Made by a program: the position numbers and the translations under genes. A stretch of 63,270 nucleotides of DNA, filler included. It is 8 parts of 8 records of this genome, joined end to end, with 100 filler letters (N's around TTAATTAATTAA, not from the genome) between each part and the next. Parts side by side here need not be neighbours in the genome. Positions count along the whole stretch, not along the records: positions 5,620 to 10,973 come from SRR31156797_40405; 7 more parts are not named here. The stretch is one strand, 5' to 3'. A model generated the notes under the pieces. That model saw only the letters and a list, made by a program, of their open reading frames with translations, ran no database searches and had not been told where the DNA came from. Positions 1 to 63,270 of the stretch are shown here, in pieces. The number at the start of each line of letters is the position of its first letter. Positions within the stretch are counted from its first letter, which is position 1.

Positions 1-179
1 TGTAGTGCAAGTATTCGTAAATTTAATATCGAATTGTTTTTAAAAGATGATATTACACGTCCAAATTGGAAATGTAAAATCGATTTTAAAAATTGTGCGG
101 GTAAAATAACGGGCATAGGCGTATTATAGATACGTTGTTAGGGCTAATTAAAATTTACCATATTGAAAGGAATATAGAA

Positions 180-680
180 ATGAAATTTCGTTTAATCTAT
201 TTAATAACAATACTAATATTAGCAGGATGTTCTTCAATTGGAAGTTTATCCGGGAAATCATATAAGTATAAAAGCAAAAGGAGAATTCTAGAATTGAAAT
301 TTGAAAATGATAGTTTATGTACCTTAGAAAATACTTTTAAATGTAAAGACTTAAAACCTGAATTGCAGAAAATACTAATTAAATGCAAGTACAATAGAAT
401 TAATGACACCATTTTTATTCAAAACATTGAATGTGATGATAGTAATGTCAATTACGACATTGTAATTAATGTACCTACTCAAGAAAACTCAAAGTGTAAA
501 TTTTTAAATGAAAAGAATAGGAGAAGTGGTGAATTTCAAATAGGACCTTCTTATCAAACACAATATGAGAAACACGGACTAATTCCCAATATTGACTTGG
601 ATACTCTATATATTGTAAAGAATCATATTTTGCTTTTAAAACAGAATAAAAGGAGATCAATTGGGTTTATTTTCAAATAA
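180..680 (+). CDS. Hypothetical lipoprotein
   Basis: ATG at 180 gives MKFRLIYLITILILAGC, a signal peptide II with LAGC lipobox; no recognisable domain. Confidence 0.75.
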   Translation: MKFRLIYLITILILAGCSSIGSLSGKSYKYKSKRRILELKFENDSLCTLENTFKCKDLKPELQKILIKCKYNRINDTIFIQNIECDDSNVNYDIVINVPTQENSKCKFLNEKNRRSGEFQIGPSYQTQYEKHGLIPNIDLDTLYIVKNHILLLKQNKRRSIGFIFK

Positions 681-827
681 TGAGCTCTTGTTTTTACAGA
701 GAAATTCTAAGAGGAAGTTAAGATTAACTAGCACTAACAAAAGTTAAAATTAAAGAGCAACAAGTGTAATTCACCAGAAAATAAATACCTGATTGAATAA
801 ATGTTGATATATAATGTAAAAAATGTA

Positions 828-1592
828 ATGCCGAAATACATCACCATATGTATCTGTTTACTTTTATTTGCTTGCAACAATCGCGAAAATAAATTGCAGA
901 AAGTTGTTACTTATCATGAAAACGGAAAGATAAAATCTGAAAGTTTCAAATTAAATAATCAACGGCACGGTGAGTATAAAAGTTACTATACCAATGGTTG
1001 TCTGGAAGTCCGTGCTTATTTTAAAAAGGGAATACAAGATAGTATACAACAATATTATAACAAAGACGGAATAATAGAGCAAATATCACACTATAGAAAT
1101 GGGATTATTTGCGGAGAATTATTGGTATATGAAATGGGAAAATTATCATGTAAACAATCTTACATAATAAGAAATGATTCATCCTATTTAAATCAGTTTA
1201 TAAAATATACTGAAAATGGAAAAATAGATATTGGAACTAGTAATTACTTCTCATTACTTTCAATGAAAGACACAATTGAAATGGGAGAAGTATTTAGTGT
1301 AGATGTTAAACTAGAGGCATCCTATTTTAATATGAATATGATGGTCATTTTTGGTGATTTTGACAGCAATTATAAAAAATACACCTATTCAGACACATTG
1401 TCGGATAGAATGGATGAGAAAGTTGACTTCAAAGTGCATTATACAACTACTAAATATCACAAAGGAGAAAATATATTGAGAGGGATTATTCATGATTACA
1501 TTAGCTACTATGAGGATGAGTCAGAACAAAATATATTACATGATGTACGTACATTATTTTTTGAAATACCCTTTTATGTGAAAGCTAAATAA
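828..1592 (+). CDS. Lipoprotein with MORN-variant (YwqK-like) repeats
   Basis: MPKYITICICLLLFAC lipobox; repeats YHENGKIKSE, HGEYKSYYTNG, YYNKDG. Confidence 0.7.
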   Translation: MPKYITICICLLLFACNNRENKLQKVVTYHENGKIKSESFKLNNQRHGEYKSYYTNGCLEVRAYFKKGIQDSIQQYYNKDGIIEQISHYRNGIICGELLVYEMGKLSCKQSYIIRNDSSYLNQFIKYTENGKIDIGTSNYFSLLSMKDTIEMGEVFSVDVKLEASYFNMNMMVIFGDFDSNYKKYTYSDTLSDRMDEKVDFKVHYTTTKYHKGENILRGIIHDYISYYEDESEQNILHDVRTLFFEIPFYVKAK

Positions 1593-1707
1593 ATCTGAGG
1601 GAGTAATAAAAATTATTGGGAAGTTTTGATAAGACAGTAGTTGGATATCGCAAAAACAACATAGTAAGAACTGATTAGTTAATATATACGATTAAAAATC
1701 TTGTAAG

Positions 1708-3024
1708 ATGAAAAAGTTTCTTATCCTATTTATTTTGACAATCCCTTCTGTTTTATATGGACAAAAGGATGCTGCTCAACTTTTTGAACCGGCTTTGCTA
1801 AAAGCAGATATTGATACATTGATTTCTAAATTGAAGACATCTCATCCGACCTTTTCCCATTACTATCAAGAGAATAAATTAGAAAGTAAGATCGACAAGG
1901 TTAAAAAAACGATCGATACTCCTATGAGTGCTGCTGCTTTTTACCGGATGATGCAGCCCATAGTTTGTGTCGACGGACACACCTCTCTTCTTTATAATGG
2001 AGAGGTGTACCCTAACTATCCGAATCCCTTATTTCCATTTAAAATTGTCATATACGATCACACCATCTATATAAAAGAGAATCTTTCGGATCATAAATCA
2101 ATTTCAAAAGGGATGATTGTTGAAAAAATAAATGGTGTATCATCCAATGCTATCATTGATAATCTTACCAGATATGTGCCTGGCGAAAGAGATGTTTTTA
2201 AACTAAAAAAACTTGAAAAGAATTTTAACTACTATTATCAAATCGTATATGGAGCCTTTCCGGAATTTGACATTGTCGTAAATAAGAAAGAGTGGAAATG
2301 CAAAGGTGCAAATTGGTCGGATATTGAAGAAGCCAAAAAGCCAACTTTTGAATTGCGCTTTTACGATAAGAACATAGCCTATATTTGCAAACGGAAATTT
2401 TTCCCTCCTAATGAATTTATACATTTCATGGATTCTGCATTTCATGTGATTGCTGAAAAACCAATTGAATATTTAATAATAGATAATCTTATTGGTGGCG
2501 GACTAACTGATCTGTCGGATACTTTGATGACCTATTTTACTAATAAACCATTTTCTTCCTTCGAGAAAAAAGAAAGCAAAATAAGTTCTCTTACAAAGGA
2601 TTATGTCGATAGCAAAAAATCGAATGGATATCGTAAAGACGGCTATTTTATTCAGGAATTCCCAGCAAAAAGTCAAGATCGTAAGCATCGGTTCACAGGT
2701 ACCACATATATTTTAACAGGACCTTTATCCTACTCGGCTGCCACATGCTTTTCAGCCTCAGCCAAATGTTACAATACAGCGCTACTAGTTGGAGAAGAAT
2801 CGGGACAGCCTTTGCTAAGTAATGGTGGTATGGCTCATTTTATTTTGCCAACAACTAAAATGACTTGTGTTACATCTCTTGAAAGAGTGTATTTTCCATG
2901 CAATAATAAGGATACTATTAACGGAGTACAACCAGATTATGAGGTAGAACCCTCCTTAGATGATTTGTTAAATGATAAGAATTACAGTTTAGAGTATTTA
3001 TTGAAGATGATAAGAAAAAAATAA
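1708..3024 (+). CDS. S41 family (C-terminal processing-like) peptidase
   Basis: Signal peptide, D...HP, DGHT, PDZ-like KINGVS, SYSAA serine motif, VGEESG, GVQPDY. The usual DLRxNxGG reads DNLIGGG. Confidence 0.85.
   Translation: MKKFLILFILTIPSVLYGQKDAAQLFEPALLKADIDTLISKLKTSHPTFSHYYQENKLESKIDKVKKTIDTPMSAAAFYRMMQPIVCVDGHTSLLYNGEVYPNYPNPLFPFKIVIYDHTIYIKENLSDHKSISKGMIVEKINGVSSNAIIDNLTRYVPGERDVFKLKKLEKNFNYYYQIVYGAFPEFDIVVNKKEWKCKGANWSDIEEAKKPTFELRFYDKNIAYICKRKFFPPNEFIHFMDSAFHVIAEKPIEYLIIDNLIGGGLTDLSDTLMTYFTNKPFSSFEKKESKISSLTKDYVDSKKSNGYRKDGYFIQEFPAKSQDRKHRFTGTTYILTGPLSYSAATCFSASAKCYNTALLVGEESGQPLLSNGGMAHFILPTTKMTCVTSLERVYFPCNNKDTINGVQPDYEVEPSLDDLLNDKNYSLEYLLKMIRKK
2931..3024 (+). repeat. Direct repeat copy 1 (3' 94 bp of the S41 gene)
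   Basis: 83/94 nt identical to 3742-3835 by manual alignment. Confidence 0.9.
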
Positions 3025-3095
3025 ACGCAAACAGTTCTAAATAAGACGCTGATTATAAGGGTCTGTAATTTTTAAAAAAAACAGTTGTGTAACCA

Positions 3096-3734
3096 TTGAA
3101 TAAACACGAATCTATGACAAATAGGAGCAAAATAAAAACATTCTTTAACTCGAATAGGAAGGATTTTGAATACATCGAGGAATATAAAAAGAACAAGATT
3201 TTCTTTAATGACCTTTTACAAAACGGAAGACGGGAAGATATTGAATTTGTTCTCGAAATTAAAATATCCAACTATATCAGTCCTTTGAGTAGAGAAGGTT
3301 TTTACACAGAAGCATTAAAAGAACTAGAAGGAATCGAAATCTATTTAGAAAAGATAAGAACTCATTCAAAATTGTACAAACTTTATATTGAAGCATGTAT
3401 ATTTCAGCGAGGTTTATGTTTAGGCAGACTAAAAAGGTATAAAGAATCTAATATTGAATTTGAAAAATTATTAGAAAAACACCCAACTAATGATAATTAT
3501 ATTGACTGGTATAAAACGAATAAGAAAAAAAATCTTAACCGTTATTTTGAACTTGGAGCAATGATAAGTTTTGGAACATACTTACTTATTCTATTAATGG
3601 AATTTGTTAATAGCGAACTACATTTTCCGTCAAAAATAAAAGGTTATATTTTATTCATTGGAGCGACTTCAATTGTTTTGCCACATATCATTGACAAAAT
3701 TATCGATTCAGAAAAAATAGAGATGAATAAATAA
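3096..3734 (+). CDS. TPR-like protein with two C-terminal TM helices
   Basis: FQRGLCLGRLKRYKESNIEFEKLLEKHPTN TPR-like segment; hydrophobic C-terminus. Confidence 0.65.
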   Translation: MNKHESMTNRSKIKTFFNSNRKDFEYIEEYKKNKIFFNDLLQNGRREDIEFVLEIKISNYISPLSREGFYTEALKELEGIEIYLEKIRTHSKLYKLYIEACIFQRGLCLGRLKRYKESNIEFEKLLEKHPTNDNYIDWYKTNKKKNLNRYFELGAMISFGTYLLILLMEFVNSELHFPSKIKGYILFIGATSIVLPHIIDKIIDSEKIEMNK

Positions 3735-3741
3735 TCGTCAC

Positions 3742-3835
3742 ACCAGATTATAATGTAGAACCATCCGTAGTCGACTTGTTAAATGATAAGGATTACACTT
3801 TAGAGTATTTATTGAAGATGATACGAAAAAAGTAA
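3742..3835 (+). pseudogene. Orphan variant copy of the S41 peptidase C-terminus (direct repeat copy 2)
   Basis: Translates PDYNVEPSVVDLLNDKDYTLEYLLKMIRKK* versus PDYEVEPSLDDLLNDKNYSLEYLLKMIRKK*; no start codon. Confidence 0.85.
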
Positions 3836-3977
3836 AAAATGGATTCGAAGATATTATTCAAATTCAAATAGGAACAAAAAAGCATTTTTTAGGATTGCTT
3901 GCAAAAGTAGCAGAACTAGTTAGTAAACAACCAAAAGCTAACAAAAGTTAAAATTATTAGGCATTTCAATTATTAAT

Positions 3978-4775
3978 ATGAAACTATTACTAACATTTAT
4001 ACTAAGTGCAACTTTCTCGGTTCTTGTAGCTCAAGAAAGTGTTTTTAAAAAAATTGCAAGAGAAGATTCCTTGAAATTTCAAGAGTTTCTTCAATGTTTT
4101 GAGAAAAATGAAATTCCTACTTCGCTTTATAGCAAATTTTTCAGAAAAGAATACAATGAACATATTTCAAGTATCACTCCAAAATCAATTTTATGCAAGG
4201 CGAAGAATATTACCTTAATTGTTGAAGTGAATTGTCCTGCAGGTGGGTATTGCTCTACCTTCAGAATTGGGTGTTTTAAACCGAATGGAGACCTGATTCG
4301 CGAATTATCTCTAGGCTCTAACTCTTTAGATTTAATGGGGGGAGAAAATTGCGAGATTAACAAAGTAAGTAATAACTTGATTGAATCTACGAGCTTTGAA
4401 ACACAACTAAATGAAAGCATTGATGAGTACAAAATAGTAGGTGATATAGATTATGAATATTACTTCTATGATAGATATGGCTTTAAGAGAATTCAACCTA
4501 CTTACTCCCAAAACAGAATTTTTGCAATTTCCTCAAAAAAAGTACTTTCTGAACATGAATTAGAGACATACAATATTGAACAACTTGACATCATGCGAAA
4601 CGAAATATTTGCTGATTATTCTTACAAATTCAAAAGTGAAAAATGGCAGATTTATTTTAAATCTAAAAGTTGGTATGTACCCAAATATGATAATGTAAAT
4701 GATTTATTAACTGAGATTGAAAAGGTTAATTTGAAGCGAATTTTAAAAATCAAGAATAGAAAGACAAAACAATAA
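3978..4775 (+). CDS. Exported YARHG-domain protein
   Basis: Signal peptide; C-terminal LDIMRNEIFADYSYKFKSEKWQIYFKSKSWY...LTEIEKVN matches the YARHG pattern. Confidence 0.8.
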   Translation: MKLLLTFILSATFSVLVAQESVFKKIAREDSLKFQEFLQCFEKNEIPTSLYSKFFRKEYNEHISSITPKSILCKAKNITLIVEVNCPAGGYCSTFRIGCFKPNGDLIRELSLGSNSLDLMGGENCEINKVSNNLIESTSFETQLNESIDEYKIVGDIDYEYYFYDRYGFKRIQPTYSQNRIFAISSKKVLSEHELETYNIEQLDIMRNEIFADYSYKFKSEKWQIYFKSKSWYVPKYDNVNDLLTEIEKVNLKRILKIKNRKTKQ

Positions 4776-4822
4776 ATAGAAGATTGTAATTCTTTGTAAT
4801 ATATCATCCAAATAAAATAAGT

Positions 4823-5257
4823 ATGGAACTGTTAAATATTATGATTGGAACTTATGGCTTACAGCTTGCTCTTGTAATGCTATTGATAGTGATCTTAGTA
4901 GAAGTAGTATATATAAGTAAAAAGCTATTTCAACAATTCATCAATCTAAACGTAATTATTGCTGTTACCATTTCAAATAGTAGCAGTACTATTTTTGGCT
5001 TTTTAACTTTAGGTATTTTTTGGAGAGCCTTGATTGACTGGTCAATTGAAGCATTTACACTAGATATTGATCATTCTTCTGTATATTTTAAGATAGCCTT
5101 CTTTTTAATCGCATGGTTTTTAACGATTCTAATTGAAATTCCTATAAATACAATCTTCCTAAAATCTAAAAAAATAAGAAGCAGGATTTGGATTAACACC
5201 ATTTACGCCAATATTATAAGCTACTTGTTATTAATATTAGTGACAAAAGGAATTTAA
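4823..5257 (+). CDS. Hypothetical membrane protein (about 4 TM)
   Basis: Hydrophobic ORF with ILIEIP and ANIISY segments. Confidence 0.65.
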   Translation: MELLNIMIGTYGLQLALVMLLIVILVEVVYISKKLFQQFINLNVIIAVTISNSSSTIFGFLTLGIFWRALIDWSIEAFTLDIDHSSVYFKIAFFLIAWFLTILIEIPINTIFLKSKKIRSRIWINTIYANIISYLLLILVTKGI

Positions 5258-5519
5258 TACCTATAGCATGAGTTTAAAAATAAAAAAACAAGAAGGTAAT
5301 TCTATCATACCCCCACTACCACACCAAAAGATTAATTTCATCGAACTATGTTTCGTGCAACAATAAAAATGTTGATAGTATTTTCTTGGAGGATTTAAAG
5401 TAAGGTTTGGATTCTATAATAGGTATAGTTGTAGTGTATGGTGCTAACGAACTACATGTTTCACTGTTTTTATCCTCTAGCCAGATGGGCTCTTCCTTTT
5501 TGCATGGATCAAAAAGGAA

Positions 5520-5619
5520 NNNNNNNNNNNNNNNNNNNNNNNNNNNNNNNNNNNNNNNNNNNNTTAATTAATTAANNNNNNNNNNNNNNNNNNNNNNNNN
5601 NNNNNNNNNNNNNNNNNNN
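5520..5619. other. Artificial contig linker
   Basis: N run containing TTAATTAATTAA (stops in all frames). Confidence 0.98.
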
Positions 5620-5854
5620 AGGGCTTTTGTTTTTTGGTGGGGTAATAATAAGGGTAATAATAAATAATTTTAAAATTGTTTTAGATCGGAATTCAGTACT
5701 TGCTATTAATATTGACATCAAAAACTGAATTAACAATAATATTGTTTAGCAAAATTGGTTCACTCATTTCCTGAAAATACCGGCACGAATATCATAAACC
5801 CACACCGGCTTATCAGATTTATGGGAAACGTATTTTAAGTTATCAAGGAAAAAA

Positions 5855-5989
5855 TCAGGGTACGATTCTTACCATGCCGGATTTCCATTTTTCAGTAGCC
5901 ACACAAATAGTTTTGATCACAATGAATGCATATCCACCAGCGATAACCATTCCGGTAAGCAACATGATGATTGATAGATTCTTCTTCAT
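5855..5989 (-). CDS. 44-aa small membrane/secreted protein (not in ORF track)
   Basis: MKKNLSIIMLLTGMVIAGGYAFIVIKTICVATEKWKSGMVRIVP*; lies downstream of the promoter-like motif at 6074-6110. Confidence 0.5.
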   Translation of the reverse strand: MKKNLSIIMLLTGMVIAGGYAFIVIKTICVATEKWKSGMVRIVP

Positions 5990-6073
5990 TTGGTTTTGGT
6001 TTTTGATTTTGCAAATCAACATTAAATTATTATCTGTTGTTTTAGGTCACATAGCTTTGCCTTTATAGCTAGC

Positions 6074-6110
6074 TGTTCTTCAAAAAGGGATTTTGTCAGG
6101 GATTTTAACA
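6074..6110 (-). promoter_or_regulatory. Putative ECF promoter, copy A
   Basis: Minus strand TGTTAAAAT-ccc-TGACAAAA-N12-GAACA; same motif at 10652-10689. Confidence 0.6.
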
Positions 6111-6253
6111 CAAAAAAAAATCGGTATTTTTTTATCTCTCTGATATAGAAAACGAAACAAAAATCAAAACCTTAACAATTGTTAATAAACGTTAATGTAT
6201 TGTTGTGCTTTTCATATTAGAGGAACAATATTACAGTGGTTGATAGGATTAAT

Positions 6254-6261
6254 TAATTTTG
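6254..6261 (+). promoter_or_regulatory. Bacteroidota housekeeping -7 element
   Basis: TAATTTTG matches TAnnTTTG, 35 nt upstream of the sigma ATG. Confidence 0.4.
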
Positions 6262-6295
6262 GTGTTGCAAAATTGATACATCCTAAACAACAATA

Positions 6296-6844
6296 ATGAA
6301 AGCTGAAAATAGAAGACTCATTGAACTGCTGATTGCCGGCGATAATAATGCCGTCCGAAATTTCATGAACAAGCACAGGGACATAATAAAATCGTATGTA
6401 CTTTCCAATAGCGGAATCCTGGGTGATGCCGAGGATGTGCTACAAGAAGGTTTTTTAAGATTCATGCTTAGAATTAAAACACTGGAAATCCACACCGTAA
6501 AAAACCTGGATGGTTATTTTATTACGATTTGTAAAAATGTTTGGCTAAAATATCTGCTCTACAAGAAAAACCAGAAAAAATATGTTGACACGGTAAAAGA
6601 GACGAAAATTGTAGAAAATGAAAGCGCCCAGGACCAGGAGGCCAAATTTGAGGAGAAAAAGGAACTTGTTATGCGGATGATGAGTAAACTTCCCGAGGAG
6701 TGTCAGCAGATACTCCTTATGCGAATGTATGGATACACCTATAAGGCGATTTTAACTATGGTGAAGCATGAAACGGTAGGAACGGTAAGAAACCAAAGCT
6801 ATGAATGTATTAAAGAATTAAGAAAACTGATAAAACGCAAATAG
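6296..6844 (+). CDS. ECF-type sigma-70 factor
   Basis: DAEDVLQEG, YFITICKNVW region 2; LPEECQQILLM..YGYTYKAI...TVRNQSYECIKELRK region 4. Confidence 0.92.
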   Translation: MKAENRRLIELLIAGDNNAVRNFMNKHRDIIKSYVLSNSGILGDAEDVLQEGFLRFMLRIKTLEIHTVKNLDGYFITICKNVWLKYLLYKKNQKKYVDTVKETKIVENESAQDQEAKFEEKKELVMRMMSKLPEECQQILLMRMYGYTYKAILTMVKHETVGTVRNQSYECIKELRKLIKRK

Positions 6845-6847
6845 AAA

Positions 6848-7627
6848 ATGCAAAAAAATACAACAGATCAGATCATTGCTTACCTCAACGGTGAGTTGAC
6901 CAGCAAAGAATCAGCACAGCTGAAAGAAAAAATTGCTGCGGACCAATCTGTGGCAGAAGAATTTCAAATGTTAAAAAGCCTGCACCAGTCGGCTCATGAC
7001 GAAGATTTCCTGGACCAACTTTTTGCCCTAAGGATGGAAAATAAACAAAAAAGTCGACATGGTTCCAATCCGGAAATTAGACCATATGCCAGTCGCGATA
7101 ATGTAAGGATTATCAGGTATCTTATTTATATTGCTGCGGCTGTGACCGTTTTAATGCTTGTGTATTTCATAACAGGCCAGGATAATGAAAACCATACACC
7201 AGAATCCCTGTTTGTAAAATACTACATCGGCTACGACCAGATTGTGGAGATGCGTTCGGGAGAAGATACCACCGGGAGGTTTGCCAACGGCATGAAGCTC
7301 TATAGCAGCGGCAACTGGGAGGGAGCCATTCATTCACTGAACCAGGCCCGCCAGAATTTTGAACTTACGGCGGCATTTTACATCGGGATGTGTTACCTGG
7401 AGCTTCAGGAGTATGCCAAAGCTGAAGCACAATTCCACCGGGTAATTGATCATTCAGGCGATTTCAGGCAGGAGGCGCAATGGTACCTTGCTTTAACCTT
7501 GTTGGCAGATAAAAAAGTTGAACAATCCGAAAAGCTTTTACAGGCCATTGTGAATCAGAAAAATCATTATTTTCGGGAGAAAGCTCAAAACCTAATGAAT
7601 GACCTGAAAAGTACCGAACCCGAATAG
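6848..7627 (+). CDS. Putative membrane anti-sigma factor with extracytoplasmic TPR domain
   Basis: 3 nt after the sigma gene; N-terminal IIAYLNGEL anti-sigma-like helix, TM (YLIYIAAAVTVLMLVYFIT), TPRs (FYIGMCYLE, AQWYLALTLL). Confidence 0.8.
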   Translation: MQKNTTDQIIAYLNGELTSKESAQLKEKIAADQSVAEEFQMLKSLHQSAHDEDFLDQLFALRMENKQKSRHGSNPEIRPYASRDNVRIIRYLIYIAAAVTVLMLVYFITGQDNENHTPESLFVKYYIGYDQIVEMRSGEDTTGRFANGMKLYSSGNWEGAIHSLNQARQNFELTAAFYIGMCYLELQEYAKAEAQFHRVIDHSGDFRQEAQWYLALTLLADKKVEQSEKLLQAIVNQKNHYFREKAQNLMNDLKSTEPE

Positions 7628-7678
7628 ATCAATAAAGTATTGAAATTCTCCCGTTGCCTGCTACCCTCAATATCATAT

Positions 7679-10603
7679 TCAGTTCTTTTTCATCTGATTT
7701 CGTCGAATAATGAGAAACATCAGGATAATCAGCATTGCAAAAACCAGAACAACTTTAAAATAAGCGTTGGGGTTTGGTGGAACCCCGATCGCTGATTGGT
7801 CTCCAACCACGGTAAGCCCGGCCCAGTATTTCGGATGGGTTTTGCCGGGCATAACAGTTTTCAGGAATTCAAGTTTGGCTGCTCTGAGTGATTGGTTTTT
7901 AGGCATCCCTTCCCTGAGGCCGGTATAAAAGGATGTTATGATTGTTCTTGCCGCTGCATCGTCAATGGGAAACAGGGAAATACCCACACTTTTGCATCCG
8001 GCATACCTGAACGCCCAGCCCAGGCTGATCACGCCTTCGCCATCCAGTATCAATCCATTACCTGAGCTGCATGCACTCAACATCACTAAATCAGCCTGCA
8101 TATCGCTGCAGCAAATCTCAGAGGTAAGAAAGGGCTCGTAGATGTTTTCTGCAGTATCGCCGGCAAGCATCAGGCCTGTATTGAACATCCCGGTGGTGTC
8201 TGTTCGGGTATGTGTAGCAAAATGAATTACCGAGGCTTTTTCCAGGTAAGGCTCAAGGCGGGTTTTTGTTGCCTGGCTTCCAGAAAGCAATTTCCCGCTG
8301 AACAAATCAGCCAGATATGCTGCTTCCCCGCCGGCCTCTACGATGGAACTCAAGTTATCCCGTACATGGGCAGCAGCACCAGTAAAATCAGGTGCTACTG
8401 CCACGAAATATTGGTTGCCCGTATCATCCGGCTGTATTTTCTCCCTGTCCGGATAGAGGGAGTGATGATAGCTGAACGTAAAATCATACAGCAGGTAGGG
8501 CAATTCCCGGTATGGCGTTCTAGGATCGGGCTTACTGCTCAGCAAAGCCTCAAAGGGCAGCAGGTTTAATTCACGGTCAGGCACCAGGATCAATTCCTTA
8601 ATTCCGCGCAATCCGAAAGTATCGCCCAACAATGTTTCCGTTAGTGTAGTTGCATGACTGAGATATGCTGTTTTAGCACTGGGATTGCTCTCCGTTGGAT
8701 TACAAAACGCCACCACCTGTCCCGCCATCTCCCTTACCTGATTTGCATTTTCGTTTCTCACCCAGTAAACCGAATCCGGGGTAAGCTGAACAATATGTAG
8801 CACGGTATCTTCCAGAAAGTAGCTGCAGAGCATTTGTCCTTCCATTATCCCGGACTTGATCTTCTCGTACGTCAGCATCTTAAATTGCCTGTCGATGGTT
8901 TCGGGATATTGCTGAAGAATAATATTTCTAACGGAGTCTTTTTGCAGGATCAACTTAAATAGTTGATCTTTCAGTCGCGCTGTTTCTGTGGTATTACCCA
9001 CATCCTCTTTTTGCTTGATTTCTGTGTGAAGGCTGTTGATCCGGTTAACCAGGGACGTGTTAAGCCGGGACAGCGTAACGGGTAGTTTTGCAGTCTGGTC
9101 CCGGGACGACATCATACTTTTCACCAGGAGGTATTTACCGGTTTCAGAAAACTGAAGTGCCTTTTCCAGGTAATAGGTATCATGGCGATCCTGGTAAAGT
9201 GCGTGGGCGGCATCCATTCCTGCCAGCATATATTTCCGGATTTCCTTTTTTAATACCGCCAGGCGATCCTGCATAAAAGTTTTGTTGTGAAGCCTGGCTT
9301 CCACACAATGGCCGTAGTAGTCGCAATTGGCCACAATCAGGCGGTTGACGGACTGCAATGAATCCCGGCTCAAAGGCTGTTGCTTTATAGCAATGAGCGA
9401 TTCCAGCTTGCGACTCATGATTTCGGGCAACCGCTTATCGGCATTAAAAACATCTGAAGGGTTGGTAGCATAATCCAATGTGTCAACCTCTTTGGTATTG
9501 CAATACAGTGCCCGCTGAAAATAGTACAGCGATGAATCGTATTTCTGGTATTTGTGGTAGGTTCGGCCAATGACCCAGTAATTGGTTAGTACCACTTTAT
9601 GATAATCACCATACTTAGCTTTATTCAATGTAAAGCCATGCTTATATTTTTGTAATGCCTTCTGATAATCTCTTTGACTATTCTCATAATAATTACCAAA
9701 ATTATTTAAGTGGTAAATATATGCCATGGTGTCCAATTCACTCAGGTTTAAATTACTAAAACTTCGCTCATCAAGTGTATATTCACCAATCTGATCATAG
9801 CAATAGTTTAAAACATTATTAATGTAAGACTCGAAAGCATTTCGGTCACTGGTCATATATTGCATTGCCTTATTAAAATGAATCACAACCTGTTGCCAAT
9901 CTCTCAAGGCATAATAAACCCGTCCAATATTATAGTTAAAATTAAACAGCCACCATCGATTTTTATTGGTCGAATTTTTCACACAATTAAGTCCTTCATT
10001 ACCATACAATATTGCCTTTTCAAAATCTCCTCTCTCCTGGTAGAATTGAATGAGATTTTGATACATATAGAGTATTGATTCGGAAGGATATTCAGTATCG
10101 TTTCTCTCAAGATCTAATGTTTTTAAAAAGTAATATTCAGCACTATCATAAAATTGCTTCGCTTCGTAATATTGCCCGATTGCGAGAAATAATCTTGCTT
10201 CATGCTCACTTTCATAGCTATGGTTTAATCTATTTGCCAGATTCAGATAATATATTGTGCTATCGATTTCTCTAAGACTTCGCCATGCATTCCCAATATT
10301 TATGGATATATCTATTAAATTAGAGGTGTCTGAGAATGAAAGCCCATAGAATATCCTCTGGTAAATTTGGAGAGAGCTATCATAGTTGCCTAAATAGTGA
10401 TAACAATTTCCCCTTCGTTTCAATAATTCGAAATCAAAACTAGAAGTTTCTTCAGTATTTAATAAGTCCAATGCACTCTGGTAATATTTCCGATCATAAT
10501 AATGATTAAAACTATCAATAACAGAGATATTCTGAGAATGTGCTATTGGGGCAATCAACCCAATAAGCACTTTAATTATCATTATGTGCCTGTATTTCAA
10601 CAT
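7679..10603 (-). CDS. Exported/membrane-anchored TPR-CHAT (caspase-like) protease
   Basis: Signal peptide MLKYRHIMIIKVLIGLIAPIAHSQ from 10603 (TAnnTTTG at 10615-10622); TPRs; LILVPD..L..LPFEAL; catalytic IHFATH and VMLSACSSG; HPKYWAG; C-terminal TM. Confidence 0.92.
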   Translation of the reverse strand: MLKYRHIMIIKVLIGLIAPIAHSQNISVIDSFNHYYDRKYYQSALDLLNTEETSSFDFELLKRRGNCYHYLGNYDSSLQIYQRIFYGLSFSDTSNLIDISINIGNAWRSLREIDSTIYYLNLANRLNHSYESEHEARLFLAIGQYYEAKQFYDSAEYYFLKTLDLERNDTEYPSESILYMYQNLIQFYQERGDFEKAILYGNEGLNCVKNSTNKNRWWLFNFNYNIGRVYYALRDWQQVVIHFNKAMQYMTSDRNAFESYINNVLNYCYDQIGEYTLDERSFSNLNLSELDTMAYIYHLNNFGNYYENSQRDYQKALQKYKHGFTLNKAKYGDYHKVVLTNYWVIGRTYHKYQKYDSSLYYFQRALYCNTKEVDTLDYATNPSDVFNADKRLPEIMSRKLESLIAIKQQPLSRDSLQSVNRLIVANCDYYGHCVEARLHNKTFMQDRLAVLKKEIRKYMLAGMDAAHALYQDRHDTYYLEKALQFSETGKYLLVKSMMSSRDQTAKLPVTLSRLNTSLVNRINSLHTEIKQKEDVGNTTETARLKDQLFKLILQKDSVRNIILQQYPETIDRQFKMLTYEKIKSGIMEGQMLCSYFLEDTVLHIVQLTPDSVYWVRNENANQVREMAGQVVAFCNPTESNPSAKTAYLSHATTLTETLLGDTFGLRGIKELILVPDRELNLLPFEALLSSKPDPRTPYRELPYLLYDFTFSYHHSLYPDREKIQPDDTGNQYFVAVAPDFTGAAAHVRDNLSSIVEAGGEAAYLADLFSGKLLSGSQATKTRLEPYLEKASVIHFATHTRTDTTGMFNTGLMLAGDTAENIYEPFLTSEICCSDMQADLVMLSACSSGNGLILDGEGVISLGWAFRYAGCKSVGISLFPIDDAAARTIITSFYTGLREGMPKNQSLRAAKLEFLKTVMPGKTHPKYWAGLTVVGDQSAIGVPPNPNAYFKVVLVFAMLIILMFLIIRRNQMKKN

Positions 10604-10651
10604 GTTTAATGCGTCAAAAATAATCTTTCTTCCTGGTTTTCCAAAAAAAAA

Positions 10652-10689
10652 TGTTAAAATTTCATGACAAAACCAACCCTTCCGGAACA
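10652..10689 (+). promoter_or_regulatory. Putative ECF promoter, copy B
   Basis: TGTTAAAAT-ttca-TGACAAAA-N12-GAACA, ending 55 nt upstream of the peptide ATG. Confidence 0.6.
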
Positions 10690-10744
10690 ATAGTGCAAAG
10701 ACGTCTTTGAAAACACATTTATTCATTTAAAAAAAAGAAAAATT

Positions 10745-10885
10745 ATGAAAGAGGAATTTTCAACCAACGAACCGGAAGCATTGAACGAAGCACTCATGAA
10801 ACAATTATTTGGTGGAGATGGAGGTGATCCGCCATCTGACCCTCCACCAGATCCACCACCACCACCCGATGACAACAATGGCTGA
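10745..10885 (+). CDS. 46-aa double-glycine-leader precursor peptide (not in ORF track)
   Basis: MKEEFSTNEPEALNEALMKQLFGG|DGGDPPSDPPPDPPPPPDDNNG*; hydrophobic residues at -12, -7, -4 plus GG; followed directly by a C39 gene. Confidence 0.85.
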   Translation: MKEEFSTNEPEALNEALMKQLFGGDGGDPPSDPPPDPPPPPDDNNG

Positions 10886-10916
10886 TTTTATGTATTAGGA
10901 TAATCAAACTGTAAGA

Positions 10917-10973
10917 ATGGAAATATCACACCTCCAACACGACAAAAAAGACTGCGGCCCTGCCTGTCTGCAA
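10917..10973 (+). CDS. N-terminus of a C39 peptidase / peptidase-containing ABC transporter (truncated by contig end)
   Basis: MEISHLQHDKKDCGPACLQ contains the Q-x4-DCGPACL catalytic motif. Confidence 0.85.
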
Positions 10974-11073
10974 NNNNNNNNNNNNNNNNNNNNNNNNNNN
11001 NNNNNNNNNNNNNNNNNTTAATTAATTAANNNNNNNNNNNNNNNNNNNNNNNNNNNNNNNNNNNNNNNNNNNN
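10974..11073. other. Artificial contig linker
   Basis: N run with TTAATTAATTAA. Confidence 0.98.
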
Positions 11074-13438
11074 GAACAAACCCTATAAAAAATCCGCCCG
11101 TATTGTCGGTGATGTCATCGGTAAGTATCACCCCCATGGTGATACCGCCGTGTACGATACCATCGTCCGCATGGCCCAGGATTTTTCCATGCGTTACACC
11201 CTTGTGGACGGCCAGGGCAACTTCGGTTCCGTGGACGGCGATTCTCCCGCCGCCATGAGGTATACCGAGGTCCGGATGAAGAAGATTGCCCATCAGATGC
11301 TGGCCGATCTCGAAAAAGAGACCGTGGACTGGATTCCCAACTACGATGAAACCCTGAGTGAACCGTCGGTGCTTCCGACCAAGTTTCCCGCCCTTCTGGT
11401 GAACGGTTCCTCCGGTATTGCCGTGGGTATGACCACCAACATTCCACCCCACAACGTCGGGGAGGTCGTCCAGGGACTGATCGCCCTTCTGGACAACCCC
11501 AACATCACCATCCCGGAACTGATGGAGCACATTCCCGGGCCTGATTTCCCCACCCATGGCCTGATATACGGCACAAAGGGAATCTATGACGCCTACACCA
11601 CCGGCCGGGGCATCATCTCCGTCCGGGCAAAGGTGGATGTGGAGGTGAATTCCAAGACAAAGGCCGAGACCATCATTGTGAGCGAGCTTCCCTACCAGGT
11701 GAACAAGGCGAAGCTTGTGGAGAAGATCGCCGAGCTCATGCGGGCAAAGGTGATCGAGGGTGCTTCCTTTGTCAGGGACGAGTCGGACCGCCAGGGTATG
11801 CGGATCGCCATCGGCCTCAAGCGGGACCAGATCGCCGAGGTGGTGATCAACCAGCTTTATAAGCATACCAACATGCACACAAGCTTCGGCATCATCTTTC
11901 TTGCCGTTGTCAATAACCGTCCCGAGCTGTTTACGCTCAAGGAACTCCTGGAGCATTTCATCAATCACAGGCGCTCGGTGATCATCCGGCGGACCCTGTT
12001 TGATCAGAAAAAGGCCCAGGAAAGGGCCCATATCCTGGAGGGGCTGATCAAGGCCCTGGATAACCTGGACGCTGTCGTGTCCCTGATCCGGGCCTCCCGG
12101 TCCCCTGAAGAGGCAAAGACCGGACTTGTTGAGAACTTCGAGCTCACCCCCGTACAGGCCCAGGCCATCCTTGAGATGCGCCTCCAGCGGCTTACCGGGC
12201 TTGAGCGGGACAAGATCAACGAGGAGTACGCCCAGCTGTTGAAGGATCTTGCCTGGTACAAGGAGATCCTTGAGAGCGACGAAGTGGTCAAGGGAATCAT
12301 CAAGGAGGAGCTGAACGAGCTCGTCGATGAGTACCAGGATTCCCGCCGGACGGAGATCGTCGAGGCCACGGGAGAGATCGGCATCGAAGACCTGATCGCG
12401 GAAGAGGATATGGTGGTCACCGTGACCCGAAGCGGCTATATCAAGCGAAACCCGGTTACCCTGTATGCCAGCCAGCACAGGGGAGGGAAGGGCAAGACCG
12501 CCATGGGTACCAAGGATGAGGATTTTGTGGAGCATCTGTTCGTTGCCTCCACCCATCACACCTTTCTTTTTATCACCAATTTCGGCAAGGTATACCAGTC
12601 CAAGGTGTACCAGCTTCCCATGGCCGGCAGGACCAGCCTTGGCAAGGCCATTGTCAACCTGCTCAACTTTGACGAGGGGGAAAAGCTCGCCACGGTGCTC
12701 ACGGTTCCCGAATTTGTGGACGGCAAATACGTGGTCATGGCCACCAAGCTCGGCCGGGTCAAGAAGACAGACCTCATGGCCTACTCACGTCCCCGGTCCG
12801 GCGGCCTCATCGGTATCAAGCTGGCCGAGGAGGACGAGCTGATCGCGGCCGGCATCACCGACGGAGATACGGATATATTCCTTGGCAGCGAAGGCGGCAA
12901 GGTGATCCGGTTCCACGAGAGTGATGTCCGGACAACGGCCAGGGGCTCCATGGGGGTCAGGGGCATGCGCATCGATGCCGGTTCCGCAGTGGTCGGCATG
13001 GAGGTCCAGAACCACGGTCACACCCTTTTGACCGTCACCGAAAACGGATACGGAAAACGAACCAACATCGAGGAGTACCGGACCCAGACCAGGGGAGGGA
13101 AGGGGGTTTTCTCCATCCGCACCTCCGAGAGGAACGGTAAGATGGTTTCCCTTCTGCTTGTGGGGGACGAGGATGAACTCATGCTGGTCACGGACAAGGG
13201 CAAGCTTATCCGGACCGGTTGCCGGGACATTTCGGTCATTAGCCGTAACACCCAGGGCGTGAGGCTCATCAACCTGGGCAACGGTGAACAACTCATCGCC
13301 GCGGCAAGGCTGCCCGAGGACGAGGATGACGACGAGACGCTGGACGCGTCCGATGCGTCTGACACGTCCGAAGAGGCCCAAGCCGTTGACCATGGGGAGG
13401 GCCATGAACCAGAAGAAAACGAAGGAGCACAAGGGTAA
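11074..13438 (+). CDS. gyrA: DNA gyrase subunit A (5' truncated)
   Basis: [26 protein letters not shown] catalytic Tyr, GyrA-box QHRGGKG, beta-pinwheel repeats, acidic tail. Confidence 0.97.
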
Positions 13439-14132
13439 AGGGCACCGGAAACGGCTGAGACAGCGGTTTATGGAGGGCGGTCTTGGGGGGTTCCATGATT
13501 ACGAAGTGATCGAACTCCTCCTGACCCTGTACACCCCGAGACAGGATTGCAAAGATAGGGCAAAAGCGCTGCTGAAGCGATTCAAGACCCTCCAGGGGGT
13601 ATTTGAAGCAAGTGTGGAGGAGCTGACCCGGGTGAAAGGGGTCGGCCCCACCAATGTCCTTGGCATCCGGCTCATCAAGGAGGCCAGCGACCGGTATCTT
13701 GAAAAGCGGATCCTTGCAAAGAGCGTTCTGAATAACTCCGGGGATCTTCGTTCCTTTCTCGACCAGTTCATCGGCCACAGGCACCGGGAGGTGTTTGTCT
13801 GTATCTTCCTGGATGCAAAGAACCGGGTGCTGGCAAGCGAAATCCTGTTCCAGGGGAGCCTCACCTCCTCAGCCGTCTATCCCCGGGAGGTCGTCGCCAG
13901 GGCCCTGGACCACAGGGCGGCGGCCCTGATCTTTGCCCACAACCATCCTTCGGGCGATACCTTGCCTTCGGGGGAGGACATCGCCATCACCAAGCGGCTG
14001 TTCTTTGCCCTGGCCCATGTGGGGATCACCGTGCATGAGCACGTCATCACCGGGGCTGAGAGCTTCTACAGCTTTGCGGACAAGGGCATCATTGCCGAAT
14101 TCAAAAGGGAGTTTGACATTCAACATGGATAA
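13404..14132 (+). CDS. radC: RadC / JAB-domain protein
   Basis: [24 protein letters not shown]...PS.ED; RBS GGGGAGG before 13404. Confidence 0.92.
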
Positions 14133-14388
14133 CGATACAAGCGAACGGCCGGACTGTTTCGGAGAGCTTGAAAAGGTGTTTCCCATGGGCGATCGGGGAT
14201 TGCGGGAGACGCCGGACGACTGCATGTACCACTGCCCCTGCAAGACCGCCTGCCTTCGGGCTGCCATGGACGGGGCCAGGGGGGTAAAGGTGCAGGAGGA
14301 ACTCGTTGAGCGGGGAGAGGAGGCAGGCATGCTGACCTTTTTCCAGCGGTGGTCCAGGAAGAAACAGCTGGCAAGAAAACGATCCTGA
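14125..14388 (+). CDS. Small Cys-rich hypothetical protein
   Basis: PDCFGELEKVFPMG..GLRETP..C...C..KT.CLR; overlaps the radC stop. Confidence 0.7.
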   Translation: MDNDTSERPDCFGELEKVFPMGDRGLRETPDDCMYHCPCKTACLRAAMDGARGVKVQEELVERGEEAGMLTFFQRWSRKKQLARKRS

Positions 14389-14508
14389 CCCGGAAGGGTA
14401 CACTCTTGTGTTTACTTTGTTTCGGGTTGGAAGTAGTATAAAACATTACCGGGGGCCCGCAACCCCGGGCATAACCATAATATCTGGCGGGATGATCCGG
14501 AGAAGCAT

Positions 14509-15690
14509 ATGAAAACGGTAAGAGATATTGAGCTGAACGGCAAGGCGATTCTGGTGCGGGTGGATTACAACCTGCCCATGGACGATGACCTGAACATTGC
14601 CGATGACAACAGGATCAGGGCAACCCTTCCCCTGATCCAGTACCTTATGGACAAGGGCGGGAAGATCATCCTTGCCTCCCACATGGGAAGGCCCAAGGGG
14701 AAAAGAGTGCCGGGCCTGAGCCTTGCGCCGGCCGCAAAACGGCTTTCCGAGCTGTTGGCCCGACCCGTGGGATTCGTGGACGATTGCCTGGGTCCCGTGG
14801 TGGAAGAACGGGTGGCATCCCTTACCCCGGGGGAAATCCTTTTGCTTGAAAACCTCCGGTTCTATAATGAAGAGACCGCCAATGACAGGGACTTTGCAAA
14901 AAAGCTTGCTTCCCTGTGTGATGTTTATGTCAACAACGCCTTTTCCGTCAGCCACAGGGAGCAGGCGTCGGTGGTGGCCGTCACGGAGTTCACTGCCCAG
15001 GCCTGTGCCGGTTTTTTACTGGAAAAAGAGGTGAAATGCTTTCGGGACTCGGTTGAATCCCCATCGCGGCCGTTGGTGGCCATTGTCGGCGGGGCCAAGG
15101 TCTCAAGCAAGCTCGGCGCCCTTAAAAACATGCTCAAGTATGTTGACCGTCTCATCATCGGCGGCGCCATGGCCAACACCTTTCTCAAGGCCCGGGGGAT
15201 CGATACCGGCGCCTCCATGATCGAAGCGGATCTGGTTGGAACCGCGGCCGGCATTATTGATGAAGCAAAGGAGCGGGGGGTAGACCTTCTTCTTCCCGTG
15301 GACCTGGTGGTGGCCGACCGGTTCGATGCCGCTGCCGAAACACGGGAGGTGAGCGTTGACGCCATTCCCGGCACATGGATGGGACTTGATATCGGGCCTG
15401 AAACCGGTGCCCGGTTTGCCAAAGCCCTGAAAGACGCCGGTACCATCGTCTGGAACGGTCCCATGGGGGTGTTCGAGATGGAACGGTTCTGTGGGGGCAC
15501 AAAGACGGTGGCCGATGCCGTGGCCGCTTCCAGCGCCTTTTCCGTGGTGGGCGGCGGGGATACCGGCCTTGCGGTCAAGGTGTGCCGGGTGGCCGATAAA
15601 ATGAGCTATATTTCAACCGGCGGCGGCGCCTTTCTCCACCTGATGGAGGGACGTGAGCTTCCAGGGGTAGCCGTGCTTAAAGGGAGGTAA
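14509..15690 (+). CDS. pgk: Phosphoglycerate kinase
   Basis: RVDYNLP, SHMGRP, LLENLRF, GGAKVSSK, WNGPMG, STGGGA. Confidence 0.97.
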   Translation: MKTVRDIELNGKAILVRVDYNLPMDDDLNIADDNRIRATLPLIQYLMDKGGKIILASHMGRPKGKRVPGLSLAPAAKRLSELLARPVGFVDDCLGPVVEERVASLTPGEILLLENLRFYNEETANDRDFAKKLASLCDVYVNNAFSVSHREQASVVAVTEFTAQACAGFLLEKEVKCFRDSVESPSRPLVAIVGGAKVSSKLGALKNMLKYVDRLIIGGAMANTFLKARGIDTGASMIEADLVGTAAGIIDEAKERGVDLLLPVDLVVADRFDAAAETREVSVDAIPGTWMGLDIGPETGARFAKALKDAGTIVWNGPMGVFEMERFCGGTKTVADAVAASSAFSVVGGGDTGLAVKVCRVADKMSYISTGGGAFLHLMEGRELPGVAVLKGR

Positions 15691-15695
15691 CAGGA

Positions 15696-16760
15696 GTGGG
15701 GATGTTCTGCAGCACAAGAAACCGGCTGAGTCGAAAGGATAAGCTGAGGCGCTCCTATTACGAGCTGCTCCGGGATGAGATGGATCAGTTTGTCCTTGGT
15801 TACGCCCTGATCGACTCTTATAACAATTTTTTGCGGCAGAAGACCCCCTATCCCTTCGTGGAGACCCGGGAACTCAAACCCCGGGCCCGGATCCCCTCCA
15901 TCGAGTTTGATGCCCAGAATTCGTTCCTGGTGCTCTTCTGTGAGGAGTTTGTGGATGAGAGCCACAAAAAGTACATCCGCTACTTTGACGCCAACAAGAC
16001 CACAAAGACCAACCTGGTGAAGCACAAGCACTTTCCCGATGTGGAGGAGTATCACAGGAATCTCAAATACATCGATACCGACGGGTTCTTTGATTTCATG
16101 AAAACCCTGCTCCCGGTGGACTACGCCCTGTTGATCCAGCGGGATGTCCGCGCCGGCACCCAGGACAGGTACGCCCTGACCCATTTCCATGTGCGTATTG
16201 ACTGGCCCATTGCCGACGCGGCCGAGGAGCTTGGACGGGATCTTCGCTATATCTCCAAGGATCTCTACGAGAAGGGGGATAAATATGCCGAAAATTTCCA
16301 GAAGAAGTTTTTCGAGTACTACGGCATGCCGGTGATGGCAGGAGGCCGGAGAACGGCCGCCATTGTGGCTGCCCAGTACTTCAGGAAGCTTGACGGAATC
16401 ACTACGGTATACGTGGGAAGCAGCGAGTCAAGGGCCCTGTTGCGGATCGATGAAAACAGCATCTCCAAGTCGATCCTGGTGAAATTTACCCGGGACGAGG
16501 TGAGGGAGATCTCAAAATCCGCAAACATTACCCAGACCAGCTTTACCAAGAATTATGTGGTTGCCAGGGAGGGAAAGTACCTGGTCTGCATATTCAATGT
16601 CATTTATGCCTATACCCCCCATGCCCTGCCGTCGGAGGGAGGGCGGCTCAGGGAGCTGAAATTCGATACCAACTGGCTCACCGTGTCCGAGGAGCAGATC
16701 CTGCCCAAGCCCACGGTGTGGAAGTATCCCCCCATCCCATTTAAGATTATCTACGCTTGA
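15696..16760 (+). CDS. Hypothetical protein
   Basis: 354-aa ORF with RBS, directly downstream of pgk; no motif recognised. Confidence 0.75.
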   Translation: MGMFCSTRNRLSRKDKLRRSYYELLRDEMDQFVLGYALIDSYNNFLRQKTPYPFVETRELKPRARIPSIEFDAQNSFLVLFCEEFVDESHKKYIRYFDANKTTKTNLVKHKHFPDVEEYHRNLKYIDTDGFFDFMKTLLPVDYALLIQRDVRAGTQDRYALTHFHVRIDWPIADAAEELGRDLRYISKDLYEKGDKYAENFQKKFFEYYGMPVMAGGRRTAAIVAAQYFRKLDGITTVYVGSSESRALLRIDENSISKSILVKFTRDEVREISKSANITQTSFTKNYVVAREGKYLVCIFNVIYAYTPHALPSEGGRLRELKFDTNWLTVSEEQILPKPTVWKYPPIPFKIIYA

Positions 16761-16767
16761 TACCTGC

Positions 16768-16891
16768 CTGACCCCGGCTGATGTAGCCTTTGGATGTTTG
16801 CGGCTTACTTGTGATCAGGGTCCGGCGGTGCTATAGGCCTTGATGCCGGAAGCGCAGGTCAAATTTGCTTCGCTCGTATCGAAGGGGTCAG
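16768..16891. repeat. Short element with inverted ends (MITE/REP-like)
   Basis: CTGACCCC (16768-16775) and GGGGTCAG (16884-16891); the contig breaks at the right end. Confidence 0.35.
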
Positions 16892-16991
16892 NNNNNNNNN
16901 NNNNNNNNNNNNNNNNNNNNNNNNNNNNNNNNNNNTTAATTAATTAANNNNNNNNNNNNNNNNNNNNNNNNNNNNNNNNNNNNNNNNNNNN
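16892..16991. other. Artificial contig linker
   Basis: N run with TTAATTAATTAA. Confidence 0.98.
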
Positions 16992-17863
16992 AGGGTCCCC
17001 ATATCCGCAATCATCATCTGGATGGCCTGGTGTTTTGCCAGTGGGACCTTAAACTGGCGGCGCTGCCCGGCGTACAGAATCCCTTCCTCCAGTGCCGCCT
17101 GGGCAATCCCCAGGGCTTGAGCCGCGATCCCCATGCGGCCCGTATCCAGGGCCGCAAGACCGATTTTGAGACCCATGCCTTCCCGGCCCAGGAGATTATC
17201 GAGCGGCAGGCGGCAGTCATAGAGCCGTATGGAACTGACGGGGTTTGCCCGCATACCGCACAGATCCTCCAGGTCCCCCACCACAAACCCTTCGGTTCCC
17301 CGCTCCGCCACCACCACGCTGATCTGTTTGCGATCAGCGGACGGGTCGGTATTGAGGAATATGAGGCAGATGTCCGCAACGCCTCCGTTGGTCACGAATA
17401 CCTTGTTGGCGTTGACCACATAAGCGTCTCCATGGGACACGGCCGTTGCCTCAATACCCGACGCGTCCGATCCCGCGTTGGGTTCCGTCAGGCAGAAAGC
17501 GCCAATTTTTTCGCCACGGGCCAAAGGCGGTGCCCACCTTTCTTTCTGGGCCTGTGATCCGAAAGCCAGGATGGGATAGAGGGCCACACTGTTGTGGACC
17601 GTTACACAGAGCCCCAGGCTGCCGCTGGCCCTGCTGATCTCTTCAACGATAATGGCGTAGCTTAAGGAATCCAGTTCCGCGCCACCCAGTTCTCTGGGTG
17701 CCTGGATGCCGAAATATCCCAATTTTCCCATCTTTTCCACCACTTCCCAGGGAAACCGGGCCTCCCGATCAATCTCACCGGCAATGGGCCTGATTTCCCG
17801 TTCACAGAAGGAGCGAACGGCTCGCCGCACGATACGATGTTTTTCAGATAGTATACCGTCCAT
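16992..17863 (-). CDS. Acyl-CoA dehydrogenase (3' truncated)
   Basis: GAFCLTEPNAGSDA, KVFVTNG, GRMGIAAQALG, RRQF. Confidence 0.93.
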
Positions 17864-18020
17864 AAATTCTCTTTATTTCCAAAATCACAAGAAACCGGTC
17901 GAGACCTCAGGTCTCCGGTAAAGGTCGGGGATTAGGGTCGCTCGGGGAAAAACATTTAAAAGGGCAGGATAAACGACTGTTTCAGTCAGGCAAAACACCT
18001 TTATCAAGAATATGCAAAAG

Positions 18021-18452
18021 TCATTTCCGGGTGTACACACCTTTGCCGACACCTTTGATTTTATCCTGCTTTTTAAGCCGGTGAAGGATATTGCTCAGTT
18101 TTTTCTTACCAAAACCCGTTTCCTTTTGCAGTTCATCCAATGTAATGGATTTTCCGGCACCGCTGATTATTTCGTAAACCAGCGCCGTTGCGTTAAGGGC
18201 CGGCTTTTCCTTAGGAATCGTCTTATCCGGGCTTTCTTCAACCGCCCCGGTCCGGATGTTATCATCCACATCGGAATCAAACTCCTTCTTGAAATTCCCG
18301 TTATCCATGGAACCCACATAACTGTCCAGTTTATCAGCGATGGCATGAACGCCCTGGGCCAATGTCCGCAAACCTTCACCAAAAGTCTTCATAAATGTTT
18401 CCAGCTCTTTCATAGCCCATAACCTCCTGCAGAGTTTCATCATCGATTCCAT
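18021..18452 (-). CDS. Hypothetical protein with C-terminal winged-HTH
   Basis: ITLDELQKETGFGKKKLSNILHRLKKQDKIKGVGKGVY. Confidence 0.65.
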   Translation of the reverse strand: MESMMKLCRRLWAMKELETFMKTFGEGLRTLAQGVHAIADKLDSYVGSMDNGNFKKEFDSDVDDNIRTGAVEESPDKTIPKEKPALNATALVYEIISGAGKSITLDELQKETGFGKKKLSNILHRLKKQDKIKGVGKGVYTRK

Positions 18453-18562
18453 CCCGTCTGTCGGGTATTAACTGAGAAATCAGCCTCACCCCGTCTTCCC
18501 AATCTATTCTACATATCAGGCAAATCTTTGCTTTTCAATGAAAAAAAGTATCATCAATAATA

Positions 18563-18578
18563 TTTGACCCGGATCAAA
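18563..18578. promoter_or_regulatory. FNR-type palindromic operator
   Basis: TTTGACCCGGATCAAA, close to TTGAT-N4-ATCAA, between divergent genes upstream of the Crp/Fnr gene. Confidence 0.6.
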
Positions 18579-18653
18579 GGAACATGGTAGGTTTGCCTGC
18601 GGAAAACACCGGCGATCATTTTCCCAATCATTTATCATATGGAGTCGGCCTGA

Positions 18654-19346
18654 ATGAGCGATTTAGATATTATTTCCAGCGCCCTTATCTTTGACGGACT
18701 TCCCCGGCAACAACTTGAACAGATCAAAGATGTGGCGATTTCCAGGAATTACACCCGGGGTGAAATCATCTTTATGGAGCAGGAGAGGGGGAACGGCTTC
18801 TACCTGGTGGCGGAGGGGATGGTGAAAATCTTCAAGGTATCACCATCGGGTAAAGAACAGATCCTCCATGTTTTCGGCCCCGGAGAGCCTTTCGGGGAGG
18901 TACCGGTATTTTCCGGGCAACGATTCCCCGCCAATGCGGAAGCCATTCGAAAATCAAGGCTCCTCTTTTTCCAAAGAACCGCATTCCTGGAACTGATTAC
19001 GGCCCATCCATCTCTCGCCTTGAACATGCTCGCGGTGCTCTCCATGCGGCTTCGGCAATTCACCCATCAAATCGAAAATCTTTCCTTGAAGGAAGTCCCC
19101 GCGCGCCTGGCCGCGTACCTGATTTACCTGTCAACGGAACAGGAAAGAGAGGATTTCGTAACCCTCGATATTTCAAAGGGACAACTGGCAAGCCTTCTGG
19201 GAACCATCCCCGAAACCCTTTCCCGGATCCTGAACCGGATGAACAAGCAGGGATTCATCGAAACAAAAGACCGCACCATCCGGTTGCTGAATCGTGAAGG
19301 GCTTGAATCCCTTTCCATCCATGGGAAAAAAAATGAACTGACATAG
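18654..19346 (+). CDS. Crp/Fnr family regulator (HcpR/Dnr-like)
   Basis: cNMP-binding fold (GEPFGE); [17 protein letters not shown]; no FNR Cys cluster. Confidence 0.9.
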
Positions 19347-19423
19347 AAAAGTACTTGATATTTTTATCAGGAACAGCTAAAAAGACTGATTATCATAATG
19401 TCCAGCAGGGAGGAATCATTCCA

Positions 19424-19636
19424 ATGTCAAAAGTATGCGATATCTGTGGCAAAAAACCGCTTGTCGGTTACAACGTCAGCCACGCTCACAATAAAACCAA
19501 GAAACGCTGGTATCCTAACCTTCAAAGCGTTAAGTGTGTCAAAGACGGTCAAACCGTAAAAATCAAGGCCTGCACCAGCTGCATCAAATCCGGCCTTGTT
19601 GAAAAGCCCGTGAAGAAAACCTTTCAAGCGTCCTGA
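19424..19636 (+). CDS. rpmB: 50S ribosomal protein L28
   Basis: [34 protein letters not shown]...[16 protein letters not shown]. Confidence 0.96.
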
Positions 19637-21774
19637 AGCCTTTCAACAATCAGCACGTGTCTCACCTTTTTGATGGAACGGATTATGTCCTGAAGCTGGG
19701 CATAATCCTCCACCTCAATCGTAAATAGAGCGATGCCTTTATTGTCCACCGTGGTTTTCACTTCGGCCTGGATGATGTTGGCGTCTTTCAGGCTGAAAAT
19801 GGTACTGATATCCGCCAGGATCCCCTTCCCTTCCACGGTGATAACCCGCAATCTGGCCGGATAGGTATTTTTCTCCGAAGGCTCCCATGAGACGGCTACC
19901 AAGCGTTCGGGATCGGCTTCTTTGATATGCCGGCAGTTTTCATTGTGAATGGCCACGCCACTTCCACGGGTAATAAACCCGAGTACTTTCTCGCCGGGCA
20001 GGGGTTGGCAGCAATTGGCAAAATGGAGCAGCATATCACTCACACCATCCACCTTGATGCCCGCATCCGCTTTGGGCCGGGTCAGTCGGCTGACCACCTT
20101 GCTGACCAACCCTTGAGGGCTCTCCTCTTTATCCACCAGTTTGGGTCTGAGACGTCCCACCACCTGCACGGCCGAAACCTTCCCAAAACCGATCTGTGCA
20201 ACAAGATCCTCCCCTGATTGGAAAGAAAGTTCCTTGGCCACGGCAGCAACCTGCTCGCTCTTGAGTAGATGGGGGACCTTCAATCTTTCCTGCTGCAACG
20301 CCTTCTCCAGGATGCTCCTGCCCAGGGAGATACTTTCGTCTTTTCCCTGGGTCTTAATCCATTGCCTGATCTTGGTTTTTGCCTTGGAGGTATGAACGAA
20401 ATTCAACCAGTCTTTACTGGGATGCTGCTTCGGGGAGGTCATCACCTCGATGATATTGCCGTTTTTCAGAGGGGTTCTAAGCGGAACCATTCGACCGTCA
20501 ACCTTTGCCCCGGTGCACTTTTCACCCACCTCCGAATGGATGCTGTAGGCAAAATCGATCATGGTGGCCCCTTTTGGAAAAGATTTCACCTCACCGGTGG
20601 GCGTGAACACATAGACCTCATCGGGGAAGAGGTCCATTTTAACGGTGTCTAAAAACTCCTGGGGGTCTTTCAGGTTTTTCTGCCAGTCGAGCAGCTCCTT
20701 GAGCCATGCGAACTGCTTTTCATCGGTTTTCCGGGCAGCATCCCCTTCTTTGTATTTCCAGTGGGCCGCAATGCCGCTCTCGGCCACCCGGTTCATATCC
20801 CAGGTCCTGATCTGAACTTCCATCCTCTCCCTCACCGGACCGAAAACGGTCGTATGCAGAGACTGATACATGTTGGCTTTGGGAACGGAGATGTAATCCT
20901 TGAATCGTTTGGAGACGGGTTTCCACATGGAATGGATATGCCCGAGGGCCTCATAGCACTCCTTAATGGTATTGACGATCACCCGGAAAGCCAGGATGTC
21001 ATAAACCTGACCCACTTCGAGATCCTGGGCGATCATCTTTTTATAGATACTGTAGAAGTGTTTCTGTCGACCCATGATGGTGGCGGAGACATTGGCTTTG
21101 GCCAGTTCCTCCGTCAGAATATCCTGGATGTTCTTTAAAAATTCCCCCATTTCGCCCTGGCGCCGAGCCGTGAGGTCTTTGATACTGGCATAAATCTCCG
21201 GTTCCAGGTAAAAGAGACACAGGTCCTCGAGGCTGCTCTTGATCCAGTTGATACCCATCCTACCCGCCAGAGGAGCATAGATATCCAGGGTTTCGGTGGC
21301 AATGCGCCGCTGCTTTTCCTCAGCCTGAAACCCTAAAGTTCGCATGTTATGGAGCCTGTCCGCCAGTTTGACCAGAATCACACGGATATCCGTGGACATG
21401 GCGAGGATCATTTTGCGCACATTTTCGGCCTGGCGCTGCTTGGAACTCTTGAAATGGATTTTGCTGATTTTGGTAACACCGTCTACGATATTGGCGGTTT
21501 CCTCACCAAAAAGTTCCCTTATTTCATCCAGGTCCGCATGGGTATCTTCCACAACATCATGCAGCAATCCGGCGGCAATGCAGATGACGTCCATTTTCAG
21601 CTGGGTCAGGATATAGGCGGCTTCCAGGGGATGGGAGAGGTACGGTTCCCCCGAGAGACGTATCTGCCCCTGATGCACCTTGGCGGAGTAAACATAGGCC
21701 TTTTCGATCAACTCAATGTCCGCTTTCGGGTGGTAGCTGAGGACCTGGGAGGTAATGTCATTTAAGCGAATCAT
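19624..21774 (-). CDS. rel: Bifunctional (p)ppGpp synthetase/hydrolase (Rel/SpoT)
   Basis: HD motif [17 protein letters not shown], synthetase RQK...YQSLHT, TGS and ACT domains. Confidence 0.95.
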
Positions 21775-21784
21775 AAAGTCCCAG

Positions 21785-22954
21785 TCAATTTTTCCAGGTA
21801 GTTACAGAGGTCATTACCTTAATATTACCTTTTTCGGTGTTTGCGAGGGCCTTTTCAAAGGCTGATCCATCGTCTCTAGTCAGGTTCGGAATGAACCGAT
21901 TATACTTCTCAAGAGTTACCCTGACATTGCTATGCCCCAACATTTTTGACACCCATGTTATTGACTCACCGGCCGCAATATGCAGGGTCGCGAATGTGTG
22001 TCGCATGTGGACTGCGGGCTTTGGTTTCAGCCCAGAAAGCCGAAGGTAATGCTTGAACCGTCGCCCCAATGTTTTATGGGAATACTGTTTGCCTTTGAAC
22101 GGCCAAATGTATTCGCTAGAAAGGCCAACTCTTTCCCTTTGCCGGGTTAACGCCTTGAGGACTACGGGCCTTAAATCGACATCACGTTCCGAAGTGACTG
22201 TTTTAGGCGGGCCTTCTCTCTGTGTTATGTTACTCCGGGTACGTTTAATCTGCAACACATTGTTGAAGGTGTCCAGATCATCCCATTTAATTGAAATGAA
22301 TTCACCTGGTCTCAGGCCGGTACGGCTCCAGAACAGGATTAAATCGTGAAATTCCTTATCAACTTTTTTCAGCGTGTTCAGGAAGTGTTTCAATTCTTCG
22401 AAGCTAAGTGGCAGGATCTCCGATTTTGTCTTTTTCAACAGCCCAATATCTTCGCAGGCATAGATATCGGTTAAACCGCGTTTCTGTGCCCTTGCCATTG
22501 CCGTGCAAAAAAACCCCATAAAGGAATTGATAGATGCTGGAGCAAGTCCCTTCCCTTCCAGTGTTTTTCTGAAAAGCAGTGCTTCATGTTCTGTTATCTC
22601 ATGGACGGGGATTTGCCCGAAATATGGGCCGATATGGGTATTGTATGCGCTTTGCTTTGAGATGATGCTTGATTCCCTGTTTGACGATTCTGAAATCAAT
22701 TCCTCCCACCAATCACAGAAAAGCACCCCCTCAATTTTGAAATGCTTGTTTTTGGCGCCGTGAGGAAAGAATTCAGGGTAATGGAATGAGTTGTTTTTGA
22801 TATGATACTGGATGGCCTTGTCTTTGCTTTTCGCTATCTGCCGGTTTTTCTTCGTGTCCTTACCCATCGGCTCGAAGGCTCGGGTCCTGGAACCGGTGGG
22901 CAAATAAAAATAGAAATCCAGGTAAAGCAAGTCTCCCCTAATTCGTACTGCCAA
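21785..22954 (-). CDS. int: Tyrosine recombinase (phage integrase) with N-terminal arm-binding domain
   Basis: TGLRPGE (R), PPKT (K), HMRHTFA, LGHS, KY; probable TTG start at 22954 after GGAG. Confidence 0.93.
   Translation of the reverse strand: MAVRIRGDLLYLDFYFYLPTGSRTRAFEPMGKDTKKNRQIAKSKDKAIQYHIKNNSFHYPEFFPHGAKNKHFKIEGVLFCDWWEELISESSNRESSIISKQSAYNTHIGPYFGQIPVHEITEHEALLFRKTLEGKGLAPASINSFMGFFCTAMARAQKRGLTDIYACEDIGLLKKTKSEILPLSFEELKHFLNTLKKVDKEFHDLILFWSRTGLRPGEFISIKWDDLDTFNNVLQIKRTRSNITQREGPPKTVTSERDVDLRPVVLKALTRQRERVGLSSEYIWPFKGKQYSHKTLGRRFKHYLRLSGLKPKPAVHMRHTFATLHIAAGESITWVSKMLGHSNVRVTLEKYNRFIPNLTRDDGSAFEKALANTEKGNIKVMTSVTTWKN
21813..21831. repeat. Tandem ATTACCTT direct repeats (possible integrase arm-type sites)
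   Basis: ATTACCTT at 21813-21820 and 21824-21831, 11-bp phasing, near the host junction. Confidence 0.4.
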
Positions 22955-23186
22955 AACTCCCGTCCTCCGCCCGCATGAACTCGATAAAAGCATCGCGGAT
23001 GATAACAATACGCCCACCGACTTTCAAGAAATGTTTTCCCCGAAGCAAACGCCCGGTTGAAACCCATTGGTATAGTGTGGGTTCAGCAAGCCCGAAATGT
23101 TCAGCGGCATTCTTGATTCGCATGGAATACGGTGGGGAGCTTATCGTTCTTTCTTTGTGCGTTCTTCTTTTGGGTTGCGATTGCAT
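22938..23186 (-). CDS. Excisionase-like HTH protein
   Basis: AAEHFGLAEPTLYQWVS...GKHFLKVGGRI; overlaps the integrase start. Confidence 0.8.
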   Translation of the reverse strand: MQSQPKRRTHKERTISSPPYSMRIKNAAEHFGLAEPTLYQWVSTGRLLRGKHFLKVGGRIVIIRDAFIEFMRAEDGSFGSTN

Positions 23187-23254
23187 GTTTACCTCTCGAA
23201 TTTGATGGTTCCCTCTTGCTGAAATTCAAGCATGGGTTGGCATTTATCGTAAAT

Positions 23255-24415
23255 CTATCCTTTAATTACAGCCATCGGCCTTAACTCAACCTCGATTACA
23301 ACTAGATCGGCCTGATTCTCCATTACGGTGGAAATGTCCTTATAGGCGCCTGCCGCTTCGTCAAGGTCACTTTCGTTGCGGATAGCGTGTATAACGCCCA
23401 AATCGTCAAGCCGTTTCTTTTCAATATCTAAATCGAGAGACCGCTGAGCTTGTTTGCGGCCCATTCTTCGACCAGCTCCATGTGAACAGGAAAGGAAGCT
23501 GTCAGGTTTCCCTAACCCCCTTACAATAAAACTCGATGTCCCTTGAGAACCTGGAATGATACCCACCTCGCCATCCCTTGCTCTTGTAGCGCCCTTGCGA
23601 TGGACCATGACATTTTTCCCGAAATGACGTTCCATAGCAGCGTAATTGTGGGCAATATTAATGGGTTCTCCAAGCGTTATTTTGTTTACATTGTAGAGTA
23701 TTTCCTCGACCCGCTTCAGCATCCGACGTCTGTTTGCGAATGCAAAATCAACTGCGAACGCCATGGCCGCCAAATACTCAGCGCCTTCGGCACTATCCAG
23801 AGGAAGAAAGGCGAGTTCCCATGAATCGGGGACCGATGACAACCATTTTTCATTCAGGTTCCGCGCAACATCGTTGTAGTGTCGCGCAATTCTATATCCG
23901 AAGTTCCGTGAACCTGAATGCAACATAACCCATATGTGGCCGGAACTATCCCGTTGGATTTCGATGAAATGGTTCCCGCCACCGAGCGTGCCAATTTGGT
24001 GCATAGCATGGTCTATTTCTTTTTGGACAATCGGAACGTCTGGAGCGCTGTAAAATCCCTCCCAATCTTTCGGTTCCTTGTGACGCCTTTTCCCGACAGG
24101 AATTTGCCTTCTAATTCCGCTCATGATGTTTTTGATTTTATCAATGTCCAGGTCGTGACTCATGGCAGAGGTTTTTGCGGCCATCATCCCACATCCGATA
24201 TCAACCCCCACGGCATTCGGAACGATAACATCCTGAGTCGCCATAACACCACCGATAGGCATACCGTACCCCTGGTGAGCATCCGGCATAAGGGCAATAT
24301 GCCTGAAAACGAAAGGTAAATTCGCGAGGTTTTTGGCTTGCTGAAGGGCTCCCTCTTCAATGTCGTTAAGCCACAGTTTGATAGGTTTTTTCTCTGTTGA
24401 GATAACTTTTTCCAT
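23255..24415 (-). CDS. rtcB: RtcB family RNA ligase
   Basis: MPDAH.G.G.PIG, GVDIGCG, GTLGGGNHF, HSGSR, HNY, HRKGAT, SHGAGR, DE...AYK. Confidence 0.95.
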   Translation of the reverse strand: MEKVISTEKKPIKLWLNDIEEGALQQAKNLANLPFVFRHIALMPDAHQGYGMPIGGVMATQDVIVPNAVGVDIGCGMMAAKTSAMSHDLDIDKIKNIMSGIRRQIPVGKRRHKEPKDWEGFYSAPDVPIVQKEIDHAMHQIGTLGGGNHFIEIQRDSSGHIWVMLHSGSRNFGYRIARHYNDVARNLNEKWLSSVPDSWELAFLPLDSAEGAEYLAAMAFAVDFAFANRRRMLKRVEEILYNVNKITLGEPINIAHNYAAMERHFGKNVMVHRKGATRARDGEVGIIPGSQGTSSFIVRGLGKPDSFLSCSHGAGRRMGRKQAQRSLDLDIEKKRLDDLGVIHAIRNESDLDEAAGAYKDISTVMENQADLVVIEVELRPMAVIKG

Positions 24416-24416
24416 G

Positions 24417-24629
24417 TTAGTTCCTTTCTTTTATCGCCTTCCAGCACGGGCACCCGGGTGGAATGTATTTGGAGATACCGCGTTTGGTAGGTAGATCTTT
24501 ATGAAGGTCCATATAACTGTGCGGCAGTTCAACCTCATAGCTGCAGCTACCCTCGGTTAAAATCCGCCGGCCGCTCGGGTGCTTTTTCCATTTCGCGTAA
24601 CCGCAGGTTGTGCAGTCTTTCTTTTTCAT
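24417..24629 (-). CDS. Small Cys-rich phage protein
   Basis: CTTC...C...CPCW; coupled to rtcB. Confidence 0.6.
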   Translation of the reverse strand: MKKKDCTTCGYAKWKKHPSGRRILTEGSCSYEVELPHSYMDLHKDLPTKRGISKYIPPGCPCWKAIKERN

Positions 24630-24650
24630 CTAAAAATAACCTTTCGGTGT

Positions 24651-24941
24651 TTAAATAGGAGTCTCATCGTTATCCATTTTGATAGCAACAGCCAACAGTA
24701 ACAAGGCATTCCGAACCCGTGGACTCCGACCGCCACCGGTCCTTGGCATTCGGAATCTGCATGATGTCATAGGTCTCCGAAACACATTGACCCAAGCGTC
24801 CCCATCATTTCCAATGCAAACGCAGATCCCGTCAGACCTATTTCCGTCACAATCATCATGCGTCCTAAAGTATTGCTCCCCTGGCTCTATTTCGTTGGGC
24901 CAGAATGGTGTTTCGAGAATTTTCTTTATTTTTTCTTCCAT
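24651..24941 (-). CDS. Phage hypothetical protein
   Basis: RTHDDCDG...DGDAWV...FR..GGGRSPRVRNAL; ATG overlaps the upstream TGA. Confidence 0.7.
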   Translation of the reverse strand: MEEKIKKILETPFWPNEIEPGEQYFRTHDDCDGNRSDGICVCIGNDGDAWVNVFRRPMTSCRFRMPRTGGGRSPRVRNALLLLAVAIKMDNDETPI

Positions 24942-25199
24942 CAAAACAACCTCAGTTGGTTCATATCTCGTTTTCGGCGCCGGGTCTGGGCGTGATGTTC
25001 AGCGTCATACCGCAAATGACACGGGGCACATGCCGCGGTAAGGTTTTCCGGCCGACAATCCATTTCCACATGATTGCAATGGGAAACGGTAAGGGTCCTT
25101 CTGTGTGTGTCAAAAGGTTCCCCAGGGCGGCGATTCCTCCTTGACGGACAATGCTATTTCCCTCCAGTTTTCCGGGTATTTCGACCAATCAACGGGCAT
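24941..25199 (-). pseudogene. Frameshifted HNH-type phage protein
   Basis: MPVDWSKYPENWREIALSVKEE, then a frame change to RRPGEPFDTHRRTLTVSHCNHVEMDCRPENLTAACAPCHLRYDAEHHAQTRRRKRDMNQLRLF*. Confidence 0.75.
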
Positions 25200-25408
25200 T
25201 TTTCCGGTTGTCCCCATGTACTGGGCAAGCGGCGGATGAAGAGGCAAAGGACGTTTCATACTCACCGCAGATGCATCGATCAACTTTAAACAGTCTTTGC
25301 ATTCCATAGAGTTCCTCCAATTCAGGCTCATAATCCGCATAAAACCATGTGAATTCTGCACCATAAGGGTTCATCTCCGTTGTTTGTTGATCGGCTTCTT
25401 TCAATCCT

Positions 25409-25687
25409 CTATCCTTTCGTGCCCAAATGCGCACAGTTTTCGCAGAGAAGATCTCCAGCTTGGTCTTCCGGATGATCGCATTCACAACCAATAAGAGGGC
25501 ATTTTCTTTCATCCTTTTGAACAACCCACCCGTCCTTAACGGTTAGGTGGTTTCCACCATCATTTAATATCCGGATTGCACCATTCCGAAAATCCACCCA
25601 CTGACCGGCATAGTTGACCCGGATGTTTGTATCCGTCATTATCATGCTTGGCCTTTCGTTTGGCCGTATGTAAATTTCAAGTTGCAT
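25409..25687 (-). CDS. Phage hypothetical protein (Cys-rich C-terminus)
   Basis: RBS GGAGG; coupled to the 25677-25916 ORF. Confidence 0.6.
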   Translation of the reverse strand: MQLEIYIRPNERPSMIMTDTNIRVNYAGQWVDFRNGAIRILNDGGNHLTVKDGWVVQKDERKCPLIGCECDHPEDQAGDLLCENCAHLGTKG

Positions 25688-25904
25688 ATTCCCTCCTGTT
25701 CGGGTCCTTTGACATATAGTGGATCATGTGGGCGTCTTGATATCCGCGCCGGAATGCCGGGAATGTTATTTCATCACGATGCGGAGATAATCCCGCCGCC
25801 TCGGCTGCGCGGTATGATGCGCAAACGGCGTCCATACCAATTGGGCCGCACGGATTCTCCTCGAATGCTTTTTCTCCCAGTTTTTTTGCTTGTATTTTAT
25901 TCAT
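25677..25904 (-). CDS. Phage hypothetical protein
   Basis: ATG after GGAGG directly downstream of attC-like element 1. Confidence 0.6.
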   Translation of the reverse strand: MNKIQAKKLGEKAFEENPCGPIGMDAVCASYRAAEAAGLSPHRDEITFPAFRRGYQDAHMIHYMSKDPNRREYAT

Positions 25905-25916
25905 TTCTGCCTCCAA

Positions 25917-26048
25917 GAAAACGAACGTTCAAAATCAGCGGACCAGGCCGCCATCGTGAGGCCCATGCTTAGTGCAATGAATGAATGGCATTTCACATCC
26001 ACACTTAAAACGCGGGCGGTCTGGTCCGCTGCATGGGCTTGCGTTTTC
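25917..26048 (-). repeat. attC-like palindrome 1
   Basis: GAAAACG/CGTTTTC outer arms; 16/17-bp inverted repeat 25936-25952 / 26015-26031; minus strand ends GCTGATTTTGAAC-GTT followed by an RBS. Confidence 0.6.
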
Positions 26049-26168
26049 GATGTCACCAGCAAAGGTTCTAAGGTGCCGCAAAATCAAATCTTTGTCTTTT
26101 TCGAGACTATCCCAATAATGCTTCCGTGCCCATTTGATGAGCAGTTTGTCATATTCTGATTGTTTCAA
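25935..26168 (-). CDS. Phage hypothetical protein reading into attC-like element 1
   Basis: TTG after AGGAGG; its stop TGA lies in the L'-like arm. Confidence 0.6.
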   Translation of the reverse strand: MKQSEYDKLLIKWARKHYWDSLEKDKDLILRHLRTFAGDIENASPCSGPDRPRFKCGCEMPFIHCTKHGPHDGGLVR

Positions 26169-26180
26169 AACTACCTCCTA

Positions 26181-26228
26181 GAAAACGAACGTCTAAAATA
26201 ACCGGCCGCGTTGATTTGCTTGTTCGGG
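26181..26228 (-). repeat. attC-like palindrome 2 (short)
   Basis: Minus strand CCGAAC-AAGC-AAATCAAC-GCGGCCG-GTTATTT-TAGAC-GTTCG; AAAT(C)AAC pairs with GTTATTT leaving one extrahelical base. Confidence 0.55.
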
Positions 26229-26406
26229 CACTTAGGTTCCAGTCATGGTCTCTCTGGATATCCCATATGGGCTGCCTGGATACTCCCCGGGCATTTCCAC
26301 CCGGTTATTTTCCCATCGTGTTAATGGTTTCGTTTTCAGTGACCGTAGTATGAAAATCCCGCCATCGCTCGAAACCATATGCCCGAACAGTGTAATAGAT
26401 GGAAAA

Positions 26407-26775
26407 TTACTCCTTCCAATCCACCTCAAAAAGCTGCTGTTGCCCAGTGTAAAGAGTAAACGGCAACGGCTTAGGGTTTTCAAACACCCAACCAAAAGGT
26501 CCGAAAAACCAACGGCTTTCCGATTCTTCAACTATGTCAACAAAGTCCACGCGCCCAATGATGCCACCAAGTTCAAACTCACGTTTCGAGGGAAATTTAA
26601 ATGCCAAGAAATTCTTTTGGATCCAGTCATACCCCTCATGATCAAACGTCTTTGAAGCGTGAATCAAAAGCGGCCCTCGGTATTTTCTTTTCCATGTCCT
26701 GTTTTCGACATCCTTACGGGCATGGATGATCGCCCAGGCCCAGGGCTGTCTGATGGATAAGGCTTTCATGGTCAA
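26407..26775 (-). CDS. ASCH-domain protein
   Basis: KALSIRQPWAWAII..KDVENRTW...YRGPLLIHAS, GGIIG. Confidence 0.9.
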   Translation of the reverse strand: MTMKALSIRQPWAWAIIHARKDVENRTWKRKYRGPLLIHASKTFDHEGYDWIQKNFLAFKFPSKREFELGGIIGRVDFVDIVEESESRWFFGPFGWVFENPKPLPFTLYTGQQQLFEVDWKE

Positions 26776-27224
26776 TCTCCTGGAAGTACGTATGCTTCCA
26801 ATTCAACCCCTGCGTCTTCATACATCTGCCACGCCACACCGAAGCTGCTACTCCATCGTTCTTTAAGCTGATCATCCGTTACGCCTGTGGTCACCACGCG
26901 CCGGATCCCCGCTTGAATGATTTTTGCCGCGCAACCGGCGCAAGGTGGCATCGGCCATGTGTAAATAGTGCATTTTTCAAGGTCCTGCTGTGAGAAAAGA
27001 AGCGCGTTCTCTTCAGCATGGATTACGGCGGCATATTTGAAAACACGGTCATCGTACCGGTCAGGGTCATCATTAACCCCAGCCGCGAAACCGTTGTATC
27101 CTAAAGAAATAATCCGGTTCCCCTTGGCGATCACGGCGCCGACTTTGGTTGACGGATCTTTCGACCACTGGGCCACGGTCTGTGCCAGTTCCAAAAAGCG
27201 TTTATCCCATTTTTTGCTTTTCAT
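26772..27224 (-). CDS. dCMP deaminase family protein
   Basis: SKDPSTKVGA, GYNG, HAEENA, PCAGC. Confidence 0.92.
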   Translation of the reverse strand: MKSKKWDKRFLELAQTVAQWSKDPSTKVGAVIAKGNRIISLGYNGFAAGVNDDPDRYDDRVFKYAAVIHAEENALLFSQQDLEKCTIYTWPMPPCAGCAAKIIQAGIRRVVTTGVTDDQLKERWSSSFGVAWQMYEDAGVELEAYVLPGD

Positions 27225-27504
27225 GTTCCTCCACCGGTTCCCCCGGAACTATGCTATTTCTCATAATTTGTTTTACCGACTCCAAGGCGGCGTTCTCGTT
27301 AATCTCAGATATACCGCGGCCATTCGGGCCATACGCATGTTCCAGGGCCGGGAGTCCGACAATTCGTTTCAAGGCTTCCATATCGTCGGGGTTGGCCTTC
27401 TGTGCGGTAAATATTGGCTTCATTTCGTCATCTTCTTTTTTTTTGGGGGGCTTGATGGTATCGCACGATAGACAACCCGCCCCTCCACAGAATCTACATG
27501 ACAT
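27202..27504 (-). CDS. Phage hypothetical protein with N-terminal Zn-finger
   Basis: CRFCGGAGCLSC. Confidence 0.6.
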   Translation of the reverse strand: MSCRFCGGAGCLSCDTIKPPKKKEDDEMKPIFTAQKANPDDMEALKRIVGLPALEHAYGPNGRGISEINENAALESVKQIMRNSIVPGEPVEEHEKQKMG

Positions 27505-27517
27505 TCTTGTTTGCCTC

Positions 27518-27733
27518 CTATTCGAATTCTAAGGCTTCAACTGGAGCTATCCAACCCATGGGACCAAGGTCAACAATATCTGCTGAGACCTCTAGTTTTT
27601 CCGGTAGTTTTATTCTATACCAATCTAATAACCTATATTCGCCCGTTACGATTACCGTCTTTCCGATAAGAGTCGGATATCTTTTACTTTTTAAGACAGT
27701 TGCCTTACATGGGAATTCCATTTTTTCCTCCAA
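27518..27733 (-). CDS. Phage hypothetical protein
   Basis: Co-oriented short ORF with RBS. Confidence 0.55.
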   Translation of the reverse strand: MEEKMEFPCKATVLKSKRYPTLIGKTVIVTGEYRLLDWYRIKLPEKLEVSADIVDLGPMGWIAPVEALEFE

Positions 27734-27779
27734 GGGGAGCCCGCAGGTGTTTCTCTAAAATAATCCGACACTTAATCCC

Positions 27780-27799
27780 AAAAAGGGCCTAAGAGGCCC
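27780..27799 (-). terminator. Putative intrinsic terminator
   Basis: GGGCCT-CTT-AGGCCC hairpin followed by a T tract on the minus strand. Confidence 0.45.
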
Positions 27800-27804
27800 A
27801 CACC

Positions 27805-27981
27805 CTATTTTACGAATTTAAAACCACCGTTGTTGCACTTCCGGCACTCTTTACACATGGGAACAATGGCACCGTTGTAGGTATTGGGGGAAGACCCATC
27901 TTTGAGCTGCACCATTCGCACGTCTTGATTATTGCAATACTGAGAGATTCCCGTTTTTCCGCATTTTTTCTTGCTTTTCAT
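27805..27981 (-). CDS. 58-aa Cys-rich phage protein (not in ORF track)
   Basis: MKSKKKCGKTGISQYC...MCKECRKC...; ATGA overlap with the MTase stop. Confidence 0.6.
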   Translation of the reverse strand: MKSKKKCGKTGISQYCNNQDVRMVQLKDGSSPNTYNGAIVPMCKECRKCNNGGFKFVK

Positions 27982-28847
27982 GAGTTCACCGCCTTTTCAA
28001 CATCGTTTGTGAAGAGCCCCAATTGCCCGTGATTTACATCTTTATCTTTTACAGGCCTTTTCTTCTTCCGACCTTTTAACAAGCCTACGGCGCCTGTCTG
28101 CGCTTTTACGCTTTTCAGAAACGCATCCAGACCTCCGAAACCTCCGTCTTCCAGTATCCGGCAAAACGCATCGACAACAGGGACCCCGTCAGGCGTGACC
28201 ATATCAATAATCCCTGGCACATTTTCCATGACCATCATTTTCGGCTGTATTTCGCAGATAAGCCTGGCAAAATCGAAAACTAAACTGTTCCGAGGGTCCA
28301 TCACATTTTGTTTTCCGCCGCGGCTGAACCCCTGGCAAGGTGGTCCACCTGCAACAAGGTCCACCTCGCCCTTAGCCAAACCAACCACATCGAGAATTTT
28401 CTTTCCCGTCATTTTTTTTACGTCGCCCAAGAAAAAATGTCCGACACCAGCCGTTTCAGGATGATGGCTTATCCATCCGGATCCACTGACAGGCATGACA
28501 GCAATCCCGTTTTTAGTGTCGCGCTTTAACTGCTTTTGCAGCTCTCTTTCCATCGCCTCGAAGTCATCGTCCGTCGCAAAATGGAATTTACATGGAAAGG
28601 ACCCAAGGTTTGTCATGTACGTCATAGCGGCCACAGCCCAATGATCGACGGCCGCCACTACGTCGAACCCTGCTTGCATGAGCCCCAGAGACATCCCGCC
28701 AGCGCCGGCAAAAATGTCTATCGCCTTCGGCCGGGCACGCTCTCTTGCCGCTTCTTCGGTCAAGATTAATCCGGATGGTAATTCGACGTAATTATTTGCT
28801 GTATTCATCATCGTTTTCCCCCTCTTCCACAAATCATCCTGCAACAT
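27978..28847 (-). CDS. C5-cytosine DNA methyltransferase, N-terminal half only
   Basis: Motif I DIFAGAGG, motif IV GGPPCQGFS, motif VI ENVPG; no QxRxR, TRD or motifs IX/X seen. Confidence 0.85.
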   Translation of the reverse strand: MLQDDLWKRGKTMMNTANNYVELPSGLILTEEAARERARPKAIDIFAGAGGMSLGLMQAGFDVVAAVDHWAVAAMTYMTNLGSFPCKFHFATDDDFEAMERELQKQLKRDTKNGIAVMPVSGSGWISHHPETAGVGHFFLGDVKKMTGKKILDVVGLAKGEVDLVAGGPPCQGFSRGGKQNVMDPRNSLVFDFARLICEIQPKMMVMENVPGIIDMVTPDGVPVVDAFCRILEDGGFGGLDAFLKSVKAQTGAVGLLKGRKKKRPVKDKDVNHGQLGLFTNDVEKAVNS

Positions 28848-28850
28848 GCC

Positions 28851-29072
28851 TCAAAACAACCTCATCTGGTCTCCAGGCAAATACAACCATTCGCGCGGCC
28901 ACAAAACTGATTTATCCCACCTGATCCATTGCGACCGCTCGGGATCGCCTTTGGCTGGGCGGCATCGCCACATGTCGTCCATTTGGGGATGTTGTGGGTA
29001 GCATTCCATTTCTCGCCCGGTTGATTTGCAGGACCCGATTATCGGTTTTTTGCACTGCCAGATTTTATTCAT
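28851..29072 (-). CDS. Phage hypothetical protein
   Basis: MNKIWQCKKP...GDQMRLF*; coupled to the upstream ORF. Confidence 0.55.
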   Translation of the reverse strand: MNKIWQCKKPIIGSCKSTGREMECYPQHPQMDDMWRCRPAKGDPERSQWIRWDKSVLWPREWLYLPGDQMRLF

Positions 29073-29217
29073 CTTTTTCCAATCGCTCCAGAAACTCCCA
29101 AAGGTCATCCCGCCGCCCGCCGGCACGAAAGTTTTCCTCTTGATGCTTCTCCACGTCAAACGGGATCGGGTCGTCATCCAATTCAGGATGGTAAGGCTTC
29201 GGGGCGGCCGGGCTCAT
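29065..29217 (-). CDS. 50-aa acidic phage protein (not in ORF track)
   Basis: MSPAAPKPYHPELDDDPIPFDVEK...EKDE*; overlaps both neighbouring ORFs. Confidence 0.55.
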   Translation of the reverse strand: MSPAAPKPYHPELDDDPIPFDVEKHQEENFRAGGRRDDLWEFLERLEKDE

Positions 29218-29399
29218 GATGAAAAACCATATTCAATAAAAAACCTGACCGTGAAGAACAGCCATTTAAAATAGTACATTCCGAGTTTCAAATTTAAGGC
29301 AGGCTTCCATCGCCAATAAAGCACGTTGACCCCAAAACTGACCCGGAACCCTGCAATTCTTTTCCCGTTGTATTTTCCTTTGGGCCATCGGATTTCCAT
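29214..29399 (-). CDS. Phage hypothetical protein
   Basis: MEIRWPKGKYNGKRIAGF; TGATG coupling. Confidence 0.6.
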   Translation of the reverse strand: MEIRWPKGKYNGKRIAGFRVSFGVNVLYWRWKPALNLKLGMYYFKWLFFTVRFFIEYGFSS

Positions 29400-29506
29400 C
29401 ACGCAATTACCGCCACCTCCGGCAGTTTATCTTTGATCCATTCGGCAATCCGCTGAATGGCTGTCAGCTTCCATGCTCCGCCGTCTGCTTCGTACAGGGC
29501 GCCCTG
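29399..29506 (-). CDS. C-terminus of a conserved phage protein, interrupted by a CRISPR repeat
   Basis: QGALYEADGGAWKLTAIQRIAEWIKDKLPEVAVIA*; I recognise ALxEADGGAW as a phage-protein motif. Confidence 0.65.
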   Translation of the reverse strand, partial: QGALYEADGGAWKLTAIQRIAEWIKDKLPEVAVIA

Positions 29507-29625
29507 CGACTCATCCCCGCGCCCGTGGGTGAAACCGTCGCCAACTGGATCAGTCCTTTCGAAGACTCGACTCATCCCCGCGCCCGTGGGTGAAACTGGG
29601 CCGGGTTCCGCAACCAGTACAAATC
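29507..29625 (-). CRISPR. Type I-E-like CRISPR fragment: 2 identical 29-nt repeats, one 32-nt spacer, one partial spacer
   Basis: CGACTCATCCCCGCGCCCGTGGGTGAAAC at 29507-29535 and 29568-29596 (61-nt period); reverse complement GTTTCACCCACGGGCGCGGGGATGAGTCG resembles I-E repeats. Confidence 0.8.
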
Positions 29626-29725
29626 NNNNNNNNNNNNNNNNNNNNNNNNNNNNNNNNNNNNNNNNNNNNTTAATTAATTAANNNNNNNNNNNNNNNNNNN
29701 NNNNNNNNNNNNNNNNNNNNNNNNN
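29626..29725. other. Artificial contig linker
   Basis: N run with TTAATTAATTAA. Confidence 0.98.
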
Positions 29726-30609
29726 AACCGGCTGACATGGGGCAGGAGAATGGCATTGCATTCGCCATGGGGAAGGTCATAGAAGCCCCCAAGCTGGTGG
29801 GCCATGGCATGGACGTGACCCAGGCTGGCATTGTTGAAGGCCATGCCGGCAAGGTATTGGGCAAAACACATCCCTTCCCTGGCTTGAATATCTTCCCCGT
29901 TTGCCACGGCCGGGCGGAGATGGGTGGCAATGAGTTCAATGGCTTTTTCCGCAGCAGAATCGGTCATGGGGTTGGCAATGGTGGAAACATAAGCTTCAAC
30001 GGCATGGGTGAGGGCATCCATGCCGGTGGCAGCAGTGAGAGCCGGCGGCATGCCGACCATGAGCATTGGGTCGTCAATGGCCACGCCCGGGGTTACCCGC
30101 CAGTCCACAATGGCCATCTTTACCTTTCTTTTTGTGTCGGTGATGATACAGAACCGGGTCATTTCAGAGGCCGTTCCTGCGGTGGTGTTTACCGCCACAT
30201 AGGGAGGCATGGGAGCTGTTGACTGGTCGACCCCTTCATAGTCGTGTATGGTGCCGCCGTTGGCCACCACCAGACCGATACCCTTGCCGCAGTCATGGGC
30301 ACTGCCGCCGCCCAGTGTGATCAGGGAATCGCATTGGGCGGATTTATAGGTTTCAACCCCTTCAGCCACATTGGTGTCCGTGGGGTTGGGAACGGTATCA
30401 TCATATATAACCCAGTCCATGCCGGAAGCCTTGAGGCTTTCGGTGACCTGGCCGGTGATGCCGGCGGCTGTGATGCCCTTGTCGGCAACGATGAGGGGGG
30501 TTTTTCCACCTAGTGCCTTAATTTTCTCAGGGATTTCTTTGCTCGCACCGATTCCGACCAGGGTGACACTGGGAATAAAATAACTATAGACTTGTTCGAT
30601 AGCTGCCAT
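29726..30609 (-). CDS. Iron-containing alcohol dehydrogenase (3' truncated)
   Basis: GGGSAHD, NTTAGTASE, DALTHAVE, HAMAHQLGG..LPHG. Confidence 0.93.
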
Positions 30610-30700
30610 GATTTACCATCCTTTGTTTAGATTCTTAAAAAATCGGCCCCGCTGGGGCATTATTCCGGAATGGCAGTTTTGCCATTTCCTTCCTATTTAG

Positions 30701-30716
30701 AGCAAATCATGTGCCA
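30701..30716 (-). promoter_or_regulatory. Sigma54 -24/-12 promoter of the ADH gene
   Basis: TGGCAC-ATGAT-TTGCT on the minus strand. Confidence 0.85.
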
Positions 30717-30772
30717 TTAATAGTTTTTTGTTTTATTTCAAATACTTAATCATCACACCACCTATTAGGCCA

Positions 30773-30936
30773 GGCGTTATTTTGCCCCGGAAGCGGGGAC
30801 AAAAGTCATTGCAGCGGTCCTTTCGGAAATAGGGAGGTGGATGATAATCGTTTGATATTACAAAAGATACACCATAGCTTGAAAAACGGCGGGGCAAAAT
30901 ACCCCTCGACTTTCTTGAGTGGGACATTTTATCCCC
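30773..30936. promoter_or_regulatory. Four putative enhancer (UAS) sites
   Basis: Imperfect GGG(G/A)CA-Nx-CCC palindromes at 30773-30788, 30795-30808, 30891-30905 and 30921-30936. Confidence 0.55.
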
Positions 30937-30939
30937 TTA

Positions 30940-32280
30940 CTACCCTTCCGTGTATTGGGACAGTTTTCTGTACAGGGTCTTTCTATTGATCCCAAGAACC
31001 TCAGCTGTCTTCCGCCGGTTACCGCTGAAATAGTCGAGCATTTTCATTATATGCTGGCGTTCAACAGAGGCCAGGGAGAGGGGAACACTCTCTTCCCGGC
31101 CCCCCTCCACCAATTCTCTTGGCAGGCACCGTTCCGTAATCAGCCCGCTTTCAGACAGTATAATGGACCGCTCAAGTACATTTCGAAGTTCCCTTACATT
31201 ACCCGGCCATTGATACCGCCAAATCGCATCCATGGCTTTATCCACAACCCTGGGCGGCTGGCTGCCCGGACTTAAGGTGGTCAGAAAATAATCCACCAGC
31301 AGGGGCAGATCCTCCTTTCGTTCCCTCAGGGGAGGAATCTCAATGTTAAAGGCATTGATGCGGTGAAAAAAAGCCTCGTTAAAGCAGCTTGCGGCAACCT
31401 CTTCCGCCAGCCGGCGGTTGGTGGCAAATAAAAAACGGATACTGACCTTCCGTTCTTCTTTCTCGCCGATCCGCCGATATGACTGGGTTTCAAGTGCCCG
31501 CAGAAGAGAGGCCTGAACTTCAAGGGGCAATTCCCCGATCTCATCCAGAAAGAGAGTGCTTTCATGGGCAAAGGCCATGAGGCCCTCCTGGGTCTGTGTG
31601 GCACCGGTAAAGGCCCCTTTGACGTGGCCGAAAAGCTCGCTTCTGGCCAGTTCTTTCTGCAGGGAGGCGCAGTTTTTCGCTATCATGGGACTTGCCCCGC
31701 AGGCAGAGCCCTGGTGTATCATTCGGGCCACCACATCCTTGCCCGAACCTGATTCTCCGGTAATAAGCACCGGAATTCTGGCCGGGGCCACCTTGTTCAC
31801 CAGAAATTTCACCTCTTGAATGGCCCTGGACTTGCCGATAAATTTGACCGCATTCCTGGAGCTGTCGGCACTGTGCCTAAGCATGGCATTTTCCCGGGAA
31901 AGGCGGACCCGCTGGTGGGCCTTTTCCACGACAAGCGCCAGTCTGTCCAGATTGAAAGGCTTCCGGATGAAATCATAGGCCCCCAGCTTCATGGCTTCCA
32001 CGGCCGTGTCAATGTCCCCGTGTCCTGTTATCAGGATAAGTTCACAGTCGGGAGCGGATTCCCTGATTTTTATGAGAAGATCAAGCCCTTTTACATCCGG
32101 CAGTTTTAAATCCAGGAGCACCACGTCAAACCAGAAATCCCTGACCATCTCCATTCCCCGGCTGCCGTTTTCCGCAGTATGGACCGTACACCGGGAATCG
32201 GCGAGCTCATTTTTCAACAGGCGGCGGATGGGTTCCTCATCATCAATAACCAGAATATTGTACTTTTCTTTTAAGATCAT
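30940..32280 (-). CDS. Sigma54-dependent response regulator (NtrC family)
   Basis: Receiver domain, GESGSGKD, GAFTGA, LFLDEIGE, C-terminal Fis HTH. Confidence 0.95.
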   Translation of the reverse strand: MILKEKYNILVIDDEEPIRRLLKNELADSRCTVHTAENGSRGMEMVRDFWFDVVLLDLKLPDVKGLDLLIKIRESAPDCELILITGHGDIDTAVEAMKLGAYDFIRKPFNLDRLALVVEKAHQRVRLSRENAMLRHSADSSRNAVKFIGKSRAIQEVKFLVNKVAPARIPVLITGESGSGKDVVARMIHQGSACGASPMIAKNCASLQKELARSELFGHVKGAFTGATQTQEGLMAFAHESTLFLDEIGELPLEVQASLLRALETQSYRRIGEKEERKVSIRFLFATNRRLAEEVAASCFNEAFFHRINAFNIEIPPLRERKEDLPLLVDYFLTTLSPGSQPPRVVDKAMDAIWRYQWPGNVRELRNVLERSIILSESGLITERCLPRELVEGGREESVPLSLASVERQHIMKMLDYFSGNRRKTAEVLGINRKTLYRKLSQYTEG

Positions 32281-33476
32281 AAATTCATCCCCGGGATGGT
32301 AACCCTAAACACAGACCCCGAATCGGGCCGGCTTTGAACATGAATATCCCCTTTATGGCTTTTAACAATGGCATAGCATGTGGACAAGCCGATGCCCACT
32401 CCCCTCCCCACAGGTTTGGTGGTAAAAAACGGTTCGAACAATTTATCCTGTTCCTCCAGAGGAATGCCGCATCCAGTATCCTTAATCGTAAGCATCACGC
32501 CCCCTTCTGCATCAATTCCGGTTGAAATAACGATGACCCCTTCTTCTTCAATGGCATCAAAGGCATTGGTCAAAAGATTAATAATCACCTGTTTGAGCTG
32601 GGATTCGTCGCCCCTGATCAGGGGAAGGGAATCCGACAATTCGGTCCGGAGTTCAATGCCCGGCCGCCCTTTGAAATGGTGCTTGAGGAGAAAGAGGGTG
32701 TCGTTGATACAGGTGTTGATGTCTACGGGACTATGGCTGGCAGCCTTGGGCCGGCTGAAGGTCAGCAGAGTCTGGACGATGTCCCGGCAGCGGAGGCATT
32801 CTTTGATGATGGTGTCGGTATACTCCGTGAACTCCTGCCCAATACCGGGATCAATCCTGCCCTCTATTTTTTTTATCCGCCGGCTCAACCCCTGGGCAAA
32901 CCCGTTGATGGCCGTAAGGGGATTGTTGATTTCATGGGCTACGCCCGCAGCAAGAGTGCCCACCGTGGCCATTTTTTCCGCCTGGTAAAACTGGACCTGG
33001 TACTCTTTTTCCAGGGTAACGTCCCGCTTAAACACCAACACCTGCCGCTCCCGGGCTGAAGTTGTTTTCAAAGGGGAGGCTATGATTTCGTACTGCCGGT
33101 ACCTTCCGTCGACCCTGTATATGATAATATCCTTTACCACCTCATTACGGTCCAGGGCTTTGAGAGCAGGACAATTACTACATCGCCCCGTTTCATTGCG
33201 CAGCACCTCATGGCAGTGCATCCCCACAGGATCTGTGCCCGGATACCATTTGGAGAAAACATGGTTGACCCGCTGGACCACCAGGTCTTCGGAAAGCACG
33301 ATCATCAGGTCGGTAATCCCGTCCAGGAGGGCCTGGTTCTCCTTTCGCTTTTCTTCCAGTTTGAGGTTGGATTTTTTGAGTTGTGCCACTTTCTGCTGGA
33401 GTTCCTGGTAGAACCCCAACTTGCAATATTCAATACCCACCAGGTCTTCAAGGGTCGTTAAATTATCCATCACCAC
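32277..33476 (-). CDS. PAS sensor histidine kinase
   Basis: PAS domain, AHEINNPL H-box, N/G1/F/G2 boxes; cytoplasmic. Confidence 0.93.
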   Translation of the reverse strand: MVMDNLTTLEDLVGIEYCKLGFYQELQQKVAQLKKSNLKLEEKRKENQALLDGITDLMIVLSEDLVVQRVNHVFSKWYPGTDPVGMHCHEVLRNETGRCSNCPALKALDRNEVVKDIIIYRVDGRYRQYEIIASPLKTTSARERQVLVFKRDVTLEKEYQVQFYQAEKMATVGTLAAGVAHEINNPLTAINGFAQGLSRRIKKIEGRIDPGIGQEFTEYTDTIIKECLRCRDIVQTLLTFSRPKAASHSPVDINTCINDTLFLLKHHFKGRPGIELRTELSDSLPLIRGDESQLKQVIINLLTNAFDAIEEEGVIVISTGIDAEGGVMLTIKDTGCGIPLEEQDKLFEPFFTTKPVGRGVGIGLSTCYAIVKSHKGDIHVQSRPDSGSVFRVTIPGMNL

Positions 33477-34618
33477 ACCTCCATGCAGATTTTGAGCAAA
33501 GCGTCATGGGTTAACGGTTTTGGGTTGGTCAGGCAGCAGACATCTTTAGCGGCCATCCGTGCAATGGGCTCAAGAAAGTCTTTTCCCTTTTCACCAACCT
33601 CATCCCGCAGGCGGAGAGGGACCTGAAATCCTGAAAAAAAATCAACCAGGGCATCAATGCCCTCAAGGGAAGTTCGATGGTCAGAGCCCTTCTGGCCTCC
33701 CAAAATGATCCGGCCGATGTCCGCCATCTTATCCTCACAGCTGTCCAGGTTGAACCGCATCACGGCGGCCAGGAGGATGGGGTGTACGGCCCCGTGGGGC
33801 AGATCAAAATAGCCGCCAAGGGAGTGGGCCAATGCATGTTCAGCCCCCAGACTGGCATTGCTGAAAGCAATTGAGGCAGAGACCGAAGCAATGCTCAACT
33901 GCTCAAGGGCATCCAGGGACCGCGTCTCCACAGCTCTTTTCAGGTTCTGATGGATCAATTCAATAGCCTTGAGGGAATGCATCCGTGTAAAGGGAGAGGC
34001 AATCACGGACAGATAGGCTTCAATTGCGTGGGATAGGGCATCTACGGCACTCCAGATAATCAGGGTCTCACTTTTGGTACGGAGAATAAGGGGATCCACA
34101 ATGGAAATATTGGGTACAAGGGTCCGGCTGATGATGGGCATCTTCACGGCACGCTCCCTGTCCGTAATAATGGCAAACTGTGAAATATCCGATCCGCTGC
34201 CTGCGGTGGTGGTGATGAGGACCATGGGCGGCAGGGGGCGGTCCACTTTATTGGCCCCCTCATAATCTTTTATCCTCCCGCCGTTATTGACCAGGATTGC
34301 AATCCCCTTTGCCGTATCCATTGGGCTGCCCCCGCCGATGGCAATGATGACATCCGCACGATTCTTGAGGTAGAGCTCGGCCCCCTGCTCCACCTGAAAG
34401 TCCCTGGGGTTAGAGGTCACTCCCGGGTAATAGACCCATTCAATGCCGACTTTTTTGAATATGTCCATGAGGCGCTCCAGCCATCCGGCCTTTTCTATCC
34501 CCGTATCACTCACCAAAAATACTTTTTTGGCCCCCAGCCTCAGGGCGCATTCGCCGGCATAATTCAAACTGCCCCGGCCGAAAATGATCTCGGGTATTGC
34601 AAATTTTATGATATCCAT
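33470..34618 (-). CDS. Iron-containing alcohol dehydrogenase-like protein coupled to the kinase (ErcA-like)
   Basis: KFAIPEIIFG, GGGSPMD, TTAGSGSD, HALAH; overlaps the kinase gene. Confidence 0.85.
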   Translation of the reverse strand: MDIIKFAIPEIIFGRGSLNYAGECALRLGAKKVFLVSDTGIEKAGWLERLMDIFKKVGIEWVYYPGVTSNPRDFQVEQGAELYLKNRADVIIAIGGGSPMDTAKGIAILVNNGGRIKDYEGANKVDRPLPPMVLITTTAGSGSDISQFAIITDRERAVKMPIISRTLVPNISIVDPLILRTKSETLIIWSAVDALSHAIEAYLSVIASPFTRMHSLKAIELIHQNLKRAVETRSLDALEQLSIASVSASIAFSNASLGAEHALAHSLGGYFDLPHGAVHPILLAAVMRFNLDSCEDKMADIGRIILGGQKGSDHRTSLEGIDALVDFFSGFQVPLRLRDEVGEKGKDFLEPIARMAAKDVCCLTNPKPLTHDALLKICMEVW

Positions 34619-34851
34619 TGATTTTGTCGCTTTTCTCTGATTAATACACGCGCTTTATCTGAACAGGGTTGCCTGCAGACTGATCCCCAAAGTTGGCCTT
34701 CAGGGTATGCAACGCTGGGGGTATTTAATCATGAAACGCCTTATCAGTCTAATCCTAAAATTCCAAAACGGATCCAGGACGCTGGCCCGTCATAATTTTC
34801 CACCCATTCCCCATGGACTGTAAAAAACCATTTGACAAAATTATTTCTTTA

Positions 34852-34951
34852 NNNNNNNNNNNNNNNNNNNNNNNNNNNNNNNNNNNNNNNNNNNNTTAAT
34901 TAATTAANNNNNNNNNNNNNNNNNNNNNNNNNNNNNNNNNNNNNNNNNNNN
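34852..34951. other. Artificial contig linker
   Basis: N run with TTAATTAATTAA. Confidence 0.98.
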
Positions 34952-37315
34952 AGGCTCTGATTCCATAACCTGACCAAAGGCTTTAAGGGCGCTCTCATAG
35001 CTTTTCTTAGCCTCTGCATGCAAACCGGTTTCAAGTAAAATAGCTCCCATTCCGTCAAGAACATTTGCATAGCCAAGCTGGTAAACGATACTTAACTGAT
35101 CAATTTCGAGTAATCTTCCGTAAGCATCAAGTGCTATCTCATATCTTACTTTTGCTTCGTCACTATTGCCTGCACCGCTTGCAATTTCTGCAATTCTGGA
35201 GTGTATTGCTGCTATCCTTTCAACAGGTAATACCTCTTCAGGATTCATCCCCGAAAGTTCAGCGTACGCATGAAGTGCCGATTCATACATTTTGCCTGAG
35301 TCTTCCAGATTTCCTTTATCAGCATGCATACTGGCTATATTTTCCATGACTGCTGCTCTGTTAAAAGTGATTGAGGTATCAGCCATACCTGTGTTAACAA
35401 GTTTATTATATCTTAAAAGCAGAAATTCCATAGCCTTCAGTTTTTCAGGTGTCTGCTTCTCAGCTACAGATGTCTTCATTCTGTCAAGCAACTGTGCTAT
35501 CTTTGTCAGGTATGTGGCTTCATTATCTGTTTCATGAAGCTGTTCATAGACCTCCAGAGCCTCTTCTGTCTGCCCTGTTGCAACCATCAGATCTGCTATC
35601 TTTTCCTGCAGCTTGCGTATATTGGAAGCATTTCTTCCCTCTTCATCAGGAGTAAGCCCAAGGATCTCGGTTCTGATGTCAATTATTATTTCATATTCCT
35701 TTTTCAGGAATTCCACATTTCCAGTGTTGTCTGCAATCTTTTCTTTCTCAAGAAGTATCGCATCTATTTTCTCTGAGTATCCTCTACCGATGCCACCATT
35801 TTTAATAAGTTGCATATAACTTTTCAGTGCATCATCAACGAGTCCCAGTTCATTCTGCATCCTTGCCACACTTTCCAGAACCTCATTCATTTTAGAACTG
35901 TCTCCGGTTGCATGTCTGACAGTCTCATAGGTTTTGAGGGCCTTTTTAAAATGATCTAGGGCTTCTGAGTATGTGTCTTTATCTGCAAGTATATTGCCGG
36001 TATCATTTGATATTCCAGCGCTTATGAGTCCGATTTCAAGGTTTCCCTGCCCGAAAGCTCTTATCTTTTTATCGAGTTCACTGTAGAGTTCCAGTTTCTT
36101 ATTGCTACCATCTGCCATCTCTATGAGTGCCAGCATGTCTTCAAGCATTACAACAACAACCTGTAGGGATGAGCTGTCATCTTTTTCCTTCTCAAGAACC
36201 TTTATTGCAAGCTCCACTGACTCCTGCATGTTCGGTATTGCTTCGTCTATCCGGCCAGCATCCTTTAACAGGTTTCCTATTATGTTCAGGGAAAAGGCCA
36301 CGTTTAGCTGGTATGATGTATTTTCCGGCATTGATCCTAAGAGTTTTCTGGACATTTGAAGTATTACCTCGTACATCTCCAGAAGTCTCTCAGACTGTTC
36401 TTCATTTTCCAGTAGCCTGTTCATGTCCCTGAGGATATCGATAAGCATTTTCCTGCTTACAGGGTCATCCGGCTTTTCATCAAAGAGTTTTGAAGCGATT
36501 TCCAGCGCTTCTTCAAGCTTTGTAAAGGCAGCTTCAGTGTTTCCTTCTTTTTCACGTATATGGGCAATGTTCCGCAAAGCTGTAGACATTTTCAATAACC
36601 CCGTATTGTTAGTATTAATCCCTGCATATTGCTCCAGCAATCTTGTATATCTTTCCTCATCTACTCCGGATATATCATCAAGAGGAATATTCAGCAGGTT
36701 TTCAAGTATCGTGCCCTTCTTTTGCAGGTATGCATCTTTTTCTTCGTCTTCGGCTGTTTTTTCATGGAAGTCAAAGGCTTCTTCCATAACCTCCAGAGCT
36801 TCTCCATGATGTCCTGTTTCTGCAAGCAAAGCACCCATGTTGTTTAATGTAGCCACGGCATTTGAGATGTGTGATACTTCTTGTGATTGCTTTTCAATGA
36901 GTTCTCTGTAATTCTGAGCAGCGATCTCATATTTAACCTTTGCTTTATCTTTTTCGCCTACACTCTCAAGTGCTGATGCCATATTGCTGAAGAAATTTGC
37001 CCTCTGTTCCTGGGGGAGTAACTCAGGTTTTTCTTCCAGGATATCAGAAGCTAAGTTGTATCTTTCAAGTGCTTCATCCTTTCTCTCTTGTGCGAACAAT
37101 AGGTCTGCATATGTTTGCAATATTGCAACGAGTATCCGGGATGAGTCTGCTTCCTTTGCCTGCTCCTCAGCTAATTTCAGTATCTCAAGGGCTTCTTCAT
37201 GTAGTCCTTTCTCGATGAGGCTTACTCCTTTATTGAAGTGCCTGAATGCCATATCTCTTGCTCTTTTAGACATAGTGATCCCGGTTTTTTTATGATAATT
37301 AAAAACATAGGTCAT
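34952..37315 (-). CDS. Large TPR protein (3' truncated)
   Basis: Repeated VATLNNMGALL, AFSLNIIGNLL helical repeats. Confidence 0.85.
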
Positions 37316-37384
37316 GCTATTTATATTTTCACAGAAAAATACAATTAAATAATATCATTTGCTCTGCTTTTAGGTGGAAGTATC

Positions 37385-37981
37385 TTATTTAACAGTAACC
37401 CTGTTACTGGTTATATTGATGACTTTTTCTATGAAATCACTTTCAGCTTCAGAATCAATTTCGATGACAATATTCACTATATCTGAGTATTCTGTTTCAA
37501 CAACATTTCCGTATCCTTCCACAAGTCTTGTGACAGTATCCATATCAGAATAACTCGATTCAATGTTTAAGCGTTTTTTATCACATACCTCAATGATTTC
37601 CGTATTTTCGATGGCTTCGGATACAGTTTCCCTGTATGCTCTTGCAAGACCTCCAAATCCAAGTTTAACACCACCGAAGTACCTGGTAACAACAACTACA
37701 ACGTTGCTGAGTCCTTTCATCTCCAGTACTTTTAAAACAGGTTTACCTGAGCTTCCGGCAGGTTCGCCATCGTCATCATATTTTACTGTAAAAACGCCAT
37801 TAGAATTGATAAGGTAAGCAGATACATTGTGATTGGCATCATTGTGTCTTACTTTTATTCCACGAATAAATTCTTTTGCTTCATTTTCATCCAGGACAGG
37901 ACTTGCATAGGCAATAAATTTAGAATTCTTTACTTCATTTATTGCATATCCCTCTTCTTTTAATGTTTTATGACCTGTCAC
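37385..37981 (-). CDS. YigZ/IMPACT family protein
   Basis: SKFIA, DANHN, DDGEPAGSSG, VTRYFGGVKLG. Confidence 0.93.
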   Translation of the reverse strand: MTGHKTLKEEGYAINEVKNSKFIAYASPVLDENEAKEFIRGIKVRHNDANHNVSAYLINSNGVFTVKYDDDGEPAGSSGKPVLKVLEMKGLSNVVVVVTRYFGGVKLGFGGLARAYRETVSEAIENTEIIEVCDKKRLNIESSYSDMDTVTRLVEGYGNVVETEYSDIVNIVIEIDSEAESDFIEKVINITSNRVTVK

Positions 37982-38143
37982 CGTTATTCTCCTATTAGTC
38001 CTCTATTATTCTCCTTTAATATTCTATTGATTATATTTTGGATATTATCTTTTTATTTTTTGCACTGGATATATGTAAATACTAATAACTACTAATATGT
38101 CTTTCAAATCTAAGACAACTAAACTTTTACCTCGGGTTATTTC

Positions 38144-41100
38144 ATGTCCTATAAAAAACTTCTATCTTTCGCATTTCTACTGCTGGTATTATTACTTACA
38201 TGTCCTTCGGTTCAAAGCCTGGAACTGGATGCCAGCACGCCAGAATCAACTGCATTTGTCCTTGCAAAAAACGGCACGTATGATGAAGCACTTTCTTATT
38301 TTGATAAACTCCTCGAACAGGATCCAGATTCTGTTCAGTTACTTGACAATAAAGGTTCAACGCTGATTCTAATGGGCAACTATGATGAGGCATCAGATAT
38401 CTTCGATAATATCCTTTTAGCTTATCCTTATTCACCTGCTGCTAACTTCAAGAAGGGGCTTGCACTTGCCGGACAGGGTGATCATGAAGGAGCCCTTAGA
38501 TATTACAACCAGTCACTTACTTTTCTAGCAAATGAAAGTATTAGTGATTATGAAGAGATTTTTGACATTGGTAGCTTTTCCGTTTTGCCCCTGTCGCAGG
38601 AAAATATTGCAATTGAAGTGGCTTATGATCCAAGAATCATGGGCGTCTGGTACCAAAGTTCCCAATCCCTTGAAGCACTTGGAATGCACAATGATTCTCT
38701 TGGTCAATACGAAATGATGATTGATCTTGTTAAGTCCAGTTCTGCCAGCATTTCAAGGCGTGCATCCGCTTTTTATGAATCTGGAAAGTATAATGATTCT
38801 TTGAGTGCTTATGATGCTGCATTGAAGTTGGAGCCTGATAATCCCGACTACTGGTATGGAAAAGGCTTAAATTACGACAGTCTGGGAGACTATGAGAATG
38901 CTACGCATTCCTATGACAAAGCCATAGAGTTTGATCCAGAATACGTTAAAGCATACTATAGTAAGGCTGCTGATCTTGAGGCAACCGGTCAGCTGGAACT
39001 TGCAGTGCAGCAGTACAATGCACTTGTAAAGGTAAATCCGTACGCTGTAGACGCCTGGTCTAATATGGGAAAGGCGTATGAAGAACTTGGAAACAATGAT
39101 GCTGCCCTTACTGCATATAATCAGGTTCTTTATTATGATCCACAAAATGCGGATGTATGGACTCGTAAAGGTAATGTCCTGGACACAATGGGAATGTACT
39201 CTGAAGCTATAGAAGCTTACGATAAGGCTTTGTTGCTTAAAAACAAAGACACAGAGTCCTCTTTAAAAGGAGCAACCCTTTTTGGTGTAAATTTTGAAAT
39301 TACCGATTGTTATACTGAAATTCCAGAGTTCCAGTCCGATTCTGCACTTCTGTGGTTTAACAAAGGTGTTTCCCTTTACAAGTTGGGAGATTACCAGGGC
39401 GCTATTGAGGCTTTTGACAGTGCGATAGGCGAAGAGCCGGATTTCTCTTTAACATGGTATAAGAAGGCCAAAGCATATGAAAATCTTGAGATGTATGATG
39501 AAGCTGCAGAAGCATATGAAGGTGCAGTGAAAGCAGACAGTTCATGTGTAAGGGTGTATTATGATCTCGGCATTGCCTACGATAATCTGGGTGAATACAA
39601 TGCCGCACAAAAAGCCTATTCAAAGGCAGTCAAACTTGAACCTAATTTCACTGCTGCTATTTACAACAGGGCACTGGACCTTGATAAGCTTGAAAAGTAT
39701 GATGAATCTGCAAAAGCCTACGACAGGGTCCTTGAATTACAACCCGGGTCTATCGAAGCACTCCTGGGCAAAGCCAATGCCCAGCATGAACTTGGTATGT
39801 ATGCAGAAGCCATCGAGACCTACGAGATGATTCTCCAGTTCAGCCCATCACATTCTATTGCCAGGTTCCAGCTAAATGCTAATCAGGAACTCTTTGAAAG
39901 CAGCAATAGTTCTCTTACAAACTATCCTGAGTTATCTATGTCTTTTGGAGTTTTGAATTATGATATTTTTGATTCCTCTAAGCTGATTATGTCAGGTTCA
40001 GATGACTTATTCAATAGTAATGCCAATATGCTCAGGGAGGAGGAAATATTGGGCAAAGTCATCACTTATGATCTTGTATGGACTTCCCATGGTTCTGCCT
40101 ATGCAGGCCTTTCAATGAACGACCTTGCCATAGAATCATATAATATGGCTATACTGATCAATCCGGACTCAAGTAGGGCATGGAGTGGTATGGCAGCATC
40201 TTATGATGTTCTGGGCGGACATTCAGAGGCTACATATTGTTATGATAAAGCAGTGTCATTGGATCCGGAAAATCAGGACATATGGTACAACAAAGGTCTG
40301 TCACACTTCAATAATGGAGAATACCAGCTGGCAGTTGATTCCTTTGCTGTCATTCTGAAAAAGGGGAATTTAAGTTCTGAAAGTTTGTACTACCAGGCTT
40401 TAAGTTATGATAGCCTTGGTATGTATTCTGATGCACTCCGGGTTTATGAACTAATTCTGGAACAGCAACCAGAGGATAAGGATATATGGTTCAGGGTTGG
40501 CAAAGCTGCATATAACGTTGGCGATTATGAAAAGTCGATGGATGCTTTTGATAATGTTCTCAAGTACGATCCTGTAAATATCTCAGCTTTAAAAATGCAG
40601 AGCAGTGCCGCAGAATTGTTGGGAATGCATGAAGAGGCCATATCTATCTATGAAAAGGTATTATCTCTGGATCCAAATGACACGGCTTCTCTTCTTGAGA
40701 AAGCTTACATTTATGAAAGAATAGGTGACTTTGACTCAGCTTTGATTACCTATGACCAGATACTTGCACTAGATCCTACAAATGTTGCTGTAATGAACAG
40801 AAAAGGTTTCTCGTATTACCTTAAAGGTGACATGGCGAGTGCATCATCCATGTTTGAAAAAGCGGCAAATACAGATCCTACAAATGCTGCTGCATGGTAT
40901 CACCTTGGAACACTATCGTATATCAGGAGCAGCTATAAAGGCTCTGTTTATTACTATGAAAAGGCACTGGAGCTTGATCCTTTCTGCATCACTGCATGGT
41001 ACAACAAAGGTTTTGTTCAAAACATCATGGGTGATGTAGATGATGCTATTTTATCATATGATAATGGCCTTGCATTTGAGCCGGATTCACTTTCACTTCT

Positions 41101-41368
41101 TTATAACAAGCAATTTGCACACTATCGCGTGGGAGAAACTTCAAAAGGTCAGGCGGCAAAAGAAAAGCTTGATGGCCTCGATCCGGATTTCACTGCTGCA
41201 CTTAAGGACAGGGGTACTCGTTTCTTTGTACCTGAAGAATATAGCGAATCCCTTGACTATACCTTGCCAGACAGGTGGTATGCTGATACAGCAGAAAAGA
41301 CGGCTTTCTCTTTAGAAGGCAATGAATCTGAATTGCCAGATAAAGTTCTAAAACCGGCGTATGAGTAG
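38144..41368 (+). CDS. Large exported TPR protein
   Basis: Signal peptide and many canonical TPRs (WYNKG...YDKAL.LDP). Confidence 0.9.
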   Translation: MSYKKLLSFAFLLLVLLLTCPSVQSLELDASTPESTAFVLAKNGTYDEALSYFDKLLEQDPDSVQLLDNKGSTLILMGNYDEASDIFDNILLAYPYSPAANFKKGLALAGQGDHEGALRYYNQSLTFLANESISDYEEIFDIGSFSVLPLSQENIAIEVAYDPRIMGVWYQSSQSLEALGMHNDSLGQYEMMIDLVKSSSASISRRASAFYESGKYNDSLSAYDAALKLEPDNPDYWYGKGLNYDSLGDYENATHSYDKAIEFDPEYVKAYYSKAADLEATGQLELAVQQYNALVKVNPYAVDAWSNMGKAYEELGNNDAALTAYNQVLYYDPQNADVWTRKGNVLDTMGMYSEAIEAYDKALLLKNKDTESSLKGATLFGVNFEITDCYTEIPEFQSDSALLWFNKGVSLYKLGDYQGAIEAFDSAIGEEPDFSLTWYKKAKAYENLEMYDEAAEAYEGAVKADSSCVRVYYDLGIAYDNLGEYNAAQKAYSKAVKLEPNFTAAIYNRALDLDKLEKYDESAKAYDRVLELQPGSIEALLGKANAQHELGMYAEAIETYEMILQFSPSHSIARFQLNANQELFESSNSSLTNYPELSMSFGVLNYDIFDSSKLIMSGSDDLFNSNANMLREEEILGKVITYDLVWTSHGSAYAGLSMNDLAIESYNMAILINPDSSRAWSGMAASYDVLGGHSEATYCYDKAVSLDPENQDIWYNKGLSHFNNGEYQLAVDSFAVILKKGNLSSESLYYQALSYDSLGMYSDALRVYELILEQQPEDKDIWFRVGKAAYNVGDYEKSMDAFDNVLKYDPVNISALKMQSSAAELLGMHEEAISIYEKVLSLDPNDTASLLEKAYIYERIGDFDSALITYDQILALDPTNVAVMNRKGFSYYLKGDMASASSMFEKAANTDPTNAAAWYHLGTLSYIRSSYKGSVYYYEKALELDPFCITAWYNKGFVQNIMGDVDDAILSYDNGLAFEPDSLSLLYNKQFAHYRVGETSKGQAAKEKLDGLDPDFTAALKDRGTRFFVPEEYSESLDYTLPDRWYADTAEKTAFSLEGNESELPDKVLKPAYE

Positions 41369-41446
41369 ATGGGATCTTTCACCTACTCTGCCGCAAACCT
41401 GTAGTAGTTACACAAGATTTATCGTGCATGAGTGCAATTAGCACTC

Positions 41447-42115
41447 ATGCTCAGTTCCCTTATTTTTGATATGGATGGTGTGCTTGTGGATTCTATGTCC
41501 TATCATGCACAGGCATGGATTCAGGTTTCCAGCGAGGTGGGTGTTAATGTGACTCCTGCTGACATCTACGAGGTAGAAGGTGCCAACCACCGCGTTGGTC
41601 TTCAGTGGCTCTTTGAAAAAGCAGGAAGGGAGCTTGACCCGGAGATGTTTGACAGTATACTGGAAAGGAAAATAGAGATATTTTCCAGTATTGCTGATGT
41701 TAAACCATTTGATGGAATGGTGGATTGTCTCTCGATCCTGAAAAAGGATTTCATGCTGGCTGTTGTTTCAGGTTCAGAGAGGGTAACGGTAGAATCTTTC
41801 ATGGACCAGTTTTTCCCCGGTATCTTTGATGTGGTAGTATCAGGTGAGGATGTGCATTACGGGAAACCATATCCAGAGCCTTATCTCAGGGCTGTTGAGA
41901 TGCTGGATATCGGAAAGGATGACTGCATTGTAGTCGAGAATGCTCCAATGGGTGTTGAGTCTGCGAAAAGAGCCGGGCTTTACTGTGTGGGCGTACCGAC
42001 ATACGTTTCCCCGGATAAATTGTCAGAGGCTGATATCATACTGGGTGATCACGCATCGTTGCAGGATTATCTTTACAATATCCTCGATAACAGACATCTT
42101 TGTGCTAATTCGTAA
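41447..42115 (+). CDS. HAD-family phosphatase (beta-PGM-like)
   Basis: FDMDGVLVDS, KPYPEPY, VVENAPMG. Confidence 0.9.
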   Translation: MLSSLIFDMDGVLVDSMSYHAQAWIQVSSEVGVNVTPADIYEVEGANHRVGLQWLFEKAGRELDPEMFDSILERKIEIFSSIADVKPFDGMVDCLSILKKDFMLAVVSGSERVTVESFMDQFFPGIFDVVVSGEDVHYGKPYPEPYLRAVEMLDIGKDDCIVVENAPMGVESAKRAGLYCVGVPTYVSPDKLSEADIILGDHASLQDYLYNILDNRHLCANS

Positions 42116-42129
42116 AGTTTTAAAATCTC

Positions 42130-42870
42130 TTGCACCAATATACTTTCATGGAAGGAAATACAGAGCCTGATATGAAAGATGCTTTTACAGAGAACCTGCG
42201 TAATCTGAAAGGGAGTTTCCGTGAAACTCCGAGTATGGAATATCTTCTCCAAATAGTTTCCACATATCATGGACTTGAACAGACAGAACGAGGCATTGGA
42301 TTTGCAGAAGCTTTCCTTATGCAGATAGAGGATGAAAAGGAAAGACTCTTGCAGACCTCAATGGTGTTTGAGATGGTAGAAATGAACGAAGAGGCTCTCT
42401 CATACCTTTCCGGAGCCGGTGATAAATTCCCCGAGGACGCACAGGTAAAGAATCATCATGGAATGCTTTTGAACAAGATCCGGGAGTTTGAGAATGCGCT
42501 CTCTATCTATGATGGCCTGCTTGAAAGTATGCCCGATTCGCTAGAGTCGCTTTCCGGTAAACTGATAGCTTTGACAGGATTGGGGAGGCATGGTGATATA
42601 CTGAAACTGTACAAGACTTCTATTGCTATAACTCCATCTTCGATCCAGGATTGGCACTTCAAGGGTGTTATCGATGGGATTCTTAAGGACTATTTCGAGC
42701 ATGAGAAAGGTGGCTCTGTTACGGAAGGGCAGGTTGAGAAGCTTTCAAAGAGTTTTGATTCCATCGATCACATAATAGATGGGCTTGGTCCCGAAGTTCA
42801 TCAATTCTACATGATGGGCAATTTCGCGGGCAAGGAAATATATCAAGAGATTATAGAAAAAAATGAATAA
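42130..42870 (+). CDS. TPR-like hypothetical protein
   Basis: Helical repeat segments; start uncertain. Confidence 0.65.
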   Translation: MHQYTFMEGNTEPDMKDAFTENLRNLKGSFRETPSMEYLLQIVSTYHGLEQTERGIGFAEAFLMQIEDEKERLLQTSMVFEMVEMNEEALSYLSGAGDKFPEDAQVKNHHGMLLNKIREFENALSIYDGLLESMPDSLESLSGKLIALTGLGRHGDILKLYKTSIAITPSSIQDWHFKGVIDGILKDYFEHEKGGSVTEGQVEKLSKSFDSIDHIIDGLGPEVHQFYMMGNFAGKEIYQEIIEKNE

Positions 42871-43015
42871 AAATCTCTTAATAACTATTTTTTTCACATC
42901 AAGTTATTAAAGATTTAGCCATTTTGTGCCATAATATTGTATCTTTTATCCATATATGGATAACAGCTGGTTTAAAGGGGTAACTTTTATAATCGGTCTT
43001 TGCAACATTTGTAAC

Positions 43016-44266
43016 ATGAAAAAGTACAGTGTGAAATGCCTACTGTGTGGCAAAGTACAGGACTCTTATTCATTAGCTTGTAGTCAGGGTGACGATTCAC
43101 TTCTTCGTTCTTATTATTCAGCAGAACAACTGGAACCAACCGATATGCCAGGTATCTGGAGATATTATAACTGGCTGCCTGTGGAAGGGATCATAGGGGA
43201 AGGTTCCGGAAGAACTATTTCTTATAAAAGTGAAAAACTTGCTTCTGCTTTTGGTGTTGATGACTTATGGATTGCTTTTAACGGATATTGGCCTGAGAGG
43301 GATGCACATCTTATGACCTGCACTTTCAAAGACCTTGAGTCATTCCCTACCATGCAGAGAGTCATGGAACAGGACGAAAAGAGAATAATGGTGGTTGCAT
43401 CTGCAGGAAACACTGCCCGGGCATTTGCCCATGCATGCAGTATAACAGGTCAGCCTCTCCTTCTTGTGGTTCCAGAGGAAAGTGTCCACAGGCTGTGGAC
43501 TATACATGATGATAATCATTCTATATGTCTTGTGACGGTAAAAGGAGATTATTTCGATGCTATATCCCTTGCAGGCAAAATTGCAGCAAGGGATGGATTC
43601 ATTAACGAGGGTGGTGCAAAAAATGTTGCCAGACGCGACGGTATGGGTACTGTCATGCTCGATGCGGTGTTGACTGCAGGAGCACTCCCTGATCACTATT
43701 TCCAGGCTGTTGGAAGTGGCACCGGTGGTATTTCTGCCTGGGAAGCATCCATGAGACTTCTGGAGGATGGCCGTTTCGGAAATACTCTTCCAAAGCTGCA
43801 CCTTGGCCAGAGTCTTCCATGTGCTCCACTGTATTCCCTCTGGAAAGGTGCAGATGCAGTGGACGGCGCATGTCCTGACGGCATCTACGATGATGTTCTC
43901 TTCAATAGGAAACCTCCATTTGCTGTAAAGGGCGGTGTAAAGGATGCCATTGAAGCAACAGATGGAGACATCTATGCTGTAAGTGGAAAGGAAGCAGCAG
44001 ATGCCCAGGAACTCTTTGAAAGTTTAGAGGGCATTGACATAAATCCAGCTTCTGCAGTTGCAGTCGCAACCCTCATACAGGCTCTGGAAGCTGGCAAAGT
44101 GAATCCAGGTGAAAAAATCGTCCTGAACATAACAGGTGGCGGACAAAAGCGCCTGGCTGAAGATTATGAATTTAAACAGTTGCCTGTCTCTCTTGCAGTT
44201 TCAGCAGATGATGAAGATGCAGAGTCCAGAGTAGTGGAAATGGTAATGGAAGTACTCGGTGAATAA
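43016..44266 (+). CDS. Cysteate synthase (threonine-synthase-like, PLP)
   Basis: NGYWPER, TCTFKDLE PLP lysine, SAGNT, NVARRDGMG, YFQAVGSGTG; adjacent to comDE. Confidence 0.9.
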   Translation: MKKYSVKCLLCGKVQDSYSLACSQGDDSLLRSYYSAEQLEPTDMPGIWRYYNWLPVEGIIGEGSGRTISYKSEKLASAFGVDDLWIAFNGYWPERDAHLMTCTFKDLESFPTMQRVMEQDEKRIMVVASAGNTARAFAHACSITGQPLLLVVPEESVHRLWTIHDDNHSICLVTVKGDYFDAISLAGKIAARDGFINEGGAKNVARRDGMGTVMLDAVLTAGALPDHYFQAVGSGTGGISAWEASMRLLEDGRFGNTLPKLHLGQSLPCAPLYSLWKGADAVDGACPDGIYDDVLFNRKPPFAVKGGVKDAIEATDGDIYAVSGKEAADAQELFESLEGIDINPASAVAVATLIQALEAGKVNPGEKIVLNITGGGQKRLAEDYEFKQLPVSLAVSADDEDAESRVVEMVMEVLGE

Positions 44267-44268
44267 CG

Positions 44269-44793
44269 ATGACTCCTTTGATGTCAGGTGATCTGACTCC
44301 ATCAGAATCAATATTTAAAGGTATAAAAGATGCCGGAATCGACTTTATTGTCAGTGTACCCTGCGCCAACCTAAAGGAACTTATTCCAATGGTGGATGAA
44401 GCAGCCGATATCATTCACCTGCCCGTGACTCGCGAGGAAGAAGGTGTGGGAATATGTGCCGGTGCCTACATGGGAGGCAAGAAGCCTGCAATGCTTATGC
44501 AAAACTCCGGCCTTGGAAATTCGATCAATGCCCTTGCATCGCTTAATATGCTCTACAAGATCCCTCTTTTGATGATAGTTAGTCATCGGGGTGTAGAAGG
44601 TGAACCTATAGTAGCACAGGTGCCAATGGGTGAGCTGACAACAAAGCTGCTTGATACGATGGATATTCCATATTTCATGCCTGAAAAAGGAACTGTCCCG
44701 TCAGAACTTATCACTAAAGCATGGGATGAGGCTTCAATGAAGAAAAAACCGGTAGCTGTACTTTTACCTATTCCATTCTGGAGGAAGCAATAA
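44269..44793 (+). CDS. comD: Sulfopyruvate decarboxylase alpha subunit
   Basis: SVPC, TREEEGVGICAG, MQNSGLGN, E..AQ.PMG. Confidence 0.92.
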   Translation: MTPLMSGDLTPSESIFKGIKDAGIDFIVSVPCANLKELIPMVDEAADIIHLPVTREEEGVGICAGAYMGGKKPAMLMQNSGLGNSINALASLNMLYKIPLLMIVSHRGVEGEPIVAQVPMGELTTKLLDTMDIPYFMPEKGTVPSELITKAWDEASMKKKPVAVLLPIPFWRKQ

Positions 44794-45356
44794 TGAAACG
44801 TATTGACGCCATCGATGAGGTCGCTTCTAATACAAAAGAAACAGATGCATTGCTTGTAGTTAACATCGGTATCCCCTGCAAGGAAATGCATCATGTATGT
44901 GATATGTCAAACAACTTCTACATGCTTGGTTCAATGGGCCTTGCCTCTTCCATTGGTATTGGTCTTGCACTTTCAAGGCCTGATAAGAAGGTTGTCACAA
45001 TAGATGGTGATGGTTCCGTTCTGATGAATATGGGAACTCTTGCAACCATTGCTTCAAGACAGCCTGAGAACTACCTGCTGGTTATTATCGATAATAGTGC
45101 ATATGGTTCAACAGGCAACCAGCCCACACTAACTTCCGGGCACACAGACCTTGCTGCAGTCGCAAGGGGTGCGGGGAATATGAATGTCTATGAGGTGGAT
45201 ACTCCTGAGGGTCTGCGGGATACCCTGAATTCTGTGGATAATGGTATTATTGTAGTAAAAGCAGAGCCAGGGAATACCAATGCTCCGGTTATCGGTATGT
45301 CCCCTGAAGTTATCATAAAGAGGTTTATGGATAAATCCTCTCAACCATCTCGTTGA
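44793..45356 (+). CDS. comE: Sulfopyruvate decarboxylase beta subunit
   Basis: NFYMLGSMGLASS, TPP motif DGDGS...N, YGSTGNQ. Confidence 0.92.
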   Translation: MKRIDAIDEVASNTKETDALLVVNIGIPCKEMHHVCDMSNNFYMLGSMGLASSIGIGLALSRPDKKVVTIDGDGSVLMNMGTLATIASRQPENYLLVIIDNSAYGSTGNQPTLTSGHTDLAAVARGAGNMNVYEVDTPEGLRDTLNSVDNGIIVVKAEPGNTNAPVIGMSPEVIIKRFMDKSSQPSR

Positions 45357-46629
45357 GCTTGAACTCTCCATCCTCTATTTTCTTTTTCAGTTTCCCGGCA
45401 AGTTCTTCCGATCTCTTACGGTCCGTCTGCCTGAGAACTATAGGAATGTCATATTTCTTCTCATCCATTTCGAAATGGAGTTTGCCAAGTTCTGCAGTGA
45501 ACACATTGCCTGGACAGGTCGTAGAACAAAGCCCACAATTGAAACACAGTTGCCTGTCAAGCACTAATTTGTCATTTTTGTAATATATCGCATTCATGGG
45601 ACAATCTCTGGCAGGTTCACAGGTATCACAATTGATGCATGAATCTGGGTGGAATCCGACTGCACGATCTGTATCCTTCCATGCATCTGCGTAGGTACTA
45701 CTGCTGATCATCGTTCTTTTATCAATGTCATTGACGACCATTGGGATATCTTTATCCGTCTTCAGGATGGCATCAAGTATTGACTGGCTGGTTACAGGTA
45801 TCGCAATTGCCCAGGATGCTATGCATTCCGGACCCGCAGATGTCTTGAACCCTCCCATCAGTGCCGGGTCCATGTCATGCATGTCGGCAACTCCTGCAAG
45901 GTTTGGTTTTTCAGGACTGCTGCGTGTTCCGTCTCCGATGACAAAACCTTCTGCACCATTCATGAGCATGCGTGTGCCTAATCCTATTGTTTCCATATTG
46001 GGATCGTTCTGGATAGGATTGATCTCTCCTGAGCCGGAAAGTGTTGCCTCTTTCATATCGGGGTCGAAGCTGGCCGCATGGAATATAGTATTTACCGGTT
46101 CTGCGGAACAATTGACAAAGGCTGCATAGTTTTTGAATGTGTGGCGGGTTGAATAGAGCTTCGCATAGGGCATCTCTTCAAGCCTTGCATCACATTTGAA
46201 GGATATGTTCTCATCTGTTTCCACAGAGACCTCAATGTTCTTTCCTTCTACTAGTTCCCTGAAAAGGTGACCTGCCCCGTAATTGTGTTCATATGTAGAA
46301 TGCGCCGTTCCGAAAACTATCAGATCAAGAATTCCCAGTCTTTCGTTAGGACATGGTCCAACGTGTGCTGGGATGCCGTTTAGAAGCACCTTTGAAGCTC
46401 GTTTGAAATGAGCAGGTGAATTCACAGGAAAAGAAAGGATGGCGTATGTTCCGCTCATGATGGCTCTTGTTGCTGTGGTAACAACATCAACATCCTCCAT
46501 GGTGACATTATCTCCCTTCTCAACCAGTTCAGCAATCTCCTGAGCTGTCATGACGACAGCTTCCTTTTTCTCCAGTTTTTCTCTAATTTCAGCAACAGGA
46601 CGTTCCACTATGATACCTCGCTCAATCAT
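45325..46629 (-). CDS. Methanogenesis marker 16 metalloprotein (DUF39 plus 2x[4Fe-4S]; ComF-like)
   Basis: DVVTTAT, GPCPNERLG, CINCDTC...CP and CFNCGLC...CP; lies beside comDE. Confidence 0.85.
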   Translation of the reverse strand: MIERGIIVERPVAEIREKLEKKEAVVMTAQEIAELVEKGDNVTMEDVDVVTTATRAIMSGTYAILSFPVNSPAHFKRASKVLLNGIPAHVGPCPNERLGILDLIVFGTAHSTYEHNYGAGHLFRELVEGKNIEVSVETDENISFKCDARLEEMPYAKLYSTRHTFKNYAAFVNCSAEPVNTIFHAASFDPDMKEATLSGSGEINPIQNDPNMETIGLGTRMLMNGAEGFVIGDGTRSSPEKPNLAGVADMHDMDPALMGGFKTSAGPECIASWAIAIPVTSQSILDAILKTDKDIPMVVNDIDKRTMISSSTYADAWKDTDRAVGFHPDSCINCDTCEPARDCPMNAIYYKNDKLVLDRQLCFNCGLCSTTCPGNVFTAELGKLHFEMDEKKYDIPIVLRQTDRKRSEELAGKLKKKIEDGEFKLNEMVERIYP

Positions 46630-46699
46630 TGGTTTAGATTATACATAAGGATAAAGGTAGGGGCAAAAAAAGTAAGATTGGTGCAGCCTTAGCTTACGC

Positions 46700-47848
46700 T
46701 CAGTCAACACCGAGGATACTTGCCAGTTCCAGGCCTTCGCTTCCAAGTTCTGAAAGCTGGTCAAAGGCTTCTTCCTTGGTGATATATTTCTCTGTACGGG
46801 TTCCATCAGATGCTTCGATCTTGATGGTGATCTCATTCTTGACGTATCCCTTGTCGAGGGATTCCCTTACAATATCACCGTATTGTTCAGCAATTAGTTT
46901 CAAGCAGTCAAACACTTCATTGTTGCGCACTGCGTCCTTGCCGTCAAGAAGGATATGAGTCAATGTCTGTGATTTGATGAACAATTCCATGTATTTCTTA
47001 ATGTCAGCTACAAGACCTGCAATATCATCCACACTCAGGGACTTTAGTAGTTCTTCATCTGAAGTTATCTCAAAATCATTGTGGTAAATCTGATAAGTAT
47101 CGTTGTCTGAAACAACCTTGAATTTCTGGTCACCCTTTTTGTTTTCAAAACTCAGGTCCACGTGGGTGTCACCGTCATAGTTCATTGATGTGATCAGGTA
47201 ATCGGATACGACCAGTACCTTGAGCTTATTTTCCTTTGAAAAAAGGCTCTTGGTCCAAGTTGGAAGTGATATGTTTCCGTGAACCTGCCTGATGCTAAGC
47301 ATGTCATTGGCATATTCAAGGTCACACATGTATTCCATACCCTCAAAAGAAGCCCTTAGCTCACCTTTAAGGGCATTTTCTTTCATAGTAACGGAATATG
47401 CCTTATTGGAGCCATAGATTCCTGATTCAAAAAGAGGATTAAGGTTATTCAACAGATCCATTTCAATCTTGTATATACCACTTTCAGACTGGCGTTTGAT
47501 CTGTTCAAGCTTGATATTGAGATCCTTAAGTCCACGACTGGCTGTTTCGTTACAAGCGTCAATAACGGCGTTGCGACATTCCAGTATTTCCTTATTCTCA
47601 ATGCCTTTTGAGCGCTGGTCTACATACTGTTGTACGTCCTTGCTGAAACTGTCTATTTCTTCCAGCCTTGCTTCGAGGGAAGATATCTCTTCAGATTCCT
47701 CCTCACTGAGCTCAATTGCAGAATTTTCAAGTGGAAGGACCTTCTTTGCCATTTCTATGAAATTGCTTAGATCCTGAATGAAATCCCGTTGTAAAGGTAA
47801 TTCTGTAGAGTCCTGAAATGTATATTTCATCCTATTCCCCATCATCAT
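46700..47848 (-). CDS. Hypothetical coiled-coil protein
   Basis: 382-aa ORF, YTFQDSTELPLQRDFI N-terminus. Confidence 0.7.
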   Translation of the reverse strand: MMMGNRMKYTFQDSTELPLQRDFIQDLSNFIEMAKKVLPLENSAIELSEEESEEISSLEARLEEIDSFSKDVQQYVDQRSKGIENKEILECRNAVIDACNETASRGLKDLNIKLEQIKRQSESGIYKIEMDLLNNLNPLFESGIYGSNKAYSVTMKENALKGELRASFEGMEYMCDLEYANDMLSIRQVHGNISLPTWTKSLFSKENKLKVLVVSDYLITSMNYDGDTHVDLSFENKKGDQKFKVVSDNDTYQIYHNDFEITSDEELLKSLSVDDIAGLVADIKKYMELFIKSQTLTHILLDGKDAVRNNEVFDCLKLIAEQYGDIVRESLDKGYVKNEITIKIEASDGTRTEKYITKEEAFDQLSELGSEGLELASILGVD

Positions 47849-47911
47849 TTATTTTAGTAGTATATTCTCTCAGGCCCAATATATAAATTGCTGCATATGG
47901 GGAAGTAAAGT

Positions 47912-48862
47912 TCAGATCACAGATCTGACAACTTCGAGTATCATATTCATGTATTTTGTAGCACCATTCTTCAGGTCCATAGGATGAAGTTCCTCTGATT
48001 CAAATACCTCTTCAAGCTCTTCATAGCTCTTGCACACAAGGTTGCCGCCGAATTTTTCAGGCCTTTCAAAAACGATTTCCTCGTATCTGGGGCAGATATG
48101 GTACTTGAATAGTTCCATCACAGGATTATCATTTATCTCTCCTACAGGGCAGAATGCCTTCTTCATTTTCTTCTTGATATCAGCCTCGGTGTCATCAACG
48201 GAGATGAAGTTGTTGTTGGATGATGACATCTTCTCCCCATCAAGTCCCAGAAGGATTGGTGTATGTATACATAGGGGTGCCTTAAAACCAAGTCCTGGAA
48301 GTCCTTCTCTTCCTAGCATGTGGATCTTCCTCTGGTCTATTCCTCCTACAGTTACGTCAACACCAAGCATTGCGATATCCACGGCCTGCATGATGGGGTA
48401 AACCATTTGTGAAACAGATGGATCCTCCATCTTCCTTCCTACCTCGTCCATACTTCTTGTTGCCCTGTTAAGGGTTGTACTACGTGTGAGTTTGAGAACA
48501 TTGAGGATGTATTCCTGTCCGAGCTGGTAATCTGAGCCGTAAACAAACCTGGTATTTTCTTCGTCAAGACCAAGTGCGATGAAACATCTCTTGTTATAAT
48601 CCGCAACCTCACGGACTTCTTCAAGAGTTCCTTTCTTGTTAAGGTAGGCATGCACATCTGCAAGAAGTATAGTAATTTTAAAACCTGCTTTCTGGAGGTC
48701 AAGGAGTTTGTTCACGGTAAGGACATGTCCCATATGGATCTTACCGCTTGGCTCATATCCTGTATAGGCTGTGGGGTGTTCTTTTGTTGCGAGAAGTTCT
48801 TTCAGTTCGTCTTCTGTTACTATTTCCTGCACATTCCTTTTTATAAGCTCAAGTTTGTCCAT
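47912..48862 (-). CDS. tyrS: Tyrosine--tRNA ligase (archaeal type)
   Basis: YTGYEPSG, HMGH, YPIMQAVD, GGIDQRK, KMSSS, LHPMDLK. Confidence 0.96.
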   Translation of the reverse strand: MDKLELIKRNVQEIVTEDELKELLATKEHPTAYTGYEPSGKIHMGHVLTVNKLLDLQKAGFKITILLADVHAYLNKKGTLEEVREVADYNKRCFIALGLDEENTRFVYGSDYQLGQEYILNVLKLTRSTTLNRATRSMDEVGRKMEDPSVSQMVYPIMQAVDIAMLGVDVTVGGIDQRKIHMLGREGLPGLGFKAPLCIHTPILLGLDGEKMSSSNNNFISVDDTEADIKKKMKKAFCPVGEINDNPVMELFKYHICPRYEEIVFERPEKFGGNLVCKSYEELEEVFESEELHPMDLKNGATKYMNMILEVVRSVI

Positions 48863-48936
48863 AGGTTCACCTTACAAATCGTGGTTTGTATAAACACATC
48901 CCTCTTTAAATGCTTTTTCTTGTCTTATTCGCGCAT

Positions 48937-49665
48937 CTAAGGGCCGAGTATTTTTTGCAGGAAAGTTTCCCCTTCTTCTGAACTGAACAGGGGTAAATCG
49001 CGGTCCGTAAAGATTTTTGTACGGGTACTTGTCGTCTTAACATTGAGGTGAGGATTAAAGCCATCAATTTCTGTTTCATCCCTGTAGACCATTATGCCGC
49101 GTCTTTGCCACGCGGGAACCTTTGCAATATTGATTCCTCTCTCAAAAAGAAGTTCGTGCATGTCTGAGGACTTCTTATCTTTAAGCAATGTAGCAGCATC
49201 CTTCTCAGTCATGCCTTCGGAAAGAAGAGTGTAGTATGCGTAGGAATTAATGCAGTTGCGCCACGCCTCAGCCTGTCTCCATATTAGGTATTCCCGTACG
49301 TCCTCATCGTGCATGGGGATTATCCTTGAATCAAAGGACACAGGTTCCTTCGGTCCAAGAGATATGGAAAATGCACTGCTGATGTATGAAGGTACAACCG
49401 AATCTATCTTTTCTACGCGTCCTTCAAAAGCGTTATCTCTGAAAAAAAAGCTGATCTCGTCAGAAAATGTATAAGCAAAAACGGGACTTAACCCGCTTTT
49501 CGTAAAAAAAGCTTCAATTGAATCAATGATGGCTAATGTGAATTTATCATCATAAGGTTTTTCAAATCCCATACGTGACAGTGCATTTTTAAATTTCCTG
49601 CCATCAATGCGCACGATCACAGGCGGTGTGCAACGCAGATCTGAATAGATCTCTCGCCTTTTCAT
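48937..49665 (-). CDS. thg1: tRNA(His) guanylyltransferase Thg1 family
   Basis: RIDGRKF, FSDEIS, FDSR, WRQAEAWRN. Confidence 0.93.
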   Translation of the reverse strand: MKRREIYSDLRCTPPVIVRIDGRKFKNALSRMGFEKPYDDKFTLAIIDSIEAFFTKSGLSPVFAYTFSDEISFFFRDNAFEGRVEKIDSVVPSYISSAFSISLGPKEPVSFDSRIIPMHDEDVREYLIWRQAEAWRNCINSYAYYTLLSEGMTEKDAATLLKDKKSSDMHELLFERGINIAKVPAWQRRGIMVYRDETEIDGFNPHLNVKTTSTRTKIFTDRDLPLFSSEEGETFLQKILGP

Positions 49666-49668
49666 GGA

Positions 49669-49938
49669 TCAGTCTTCTGCCATCTCTTTGTTGATTTTCC
49701 TGAACTTGTTTACGACATTTCTTATGAGCACAATATCACCAGTGGTGACAACCCATCTGTAAGGAATTATGATTCCTCTTGACGTTACATCAAAAAGATC
49801 CTTGTTAATGTCGGAAACCGCCAGTCCTCTGACTACTCTTTCGTCGACGTCTAACACTAGGTCAGCGACTTTCCCTACATATGTACCTGTATCGGTATAA
49901 ATATTCAGTCCGAAAAGTGAAGTTATGTCTGCACGCAT
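49669..49938 (-). CDS. PRC-barrel domain protein
   Basis: IYTDTGTYVGKVADLVLD...IIPYRWV...GDIVLI. Confidence 0.88.
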   Translation of the reverse strand: MRADITSLFGLNIYTDTGTYVGKVADLVLDVDERVVRGLAVSDINKDLFDVTSRGIIIPYRWVVTTGDIVLIRNVVNKFRKINKEMAED

Positions 49939-50027
49939 GGTATCCTTTCCCTCTTTTATTTTACTTATATATGAATATTTGTATGTAAGTCTTTATTTTC
50001 ACATGTAAATGGCTTCTTTTGGTCAGT

Positions 50028-50275
50028 TCATGAACGGATTTTTTCAATTCCTTCCTTTACTTTGGCAGCAGAACTCTGGAGAGCTTCCATTTCCTTTGTC
50101 GTGAGTTCAAGCTCCACTATCTCCTCAATGCCGTTTTTTCCAAGTTTTACAGGCACTCCCAGGCACATGTCCCGTAGTCCGTATTCCCCGTTAAGGAATG
50201 CTGAAGCAGGAACAATTTTTTTAGTGTCATTGAGGATTGCCTCAACCATTGCTACAATTGCCGCAGCAGGTGCAT
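50028..50275 (-). CDS. mdh: Malate dehydrogenase C-terminus (partial)
   Basis: APAAAIVAMVEAIL, LNGEYG, LGVPVKLGKNGIEEI. Confidence 0.85.
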
Positions 50276-50375
50276 NNNNNNNNNNNNNNNNNNNNNNNNN
50301 NNNNNNNNNNNNNNNNNNNTTAATTAATTAANNNNNNNNNNNNNNNNNNNNNNNNNNNNNNNNNNNNNNNNNNNN
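50276..50375. other. Artificial contig linker
   Basis: N run with TTAATTAATTAA. Confidence 0.98.
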
Positions 50376-50872
50376 GTCTGTTCTGGCTGTTGGTATTCTC
50401 GTTTTTGCTTGGTTTTTCCACGACGATCGCTGAACCGGCTTTGATCGCGGTATCGGCCGAGGCCGCGGAAATCGCCGCCGGCGGCGCCCTGATTCCATCG
50501 ACGGAGGAATCACAGGAAAGCTATGCGCTCGGATTACGGCTGGCTGTGGCAATTTCAGTGGGTTTCGCCATTCTCATCGGCGTTCTTCGAATTCTCCGAG
50601 GTTGGCCGATCCACTACGTGATCATTGGCGGGTATATCCTGGTCATGCTGATGACGCTGATCGCGCCCAAGGAAATTATCGGCATTGCTTACGATGCGGG
50701 TGGGGTGACGACTTCGACAGTCACCGTCCCGTTGGTGGCGGCGCTGGGAGTAGGGCTGGCCACCATTATCAAAGGACGCAACCCGCTATTGGATGGTTTC
50801 GGGCTTATCGCATTCGCATCCCTGGCACCCATGATATTCGTGATGGGCTACGGGCTTATCGTGTTCAACTGA
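50376..50872 (+). CDS. DUF1538 membrane protein (5' truncated)
   Basis: [33 protein letters not shown]. Confidence 0.9.
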
Positions 50873-50888
50873 GAACGGAAAGCGTCAA

Positions 50889-51677
50889 ATGGCAAATATT
50901 ATAGAATTCGGTTTGATACTACTTGGGACTATTCGCGACGTTCTGCCAATTCTCGCCCTGATCGTCTTCTTCCAGCTGCTGATTCTACGGCAGCCCATTC
51001 CGCACCTGAAGCGGCTCATTATCGGCGGCGTTTATGTGGTGCTTGGACTTTCGCTGTTTCTCATCGGTCTGGAAAAAGCCTTGTTTCCCCTCGGCAAGGT
51101 GATGGCCGCCCAGTTGTCCAACCCCACGTTTATGAAAAGCGGCGGAACGGCCGCCGCTGGCTGGAAGGCGTATGGATGGATTTACTTATTCGCGGCGTTA
51201 ATTGGTTTTTCAACGACAATAGCCGAACCCTCGCTTCTGGCGGTCGCCATCAAAGCCGGCGAGGTTTCAAGGGGCACTCTCCGTCCTTGGGGATTGCGGA
51301 TCACAGTGGCCATCGGTGTAGCCATAGGCATAGCGCTGGGCGCTTTTCGGATCGTTACAGGGACGCCGCTCTATCTCTATATTCTCGCGGGTTATGTCAT
51401 AGTGATCCTACAGACATTCACCACGTCAAAAAAGATGATACCACTAGCCTATGACTCCGGCGGCGTGACTACATCAACGGTTACGGTTCCCATAGTCACC
51501 GCTCTCGGCCTTGGATTGTCCGAGGCTGTTCCGGGACGTGATCCGGCTACCGATGGATTTGGGCTTATCGCCTTTGCGAGCCTTTTCCCCATCATCACAG
51601 TCATGGGGTACGCCCAAGTCACCGGTTGGATGATCGCCCGCAAAAGCAAAAAACGATCAAAAGGAGAAAGCCGATGA
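50889..51677 (+). CDS. DUF1538 membrane protein
   Basis: [31 protein letters not shown]. Confidence 0.9.
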   Translation: MANIIEFGLILLGTIRDVLPILALIVFFQLLILRQPIPHLKRLIIGGVYVVLGLSLFLIGLEKALFPLGKVMAAQLSNPTFMKSGGTAAAGWKAYGWIYLFAALIGFSTTIAEPSLLAVAIKAGEVSRGTLRPWGLRITVAIGVAIGIALGAFRIVTGTPLYLYILAGYVIVILQTFTTSKKMIPLAYDSGGVTTSTVTVPIVTALGLGLSEAVPGRDPATDGFGLIAFASLFPIITVMGYAQVTGWMIARKSKKRSKGESR

Positions 51678-52021
51678 GATTCAAAATCGTTTTCGCCCCG
51701 GTTAAAACCCACAAAACCGATGATGTCGTAGACGCGGCCAAGGCCTCCGGAGCGACAGGGGCGACCATCATACCTGCCCGAGGCACGGGAATACACGAGG
51801 CCAAGACCTTTTTCGGACTCACACTGGAAGACCAAACGGATATTATCATGTTTCTACTTGAGGAACACTTGGTGGAACCGGTTTTGACTGCAATTAAAAT
51901 AGCGGGTGAATTCAATAAACCCGGAACGGGCATCGCCTTCGTCCTCCCCGTGGAACAGGTGATCGGGTTAGAGAGTCAAATAGATAAGTTCAAGGAAGAT
52001 ATTAGAGACAAGTATTTATAA
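51674..52021 (+). CDS. P-II-like regulator
   Basis: GATGATIIPARGTG, GTGIAFVLPVE. Confidence 0.88.
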   Translation: MRFKIVFAPVKTHKTDDVVDAAKASGATGATIIPARGTGIHEAKTFFGLTLEDQTDIIMFLLEEHLVEPVLTAIKIAGEFNKPGTGIAFVLPVEQVIGLESQIDKFKEDIRDKYL

Positions 52022-52060
52022 TTTGAAGAAGGTGAACCGTTCACTGGAAGGAGATGGGCA

Positions 52061-52456
52061 ATGGCGAAGCAGGTGAACAGGGTTAAAGACGTGATGCAGC
52101 GAGAGATCTTAACCATAGACGGAATGGCGACAGCCAAAGAGGTCTCTGAAATGATGCGCGAAAACAGAGTGTCCGAGATTTTGGTTGCCAAAAGGAATGA
52201 AGATGATGCATGGGGTATAGTGACCATCATGGATTTGGTGGAAAAAATACTCATCCCGAACCGCGATTCCTCAACTGTATTCGTGTATGAAATGATGACC
52301 AAGCCGATAATAACAATACCGGCCGAAATGGATGTTCGGTATGCGATTCGGCTGATCCAACAGGTCGGCGTTCGCCGCGCCCCTGTCGAGCACCTTGGTG
52401 AAATCGTGGGGGTATTGACGCTTTCGAGCTTAATTCTGGACAACGATCTGCTTTAA
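52061..52456 (+). CDS. CBS-domain protein
   Basis: VKDVM, VYEMMTKPII, GVLTLS. Confidence 0.9.
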   Translation: MAKQVNRVKDVMQREILTIDGMATAKEVSEMMRENRVSEILVAKRNEDDAWGIVTIMDLVEKILIPNRDSSTVFVYEMMTKPIITIPAEMDVRYAIRLIQQVGVRRAPVEHLGEIVGVLTLSSLILDNDLL

Positions 52457-52635
52457 GATCATTGTTTCAAAATCCCTTGTATAATATCATTTAGTAATCG
52501 GAAAGAGTCCGACCTGAAACTGTCCAGATACTATTGTTCAGCCAAAAGATGAGGGAAGGCTTGGGTCAGGGTTTTTTGATGGGATGGTTAACAGAAAAAT
52601 GTCATGCCGTTAAAGGGTTAAAGGAAACTTAGAAA

Positions 52636-52800
52636 ATGAATCCAATTTTCACTGCAGCGATCGCCGGCGCAATGAATGGAAAAATGCGGGTTTACCAAAA
52701 ATGCAACTTAGAACAGTTAGTGTCTCAGGACAAGGATAGCCTGAACGTTAAATGCAGACGCTGTGGATTTGTAGTGCCTGCTCCAAGGAAAAAAGGGTGA
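52636..52800 (+). CDS. 54-aa Zn-ribbon-like small protein
   Basis: MNPIFTAAIAGAM...YQKC...CRRCG; RBS AAGGA. Confidence 0.45.
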   Translation: MNPIFTAAIAGAMNGKMRVYQKCNLEQLVSQDKDSLNVKCRRCGFVVPAPRKKG

Positions 52801-53110
52801 TGGCGGATTTTTTCGAAGTGAATTCATGCAGCTCCATCCAGCTACTTTTAGTTCATTTGCGACTAGGTTTCTAAGAAGTCTTTTCACACCGATTACCTTC
52901 TTGACAGCCGCTGTCGCCCCTTCTATGCATGATGAATCATTGGTGCAAATTTAGCCTTTTTCACGCACGTTGCGGGGTGCGGGCGCCGTATGATGCTTTT
53001 CTTCAGCCAGCTGGCCTTTTTAAATCCGTCGAGGGAGCGGAACATCCGGATCCTGCTCAAGTTCCTCGGGCTGCTCTTGGCCATATTTGGTTACGCAGAA
53101 TATGGCTGAG

Positions 53111-53136
53111 AATAAAGGCCTCCGAAGAGGCCCTTT
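53111..53136 (-). terminator. Intrinsic terminator with cUUCGg tetraloop
   Basis: GGCCTC-TTCG-GAGGCC-TTTATT on the minus strand just after the 53142 stop. Confidence 0.65.
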
Positions 53137-53141
53137 CAATG

Positions 53142-53336
53142 TCAGTTAAGGAAACCGGCGTACTGGATACCGCCTTCTGAAGAGCTATAGGAGAATTCGT
53201 TGGGGGACGCGTTGTGCTGGGCTGTGGCGGTCCATGAATCGTTATCGGCCGCGGTAATGGCCACGGTGACGTTGTCCTCGGGTGTGTACCACTCGGTTAA
53301 GGCAGCCGCATCGCCTGCATAGGAAGGCGTCTGTGC
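53142..53336 (-). pseudogene. Start-less gene 3' fragment, pilin-like C-terminus
   Basis: AQTPSYAGDAAALTEWYTPEDNVTVAITAADNDSWTATAQHNASPNEFSYSSSEGGIQYAGFLN*; in-frame stop upstream. Confidence 0.45.
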
Positions 53337-53421
53337 TCGCCTGACTTAAACTAGTTCCATTGAAATATCAAGTGAAGTGGTATGATTTGAATATAAGCTT
53401 TGATGGGAGACCATAAATCCT

Positions 53422-53814
53422 ATGTCAGGCAAGAAAAAGCTCCTATTAATCATTGAAGGTATCGTCAACCTCATATTAGGGGGACTGCTTCTTTGTTACC
53501 CCTTTGGATTAGCTGAATATCTTGGCGTTCCGCATACCGATTCATCTTTCTACCCAACTATTCTGGGGGGCGTTTTATTTGGAATCGGCATTGCGCTCTT
53601 GATCGAATGCTATGGACGTAAACGACAAATTGGGGGGCTCGGCATAGCCGGGGCGATTACGATTAACTTTGTTGGGGCTGGTGTTCTCACCGCCCATTTG
53701 ATTTTTTCATCGCTTGACCTGCCATTGCATGGATATATCCTCTTGTGGTCGATATCGGGTATTGTCTTCATAATCGGTATCGCCGAACTTCTAACAAAAA
53801 CCTGGAGATATTGA
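53422..53814 (+). CDS. Hypothetical 4-TM membrane protein
   Basis: FYPTILGGVLFGIGIAL; RBS GGGAG. Confidence 0.75.
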   Translation: MSGKKKLLLIIEGIVNLILGGLLLCYPFGLAEYLGVPHTDSSFYPTILGGVLFGIGIALLIECYGRKRQIGGLGIAGAITINFVGAGVLTAHLIFSSLDLPLHGYILLWSISGIVFIIGIAELLTKTWRY

Positions 53815-54523
53815 GTGCTTCTAACTGGTGAAATTAATTTCATTGAGCTAAATTCCATTCACATCGGCATCGGTGATGCCCAGATACCTGAGCTTCGAGA
53901 TGCAATAGATTTCTGATACAAACACAGATCATTCGAATTCAGCTCAGGCACAAAGTAACGATCAGTCATATTACCAGTTTACTGAAACTGTTTCGACTGG
54001 TTGAATACAACCCATTATGTTGTGATCCGCTAAATGAGAAATGACGCCTCCGCTGGAATAGGAAGCATTTTCATTCCTACTCGGTCAATAAGGCATTGGT
54101 CAGTGCATAAAGTGCGATACTTGCATGATTTTATAGATCTTGCAATGTTTAGCAGGTAGAACCATCATTTATACTTTCATTTCATGCCTGAGAAGACTTC
54201 TTTCATCTTCAATCAATTTGACCAGCTTTTTCTCCAGTTCCTTCATCTCCTTTAACATTTCCATGATTTCCCTTAATATCAATCTGCCCTGAGCCAGGCA
54301 GGGAATATAAAATACAACGACTTTCCAAATGCGTTTGCCCTGTTCGGACGCCCTGAGTGCGGTTTGTAGAAACAGTCGGTCGCTGATGTCGGGCCAAGGA
54401 TTGGGCAAAGGCGGCAATGTCTTTGACTTAATTCTATTTTTGGAATATAATTCATAAGATCGGCAGTATTAATATTATTCTTCTTATCCTCAAGACTTCG
54501 GATTTCAATCGTATAATTAGAAT

Positions 54524-57301
54524 GTGGAGGCCGATGTGACTGATAAAAACAATAAACCGCATCAGGAAATCGGCGGAAGCTTTAAGGGAAAGGGCGCGGA
54601 GGAATTGGCGGCGTCTCCTTTAAAAAGCATGGACATCAAAATGGCGGACATACTTAATTGCGCCATCTTCACGGGGATGACAGAAGAAGAATTCGGCCGG
54701 ATATCTCATTTTATAGAAGTATTGACAGTTCCCGCAGGTCGGGAATTTATCCGCCAGGACGTTACCGGCGATTGCTTTTATGTTCTGATCAGCGGGAGGG
54801 CCCTGGTATATCGGCGGGGAGATTATGGAGAGGAAGTTCTTCTTTCTCCGATAGAGCCGGGGGAATCCATTGGAGAAATGGGTTATTTCGCGGAAGGGAG
54901 GCGGATTGCCTCCGTCAAGGCCTTGGAGGAAACCAGGCTTCTGGTGATCAAGTATGACGATCTTGAATGTTTTTTTGAGTCAGCGCCTACACTGACCAGG
55001 AATTTTCTATCCCTGTTGACCGGCAGGCTGAGAAAAACAAACTACATGTTTCAGGAAGTCAGCCAGAAGCGGATGTCGGCGGAAAGATCACTGGAAACAT
55101 TGCGCCAGTTCCTGGACATGTCTGAACTTTCAACTCTGACCCAAGGCATAGAAGAGCTTATTGAAAGAGTTGTTATCACGGCCAGCAAAGTATTGGATGC
55201 GGACCGGGCCACCTTGTTTCTGGTTGACGACTTTACGGGCGAGTTATGGTCCAAGGTCGCCGAGGGAGTGAACCGGCGGGAGATAAGGATACCCATCGGC
55301 CAGGGCATTGCAGGCTGGGTTGCCGAGCATGATGAATTGGTGAATATCCCCGACGCCTATTCCGATCCTCGATTTGACGGTTCAGTGGATTTGAAAACCG
55401 GTTACAAGACCATCAACATTCTTTGCGGACCGGTGAAAAACCTCCAGGGCAAGACGGTTGGAGTAATTCAGGTAATAAATAAATCCAAGGGCAGTTTCAG
55501 TTCTCGGGATGAGTCGCTTTTCAAGGCCTTTTCTTACCAGACGGCGGTTACGGTTGAAAACTTCAGGCTATATCGCCGGCTTTTATTGAATCATGAAAAA
55601 ATGGCCATATTGCTGGATGTGGCCGCTTCGGTATCGGAGACTCTTGACCTGGACGCCCTGATAATAAAAATAGTCAACAAAACTTCCCAGATACTGGATG
55701 CGGAAAGAAGCTCCCTGTTTCTTTTGGACGAAGAAAACGGGGAATTATGGTCCAAAGTCGCCCAGGGTTCGGAATTGACGGAAATACGTTTTCCCCGATC
55801 CCTTGGGATAGCCGGGCATGTAGCCGATACCGGTGAAGTTCTGAATATTGTCGACGCTTATGAAGATGAGAGGTTCAATCCTTCCGTCGACCGGCAAACC
55901 GGATTTAAAACCAGGACCATATTAAGCCAGCCCCTTATAAACCGCGACGGCAAGATAATCGGCGTAACCCAGGCCATTAACAAGCGCGGCGGGCCTTTTG
56001 GTTCGGACGATGAAGATCTGTTGCGGGCTTTGTCCGCCCAGATATCGGTGGCGCTTGAAAACGCCCAGCTCCACAAGCGGGCGGTAACCATGAAAAACTA
56101 CCTGGCCTGTGTACAGGACAGTATCACCAACAGCATCATAACCCTGGATGACGGTTATGGAATTGTCATGGCCAACAAGGCCGCGGCTTCTCTTTTCGGA
56201 AACCGGGACGAAGATATGGTCGGCCTTGACTTCAGGGAAGTTATCGGCGCGGACAATCCGAACCTGGTAGGCATGATTGATTGGGTGCGGACGTTCCAGA
56301 GAGCCCTGGTGGATTTTGACGTGGAATTAAAAACCGTGGACGGCGGCAAGCATTCCGTGAACATTAACTTCCTTCCGCTTATCGATCCGAGCAACCAGCA
56401 CCAGGGCCTTGTTTTGGTTTTTGACGACATTACTCAGGAAAAGAGATTAAAAGGGACCTTGACCCGGTACATGTCCAAGGACATTGTTGACAGAATACTG
56501 GAGGACCCGGGTCAACAGGCCTTGGGCGGAGTCAGATCCAAAGCGAGCATTTTGTTTTCCGATATAAGGGGCTTCACCGGGATCGCGGAAGGTTTGACCG
56601 CTGAAGAGACGGTTGATTTTCTCAATGATTATTTCAGCAACATGGTTGACGTGGTTTTTGAAAACCAGGGCGTGCTGGACAAGTATATCGGCGACAGCAT
56701 CATGGCCGTATTCGGCGTGCCGTATCCCCAGGACGACGATGCGGTGAGGGCGGTTCGAACGGCCCTGGAAATGAGGTCCATACTCGCCGCCATAAACGCC
56801 CGTCGAAACGCGGCCGAGCTTGAACCCATAAGAATCGGAATCGGCGTGTGCACGGGGGATGTGATTTCGGGCAACATAGGTTCCGACAGGCGGATGGATT
56901 ATACCGTGATCGGGGACGGAGTTAATGTGGCTTCGCGCCTGGAGAGCCTGACCAAGAATTACAGGACGGATATACTTATAAGCGAATCCAGCATGATGGA
57001 ATTGGGCGACCGATTTACAACCCGGCTGATCGACAGGGTTTTATTCAAGGGTAAAAAGAAACCGGTGAACGTCTATGAATTATTGGGGCCGGCCAACCTT
57101 GAGTTATCGGCAGCGGAAACGTGCTTCACCTTCGGGTTGGAATTGTATTGGCAAAAAGAATTTGATTCGGCGATGAAATTCTTTGACAAGGGGGTGCAGG
57201 GAGATCCGCTATGCCAGGTATTTTTGGCCCGATGTAAATATTTACTGCGAAATCCGCCTCCGGACGACTGGGAGGGCGTGTGGATCAGTGAAGACAAATA
57301 A
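54524..57301 (+). CDS. Class III adenylate cyclase with cNMP-GAF-GAF-PAS architecture
   Basis: cNMP domain (GESIGEM..RIASV); two GAFs with NK..F...[35 protein letters not shown]. Confidence 0.93.
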
Positions 57302-57318
57302 GTGGAAAAGAGCCCCAT

Positions 57319-57702
57319 TCATAATTCAATGGAATTTCTTTTAATAAATTCCTTAAGCCGCTTCTTGTCGAAACGGCCAAGGAATTTGAACTGCACGCCT
57401 TGTCGCTGAAACCAGACCTCGTCCTGCGGTATAAAGCCTTTAACCGGGTTGAAGGGCATATTTTCCATCACCAGGTCATCATCGGAATATAGACTCAGGT
57501 TTTCCAGTTTTTCAAGGTCGGCCTTGCCGCCTTCATAGAAAAACGCCAATCCTCCCAGGCTGATATCGATTATCTGTAGTCTTTCTCCGGCCAGAGTTCT
57601 TCTCCCTAAAACTACACAAGCGCCGTCCGAGGCAATGTATCTTTTATGTTTTCGCTTATTTTTTTGGAAAAAGCTGAACAGTTTATTTTTCAGGAAAGGC
57701 AT
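57319..57702 (-). CDS. PilZ domain protein
   Basis: RKHKR and DISLGG motifs; RBS GGAGG before 57702. Confidence 0.85.
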   Translation of the reverse strand: MPFLKNKLFSFFQKNKRKHKRYIASDGACVVLGRRTLAGERLQIIDISLGGLAFFYEGGKADLEKLENLSLYSDDDLVMENMPFNPVKGFIPQDEVWFQRQGVQFKFLGRFDKKRLKEFIKRNSIEL

Positions 57703-57948
57703 GATTTGCACCTCCCGGGGAAACATTAATTCCCGCCGTTCAAGCCCAATCGGATAGAATGACCTGATAAGACAACAGGGGGGCGCTATGACATCCAATT
57801 TACGGAAAATAATCTATTTGGCGGTGGAAATTAGAAAATCGCCTATTTTTGAAATACGGAATCGACCAGGATCAAGGGAATAACATTCGGCGCATAAAAA
57901 GTTAATGAAGCTCCCCAAAGTAAGCTGCGGGGTATCAAATCCGCTTCA

Positions 57949-58048
57949 NNNNNNNNNNNNNNNNNNNNNNNNNNNNNNNNNNNNNNNNNNNNTTAATTAA
58001 TTAANNNNNNNNNNNNNNNNNNNNNNNNNNNNNNNNNNNNNNNNNNNN
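57949..58048. other. Artificial contig linker
   Basis: N run with TTAATTAATTAA. Confidence 0.98.
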
Positions 58049-58166
58049 AGAAAGATCAGCATTGAAGAAGTGAAAGCGATCATAGTTAAAGAAGCGATTT
58101 CTATAGGCACTGAGCGCTGAGCGCTGGTAGGTCAGATATATCTTTCCTAAAAGCAAAATAAACCAT

Positions 58167-58290
58167 GTCATCCCGGAAAGATCAGTAGGATCTTATCCGG
58201 GATCTTTCTTATTCGATTTGTTCATATGTGTGAGGATTGTAATTATTTAGATCCGGGATAAAATTGTATTAACAATTTTTCCGGGATGAC
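58167..58290. repeat. REP-like inverted element (GTCATCCCGG...CCGGGATGAC)
   Basis: Terminal GTCATCCCGGAAA / TTTCCGGGATGAC with internal ATCCGGGAT hairpin arms. Confidence 0.7.
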
Positions 58291-58446
58291 GTTTCTCGTT
58301 TTTGATATTGGGAATTTAAATCTTCGTTTATAACAATAATTTTCAATGAACGAAGTATATTTGCATTAAAAAATAATACCTTTTGAAGCAATTATTTCGT
58401 AATCTACATAGGAAGTATTTACAAGACTAATCATGAAGGAGCACAA

Positions 58447-59622
58447 GTGAAAACCGCTTTTGCCGGACAACACGAAAGAGCTGACCGTTCGGACTGTATG
58501 GTGACCTTATCCCTAAAGAATAACGGGGGACGGGTGGTCACGGTGAACAGCAAGGTCAAGCTGTTATTTGAAAAGGCCATCCGTGAGACTATCACGAATG
58601 TGCTGAACGCTTATTCCATTGAACATGCCGAGCTTATAATCGACGATAACGGTGCGCCCGATTATGTGATCACCGCCCGGCTTGAAGCATGTATCAAAAA
58701 ACTAATAAAGACGGACGTAAATTATCTTCCCGACATGCTCAAGCAGAATACGGGAGGTACAGCTAAGGAACGTATGCGCCGTTCACGTTTGTATTTACCG
58801 GGCAATACGCCGAAGCTGGCTTTGAATGCCGGTCTTCACGGCGGTGACGGGATCATTCTGGATCTTGAAGATTCCGTAGCGCCCAATCGAAAAGACGAAG
58901 CTCGTATTCTGGTTCGCAATTCTTTGCGAACCGTTGATTTTTACGGTGGTGAGCGCATGGTTCGCATTAACCAAGGTGAACGTGGATTGAAAGATCTGGA
59001 TGCTGTGATCCCACACCATGCGAATTTGATCTTATTGCCAAAATGTGAGACTGCAGAGCAATTGCTTGAAGTTGATAAACGAATTCAAGATCTTCGCAGC
59101 GAACACAAAATTGAACACGAAGTCTGGATCATGCCCATTATCGAATCCGCTCTTGGTGTGATCAAAGCATATGATATAGCTACCGCATCCCGGAATGTGG
59201 TTGCACTGGCCATTGGACTTGAAGATTATACCGCAGACATCGGTGCTCCGCGAACAGCTGAGGGCAAGGAGAGTTTCTTTGCGCGCAGTATGCTGGTGAA
59301 TGCCGCCAAAGCTGCGGGCATTCAGGCCATTGATTCGGTTTTCTCAGACGTTTCCGATATGGACGCTCTTCGCAAGAATGTATTGGCTTCAAAAGCCTTG
59401 GGGTTTGACGGCATGGGATGTATTCATCCCCGCCAGATAAGGGTGATCCATGATGCTTTTGCTCCAAGTGAAAAAGAGATCGAAAAAGCAAGCAAGATAG
59501 TGGAAGCATTTAAGGAAGCCGAAGCGAAAGGGCTTGGTGTGGTTGCCGTCGGTTCCAAGATGATCGATCCGCCGGTGGTAAAACGAGCATTACGTATTAT
59601 GGAACTTGCCACTAAACAATAA
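58447..59622 (+). CDS. citE: CitD(ACP)-CitE fusion (citryl-CoA lyase-like)
   Basis: N-terminal about 85 aa CitD-like (SKV..LF..AI, DDNGA.DYVI.ARLE); RRSRLYLPGN, DLEDSVAP, IESALG, IHPRQ, MIDPPV. Confidence 0.88.
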   Translation: MKTAFAGQHERADRSDCMVTLSLKNNGGRVVTVNSKVKLLFEKAIRETITNVLNAYSIEHAELIIDDNGAPDYVITARLEACIKKLIKTDVNYLPDMLKQNTGGTAKERMRRSRLYLPGNTPKLALNAGLHGGDGIILDLEDSVAPNRKDEARILVRNSLRTVDFYGGERMVRINQGERGLKDLDAVIPHHANLILLPKCETAEQLLEVDKRIQDLRSEHKIEHEVWIMPIIESALGVIKAYDIATASRNVVALAIGLEDYTADIGAPRTAEGKESFFARSMLVNAAKAAGIQAIDSVFSDVSDMDALRKNVLASKALGFDGMGCIHPRQIRVIHDAFAPSEKEIEKASKIVEAFKEAEAKGLGVVAVGSKMIDPPVVKRALRIMELATKQ

Positions 59623-59646
59623 ATATCTCAACAGGAGATCACATAA

Positions 59647-61200
59647 ATGAAAATGGTAAAGAACGCAGTCGGACGCATGGTGCCGACAGAGATCAACGGA
59701 GAAAAAGTCGTCCCATTTATGGGTGTTGGAAAACACCGTCCAAGCGGAAAAAAACATGCACCCTCTATTTCTACAGCCATTGATTTTCCCGCAGATGGCG
59801 ACAAACGTGTTACTTCGTTGAAAGAAGCCTTGCTGAAAGCCGGACTTAAAGACGGCATGGTTATTTCAACTCATCACCATTTAAGGAATGGCGATCTGGT
59901 TGCTAATCAAATCTTTGATGTTGCAGCCGAGTTGGGCGTAAAAGGACTTGTCTGGCTGCCATCGGCGTCTTTTCCCTGCCATAAAGACATTATCAAGCAC
60001 CTCGAAAGCGGCGTCGTTCATCATATAGAAGGATCCATGAACGGACCACTTGGCAAATTTACTTCCGAAGGAAAAATGGAAGGCATGGCTGTATTGCGTT
60101 CGCATGGTGGTCGTGTGCAAGCAGTTCAGGACGGGGAAGTTAAAATTGATATTGCCGTGTTGGCCGCACCGACAGCCGATTCTTTCGGGAATGCGCACGG
60201 ACTTGACGGTCCATCGGCCTGCGGTGGATTGGGATATGGCTATGTTGATTATCATTACGGTGAAAAAGTGATCGTCGTAACCGATAACCTGATCAAATTT
60301 CCCTGTATGCCCATGCACATTGAGGGTAATTATGTGGACTATGTCGTTGAGATGGACAAGATCGGTATTCCCGAATTGATCGTTTCCGGCACCACCCAGA
60401 TCACGAAAAGCCCCGACCGTTTATTGATCGCCGAACTGACTGCAAAATTCTGTGACGCAGCCGGCTTGGTTCAAGATGGATTTTCTTTTCAAATGGGTGC
60501 CGGCGGCACCTCTTTGGCCATTGGTTTATATTTCCATCAGATGTTGAAAGAACGTCAGATCAAAGCACGATTCGCCGTTGGCGGGTCAACGCAATATTCA
60601 ACAAAAATGCTTGAGGACGGTTGCCTGGAATATATGCTGGACGGACAGACCTTCGATCTGGAAGCAGTGCGTTCTATGCGCGAAAACCGTTTGCAGCATC
60701 CTGCCATTTCAATTTTTCATGCTTATGATTATCATGCCAAAGGTAATTTTACCACCATGATGGACGTGATGATCCTGGGCGCTACCGAAGTAGATGTAAA
60801 TTTCAATGGAAATGTGGTCACCCACTCTGATGGCTATATGCTTCATGGTATCGGCGGCTGGCAAAATTGTCTGTTCGCAAAATGCACTATCTTGCCGGTG
60901 CCGCTGTTCAGGAACCGTATTCCAATTATTTGTGATGAAGTTACAACTTTGGTCGGACCGGGTGAACTGGTCGATGTGATCGTTACGGAGCGCGGCTTGG
61001 CTATCAACCCCAAACGCCAGGATTTGATCGACAAGGTCAAGGATTCCGGATTACCATTAAAGACGATAGAAGAGCTTAAGGAAGAAGCAGAGCGCATTTG
61101 CGGAAAACCCCAGAAACCCGAATTGGGCGATAAGGTTGTAGCAGCCATTAAATGGGTGGATGGAACCGTTATTGATGTAGTACGAGAAGTCAAAACTTAA
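59647..61200 (+). CDS. citF: Citrate lyase alpha chain (CoA-transferase)
   Basis: NAVGRMVP, STHHHLRNGD, RSHGGR, FQMGAGG, DVIVTERG, DGTVID. Confidence 0.93.
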   Translation: MKMVKNAVGRMVPTEINGEKVVPFMGVGKHRPSGKKHAPSISTAIDFPADGDKRVTSLKEALLKAGLKDGMVISTHHHLRNGDLVANQIFDVAAELGVKGLVWLPSASFPCHKDIIKHLESGVVHHIEGSMNGPLGKFTSEGKMEGMAVLRSHGGRVQAVQDGEVKIDIAVLAAPTADSFGNAHGLDGPSACGGLGYGYVDYHYGEKVIVVTDNLIKFPCMPMHIEGNYVDYVVEMDKIGIPELIVSGTTQITKSPDRLLIAELTAKFCDAAGLVQDGFSFQMGAGGTSLAIGLYFHQMLKERQIKARFAVGGSTQYSTKMLEDGCLEYMLDGQTFDLEAVRSMRENRLQHPAISIFHAYDYHAKGNFTTMMDVMILGATEVDVNFNGNVVTHSDGYMLHGIGGWQNCLFAKCTILPVPLFRNRIPIICDEVTTLVGPGELVDVIVTERGLAINPKRQDLIDKVKDSGLPLKTIEELKEEAERICGKPQKPELGDKVVAAIKWVDGTVIDVVREVKT

Positions 61201-61223
61201 AAATGGTTGCAAAGGTGAGTATT

Positions 61224-61802
61224 ATGAAGCGTCTTTTGTTAAAGCAAGCGACATATTTACCGCTTATATATTTTCTTCCGATTATTATAGCTGGTTTTTT
61301 TGCGCAAGAATATTATCATTGGGGGCAGCATGTGAGCGAACTGGCCTTAAATGCGAATCCTGTTGCAGGTACGATATTCAATATCGGTGCAGCATTAACG
61401 GGTATTTCGCTTGTGTTATTCGGGATTGGATTATTGCTTTGCTTCAAGGGCAGGTTCATTCTGAGTTCTGTGCTGACGATCGTATTCGGGACCACCTTTA
61501 TTTTTAATGCAATATTTACTCTTGGTTCACCGTGGCATGGGCTTTACGGCATTGGTTTGTGTGTGATACTGGTTCCTTTTTGTTTTCTTTATGAAAAGAA
61601 AGATCTATTTGAAAAAGGCTTTGTGCATACCCTGTCAATAATTATCGGTTTAATGATCTTCATTTACTTTTGGTTGATGATCGCGGGCTTGGATCCTGTA
61701 AATTTACGTGGCTTAGCACAGCGATTCTTTGCCTTGATCGTGTTTGGATGGTATTCATTTATATCTTTCCACCTTGTTAAAGCTGCCAGCGAAAGATCAT
61801 AA
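61224..61802 (+). CDS. DUF998-like membrane protein
   Basis: Y...Q.VSEL, multiple TMs, GLAQR. Confidence 0.7.
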   Translation: MKRLLLKQATYLPLIYFLPIIIAGFFAQEYYHWGQHVSELALNANPVAGTIFNIGAALTGISLVLFGIGLLLCFKGRFILSSVLTIVFGTTFIFNAIFTLGSPWHGLYGIGLCVILVPFCFLYEKKDLFEKGFVHTLSIIIGLMIFIYFWLMIAGLDPVNLRGLAQRFFALIVFGWYSFISFHLVKAASERS

Positions 61803-61872
61803 GTTAATAGAATTATTTGGGCAATAGAAGGGGCTGAACTTGGTTCAGCCCTTTTAATATTTGTAAATAATA

Positions 61873-62913
61873 TTAATATCTTTTTAGCGCTTTTTTCTCG
61901 ATCAAATGCCAGGAAAGAAAAGAAAGAATAAAAACACTGACGAGTACTAAGCAAAATGCAAAAATCTTATTCGATTCAAAATAGTCCAGAGCAACGATAA
62001 TCTGGATAAGGGGAAAATGAAAAATATAGGTGCCGTAAGAATAATCGGCATGTTTTCCAATAGAATTCATTGCCGGAAAATTATATGCAAAGACAAAGAC
62101 TATAATACCTAATCCAATAGGTAAAAGAATTTCGTTTCCTAAAAAATAATAAAGAGCCATGATGCCCAATGCCGGCAAGATCAAATAATTCTTTAATCTG
62201 TTCAATTTTTCAAAGTTGATATAAGCGAACATACCAACGGAAAAATATTGTAAAAAACCCGGCAATTGATGTGCTAAACCTGCGAATAATTCATTTCCGG
62301 TTTTTCGTGAAAAATAGGTAAGGAGAGTTTGGTATAAAAGTCCGAACAAATACAAGGCGCCCAAAAACACTCCGGCCTGCTTTTTGGTTTTTAATTTTCC
62401 AAGTATCAATGCGACCAAAGGAACAATAAGGTAAAAACCAACTTCTATCTTGATCGTCCAGAGAGATCCGTTGACAGCAGTAATACTGTTATCTGTGAAG
62501 ACCCCAGGAAGATCGGGCTGCAGAAAATTCATGAATGTTGAATTGGCTAAAAAGTAACGGAACAATTGCGGCGACTTGAAATAATCGAACAAAGCAAGAT
62601 TCGAAAAGAAAGCTAAGCCCAGAACGCTAAGCATGATCACCAAATAATAAGCAGGTAGAAGTCGTCTACATCTTTTGACAATGTAGTCTTTTAATGAATC
62701 TGATCGCCAGTAACTGCGTATGATCAAAAATCCACTGATAACAAAAAAAGCACAAACGGCCAAATGGGCATCAAAAATAATTAGAAGAGGATGAGACGAC
62801 CCTGATAAAAAAACACTATGATAAATAACGACAATGTAAGCGAGCAACAATCTTAGTAAATTAAGATTGTTGCTCTTGTCAATATCAGAAGTCACGTAGT
62901 TCGGAATGATCAT
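61873..62913 (-). CDS. Acyltransferase-3 (OafA-like) membrane protein
   Basis: NLLRLLLA..V..YH, FFVISGFLI, KRCRRLLP, NGSLWT..IE, SYGTYIFH. Confidence 0.9.
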   Translation of the reverse strand: MIIPNYVTSDIDKSNNLNLLRLLLAYIVVIYHSVFLSGSSHPLLIIFDAHLAVCAFFVISGFLIIRSYWRSDSLKDYIVKRCRRLLPAYYLVIMLSVLGLAFFSNLALFDYFKSPQLFRYFLANSTFMNFLQPDLPGVFTDNSITAVNGSLWTIKIEVGFYLIVPLVALILGKLKTKKQAGVFLGALYLFGLLYQTLLTYFSRKTGNELFAGLAHQLPGFLQYFSVGMFAYINFEKLNRLKNYLILPALGIMALYYFLGNEILLPIGLGIIVFVFAYNFPAMNSIGKHADYSYGTYIFHFPLIQIIVALDYFESNKIFAFCLVLVSVFILSFLSWHLIEKKALKRY

Positions 62914-62998
62914 TAAAATATATGCCGTTTATTATTGATAGGACATTATACATAATTATCACTTCTTTTCAAAGTGACGTTGAACATTTCCGGGTACG

Positions 62999-63270
62999 CT
63001 ATTCGATAACGAAAGGATCCTTTATATTATTAAGGCTCACTTTTTGTAAAAGCGATAGTATCCGTTTTGACGGAAAAGGCAGTGACATCATGGGCTCAGC
63101 TGCAATGGTGAGCAGCAGAAGCTCATTGTCGTCGTATGCCGTCCGATTGATCTTGATCATTCCGCATTTCTCGCATTTGTGGATCAACGACCATTCGCCG
63201 TTCTTTTGCACGTGAATGCCGATGGGTTTCATGATACCCCGGCAACTTGACTTTCTGTCACCGGGTTTAT
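62999..63270 (-). CDS. RNHCP-domain protein (5' truncated)
   Basis: KPGDRKSSCRGIMKPIG...GEWSLIHKCEKCG...NRTAYDDN. Confidence 0.85.
   Translation of the reverse strand, partial: KPGDRKSSCRGIMKPIGIHVQKNGEWSLIHKCEKCGMIKINRTAYDDNELLLLTIAAEPMMSLPFPSKRILSLLQKVSLNNIKDPFVIE

Follow-up and report, generated by a model that had tools for sequence, protein, structure and literature searches.

In Escherichia coli, the binding of a peptide activates DegS, a periplasmic, membrane-anchored protease that cleaves the single-pass anti-sigma factor RseA first, after which intramembrane proteolysis frees the ECF sigma factor sigma-E. Craspase of type III-E CRISPR comprises Cas7-11 with Csx29, a TPR-CHAT protein, together with Csx30 and an ECF-like sigma factor. 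Cell-to-cell signaling by GG-leader peptides is a Gram-positive paradigm whose pheromone circuits include ComC/ComAB/ComDE, BlpC, and the PlnA-type induction factors that are encoded next to bacteriocin genes. To our knowledge, no comparable GG-leader peptide circuit has been established in Bacteroidota.

The closest known system to the locus described here is DdvA/DdvS of Myxococcus xanthus. DdvA (PMC11506125; PDB 8rot, 8rw5) is a transmembrane anti-sigma factor fused to a periplasmic TPR-CHAT region and is proposed to be its own site-1 protease, acting on the linker. Proteolysis by DdvA is itself unproven (PMC11506125), and the authors report that, apart from one Comamonas, the DdvA-like proteins they found were all from Myxococcota.

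A first-pass annotation of the DNA considered here was not aware of any described system of this form. That statement stands for the split module with its peptide/exporter operon, of which we found no description, but not for the general logic, which is familiar from DegS/RseA/sigma-E. Nor does it stand for the fused version, which DdvA/DdvS provides (PMC11506125). In the literature, a split sigma/anti-sigma/CHAT/peptide module in Bacteroidota was not found, and supplementary tables (table S7 of PMC11506125 and the ECF classification) may contain such neighborhoods. The conserved gene set reported below is real and its mechanism is unproven; we propose, with a probability of roughly 40%, that it is a split sigma switch of the DdvA type to which a peptide made and exported by the cell itself has been joined.

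Results

Layout of the locus

The window, by which we mean the whole 63,270-nucleotide stretch of DNA that was analyzed, consists of eight contigs joined by N-linkers. The module is confined to the contig at positions 5620 to 10973 (5354 bp, GC 0.40), which comes from an uncultured Bacteroidales bacterium. Profile searches and translations placed all five components named in the first-pass annotation on this one contig, namely an ECF sigma factor, a TPR anti-sigma factor, a TPR-CHAT protein, a GG-leader peptide, and the start of a C39 exporter (Table 1). The sequence of the peptide is identical to that given earlier. The CHAT start is corrected from 10726 to the conserved ATG at 10603; the longer ORF runs antisense across the peptide promoter. 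A search of the other seven contigs of the window found no additional piece of the module. The ORF at 5855 to 6022 on the minus strand, with which the earlier description of the locus began, has no counterpart in 63 compared loci and probably lies outside the module.

Table 1. Positions of the module components and promoters in the window.
Feature	Position	Strand	Description
Candidate sigma-gene promoter (weak)	6265..6291	+	−35-like 9-mer 6/9, 12-nt spacer, −10 hexamer 5/6
ECF (group 4) sigma factor	6296..6844	+	182 aa; Sigma70_r2, Sigma70_r4_2, TIGR02937
Single-pass anti-sigma factor	6848..7627	+	259 aa; cytoplasmic helix bundle, TM 86–111, loop with Arg136, periplasmic TPR 141–255 (predicted)
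Periplasmic tail-anchored TPR-CHAT (caspase-fold), predicted	7679..10603	−	974 aa from conserved ATG
ECF-type promoter of peptide/exporter operon	10665..10691	+	9-mer TGACAAAAC, 12-nt spacer, hexamer AACAAT
GG-leader peptide precursor	10745..10885	+	46 aa; 24-residue leader ending GG, 22-residue core
Peptidase-C39 ABC exporter (PCAT)	10917..10973	+	first 19 codons; ended by contig end

Conservation among relatives

At E ≤ 1e-40, a profile of the CHAT family matched 167 of the 401 Bacteroidales genomes that were searched. We examined 62 full-length CHAT genes, of which 60 were from Bacteroidales genomes and 50 had sufficient upstream DNA. Genes for a sigma and an anti-sigma factor, separate from the CHAT gene, lie within 8 kb of it in 44 of the 62, and a divergent gene for a GG-leader, acidic, Pro-rich peptide lies directly upstream in 14 of the 50 evaluable cases. 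All 14 peptide-bearing CHAT genes fall among the 21 that are shorter than 1080 aa (14/21). At a minimum, the peptide family comprises 13 strong members and 4 weaker ones, every one divergent from its CHAT gene. When 23 whole loci were scanned for small ORFs that encode GG ahead of a core in which 25% or more of the residues are Pro, 7 ORFs were recovered in 6 loci, and all 7 are divergent from a CHAT gene and no more than about 350 nt upstream of it. The position of the peptide gene is therefore more than chance.

The same layout, with a complete PCAT (C39-ABC) and an HlyD gene, is present in a metagenome relative (L001) whose CHAT protein is 41% identical. An orthologous PCAT gene occurs inside the compared stretch in 7 of the 14 peptide loci, and in 4 of 5 further genomes it is 8 to 15 kb off on the same contig. 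The first-pass annotation had named in advance, as a point on which its proposal could fail, the conservation of peptide and PCAT genes beside homologous CHAT-ECF loci; L001, the 14 of 50 CHAT genes, and the two PCAT counts show that this conservation exists. In another, close relative (L003, 60% identity), the CHAT gene is fragmented, and the expected site of the peptide gene holds a fragment that we take to be transposase-like.

We consider it very improbable that the neighborhood arose by chance, with a spurious peptide ORF and unrelated genes brought together on a short contig. The ORF has just 46 codons, matched no curated family in NCBIfam or Pfam, and is located in a mixed bin on a contig of only 5.4 kb, but at least 13 strong homologous ORFs share its position, conserved leader, and promoter, and L001 repeats the full layout despite the divergence of its CHAT protein.

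The trio of sigma, anti-sigma, and CHAT genes also occurs without this peptide. In a sister class comprising 22 of the 50 genes, a secreted protein with a T9SS tail is encoded in its stead, and 14 of the 50 have neither the peptide nor the T9SS-tail protein, and thus the trio can do without this peptide. These counts favor a reading that we regard as possible but rather doubtful, in which the peptide is only an output. The anti-sigma factor and TPR-CHAT protein would then sense some other envelope cue (for instance peptides from other cells, a burdened secretion system, phage, or an injured cell wall), and sigma would turn on peptide export along with the bacteriocin or RiPP products of relatives. 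Consistent with a regulator of secreted-product clusters, the module in relatives adjoins genes for Cys-rich GG peptides, for a VKOR/C39-like protein, and for LanB/LanC, behind which come those for PCAT and HlyD. Because the exporter of these relatives sits beside Cys-rich GG peptides and lanthipeptide genes, it may serve those products, and the Pro-rich peptide may be output only. Against this stands the observation that the Pro-rich peptide gene remains fixed beside CHAT, and not among the Cys-rich peptides, even where PCAT is distant.

Sigma factor and anti-sigma factor

In profile searches, the sigma factor matched Sigma70_r2 (E 4.5e-08) and the sigma70-ECF model TIGR02937 (59.2 bits, above the cut-off of 42.9), whereas its Sigma70_r4_2 score of 21.6 bits is slightly below the cut-off of 25.7. 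The protein has only the sigma-2 and sigma-4 regions within its 182 aa, which places it in ECF (group 4), and is 31% identical to the sigma factor of L001.

The anti-sigma gene begins 4 nt past the sigma stop codon, and its product is 34% identical to the corresponding L001 protein. It has a single hydrophobic segment (residues 86–111) and TPR matches at residues 147 to 240 in a profile search. The structural model has helices at residues 5 to 13, 19 to 31, and 33 to 49, a TM helix at 83 to 110, and a C-terminal TPR. With an N-terminal bundle, one TM segment, and a gene directly 3′ of sigma, the protein has the architecture of a single-pass anti-sigma factor, and it presumably binds and inhibits the sigma factor. 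Its match to an NCBIfam anti-sigma model (E 0.017) falls under the cut-off of that model, and a search of the PDB by sequence gave only nonsignificant TPR matches (CHIP and IpgC, E ≥ 0.02). The translation contains zero Cys in residues 1 to 85. Arg136 is nearly invariant in the alignment; the model places it after the TM helix and before the TPR, in a loop that is not helical and is modeled with lower confidence.

The TPR-CHAT protein

The CHAT protein has a signal-peptide-like, hydrophobic N terminus in which a small-x-small motif precedes Gln, then a region of TPR-type helices approximately 560 residues long, a CHAT domain (Pfam PF12770, E 5.8e-47, profile positions 5–289 of 289), and at its C terminus a hydrophobic TM helix followed by a basic tail. 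Its model (pLDDT 82.1) is helical until about residue 566 and forms an alpha/beta domain thereafter, so that the predicted protein combines the TPR superhelix and caspase-fold domain that are characteristic of TPR-CHAT proteases. Foldseek ranked Csx29 of craspase as the best match to the model (E 1e-13), followed by separase and DdvA (8rw5/8rot, E 1.3e-11), with TM-scores of only 0.2 to 0.5. By sequence, DdvA was the sole CHAT chain found in the PDB (E 0.0099). Both TPR proteins of the module are predicted to face the periplasm. Co-prediction of CHAT residues 94 to 945 with anti-sigma residues 112 to 259, run without supplied alignments, gave a score of 0.00 (mark 0.34), which speaks neither for nor against binding.

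His795, His799, and Cys846 are invariant in 28 sequences, down to 18 to 26% identity, and this invariant His/Cys dyad with its surrounding motifs argues for catalysis by the CHAT domain. It thereby weighs against an unlikely alternative in which CHAT is not the anti-sigma protease. In that case, the protein could serve as a scaffold, or as a co-inhibitor that shields the anti-sigma factor in the way that RseB protects RseA, or it could mature or degrade the exported peptide or T9SS cargo, with other proteases releasing sigma. The sister class lends this some support in that its CHAT gene follows the T9SS-tail gene in the same orientation at less than 600 nt, possibly as a protease-substrate pair. 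The DdvA active site is moreover described as incomplete and resting (PMC11506125). The tight linkage to sigma and anti-sigma genes noted above and the fused architecture of DdvA nevertheless indicate the anti-sigma factor as the partner of CHAT, as the split-switch reading would have it.

The peptide and its exporter

The precursor has a short GG leader, a core, and an adjacent C39 exporter gene, which starts 32 nt 3′ of the peptide gene, and it is on this basis classed as a GG-leader peptide. The core contains 10 Pro and 6 Asp but no Cys, no basic residue, and no hydrophobic stretch. Judged by composition, this acidic, Pro-rich, Cys-free core is unlike a membrane-active bacteriocin, and its lack of the features of known antimicrobial peptides counts against a peptide that serves only as an output. 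If the peptide were nonetheless purely an output, it could act as an effector that binds metals or surfaces or belongs to a matrix, for example, or it could be an accessory product. The leader is conserved across 13 aligned peptides, and related peptides occur in tandem copies with fast-changing cores behind it, a pattern that suits a specificity-bearing ligand equally well.

Although the contig ends within the exporter gene, 14 of 18 residues at the encoded PCAT start are identical to the N terminus of the L001 PCAT, including the Cys-bearing motif. The L001 protein has C39 (1.6e-32), ABC_membrane (1.6e-19), and ABC_tran (9.4e-31) domains; of its counterpart, the window contains only the first 19 codons. 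RNA-library contigs extend past the contig end at the PCAT start. One of 802 nt, whose first base lies 19 nt past the −10 hexamer, covers the peptide gene and C39 start, which is a weak hint that the peptide operon is expressed.

Read depth in the RNA libraries was 27.8 and 69 for the peptide/PCAT contigs versus 2 to 5 elsewhere, values that are unfit for ranking expression; DNA may also be present in these libraries. Some parts of the contig have no RNA-library cover, which is likewise unfit for such ranking.

Promoters

The promoter of the peptide/exporter operon lies 54 nt 5′ of the peptide start. Transcription is predicted to begin at about 10698 for this operon and at about 6296 for the sigma gene. 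Peptide genes of related loci are preceded by a GTnAC-type −35 element, a fixed spacer, and an A/T-rich hexamer. The 9-mer TGACAAAAC precedes the L001 peptide gene at equal spacing and has three copies in L001, a number reached in 0 of 200 shuffles. Scans of the contig for repeats and sigma-70 elements found no repeated promoter element; the motif emerged solely from comparison with relatives.

Related copies of the promoter also precede the sigma genes of L001 (23/34 identical) and L041 (22/34), compared with a mean of 17.7 (sd 1.45) of 34 for non-cognate promoters. Of 11 loci in which peptide promoters were matched to cognate sigma upstream regions, no more than 2 or 3 gave a clear match. 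Among 45 related loci, 13 have a strong site from this promoter family, at a 99.99th-percentile threshold, close by the start codon of the sigma gene. The site ends 0 to 9 nt before the sigma start in 9 of these 13, as do several subthreshold sites. Within the window, the candidate at 6265 to 6291 ends 4 nt short of the sigma ATG. It is one of three further matches at the spacing of the peptide promoter on both strands of the contig, and it scores 3.1 on the family matrix against the threshold of 9.5. Autoregulation of sigma inside the window itself is therefore weakly indicated. Another candidate, at 6155 to 6179, has the right hexamer but a spacer that is 2 nt too short and was rejected.

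The proposal of the first-pass annotation that sigma, once released, drives transcription of the peptide and exporter genes thus gains indirect support from the shared promoter motif. Note that this evidence runs from sigma to peptide and not from peptide to sigma, which is also what a peptide acting solely as an output would predict.

Discussion

We interpret the locus as a split DdvA-type sigma switch. The single-pass anti-sigma factor would hold the ECF sigma factor at the inner membrane, with its small TPR and an exposed juxtamembrane loop facing the periplasm. The separate TPR-CHAT protein, exported by its signal peptide and tethered by its C-terminal helix, would act as the site-1 protease and cleave the ectodomain of the anti-sigma factor, probably within the Arg136 loop, and intramembrane proteolysis would then yield free sigma. 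Sigma would read the private promoter of the peptide-PCAT(-HlyD) operon and probably that of its own gene too. PCAT would strip the GG leader and export the acidic, Pro-rich 22-mer, which would be bound by the periplasmic TPR of either the CHAT protein or the anti-sigma factor. Binding would raise protease activity or access and so close a positive loop.

PCAT with HlyD normally expels its cargo across both membranes, and the 22-mer would therefore need to re-enter the periplasm. A quorum-sensing reading, such as was put forward in the initial description without mention of a route, requires that the 2-kDa exported peptide reach a periplasmic sensor. For DdvA, the proposed signal is external and phage-related (PMC11506125), which fits a module that senses something other than its own peptide.

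Tentatively, and with some doubt, the switch may be extended to a Bacteroidales peptide-pheromone circuit of a kind undescribed in diderms. A GG peptide exported by PCAT would be read by the periplasmic TPR-CHAT protein, which would cut the TPR anti-sigma factor and free sigma, and sigma would drive the peptide/exporter operon together with neighboring bacteriocin or lanthipeptide clusters in relatives. If this pheromone reading is true, the peptide would be a natural activating ligand for a DdvA-type protease switch. The division of the module into small proteins that can be expressed separately (the anti-sigma ectodomain of 150 residues and the CHAT ectodomain in soluble form) and a candidate ligand of 22 residues that can be synthesized makes the DdvA-type mechanism directly testable. 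Given the number of Bacteroidales genomes with CHAT relatives, the trio may be a major unstudied route of envelope signaling in this order, and in relatives where the module lies beside RiPP or bacteriocin clusters, it may control them.

The proposed module shares the logic of DegS/RseA/sigma-E, in which a peptide-switched protease cuts an anti-sigma factor and an ECF sigma factor is released. DegS, however, is a PDZ serine protease, whereas the protease here would have a caspase fold with TPRs. DegS responds to the C termini of misassembled outer-membrane proteins, and the candidate activator here is a dedicated peptide of ribosomal origin that would be transcribed from the sigma factor's own promoter and exported. 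As in craspase, which upon activation cleaves a protein that binds sigma, the protease is of the TPR-CHAT type; craspase, unlike the present module, is cytoplasmic, is activated by RNA via Cas7-11, and has no membrane proteins, peptide, or exporter.

The Gram-positive GG-leader circuits likewise encode the peptide together with a C39 ABC transporter, often near bacteriocin or RiPP genes (compare relatives L100 and L101), and they cut, export, and autoinduce their peptide as is proposed here. Their reader is a histidine kinase with a response regulator at a single membrane, whereas the candidate reader here is the anti-sigma/CHAT pair in a diderm periplasm. In RRNPP receptors, the TPR is the peptide receptor, as it would be in this module. 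Those receptors, however, work in the cytoplasm on re-imported peptide and exist as fusions with DNA-binding or phosphatase domains, none of which applies here; a profile search found no DNA-binding or phosphatase domain in either TPR protein.

The resemblance to DdvA/DdvS (PMC11506125) extends to an ECF sigma factor, a single-pass anti-sigma factor, a periplasmic TPR-CHAT region with a His/Cys dyad, and a flexible linker next to the membrane at which cleavage is proposed to occur. DdvA is one polypeptide, whereas the anti-sigma factor and TPR-CHAT protein here are products of two genes on opposite strands, the latter with its own predicted signal peptide and tail anchor. The anti-sigma domain of DdvA binds zinc through a CHCC motif (PMC11506125), and the N-terminal domain of its counterpart here has no Cys. 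DdvA/DdvS regulates CBASS/CRISPR genes, and the DdvA-like proteins found by the authors of that source belong to Myxococcota and one Comamonas, whereas the module described here is from Bacteroidota and its putative target is the peptide/exporter operon.

A conserved ECF sigma module with a separately encoded TPR-CHAT protease

The contig at 5620-10973 (5354 bp, G+C 0.40) is the sole part of the window relevant to the module, and it carries together the five components that the first-pass annotation had described, namely the sigma factor, the anti-sigma factor, the TPR-CHAT protein, the GG-leader peptide, and the start of a C39 exporter. No further pieces of the module were found on the other seven contigs of the window. 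N-linkers join the eight contigs, whose G+C content ranges from 0.297 to 0.571, and the contig at 11074-16891 (G+C 0.571) carries gyrA-like and pgk-like ORFs. The window looks like a mixed or loosely binned assembly, and adjacent contigs are therefore uninformative about the sigma/CHAT locus. An ORF of 55 codons with one hydrophobic segment, which lies divergent from the sigma gene (5855-6022, minus strand), is probably no gene of the module and has 0 counterparts in the 63 loci compared.

Features of the sigma/CHAT locus
Feature	Position	Strand	Remarks
Candidate sigma promoter	6265-6291		weak; ends 4 nt before the sigma ATG
ECF sigma	6296-6844	+	Sigma70_r2 E 4.5e-08; TIGR02937 59.2 bits (cut-off 42.9)
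Anti-sigma	6848-7627	+	starts four bases past the sigma stop; TM + TPR
TPR-CHAT	start ATG 10603	-	convergent with anti-sigma; CHAT E 5.8e-47, full profile
Peptide promoter	10665-10691		9-mer TGACAAAAC, 12 nt, AACAAT
GG-leader peptide	10745-10885	+	46 codons; divergent from the CHAT gene
C39 exporter start	32 bases beyond the peptide gene		19 codons up to the contig end

The sigma/anti-sigma/CHAT/peptide module is real and conserved. Locus L001, a metagenome relative at 41% identity (L002 represents the same organism), keeps the relative order and orientation of the window across its genes for HlyD, PCAT, a GG peptide of 45 codons whose core is likewise acidic and Pro-rich, CHAT, anti-sigma, and sigma. 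A CHAT profile search of 401 Bacteroidales genomes gave a match at E <= 1e-40 in 167, and up to 20 kb was taken around the 60 best-ranked places, onto which homologues of the window and L001 proteins were mapped. A sigma and an anti-sigma gene both lie within 8 kb of 44 of the resulting 62 full-length CHAT genes (60 from genomes, one from the window, and one from L001), and many of the other CHAT genes are at contig ends. The closest genome-derived CHAT relative, at 60% identity, is L003 from a Lentimicrobiaceae (Bacteroidales) genome bin. Stops and frame changes break its CHAT gene (L003:2070-5551) into five ORFs, and the gene is either a pseudogene or poorly assembled. The contig is cut on the sigma side, and the expected place of the peptide gene is occupied by a 154-aa ORF that looks like a transposase fragment. 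The L003 locus is either a counter-example or a decayed copy.

Genes upstream of CHAT fall into distinct classes

Upstream content was scored for the 50 CHAT genes with at least 700 nt of upstream DNA; the window is not among them because only 247 nt lie upstream of its long CHAT ORF. The first-pass annotation had made conservation of the peptide and PCAT genes beside homologous CHAT loci a point on which its proposal would turn, and besides the full layout of L001, a divergent GG-leader peptide gene lies directly upstream of 14/50 CHAT genes (CHAT 926-1073 aa). A PCAT ortholog (at least 40% identity to that of L001) is present within the fetched stretch of half of these peptide loci (7/14). 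Five genomes from among the remaining seven loci were tested, and four have an ortholog (51-52% identity) on the CHAT contig, 8-15 kb from the CHAT gene; no PCAT ortholog was found in the fifth genome, G247.

A sister class (L043, L046, L050, L051, L055, L057, L060, L070, L076-L078, and others) has the same trio as the window, with a CHAT protein of about 1100 aa. Here the gene before CHAT, in the same orientation, encodes a secreted protein of roughly 410 aa that combines a carboxypeptidase-regulatory-like domain with a T9SS sorting tail, an arrangement found at 22/50 CHAT genes (CHAT 1067-1137 aa). The final 14/50 have neither gene upstream. That the trio occurs with a T9SS protein or nothing in place of the peptide (36/50 genes) favors an alternative in which the trio does not need the peptide, or the peptide is not its signal. 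Two extended loci bear on the same question. In both L100 (1262-12473) and L101 (1247-15918), the peptide gene is followed by genes for another anti-sigma-like protein of TM-TPR type and for a 240-280-aa protein that is HisKA-only. Further along, L100 has four Cys-rich GG peptides with a VKOR/C39-like protein and L101 has one Cys-rich GG peptide together with LanC and split LanB genes, followed in each by PCAT and HlyD. This gene content indicates that the regulatory module is embedded in bacteriocin/RiPP clusters, and in such relatives the exporter may serve chiefly Cys-rich or lanthipeptide products. On the other side stand the fixed place of the peptide gene beside the CHAT gene, its sigma-type promoter, a chemistry unlike that of a bacteriocin, and the presence of two periplasmic TPR domains, which suggest that the peptide may be a ligand.

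The peptide family

The peptide of the window has a leader of 24 residues that ends in GG; its core of 22 residues is made up of 10 Pro, 6 Asp, 3 Gly, 2 Asn, and 1 Ser. The exporter fragment that follows is identical at 14/18 residues to the N-terminus of the complete L001 C39-ABC exporter. A blind filter recovered seven family ORFs in 6 of 23 loci, all seven adjoining the CHAT gene. After this set had been widened, a leader profile, built from 13 peptides whose own matches are by construction, added four weaker members with less Pro-rich cores (L058, L062, L087, and L088) and, in L099, another copy in tandem. Tandem duplication of the peptide gene is seen in two loci (L045:11445-11799 and L099:8482-8946), where the leaders are conserved and the cores have diverged; N letters mask part of the second copy in L099.

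Promoter comparison and expression

A conserved element upstream of the peptide genes consists of a GTnAC-type -35, runs of T or A, a fixed spacer, and an A/T-rich hexamer, and the window promoter matches the L001 version with equal spacing. L001 holds three copies of the 9-mer, a number reached in 0/200 shuffles, within a repeated element of roughly 105 nt (L001:6880-7404 and L001:3560-3780). One copy precedes the peptide gene; the other two sit where the CHAT and anti-sigma genes converge, between their 3' ends. Next to these two extra copies, 40 codons of the CHAT 5' end are repeated (7088-7210). The extra copies are not followed by a peptide ORF and may be a rearrangement remnant or extra antisense promoters. 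Between the promoter and the peptide start codon, the L001 leader is unusually long and repetitive: short A/C-rich repeats (CAAATCACAAA-like units) make up about 130 nt (L001:3565-3700, minus strand), and the window has nothing similar.

Related promoter copies lie upstream of the sigma genes of L001 and L041 (23/34 and 22/34 positions identical to their own peptide promoters), where non-cognate pairs average 17.7 (SD 1.45, maximum 22). The remaining nine cognate pairs do not exceed background, apart from L087, where the -35 matches. When 12 peptide promoters were combined into a matrix and a threshold was set at the 99.99th percentile, the matrix also selected a very similar element beside the sigma start codon in T9SS-class loci, and 13/45 sigma genes pass. 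In the sister class this promoter, GGGTTACCTTTT...GGAATTAAT, ends just before the sigma start codon and recurs as divergent pairs upstream of the CHAT gene. In 9 of those 13 genes, and in several clear subthreshold copies, 0-9 nt separate the end of the element from the start codon, which suggests that sigma transcripts in T9SS-class loci are leaderless.

The first-pass annotation had drawn a loop in which the freed sigma factor transcribes the peptide and exporter genes. Reading of the peptide/exporter promoter by the locus sigma is well supported by promoter comparison across loci, whereas sigma autoregulation in the window is only plausible: the candidate there (9-mer 6/9, 12-nt spacer, hexamer 5/6) scores 3.1 against a threshold of 9.5, and the contig has three matches this loose, itself included.

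Pieces of the contig, at 90% likeness or more, occur in four metatranscriptome runs from a single study. One 802-nt contig from an RNA library starts at 10710, 19 nt past the -10 hexamer, spans the peptide gene and exporter start, and runs beyond the contig end; a second starts at 10919. These give a weak hint that the region is expressed, as RNA-library contigs show neither starts nor levels and the libraries may hold DNA. An RNA-library contig of run X8 lacks one A at 10729, in the A-run immediately upstream of the peptide start codon, which may reflect a strain difference or a homopolymer error.

Predicted architecture of the protease and anti-sigma factor

Conservation places the CHAT start at 10603 rather than 10726. 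The longer ORF runs antisense across the peptide promoter, which also accounts for a similar "extension" in the database homologue P0001. Seven close homologues share a signal-peptide-like N-terminus and, at the C-terminus, a hydrophobic helix with Arg/Lys after it, features that place the body of the protein, by prediction, in the periplasm. Residues H795, H799, and C846 (numbered on the 975-residue translation) are invariant in 28 sequences with identity down to about 18-26%. Close homologues are scarce, with six at 40-66% identity among 103 matches, all metagenomic. In the structural model (pLDDT 82.1, pTM 0.73), helical repeats extend to about residue 566 and an alpha/beta domain follows. 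The solved structures that it best resembles are those of the craspase protein Csx29, of separase, and of DdvA, at E 1e-13 to 1e-11 but with TM-scores of only 0.2-0.5, and DdvA was the only CHAT chain found by a PDB sequence search (E 0.0099).

The anti-sigma factor has a single hydrophobic segment (residues 86-111) and TPR matches at residues 147-240. In its model (pLDDT 82.8), a bundle of helices at the N-terminus leads into a long TM helix and a short juxtamembrane helix; residues 126-140 form a non-helical loop, and residues 141-255 make up the TPR domain. The family has a conserved juxtamembrane motif, and the nearly invariant Arg136 sits in the loop that links the TM helix to the TPR domain, where model confidence is lower. 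This loop is a reasonable candidate for the cut site. Separase and metacaspases cleave after Arg.

A proposed split DdvA-type switch

DdvA of Myxococcus xanthus is a single-pass anti-sigma factor whose periplasmic part is a TPR-CHAT, and it becomes exposed to RseP when that part is removed (PMC11506125). The authors propose, without proof, that upon an unknown signal CHAT cuts the flexible juxtamembrane linker in trans (PMC11506125). The best reading of our module is a split version of this switch, in which the anti-sigma and TPR-CHAT halves are separate proteins that would meet in the periplasm, the GG peptide would act as ligand of a periplasmic TPR, and CHAT would cut the anti-sigma factor in the juxtamembrane loop around Arg136. 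The interpretation given by the first-pass annotation is partly supported; the steps from peptide to protease to anti-sigma factor are inferred.

PCAT with HlyD usually expels cargo across both membranes, so peptide re-entry or periplasmic release must be assumed. The T9SS sister class raises the more general idea that a secreted product encoded in the locus may be monitored by the CHAT/anti-sigma pair during its periplasmic passage, in the way that DegS monitors outer-membrane proteins.

Full-text literature searches found no published description of this Bacteroidota module, the specific ones returning only DdvA and craspase papers; within the searched texts, the module is undescribed. It shares the GG-peptide/PCAT unit with Gram-positive pheromone and bacteriocin loci, its logic is like that of DegS/RseA, and it would work like DdvA/DdvS. 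Its split polypeptides and the absence of a zinc site place it outside the DdvA family in its present definition.

Follow-up and report, generated by a model that had tools for sequence, protein, structure and literature searches.

Within the DNA analysed here, a stretch of 63,270 nucleotides that we refer to as the window, an ORF of 46 codons encodes a short peptide made of the double-glycine leader MKEEFSTNEPEALNEALMKQLFGG and the core DGGDPPSDPPPDPPPPPDDNNG. Judged by its sequence and that of its relatives, this ORF is a genuine gene coding for a small precursor peptide, since it belongs to a family, its Gly-Gly is invariant therein and the differences between homologous genes are biased toward the third codon position. 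The constant partner of the peptide is a TPR-CHAT protease and not a C39 exporter. We propose that the peptide is an exported signal, which would be sensed by a periplasmic TPR domain and read out by the CHAT protease together with an anti-sigma/ECF sigma factor pair, and we give this reading an even chance of being correct.

The peptide gene and its family

The leader comprises 24 amino acids and ends with Gly-Gly, which is within the range of about 15–30 amino acids typical for the class of PCAT/AMS secretion substrates. Double-glycine leaders follow a consensus with hydrophobic residues at positions -4, -7, -12, and -15. In the leader from the window, the first three of these positions are occupied by Leu, Met, and Leu, whereas -15 is Pro. 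The core of 22 amino acids contains 10 Pro (45%) and 6 Asp, but no Cys, Lys, Arg, or Tyr, which results in a net charge of approximately -6, and a cationic or amphipathic stretch is absent. Translation thereby bears out what the first-pass annotation had described, namely a leader of the GG type followed by a poly-Pro core that is acidic and free of Cys and cationic residues. The proline codons are mixed (CCA/CCG/CCT/CCC), and therefore the ORF is not a simple DNA repeat. None of the Pfam and NCBIfam models matched the peptide above its own cut-off. In a Protein Atlas comparison the top scores were 0.80–0.85, among them a ComC-family cluster at 0.82, all of which are below 0.9 and thus a lead only. 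The features of the locus are listed in Table 1.

Table 1. Features of the peptide locus; positions are counted along the window.
Feature	Position	Strand	Basis
GGAACAATA word, 74 nt upstream of the sigma ATG	6222..6230	+	shared-word search
ECF-type sigma-70 factor, 182 aa	6296..6844	+	TIGR02937 sigma70-ECF 59.2 bits (cut-off 42.9); Sigma70_r2 33.2 bits (cut-off 24)
Anti-sigma-like single-pass membrane protein, 259 aa	6848..7627	+	TPR_16, TPR_2, TPR_6 above cut-offs, residues 147-202
TPR-CHAT caspase-like protease, ORF of 1015 aa	7679..10726	-	CHAT E 5.8e-47 at residues 693-976; TPR_12, TPR_2
GGAACAATA word, 61 nt upstream of the peptide ATG	10684..10692	+	shared-word search
Peptide ORF, 46 codons/46 aa	10745..10885	+	translation; TGA stop at 10883-10885
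Double-glycine leader, 24 aa	10745..10816	+	translation; family conservation
Core peptide, 22 aa, and TGA stop	10817..10885	+	translation
C39 peptidase-type gene, first 19 codons; probably a peptidase-containing ABC transporter	10917..10973	+	motif, Pfam, relatives

With a family profile, 91 small proteins were retrieved at E ≤ 0.001 from 3116 candidates. Two homologs have the same length as the peptide from the window and are 89 and 83% identical to it, with frame and Gly-Gly kept. When the profile was run against 1.84 billion representatives, six matches were obtained at E ≤ 0.001, of which four are small GG peptides; P0004 (4124 aa) and P0006 (312 aa, internally repetitive) from the same search are too large for small peptides. 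One further profile match (G443) sits within a frame of 489 aa and was rejected as a small peptide. A loss of Gly-Gly in homologous leaders, which had been named in advance as evidence that would speak against a double-glycine precursor, was not observed, as Gly-Gly is invariant in all 28 aligned family members. Among these 28, at least 90% have Met at -7 and at least 70% have Leu at -12. The cores of the family are 12–25 amino acids long, acidic and mostly Pro-rich. Nearly all of them open with Asp-Gly as part of an Asp-Gly-x-Asp/Glu head that is followed by prolines, and Cys is absent from 97 of 98 cores among those listed. They are strongly conserved inside subfamilies, whereas paralogous modules from one genome have differing cores. 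When homologous genes are compared, most nucleotide differences affect the third codon position (e.g., 6/4/25 and 12/12/32 for positions one to three), and this bias is present in five of five pairs. Indels in the contigs of relatives, at positions 10643 and 10729, are both located outside the peptide ORF. Homopolymer assembly error was considered as the cause of frame breaks in relatives and rejected, with 86 of 150 A/T runs of at least seven letters from these loci lying inside intact ORFs of at least 200 aa.

Genes surrounding the peptide gene

The TPR-CHAT protease is encoded divergently from the peptide. The family profile aligns to its ORF from residue 40 on, and translation probably starts at Met42 or Met49 (position 10603 or 10582), giving a signal-peptide-like N-terminus. 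A C-terminal TM anchor is located at residues 989–1007. The His839/Cys886 dyad is present, and both residues are invariant in 23 of 23 aligned homologs. A TPR-CHAT(-like) gene was found beside the peptide at each of 21 places. These places belong to 16 genomes, out of the 401 from one order that were searched. The Pfam CHAT domain was detected in all 14 regions examined, which span 16 of the 21 places, as well as in L001; the remaining four places are on short contigs with only the N-terminal TPR part, which is matched by the family profile. All 14 TPR-CHAT proteins have a C-terminal TM helix, and eight of them have an N-terminal hydrophobic segment above threshold. CHAT genes are few, with 1–6 per genome and 19 across five genomes, and 10 of these 19 adjoin a family peptide. 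For the other nine, the screen detected no neighboring family peptide, and therefore not every CHAT protease needs one. In two more distant genomes the peptide adjoins either a kinase with TPR, HisKA, and HATPase domains or an AraC-type regulator with a TPR part, and both partners consist of a signal peptide and a TPR part followed by a TM helix. The first-pass annotation had recognized the C39 gene as a neighbor, but missed the most telling feature of the locus, which is the divergent TPR-CHAT gene with its sigma/anti-sigma pair. A second TPR ORF of the window (34907–37354, minus strand) was dismissed as a further example, as its match to the profile is restricted to the TPR part and no peptide adjoins it.

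The anti-sigma-like protein has an N-terminal cytoplasmic part, a TM helix at residues 92–110 and a C-terminal periplasmic TPR domain. The “antisigma” model NF052375 matches it weakly (E 0.017), and from its position and topology it can be assumed to act as an anti-sigma factor. Homologs of this TPR protein are present in 15 of 17 peptide-bearing loci, and for nine of these loci phmmer also revealed a sigma homolog adjoining the CHAT gene. The upstream regions of the sigma and the peptide gene have a single word of at least nine letters in common, GGAACAATA, which occurs three times in the 63-kb window compared to 0.69 times expected, two of the occurrences being those in the two upstream regions. 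The chance that two regions of 150 nt have some 9-mer in common is estimated to be about 1 in 10. GGAACAATA might conceivably represent a -35-like promoter element of both genes. At nine other loci, for which the sigma starts were set crudely, no convincing words common to the sigma and peptide upstream regions were found. Promoter-like matches in the peptide region numbered four and 2.0 ± 1.6 in shuffles, which is not above chance. A GGAAC...CGTC pair upstream of the peptide was not taken as an ECF promoter, since its spacing of 13 nt does not suit promoters of this kind.

As the first-pass annotation had stated, a gene with a C39 motif begins 31 nt past the peptide stop. Its ATG at 10917 opens MEISHLQHDKKDCGPACLQ, and the frame stops short at 10973, where an N...TTAATTAATTAA...N spacer marks the contig end. 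Seven spacers join the short contigs that make up the window, and an ABC part of the C39 gene would lie beyond this end. The 19 codons carry the motif DCGPACL. Compared with 24,736 Pfam models, the 25-aa frame that runs up to the contig end gave a single match, Peptidase_C39, at profile positions 6–19 (E 0.057, with 13.7 bits compared to a cut-off of 22), and it gave no match among PDB sequences. The motif DCGP(A/T)CL is common to the N-termini of seven full-length C39-ABC neighbors of family peptides, and the N-terminus of the C39-ABC protein of L032 is a near-match to the 19 residues from the window (LQKDRKDCGPACLQ compared to LQHDKKDCGPACLQ). Full C39-ABC genes are located at a distance of at most about 5 kb in L024, L026, L032, L033, L035, L038, L039, and L054, and most of the full genes near family peptides are accompanied by a HlyD-type neighbor. 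Doubt as to whether the downstream gene belongs to a PCAT, which had been raised beforehand, is countered by the relatives with complete gene order, which have full C39, ABC_membrane, and ABC_tran domains. However, a C39-ABC exporter is near the peptide in only 5 of the 14 regions examined first, i.e., in about a third of the loci. A terminator scan revealed no terminator-like site between the peptide ORF and the C39 start.

The final 30 nt of the contig are part of a 33-nt unitig with a depth of 817 compared to 361 for the contig, and the assembly break can therefore be attributed to a repeated word. Among the contigs compared from four runs, one consists of exactly the 5354 bp at positions 5620–10973 of the window, and another ends at most 3 nt from the same point. 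One contig from a sediment run extends 236 nt past the contig end. Some of the runs that contain these 5354 bp carry the label “sediment metagenome.” When relatives were sought via the CHAT protein, none of 19 pattern matches in genome contigs and none of 45 in metagenome contigs was confirmed, and the same applied to all 410 pattern matches obtained via peptide alignment in metagenome contigs.

A possible signaling circuit and its alternatives

In the proposed circuit, the C39 domain of the adjacent transporter would remove the leader after Gly24 and the core would be exported, a step that is highly probable given the leader and the motif. The gene neighborhoods suggest that the peptide would act as a ligand and not as a toxin, and that its putative target is a periplasmic TPR domain, belonging to the TPR-CHAT protease, to the anti-sigma-like protein, or to both. 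By analogy to DdvA-DdvS and craspase, ligand binding could switch the CHAT protease, whereupon the periplasmic part of the anti-sigma-like protein would be clipped and the ECF sigma factor set free. The sigma factor might conceivably drive the peptide/exporter operon in addition to its own gene, resulting in an autoinduction loop. The earlier proposal that the peptide is a signal or protease ligand and not a bacteriocin agrees with this comparative evidence and is in part supported by it. A point against the proposed circuit is that the exporter is adjacent in few loci, and the tight linkage is equally compatible with the peptide being an output of the sigma module. TPR domains are not known as classic polyproline binders. 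Literature searches returned no description of such a peptide/TPR-CHAT circuit. A more elaborate version would be a pheromone circuit of uncultured Bacteroidota, in which an unmodified acidic polyproline peptide exported by a PCAT is recognized by the TPR part of a periplasmic TPR-CHAT protease, whose cleavage of the TPR anti-sigma factor then releases the ECF sigma factor. Within one branch of the family, the pheromone gene would further be controlled through a one-base frame break at an A7–A9 run in the leader, by slippage or phase variation. We put this version forward tentatively, as its chances are below even.

The same linkage data would also fit a peptide that is output and not input. 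The module would then sense another envelope cue and control transcription of peptide and exporter, and the secreted peptide would have a job of its own, for example in metal binding, in surface or matrix interaction, or in acting on other organisms. The occurrence of GGAACAATA upstream of the sigma gene and the peptide gene alike is in line with this, as is DdvA-DdvS, which controls unrelated output genes (PMC11506125). However, the distant partners keep the periplasmic TPR while the output domain varies between CHAT, histidine kinase, and AraC regulator, which is more easily explained if the TPR recognizes the peptide. Moreover, cores that are conserved in subfamilies and differ between paralogous modules are as one would see for matched signal-receptor pairs, and we consider a pure output role rather unlikely. 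An autoinduction loop would make both the input and the output reading true. Alternatively, the exported peptide could occupy the active site of the CHAT domain and not the TPR, either as a securin-like inhibitor shielded by its polyproline or as a substrate that is cut after the Asp-Gly-Asp/Gly-Asp head. The constant association with a protease whose His/Cys dyad is intact and the acidic head preceding the prolines in nearly all cores would suit such a role, and separase, which is also a TPR-CHAT-type protease, is held by the inhibitor securin (PMC11506125). Since peptides of the same family adjoin TPR proteins that have no CHAT domain, we regard this as improbable.

The leader and the kind of exporter are also those used by bacteriocins, and hence an antimicrobial or tailored RiPP has to be weighed, be it a class II bacteriocin, a radical-SAM product of the TIGR04149 type or a sulfated peptide like RaxX. 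P0014 reaches the TIGR04149 cut-off of 25 bits with 26.4, and P0042 and P0018 are just under it with 24.0 and 23.8, in each case with the leader part only; 5 of 11 members weakly match RaxX_RiPP (best E 0.013), and two JGI records label family members “natural product precursor.” The peptide from the window (P0001) itself, however, does not match TIGR04149 at E ≤ 1, and reaches only 14.9 bits (E 0.026) with the RaxX model NF038382, of which the cut-off is 40. Furthermore, its core is anionic and lacks Cys, Tyr, and any amphipathic or cationic stretch, and neither in the contig nor in the 107 neighboring ORFs of relatives (93 + 14) was a gene for a radical-SAM or other tailoring enzyme, a sulfotransferase, a lanthipeptide enzyme or an immunity-like protein found. 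An antimicrobial or tailored product is therefore very improbable. Finally, the ORF is short, of low complexity and unannotated, it lies in the divergent promoter region between the CHAT and the C39 gene, and promoter-like matches are no commoner there than in shuffles, all of which could be expected of an ORF that arose by chance. The 91-member family, the invariant Gly-Gly, the bias toward the third codon position, the restriction of the relatives' indels to sequence outside the ORF and the mixed proline codons make this explanation hardly credible.

If the peptide is indeed a signal for the TPR-CHAT module, this would be a quorum-sensing-like system with proteolytic read-out in a Gram-negative phylum in which peptide signaling is essentially unknown, and cell-cell signaling in Bacteroidota would make use of Gram-positive-style export by a double-glycine leader and a C39-ABC transporter. 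Periplasmic TPR-CHAT proteases are described as a widespread class of which little is known (PMC11506125). The peptides would be the first ligand class for such sensors and one that can be tested, while the trigger of DdvA, the sole studied anti-sigma member, is still missing. As the peptides are short (12–25 aa) and apparently unmodified, their synthesis is feasible, and the differing cores of paralogous modules in one genome would allow specificity to be mapped. At least 91 tiny genes that are now “hypothetical” or uncalled would gain a family and a context.

Relation to known systems

The peptide from the window resembles ComC-type pheromones, class II bacteriocins, and RaxX/RaxB in being a short Gly-Gly precursor with hydrophobic residues at -4, -7, and -12. 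As in other double-glycine systems, a gene with a C39 motif is located directly downstream, and relatives have a full C39-ABC transporter with a HlyD-type partner. In contrast to these systems, the core is anionic, free of Cys and Tyr and 45% proline, and the constant partner is a TPR-CHAT protease. A histidine kinase/response regulator pair is not encoded in the contig. The core of class II bacteriocins is cationic and/or amphipathic or hydrophobic and frequently contains Cys pairs, and an immunity gene accompanies them. The core from the window has six Asp and neither Lys, Arg, nor Cys, and no gene for a small membrane protein is present in the contig. With RaxX the peptide has in common its high proline content and the proposed role of a ligand in place of a toxin. 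RaxX is reported to have a sulfated core tyrosine and a sulfotransferase gene in the cluster; P0001, P0002, and P0003 contain no Tyr, and there is no sulfotransferase among the four other genes of the contig. The GG-Bacteroidales precursors of TIGR04149 have the Bacteroidota leader style (...EM..i[RK]GG) in common with the peptide family, but their cores are unrelated.

With respect to the surrounding genes, the closest parallel is DdvA-DdvS of Myxococcus xanthus, an ECF sigma factor with a transmembrane anti-sigma factor that carries a periplasmic TPR-CHAT (PMC11506125). DdvA is one polypeptide with a cytoplasmic anti-sigma domain, a TM helix, and the periplasmic TPR-CHAT, and its signal is unknown (PMC11506125). 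As in that system, the gene for an ECF sigma factor is found in the window together with those for an anti-sigma-type protein of single-pass topology and for a periplasmic TPR-CHAT with His/Cys dyad, and proteolysis of the anti-sigma protein is the proposed read-out. Unlike in the fused DdvA, the TPR-CHAT forms a protein by itself, which has a probable signal peptide and a C-terminal anchor of its own, and of TPR sequence the anti-sigma-like protein contains a small domain only, so that of the DdvA-type features the adjacent ECF sigma factor and the CHAT dyad are present but the single-chain architecture is not. In the excerpt of the report that deals with them, DdvA-like proteins are confined to Myxococcota and one Comamonas, and a linked peptide gene or exporter is not mentioned (PMC11506125).

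A second parallel is craspase of the type III-E CRISPR system, in which the TPR-CHAT protein Csx29 occurs with Csx30 and an RpoE-type sigma factor (PMC11506125; 10.1101/2022.08.22.504715). There, activation of the TPR-CHAT protein leads to cleavage of a putative anti-sigma-type protein, which is similar to the circuit proposed here (PMC11506125). However, craspase is cytoplasmic and triggered by target RNA on gRAMP, whereas the system from the window has a periplasmic protease, no CRISPR genes and a peptide as candidate trigger.

Like RRNPP receptors such as NprR, the TPR domain would sense a short, self-made and exported peptide. RRNPP receptors are cytoplasmic and depend on re-import of the peptide, whereas the TPR domains described here are periplasmic and have a protease, a kinase or a membrane-bound regulator as output. 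Among solved TPR proteins, NprR (4gpk) is matched with E 8e-14 by the TPR part of the family profile, which also matches many unrelated TPR proteins.

The precursor gene and its family

Eight short contigs, separated by seven spacers of the form N...TTAATTAATTAA...N, make up the 63-kb window. They may derive from more than one organism, and therefore the adjoining ones cannot be used as context for the peptide locus, which lies with five genes on a contig of 5354 bp (5620-10973; see table). The G+C content across the window varies from 27% (1-5500) up to 59% (12000-16000). Another contig groups genes for a phage-type integrase, an RtcB ligase, a cytidine/dCMP deaminase and a C-5 DNA methylase (21785-28847), and may carry a mobile or defence-related patch unrelated to the peptide locus.

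Features of the window and of loci from relatives' genomes that carry family peptides
Source	Position	Strand	Feature
Window	5564, 11018, 16936, 29670, 34896, 50320, 57993		Spacers
Window	6296-6844	+	ECF-type sigma factor
Window	6848-7627	+	259-aa protein, one TM helix and C-terminal TPR domain
Window	7679-10726	-	TPR + CHAT ORF, 1015 codons
Window	10745-10885	+	Peptide ORF, 46 codons
Window	10917-10973	+	Start of another gene (19 codons), ended by contig end
L053	8079-10490		TPR + HisKA + HATPase_c kinase beside family-like peptide
L054	6321-8449		TPR + AraC-type regulator; two tandem peptide genes, C39-ABC (PCAT) and HlyD genes nearby
L025	7917-8078		Split-frame gene, -1 shift
L026	7992-8135		Split-frame gene, -1 shift
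L027	7921-8076		Split-frame gene, -1 shift
L028	7980-8123		Split-frame gene, -1 shift
L031	4796-4951		Split-frame gene, -1 shift
L022	373-519		Split-frame gene, -1 shift
L043	5589-5740		Split-frame gene, -1 shift
L026	11998-12150		Split-frame gene (second in L026), +1 shift
L037	7957-8115		Split-frame gene, +1 shift

The window's peptide, P0001, reads MKEEFSTNEPEALNEALMKQLFGG as leader and DGGDPPSDPPPDPPPPPDDNNG as core, which bears out the double-glycine leader and the acidic poly-proline core called by the first-pass annotation. The C39-motif gene that it had placed 31 nt past the peptide stop is found there as well, with 31 nt between the TGA and the next ATG and the opening MEISHLQHDKKDCGPACLQ. 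When 5.8 billion proteins were searched by indexed words, two of eight candidates were matches, both of 46 aa (89% and 83% identity) and both keeping leader, Gly-Gly and Asp/Pro core. Against 1.84 billion cluster representatives the profile gave six matches (E<=0.001), four of them small GG peptides with the layout of P0001 and quite different leaders; the remaining pair (4124 and 312 aa) are not peptides of this kind. The 312-aa protein (P0006; E 3.9e-5 with the first profile) contains about five repeats with units like the leader part of P0001 (KEEF.TNPPETINEAV...). An iterated search with a 28-sequence alignment examined 3116 candidates and retained 91 proteins at E<=0.001, with lengths of 36-58 aa. 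Across this alignment Gly-Gly is invariant, so that its conservation in homologous leaders holds; Met stands at -7 in at least 90% of the sequences, and Asp-Gly opens most cores. Moreover, when homologous genes are compared in five inter-genome pairs, the nucleotide differences are concentrated at third positions of codons (positions 1/2/3: 6/5/9, 12/12/32, 6/4/25, 15/6/22, 10/7/25), and the one-base indels near the ORF in relatives' contigs (10643 and 10729) both lie outside it. At the level of sequence comparison, we consider the 46-codon ORF established as a genuine precursor gene with a PCAT-type leader (PCAT, peptidase-containing ABC transporter) that adjoins a C39-type gene.

P0001 has no Pfam match at E<=1, and its single NCBIfam match is RaxX_RiPP with 14.9 bits (cut-off 40), a model that five of 11 family members touch weakly. 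With TIGR04149, the leader model of 'GG-Bacteroidales' rSAM RiPPs (cut-off 25), other members score 26.4, 24.0 and 23.8 bits with the leader part only; P0001 neither reaches nor nears this cut-off. In the databases the members are named 'hypothetical protein' or, in two cases, 'natural product precursor', and the organism names given are all Bacteroidales, Bacteroidia, Bacteroidetes or Bacteroidota from metagenome-assembled genomes. The listed cores have 12-25 aa, are acidic and mostly proline-rich, are free of Cys in 97 of 98, and include subfamilies with well-conserved tails, e.g., ...PPPPVKTGTEEDIIL and ...PPPPVKI; the tail of the window's peptide is of the type ...DPPSDPPPDPPPPPDDNNG. In the titles and abstract openings retrieved from 8.1 million PMC papers and 0.36 million preprints, neither the peptide family nor its tie to TPR-CHAT and sigma genes was found described. 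The module would at present be classed as a variant within known kinds, namely PCAT substrates and ECF sigma control by proteolysis, and not as a proven new system.

Exporter and TPR-CHAT genes beside the peptide

The 25-aa frame at the contig end matches one Pfam model, Peptidase_C39, over profile positions 6-19 (E 0.057; 13.7 bits, cut-off 22), the score being weak because the fragment is very short. In a comparison of contigs from four public runs, that of the probable source run coincided with the 5354 bp of the peptide's contig, and there the last 30 nt (10944-10973, the DCGPACLQ codons) lay on a 33-nt unitig with a depth of 817 against 361 for the contig. The halt of the assembly at 10973 is explained by a repeated word; its simplest source would be another gene that shares this C39 N-terminus, and probably at least two genes of the organism carry the word.

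In L001, the one locus obtained from species-representative genomes, a family peptide of 44 aa is encoded divergently to a TPR + CHAT gene, CHAT being a caspase-like protease domain. Within 401 genomes of the order of L001's genome, the family profile matched in 16 genomes at 21 places (E<=0.01), and 14 regions covering 16 of these places were fetched and 93 ORFs scanned with Pfam. A CHAT-domain gene lies directly beside the peptide in all 14, mostly as a TPR + CHAT gene of 765-1113 aa (broken into several ORFs in L035) and usually divergent, like in the window. Four other places are on contigs of 1.6-2.9 kb, where the ORF next to the peptide aligns with the N-terminal TPR section of the full-length-protein profile (E 2.5e-92 to 6.7e-15) and the CHAT part falls past the contig ends. 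Since CHAT genes are few, with 19 matches in five genomes (1-6 per genome), chance adjacency with the peptide is out of question. From the CHAT side, a regex screen found a family peptide adjoining ten of these 19 and not the other nine.

Complete C39 + ABC_membrane + ABC_tran genes of about 730 aa occur within about 5 kb in five of the 14 first-fetched regions, HlyD_3 exceeds the Pfam threshold in L032 and L033, and the same position is occupied in L026 and L035 by ORFs of 415-435 aa without a passing Pfam match. Further exporters are present in L038, L039, and L054, and L026, L038, and L039 agree exactly with the window in the order CHAT, peptide, exporter. The motif of the window's fragment recurs at the N-termini of the exporters (L032 LQKDRKDCGPACLQ vs. 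window LQHDKKDCGPACLQ), and genomes without an exporter adjoining the peptide have one to three C39 genes elsewhere. Where the exporter would be, L001 (4599-5507) has two other genes after the peptide, one for a secreted papain-family (Peptidase_C1) protease and one for a stand-alone receiver domain.

In samples of 400 further genomes each, the profile matched in three genomes at phylum level and two at class level (E<=0.001), and therefore the family is concentrated in one order. The match in genome G443, found in both samples, is false, as it lies inside a 489-aa frame. Two phylum-level cases have a non-CHAT partner (L053 and L054), in both consisting of a signal peptide, the TPR part and then a TM helix; in the class-level case, a short locus, a TPR ORF adjoins the peptide. 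The periplasmic TPR domain is constant, and the output domain is variable.

Sigma partners, proposed mechanism and alternatives

With the window's proteins as phmmer queries, 15 of the 17 peptide-bearing loci showed an anti-sigma-like TPR protein and nine a sigma homolog; several loci without a scoring sigma have a gene of about 190 aa in the sigma position, too diverged to score. HisKA and/or LytTR genes occur in three loci. The window's anti-sigma-like protein has a TM helix at 92-110, and the TPR domain past it is predicted to be periplasmic. A C-terminal TM helix was found in each of the 14 TPR-CHAT proteins tested, and an N-terminal hydrophobic segment above threshold in eight; in others, including that of the window, a shorter signal-like stretch is seen by eye (MIIKVLIGLIAPIAHSQ after Met49). 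As the family profile aligns to the window's protein only from residue 40, its start is probably Met42 or Met49. With a C-terminal TM helix and a signal-like N-terminus, the bulk of the TPR-CHAT protein would be periplasmic, and since the caspase-type dyad His839/Cys886 is invariant in 23 of 23 aligned homologs, these proteins should be active proteases.

It can be inferred with good support that the precursor would be cut after Gly24 and the 22-mer exported, presumably unmodified because neither the peptide's contig nor the 107 ORFs scanned beside family peptides in relatives yielded a tailoring enzyme. Judged by the neighbourhoods, the peptide could then be the ligand of the periplasmic TPR domains, and the CHAT protease might act as site-1 protease on the anti-sigma-like protein, whereby the ECF sigma factor would be freed. 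The last step is modelled on two systems described in PMC11506125: DdvA-DdvS of Myxococcus xanthus, where the anti-sigma factor has a fused periplasmic TPR-CHAT part, the signal is unidentified and CHAT-driven proteolysis is proposed, and craspase, whose TPR-CHAT protease targets putative anti-sigma factors. Of the three copies of the word GGAACAATA in the 63-kb window, one precedes the sigma ATG by 74 nt and another the peptide ATG by 61 nt, which weakly hints at a common sigma-dependent promoter of both genes and hence a feedback loop. A different element, GCGGA(A/T)NC(C/T)GAAAAGCT...A(A/G)AGTAGG, precedes the peptide ATG by about 25-60 nt in L001 (3085-3125), L029, L030, L032, and L033 and is absent from the window; it may serve the module's sigma factor as promoter, or else act as an RNA element.

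Against the peptide as ligand speak that about half of the CHAT genes have no detectable peptide and that the window's exporter gene is truncated. The genetic linkage fits input and output alike, so that the peptide might instead be what the module puts out, a doubtful alternative that still deserves attention. It is unlikely that the peptide occupies the CHAT active site, with its invariant dyad, as substrate or pseudosubstrate. An antimicrobial or a tailored RiPP would also be compatible with a PCAT-type leader, but the core is anionic and free of Cys and Tyr and no tailoring gene appeared among the ORFs scanned, making this very improbable. A chance ORF, finally, is next to negligible given homologs that keep the Gly-Gly.

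Split-frame relatives

Nine family genes of relatives change frame inside the leader, at an A7-A9 run coding for Lys-Lys: the ATG and about ten codons precede the change, and the remainder of the leader follows with the core in the second frame. The window's peptide gene is without such a run, and in the 13 in-frame family genes examined all A-runs are of 6 or fewer. General homopolymer assembly error was ruled out as the source of the breaks, since 86 of 150 A/T runs of at least 7 in the same loci lie inside intact ORFs of at least 200 aa. The downstream frames evolve as coding sequence, and among the called proteins one frame-broken type has a relative with an intact frame, P0022. Such a pattern would suit programmed slippage or phase variation of the peptide gene.

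Follow-up and report, generated by a model that had tools for sequence, protein, structure and literature searches.

The DNA analysed here, referred to as the window, is 63,270 bases long and consists of eight draft contigs joined via N44-TTAATTAATTAA-N44 linkers, with a GC content ranging from 29% to 59% across the joined contigs. One contig carries a prophage-like island in which no structural phage genes are visible. The gene strand of the right half of this contig is the minus strand throughout. Along the direction of transcription, small ORFs are followed by the genes for a C5 DNA methyltransferase, a dCMP deaminase and an ASCH-domain protein. These are followed by a stretch of 240 nt without a convincing gene, a 77-aa ORF and a 75-aa ORF, and then by five small, Cys-rich ORFs, RtcB, a tyrosine integrase and the host relA. 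An earlier, sequence-only reading had singled out two palindromes in this region, here called site 1 and site 2, as resembling the attC recombination sites of integrons. The features under discussion are as follows (all genes and sites on the minus strand).

16992-29625: contig bearing both sites, 12.6 kb, delimited from the map of N-linkers
~21785 to 29625 (contig end): prophage-like island, truncated there
21785-23017, minus: phage-type tyrosine integrase with arm-binding domain (Pfam and PHROG matches)
25677-25904, minus: 75-aa gene (P0002), ATG start at 25904, downstream of site 1
25907-25925, minus: leader of the 75-aa gene, TTCGTTTTCTTGGAGGCAG, part of repeat D1
25920-26049, minus: site 1, candidate attC-type site of 130 nt that closes putative cassette B; second-best match to model R2
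25926-26189, minus: putative cassette B, 264 nt, opening with a GGAGG-bearing leader of 22 nt, which is followed by the 77-aa gene and then site 1
25935-26168, minus: 77-aa gene (P0001), TTG start; N-terminal 39 residues near-invariant, tail variable and Cys/His-rich
26184-26228, minus: site 2, minimal candidate attC-type site of 45 nt that closes putative cassette A; best match to model R2 in the window
26190-26387, minus: putative cassette A, 198 nt, with bounds taken from a complementary core pair
26381-26388, minus: left half-site GTTCGGGC, 18 nt past the ASCH stop codon
26407-26775, minus: ASCH-domain gene (phrog_3193), upstream of the two sites, overlapping the dCMP deaminase gene by 4 nt
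27978-28847, minus: C5 DNA methyltransferase gene

One public contig, from a run that may be the source sample, matches 16992-29625 throughout, with 0 differences and the same end base. Among INPHARED phages, blastn recovered just short RtcB and ASCH matches of at most 80% identity, and relatives of the ASCH protein reach at most 60% identity in IMG/VR and 57% in GTDB genomes. The 77-aa and 75-aa genes are absent from all IMG/VR ASCH loci, and searches of INPHARED, IMG/VR and GTDB relatives returned no relative with an empty site that could be used for comparison. No homologues of the 75-aa protein were found.

The two sites have in common the 12-mer ACGTTCGTTTTC, which occurs exactly twice in the 63,270 bases, at 26181-26192 and 25917-25928 in minus-strand reading. 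A search tolerating up to 2 mismatches gave 9 matches, 7 of which carry 2 mismatches each. Downstream of each exact copy there is T[A/T]GGAGG and then an initiation codon, TTG (26168) in one case and ATG (25904) in the other, which confirms the original observation that both palindromes end in an identical sequence before GGAGG and a start. The 12-mer is part of a 64-nt direct repeat (D1) with 70% identity and a spacing of 264 nt. Within this repeat, the leaders of the 75-aa and 77-aa genes, the latter at 26171-26189, are identical at 17 of 19 positions. An exact search of IMG/VR with the 19-nt leader motif gave 0 matches.

The 77-aa protein has 50 homologues in metagenomes, 25 of which make up the family alignment (A1), and beyond the first 39 residues the tails of the homologues differ completely. 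No family in Pfam, PHROG or NCBIfam was matched and the family was not found in GTDB genomes. A protein atlas returned weak matches alone (0.80), to viral hypothetical clusters.

Loci were fetched via relatives of the 77-aa protein, 58 from metagenomes and 3 viral. A subset of these is dense with imperfect, G+C-rich hairpins that lie on the same strand, are 52-131 nt long and have ends reading NNNNAAC...GTTNNNN. In the consensus fold of four such elements from one locus (L141), AAC pairs with GTT, 4-5 nt are left unpaired as a spacer, and a stem interrupted by a single bulged base leads to a variable stem-loop. A model of these four sites, R1, found 57 full-length copies in 11 loci, all of them on the gene strand and 56-122 nt long, with gaps of 47-2,057 nt between copies (all but three within 131-760 nt). 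Among many unknowns, the genes in arrays that include the 77-aa family encode DNA methyltransferases, a Rha-like regulator and a transposase.

Three lines of evidence bear on the identity of these hairpins. The first is structure. In the alignment of the 57 sites, which was fitted to the model and therefore favours the structure, 90.0% of cells are paired compared with 69.1% in shuffles, and the covariation score is 0.401 compared with 0.099, a value that 0 of 500 shuffles attained. When the pairing partners were slid by 1-3 columns, covariation was at most 0.072. The second line concerns the ends of the units. Here, the left-core flank of site n+1 complements the right-core flank of site n at a mean of 4.71 of 6 positions, and at 4 or more of the 6 in 41 of 45 consecutive pairs (a pair lying 2,057 nt apart was left out). 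In the controls, the values were 2.18 of 6 within single sites (57 sites) and 2.38 of 6 for random pairs (n=5,000). Complementary ends are expected if each unit circularises and recombines at its right core. The third line comes from breakpoints between related loci. L101 and L102 have different upstream hairpins and are 100% identical from exactly the GTT onward; both have the 77-aa homologue and its attC in common with L141, and diverge from it right past GTTA. For L094 and L095, and likewise for L105 and L108, identity starts at (C)GTT. Breakpoints at G|TT, which the sequence-only reading had proposed as a check, are thus seen for homologous cassettes in metagenome loci.

By the tests of structure, ends and breakpoints, the hairpin elements of the reference arrays are attC sites. 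The comparison of loci also indicates that the 77-aa family is carried on mobile cassettes with boundaries at G|TT. The ends of the reference sites read A-Y-M-Y-AAC and GTT-R-K-R-Y, and the right core GTTRRRY given by Qi et al. (2023, PMC9892861) is close to these. The bulged base in the family is T in 25 sites, G in 18, C in 13 and A in 1 (n=57), and a C at the fourth position of the right core (GTTC) is found in 5 of the 57.

To score the window, model R2 was made from the 57 array sites, 0 of which come from the window, and was applied without filters to the full 63,270 bases in both orientations. It returned 6 matches at E<=10, and the top two are the two sites, both on the minus strand. 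Site 2 scores 22.2 bits, with E 0.007 for the window and 0.0009 for the island; site 1 scores 15.7 bits, with E 0.27 and 0.034, respectively, and these E-values are rough because calibration was short for a model built for this analysis. For site 1 the score is only partly independent, as about 10 of the 57 training sites follow homologues of the 77-aa gene. The third match, at 14.1 bits, is a degenerate short alignment elsewhere. With filters off, there are no further R2 sites in 21700-29700 and nothing else above 8.5 bits in the island, and the narrow model R1 gave no match on the window at E<=10. Covariance scoring with this purpose-built model placed both palindromes at the top and bore out their attC-like anatomy. 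The larger proposal, of an early phage region consisting of cassettes throughout, is not supported, since R2 finds just two sites in 21700-29700.

The layout of an attC site, with an R pair, an unpaired central spacer, an L pair whose bulged base lies in the 5' half of the top strand, and a variable terminus, is seen in both R2 alignments, with the terminus of site 2 almost absent. Both sites lie on the gene strand at gene ends and are co-oriented with the genes. The inverse or left core of attC sites has the form RYYYAAC, and their usual length is about 57-141 nt. Both sites do have AAC and GTT at their ends; the flanks of these triplets, CCCG and CGAA on the left and CGTT on the right, fit YYY/RRRY poorly. 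At 130 nt, site 1 falls inside the usual length range and site 2, at 45 nt, falls below it, as had been noted at the outset. Site 2 is also shorter than every full-length site collected (minimum 52).

In site 2, R'' is CCCGAAC (26222-26228) and is followed by a 4-nt spacer. The L'' arm, AAAT[C]AAC with one bulged C, is separated by a 7-nt loop from L', GTTATTT, and a 5-nt spacer leads to R', GTTCGTT (26184-26190). The pairing of CGAAC with GTTCG and of AAAT[C]AAC with GTTATTT is given by both the minimum-free-energy fold and the model alignment. The terminal stem is reduced to 1 nt in place of 22 consensus positions. Crossover would take place between G26190 and T26189. In site 1, R'' is CGAAAAC (26043-26049), R' is again GTTCGTT (25920-25926), the bulged base is G, and crossover would take place between G25926 and T25925. 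It contains a 22-nt inverted repeat (I2), 86% complementary, with arms at 26010-26031 and 25936-25957. Given this anatomy, the 12-mer is a composite of two elements: the end of an attC site, that is, the ...AC of the spacer plus the core GTT (family consensus ...aaCGUU), and the start of the TTCGTTTTCT.GGAGG leader.

Folding of the bottom strand, as the sequence-only reading had suggested, gave a divided result. Site 1 folds at -27.2 kcal/mol. Site 2 folds at -3.7 kcal/mol as DNA, which is weaker than all 56 of 56 reference sites, whose bottom-strand folds span -4.6 to -19.6 kcal/mol with a median of -12.3. Relative to shuffles, the DNA fold of site 1 is better (z -2.2 and -2.8) and the free fold of site 2, as RNA or DNA, is not (z +0.6 to +1.7).

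Further support for site 1 comes from its position in the 77-aa gene. Its arms lie within the 3' third of the ORF, with the TGA stop codon in the right arm, so the ORF does end inside an arm as claimed, and the interior of the site codes for the Cys/His-rich tail of the protein. Site 1 starts 2 nt past codon 39. In 10 of 12 array loci, the attC begins 3-11 nt past codon 39 of the 77-aa homologue, which is where the conserved part of the protein gives way to the variable tails. DNA homology to relatives gives out ahead of site 1: among the 60 best matches there are 39 DNA alignments over the 77-aa gene, of which 0 pass 26042 and 30 end at 26042-26060. Three reference loci (L085, L086 and L088) have sites of 127-128 nt that encode a Cys-rich tail, with the stop in the right arm, and yield proteins of 77-79 aa. 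As judged from these alignments, the layout of site 1, a 130-nt site with a 77-aa protein, is like that of these sites. It was also observed that the attC of the 77-aa family encodes a zinc-ribbon-like tail of its own gene.

The complementary ends expected of gene cassettes are seen at one of the two units. The left half-site GTTCGGGC is complementary at 8 of 8 positions to GCCCGAAC, which is the left core of site 2 plus one flanking base. The pair would define cassette A, with its left junction, and so its start, at G26388|TT. No R2 match lies upstream of the half-site, either as a hairpin or as an attC. As there is no hairpin upstream, the left junction of cassette A has the appearance of a bare GTT site into which the cassette was inserted. 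The possibility of a third attC, at the 3' end of the ASCH gene, was considered and rejected: there is no model match, and the complementary GTTGCCC is absent upstream on the minus strand of the island. Cassette A may be non-coding. Its sole ORF, of 48 aa (26232-26378), has no Shine-Dalgarno sequence and no homologue of it was found; at the DNA level, no match to cassette A was found in loci L001-L141. The RNA fold of cassette A pairs both of its ends (z -2.25).

Cassette B conforms less well. Its length of 264 nt is close to the ~265 nt of the homologous cassette in L101/L102. In the register of the model, the left core of site 1, CGAAAAC, matches the cassette start, TTCGTT, at 1 of 6 complementary positions, so that the left core is indeed degenerate, or at least atypical, as had been remarked. 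A 7-nt complement, GAAAACG with CGTTTTC, exists solely in a register shifted by a few bases. A 2-nt deletion in the left core was considered as an explanation and dropped, since the alignment of L085, L086 and L088 backs the register of the model. Complementarity of the cassette ends is thus seen for cassette A, with its 8 of 8 core pair, and not for cassette B in the register of the model. Past the 75-aa gene there is no downstream R2 match, and the R''-like words 3' of that gene (CCCGAAC at 25702 and GAAAAC at 24975) were set aside, being without a hairpin or GTT partner and expected by chance. In the public contig covering 16992-29625, there is no joint at either G|TT of the kind that an excised or cassette-free form would leave, and a single form is present; this carries little weight, as contigs drop rare variants.

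A different account of the repeat is that the shared leader ACGTTCGTTTTCT.GGAGG is a translation-initiation or regulatory linker reused ahead of successive early genes, or a short patch of homology through which gene boundaries recombine, as has been proposed for the mobile regulatory cassettes of T4-type phages; the hairpins would then be incidental. Reuse of leaders is real in related material. Five of the fetched loci (L103, L115, L116, L121 and L131) repeat another 17-nt leader, CAGCACYACYGGAGGTG, before successive genes in 1-4 copies per locus, and at the three L116 junctions read, this leader stands without a hairpin. In addition, neighbouring cassettes of L141 have similar leaders, as do the two genes in the window, with their 17 of 19 positions. 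Such reuse is compatible with the sites being attC, because the leader lies outside the attC core. As an explanation in its own right, however, it leaves unaccounted for the model matches, the anatomy of the bulged stems, the 8 of 8 core pair of cassette A and the start of an attC a few bases past the conserved block of the gene, as in the arrays, and we regard it as improbable.

Still less probable is a role of the hairpins at the borders of early transcription units, either as intrinsic terminators or as sites of RNA processing. Both sites are at gene ends and short T runs (TTATTTT and GATTTT) lie past the right arms; moreover, attC sites are thought to hold weak terminators (Qi et al. 2023, PMC9892861). 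Against this, a terminator scan of the minus strand listed neither site, and an Rfam scan of 21000-31000 gave no match at E<=5. A stable, G+C-rich stem followed by a T run, as in an intrinsic terminator, was not found, and the stem of site 2 is weak. As RNA, site 2 folds less well than its shuffles do (z +1.28 and +1.66), and site 1, in which the interior comprises 60-70 nt, folds at z -1.38. Finally, a chance resemblance, in which two unrelated palindromes happen to accompany a short duplicated intergenic stretch, would suit a site 1 near the noise level of the model and a short, weak site 2, but it is very hard to credit when the two best matches in a search space of 126 kb both fall at gene ends on the gene strand, with a spacing of 264 nt, and one adjoins a gene that in its relatives is accompanied by attC at the equivalent position.

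The island tyrosine integrase scores 25.8 bits against the integron-integrase model TIGR02249, for which the cut-off is 265 bits, and does not belong to that class. Apart from it, no ORF with a Phage_integrase domain turned up among 28 chosen ORFs (>=58 aa) on or beside the contig with the sites, or among 35 chosen ORFs (>=130 aa) elsewhere in the window. The statement that no IntI can be seen thus holds for all ORFs scanned. Neither an attI nor a promoter was identified for the two-site cluster. Under R2, there are two sites 264 nt apart on the same strand of a 12.6-kb contig that has no IntI, and the definition of a CALIN used by Qi et al. (2023, PMC9892861) asks for at least two sites inside 3 kb with no IntI nearby. 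An IntI gene with its specific extra domain adjoining the array, the mark of a complete integron, was not found in this fragmentary assembly.

Together, the top R2 matches, the presence of the 77-aa family on cassettes that move at G|TT and the lack of a nearby IntI lead us to conclude that both sites are probably integron-type attC sites on the minus strand, forming a two-site CALIN between the ASCH and 75-aa genes of the prophage-like island. As part of this reading, the cluster would bound the 198-nt cassette A and the 264-nt cassette B. In the proposed mechanism, an integron integrase supplied in trans, from the host or from a co-resident element, would recognise the folded single strand of an attC site. 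Strand exchange would then take place between the right-core G|TT of the attC and a G|TT target just 3' of the ASCH gene. Both junctions would have originated through IntI.

Both sites look worn: in site 2 the terminal stem is missing and folding is very weak, while site 1 has a left core at odds with the start of its cassette. The cluster is, therefore, better seen as a fossil or as one of low activity than as an active shuffling system. With sites decayed in this manner, ongoing shuffling in the island is doubtful and the direct functional importance of the cluster is probably small.

As a control, R2 was run on 715,571 bases from 80 unrelated phage loci that had been selected by their ASCH gene alone. 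It gave 10 matches in 4 loci, and 9 of the 10 fall in three clusters that behave as attC arrays. One of the viral genomes concerned, G001, is 58.9 kb long with terminal repeats and is estimated to be 100% complete. Its ASCH gene (L143, 6194-6607) is flanked by attC matches at 6066-6117 and 6570-6641, and the surrounding early region encodes a CII-like regulator, a single-strand annealing protein, a Holliday-junction resolvase and an SSB. A second genome, G003, is 45.1 kb long, again with terminal repeats and an estimated completeness of 100%, and encodes an integron integrase that scores 397 bits, above the curated cut-off. It has 11 attC-type sites in its first 20 kb, 8 adjoining intI (13158-15816) and 3 at 4344-5793. 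With the eleven sites taken in listed order, 8 of the 10 consecutive pairs follow the cassette-end rule at 6 of 6 positions. Further genes of G003 include an endolysin, a primase, HNH nucleases, a methyltransferase and ASCH. A third viral contig, L145, encodes an IntI that scores 395 bits, and an attC-type match of 29.0 bits adjoins it.

These loci raise the question of whether some lineage of temperate phages routinely uses integron machinery to exchange its accessory genes, such that the present case would not be a rare accident. This idea arises from the IntI and attC sites of the related IMG/VR contigs G003 and L145, the ASCH gene of G001 flanked by attC matches and the recurrence, as a cassette whose attC encodes the protein tail, of the 77-aa family, which has weak likeness to clusters of mostly viral proteins. 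We advance it tentatively and think it rather unlikely. If it were true, the island prophage would be a worn member of a phage-integron partnership, and many 'chromosomal' cassette arrays from sediment and groundwater metagenomes may be phage-borne.

Gene exchange by phages and gene exchange by integrons are usually regarded as independent of each other. Finding a cassette cluster in the early region of a prophage suggests that the two can feed each other: cassettes can travel in phage particles, and phages can take small accessory genes from the cassette pool. What is new here is the addition of a prophage of an uncultured organism to the known phage cases. The comparison set adds dense arrays with phage-type genes (methyltransferases and a Rha-like regulator), at least two viral contigs with an integron integrase of their own, and a family of cassettes in which part of the protein is encoded by the recombination site itself.

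Several known systems are related to the arrangement in the window. In T4-type phages, 'mobile regulatory cassettes' move by homologous recombination between repeated promoter-stem-loops. Like the window, these have a short repeated stem-loop and leader flanking small accessory genes of the early region; they are not known to have AAC/GTT cores, a bulged L box or complementary cassette ends. Gene cassettes can also insert at secondary GTT-type sites that are neither attI nor attC, as described in the integron literature of the 1990s. The putative insertion of cassette A resembles such events in having a bare GTT half-site, without a hairpin, right after a phage gene, and in that the inserted segment would end in an attC whose right core is completed by bases of the target.

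Sedentary chromosomal integrons are resembled by the reference arrays (L095, L102, L141 and others), which are known from short contigs that may be chromosomal or phage. Here, the attC sites are close, co-oriented and mutually similar, most cassettes hold single small unknown ORFs, and the units have complementary ends and G|TT boundaries. In contrast, the window has two sites alone, and no IntI, attI or promoter was found with them.

Integron capture by phages is rare and has already been described, this kind having been in print since 2023. The work of Qi, Rajabal, Ghaly, Tetu and Gillings (2023, Front Microbiol, PMC9892861) was the only paper found that is centred on attC sites in phage genomes. 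Of the 10,705 phage genomes screened there, 21 had parts of integrons; 17 of these finds were CALINs, and a cryptic prophage of Shewanella held a complete integron. Methyltransferase cassettes and GTTRRRY-like boundary motifs in phages are also described there, and when 6 attC sites of virulent phages were assayed, IntI1 recombined 5 of them with attI1 (PMC9892861). The sites in the window differ from those phage CALINs in that they were scored by a model of our own, look decayed, with one of just 45 nt, and reside in a cut prophage of an uncultured host known from a draft assembly. Phage CALINs share with the reference arrays the DNA methyltransferase genes carried as cassettes, and with the window the presence of at least two co-oriented attC sites among phage accessory genes, with no IntI nearby (PMC9892861).

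A complete integron is present on the viral contig G003:C1 (L142 11610-15816), a 45.1-kb IMG/VR contig with terminal repeats and a completeness estimate of 100%. Its integrase, IntI, scores 397 bits versus the cut-off of 265 for TIGR02249, the integron-integrase model, and is adjoined by eight attC-type sites, that is, matches to covariance model R2 (57 reference sites, none from the window), with complementary cassette ends that are near-perfect. Three further attC-type sites are found in the same locus at 4344-5793, and the longest ORFs between sites are mostly antisense to the attC orientation. A second viral contig, L145 (40.3 kb), encodes an IntI that scores 395 bits against the same model. 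The features of L145 are as follows:

4001-4933: IntI gene
3665-3722: attC-type hit, immediately upstream of the IntI gene, opposite strand

At least seven attC-type hits are present on a third viral contig (43.7 kb; L148, listed with L147), and the intI beside them appears to be an N-terminal fragment alone. An attC array in the comparison locus L092 (1000-3920) contains phage-type cargo between its sites, namely genes for a Rha/anti-repressor-like regulator, for a DNA methyltransferase and, in opposite orientation, for an IS-type transposase (phrog_506).

Within the window, cassette A has no credible ORF (26190-26390) and may be a non-coding cassette. The termini of this cassette are 75% complementary over 28 nt (26221-26248 and 26362-26389), and a terminator-like hairpin is found on its plus strand at 26287-26304, followed by TTATTTTCCC. 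The neighbouring cassette B carries the gene for a 77-aa protein (25935-26168), which has no match in Pfam, PHROG or NCBIfam. Alignment of 25 homologues reveals a near-invariant, 39-residue N-terminal block, which includes HYWDSLEKDKDLILRHLRTF, followed by a fast-evolving tail where CxC…CxxC patterns are frequent. In the cassette copies of this family (that of the window and those in L085, L086 and L088), the tail is encoded within the attC, and the right arm contains the stop codon. The interval between the 75-aa gene and RtcB (24417-25687) contains five ORFs that are small (70-111 aa) and Cys-rich; these have no family match and no counterpart among the IMG/VR, metagenome and G001/G003 loci (L001-L143).

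A 17-nt leader, CAGCACYACYGGAGGTG, is repeated in a separate group of relatives, L116 (1149-2016), L103, L115, L121 and L131, with one to four copies per locus. Each copy is located between two genes, immediately 3' of the first one's stop codon and ahead of the start of the second. No hairpin was found at the three junctions examined in L116. The leader is a repeated ribosome-binding linker.

The eight contigs of the window are separated by the following linkers:

5520-5619, 10974-11073, 16892-16991, 29626-29725, 34852-34951, 50276-50375 and 57949-58048: N44-TTAATTAATTAA-N44

Genes are truncated at the contig joins (gyrA, acyl-CoA dehydrogenase, Fe-ADH and DUF1538), and GC content is as low as 29% at 1-5.5 kb and as high as 59% at 12-16 kb. 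The bin behind the window may be mixed, so that a gene missing from the window provides little information. At the end of the prophage-bearing contig (29535-29625), a stretch of approximately 55 nt is in tandem repeat, with cacccacgggcgcggggatgagtcg present twice, and in a public contig 29625 is linked back to 29568. This repeat is probably the reason for the assembly break within the prophage.

The viral contig G001:C1 (58.9 kb, with terminal repeats; its 22000-36000 region is L143) has an early-region ASCH gene that is flanked by two attC-type hits, one on each side, spanning 6066-6641 of L143, with two additional hits at 11395-11741. This looks like the situation in the window, with sites that are better preserved.
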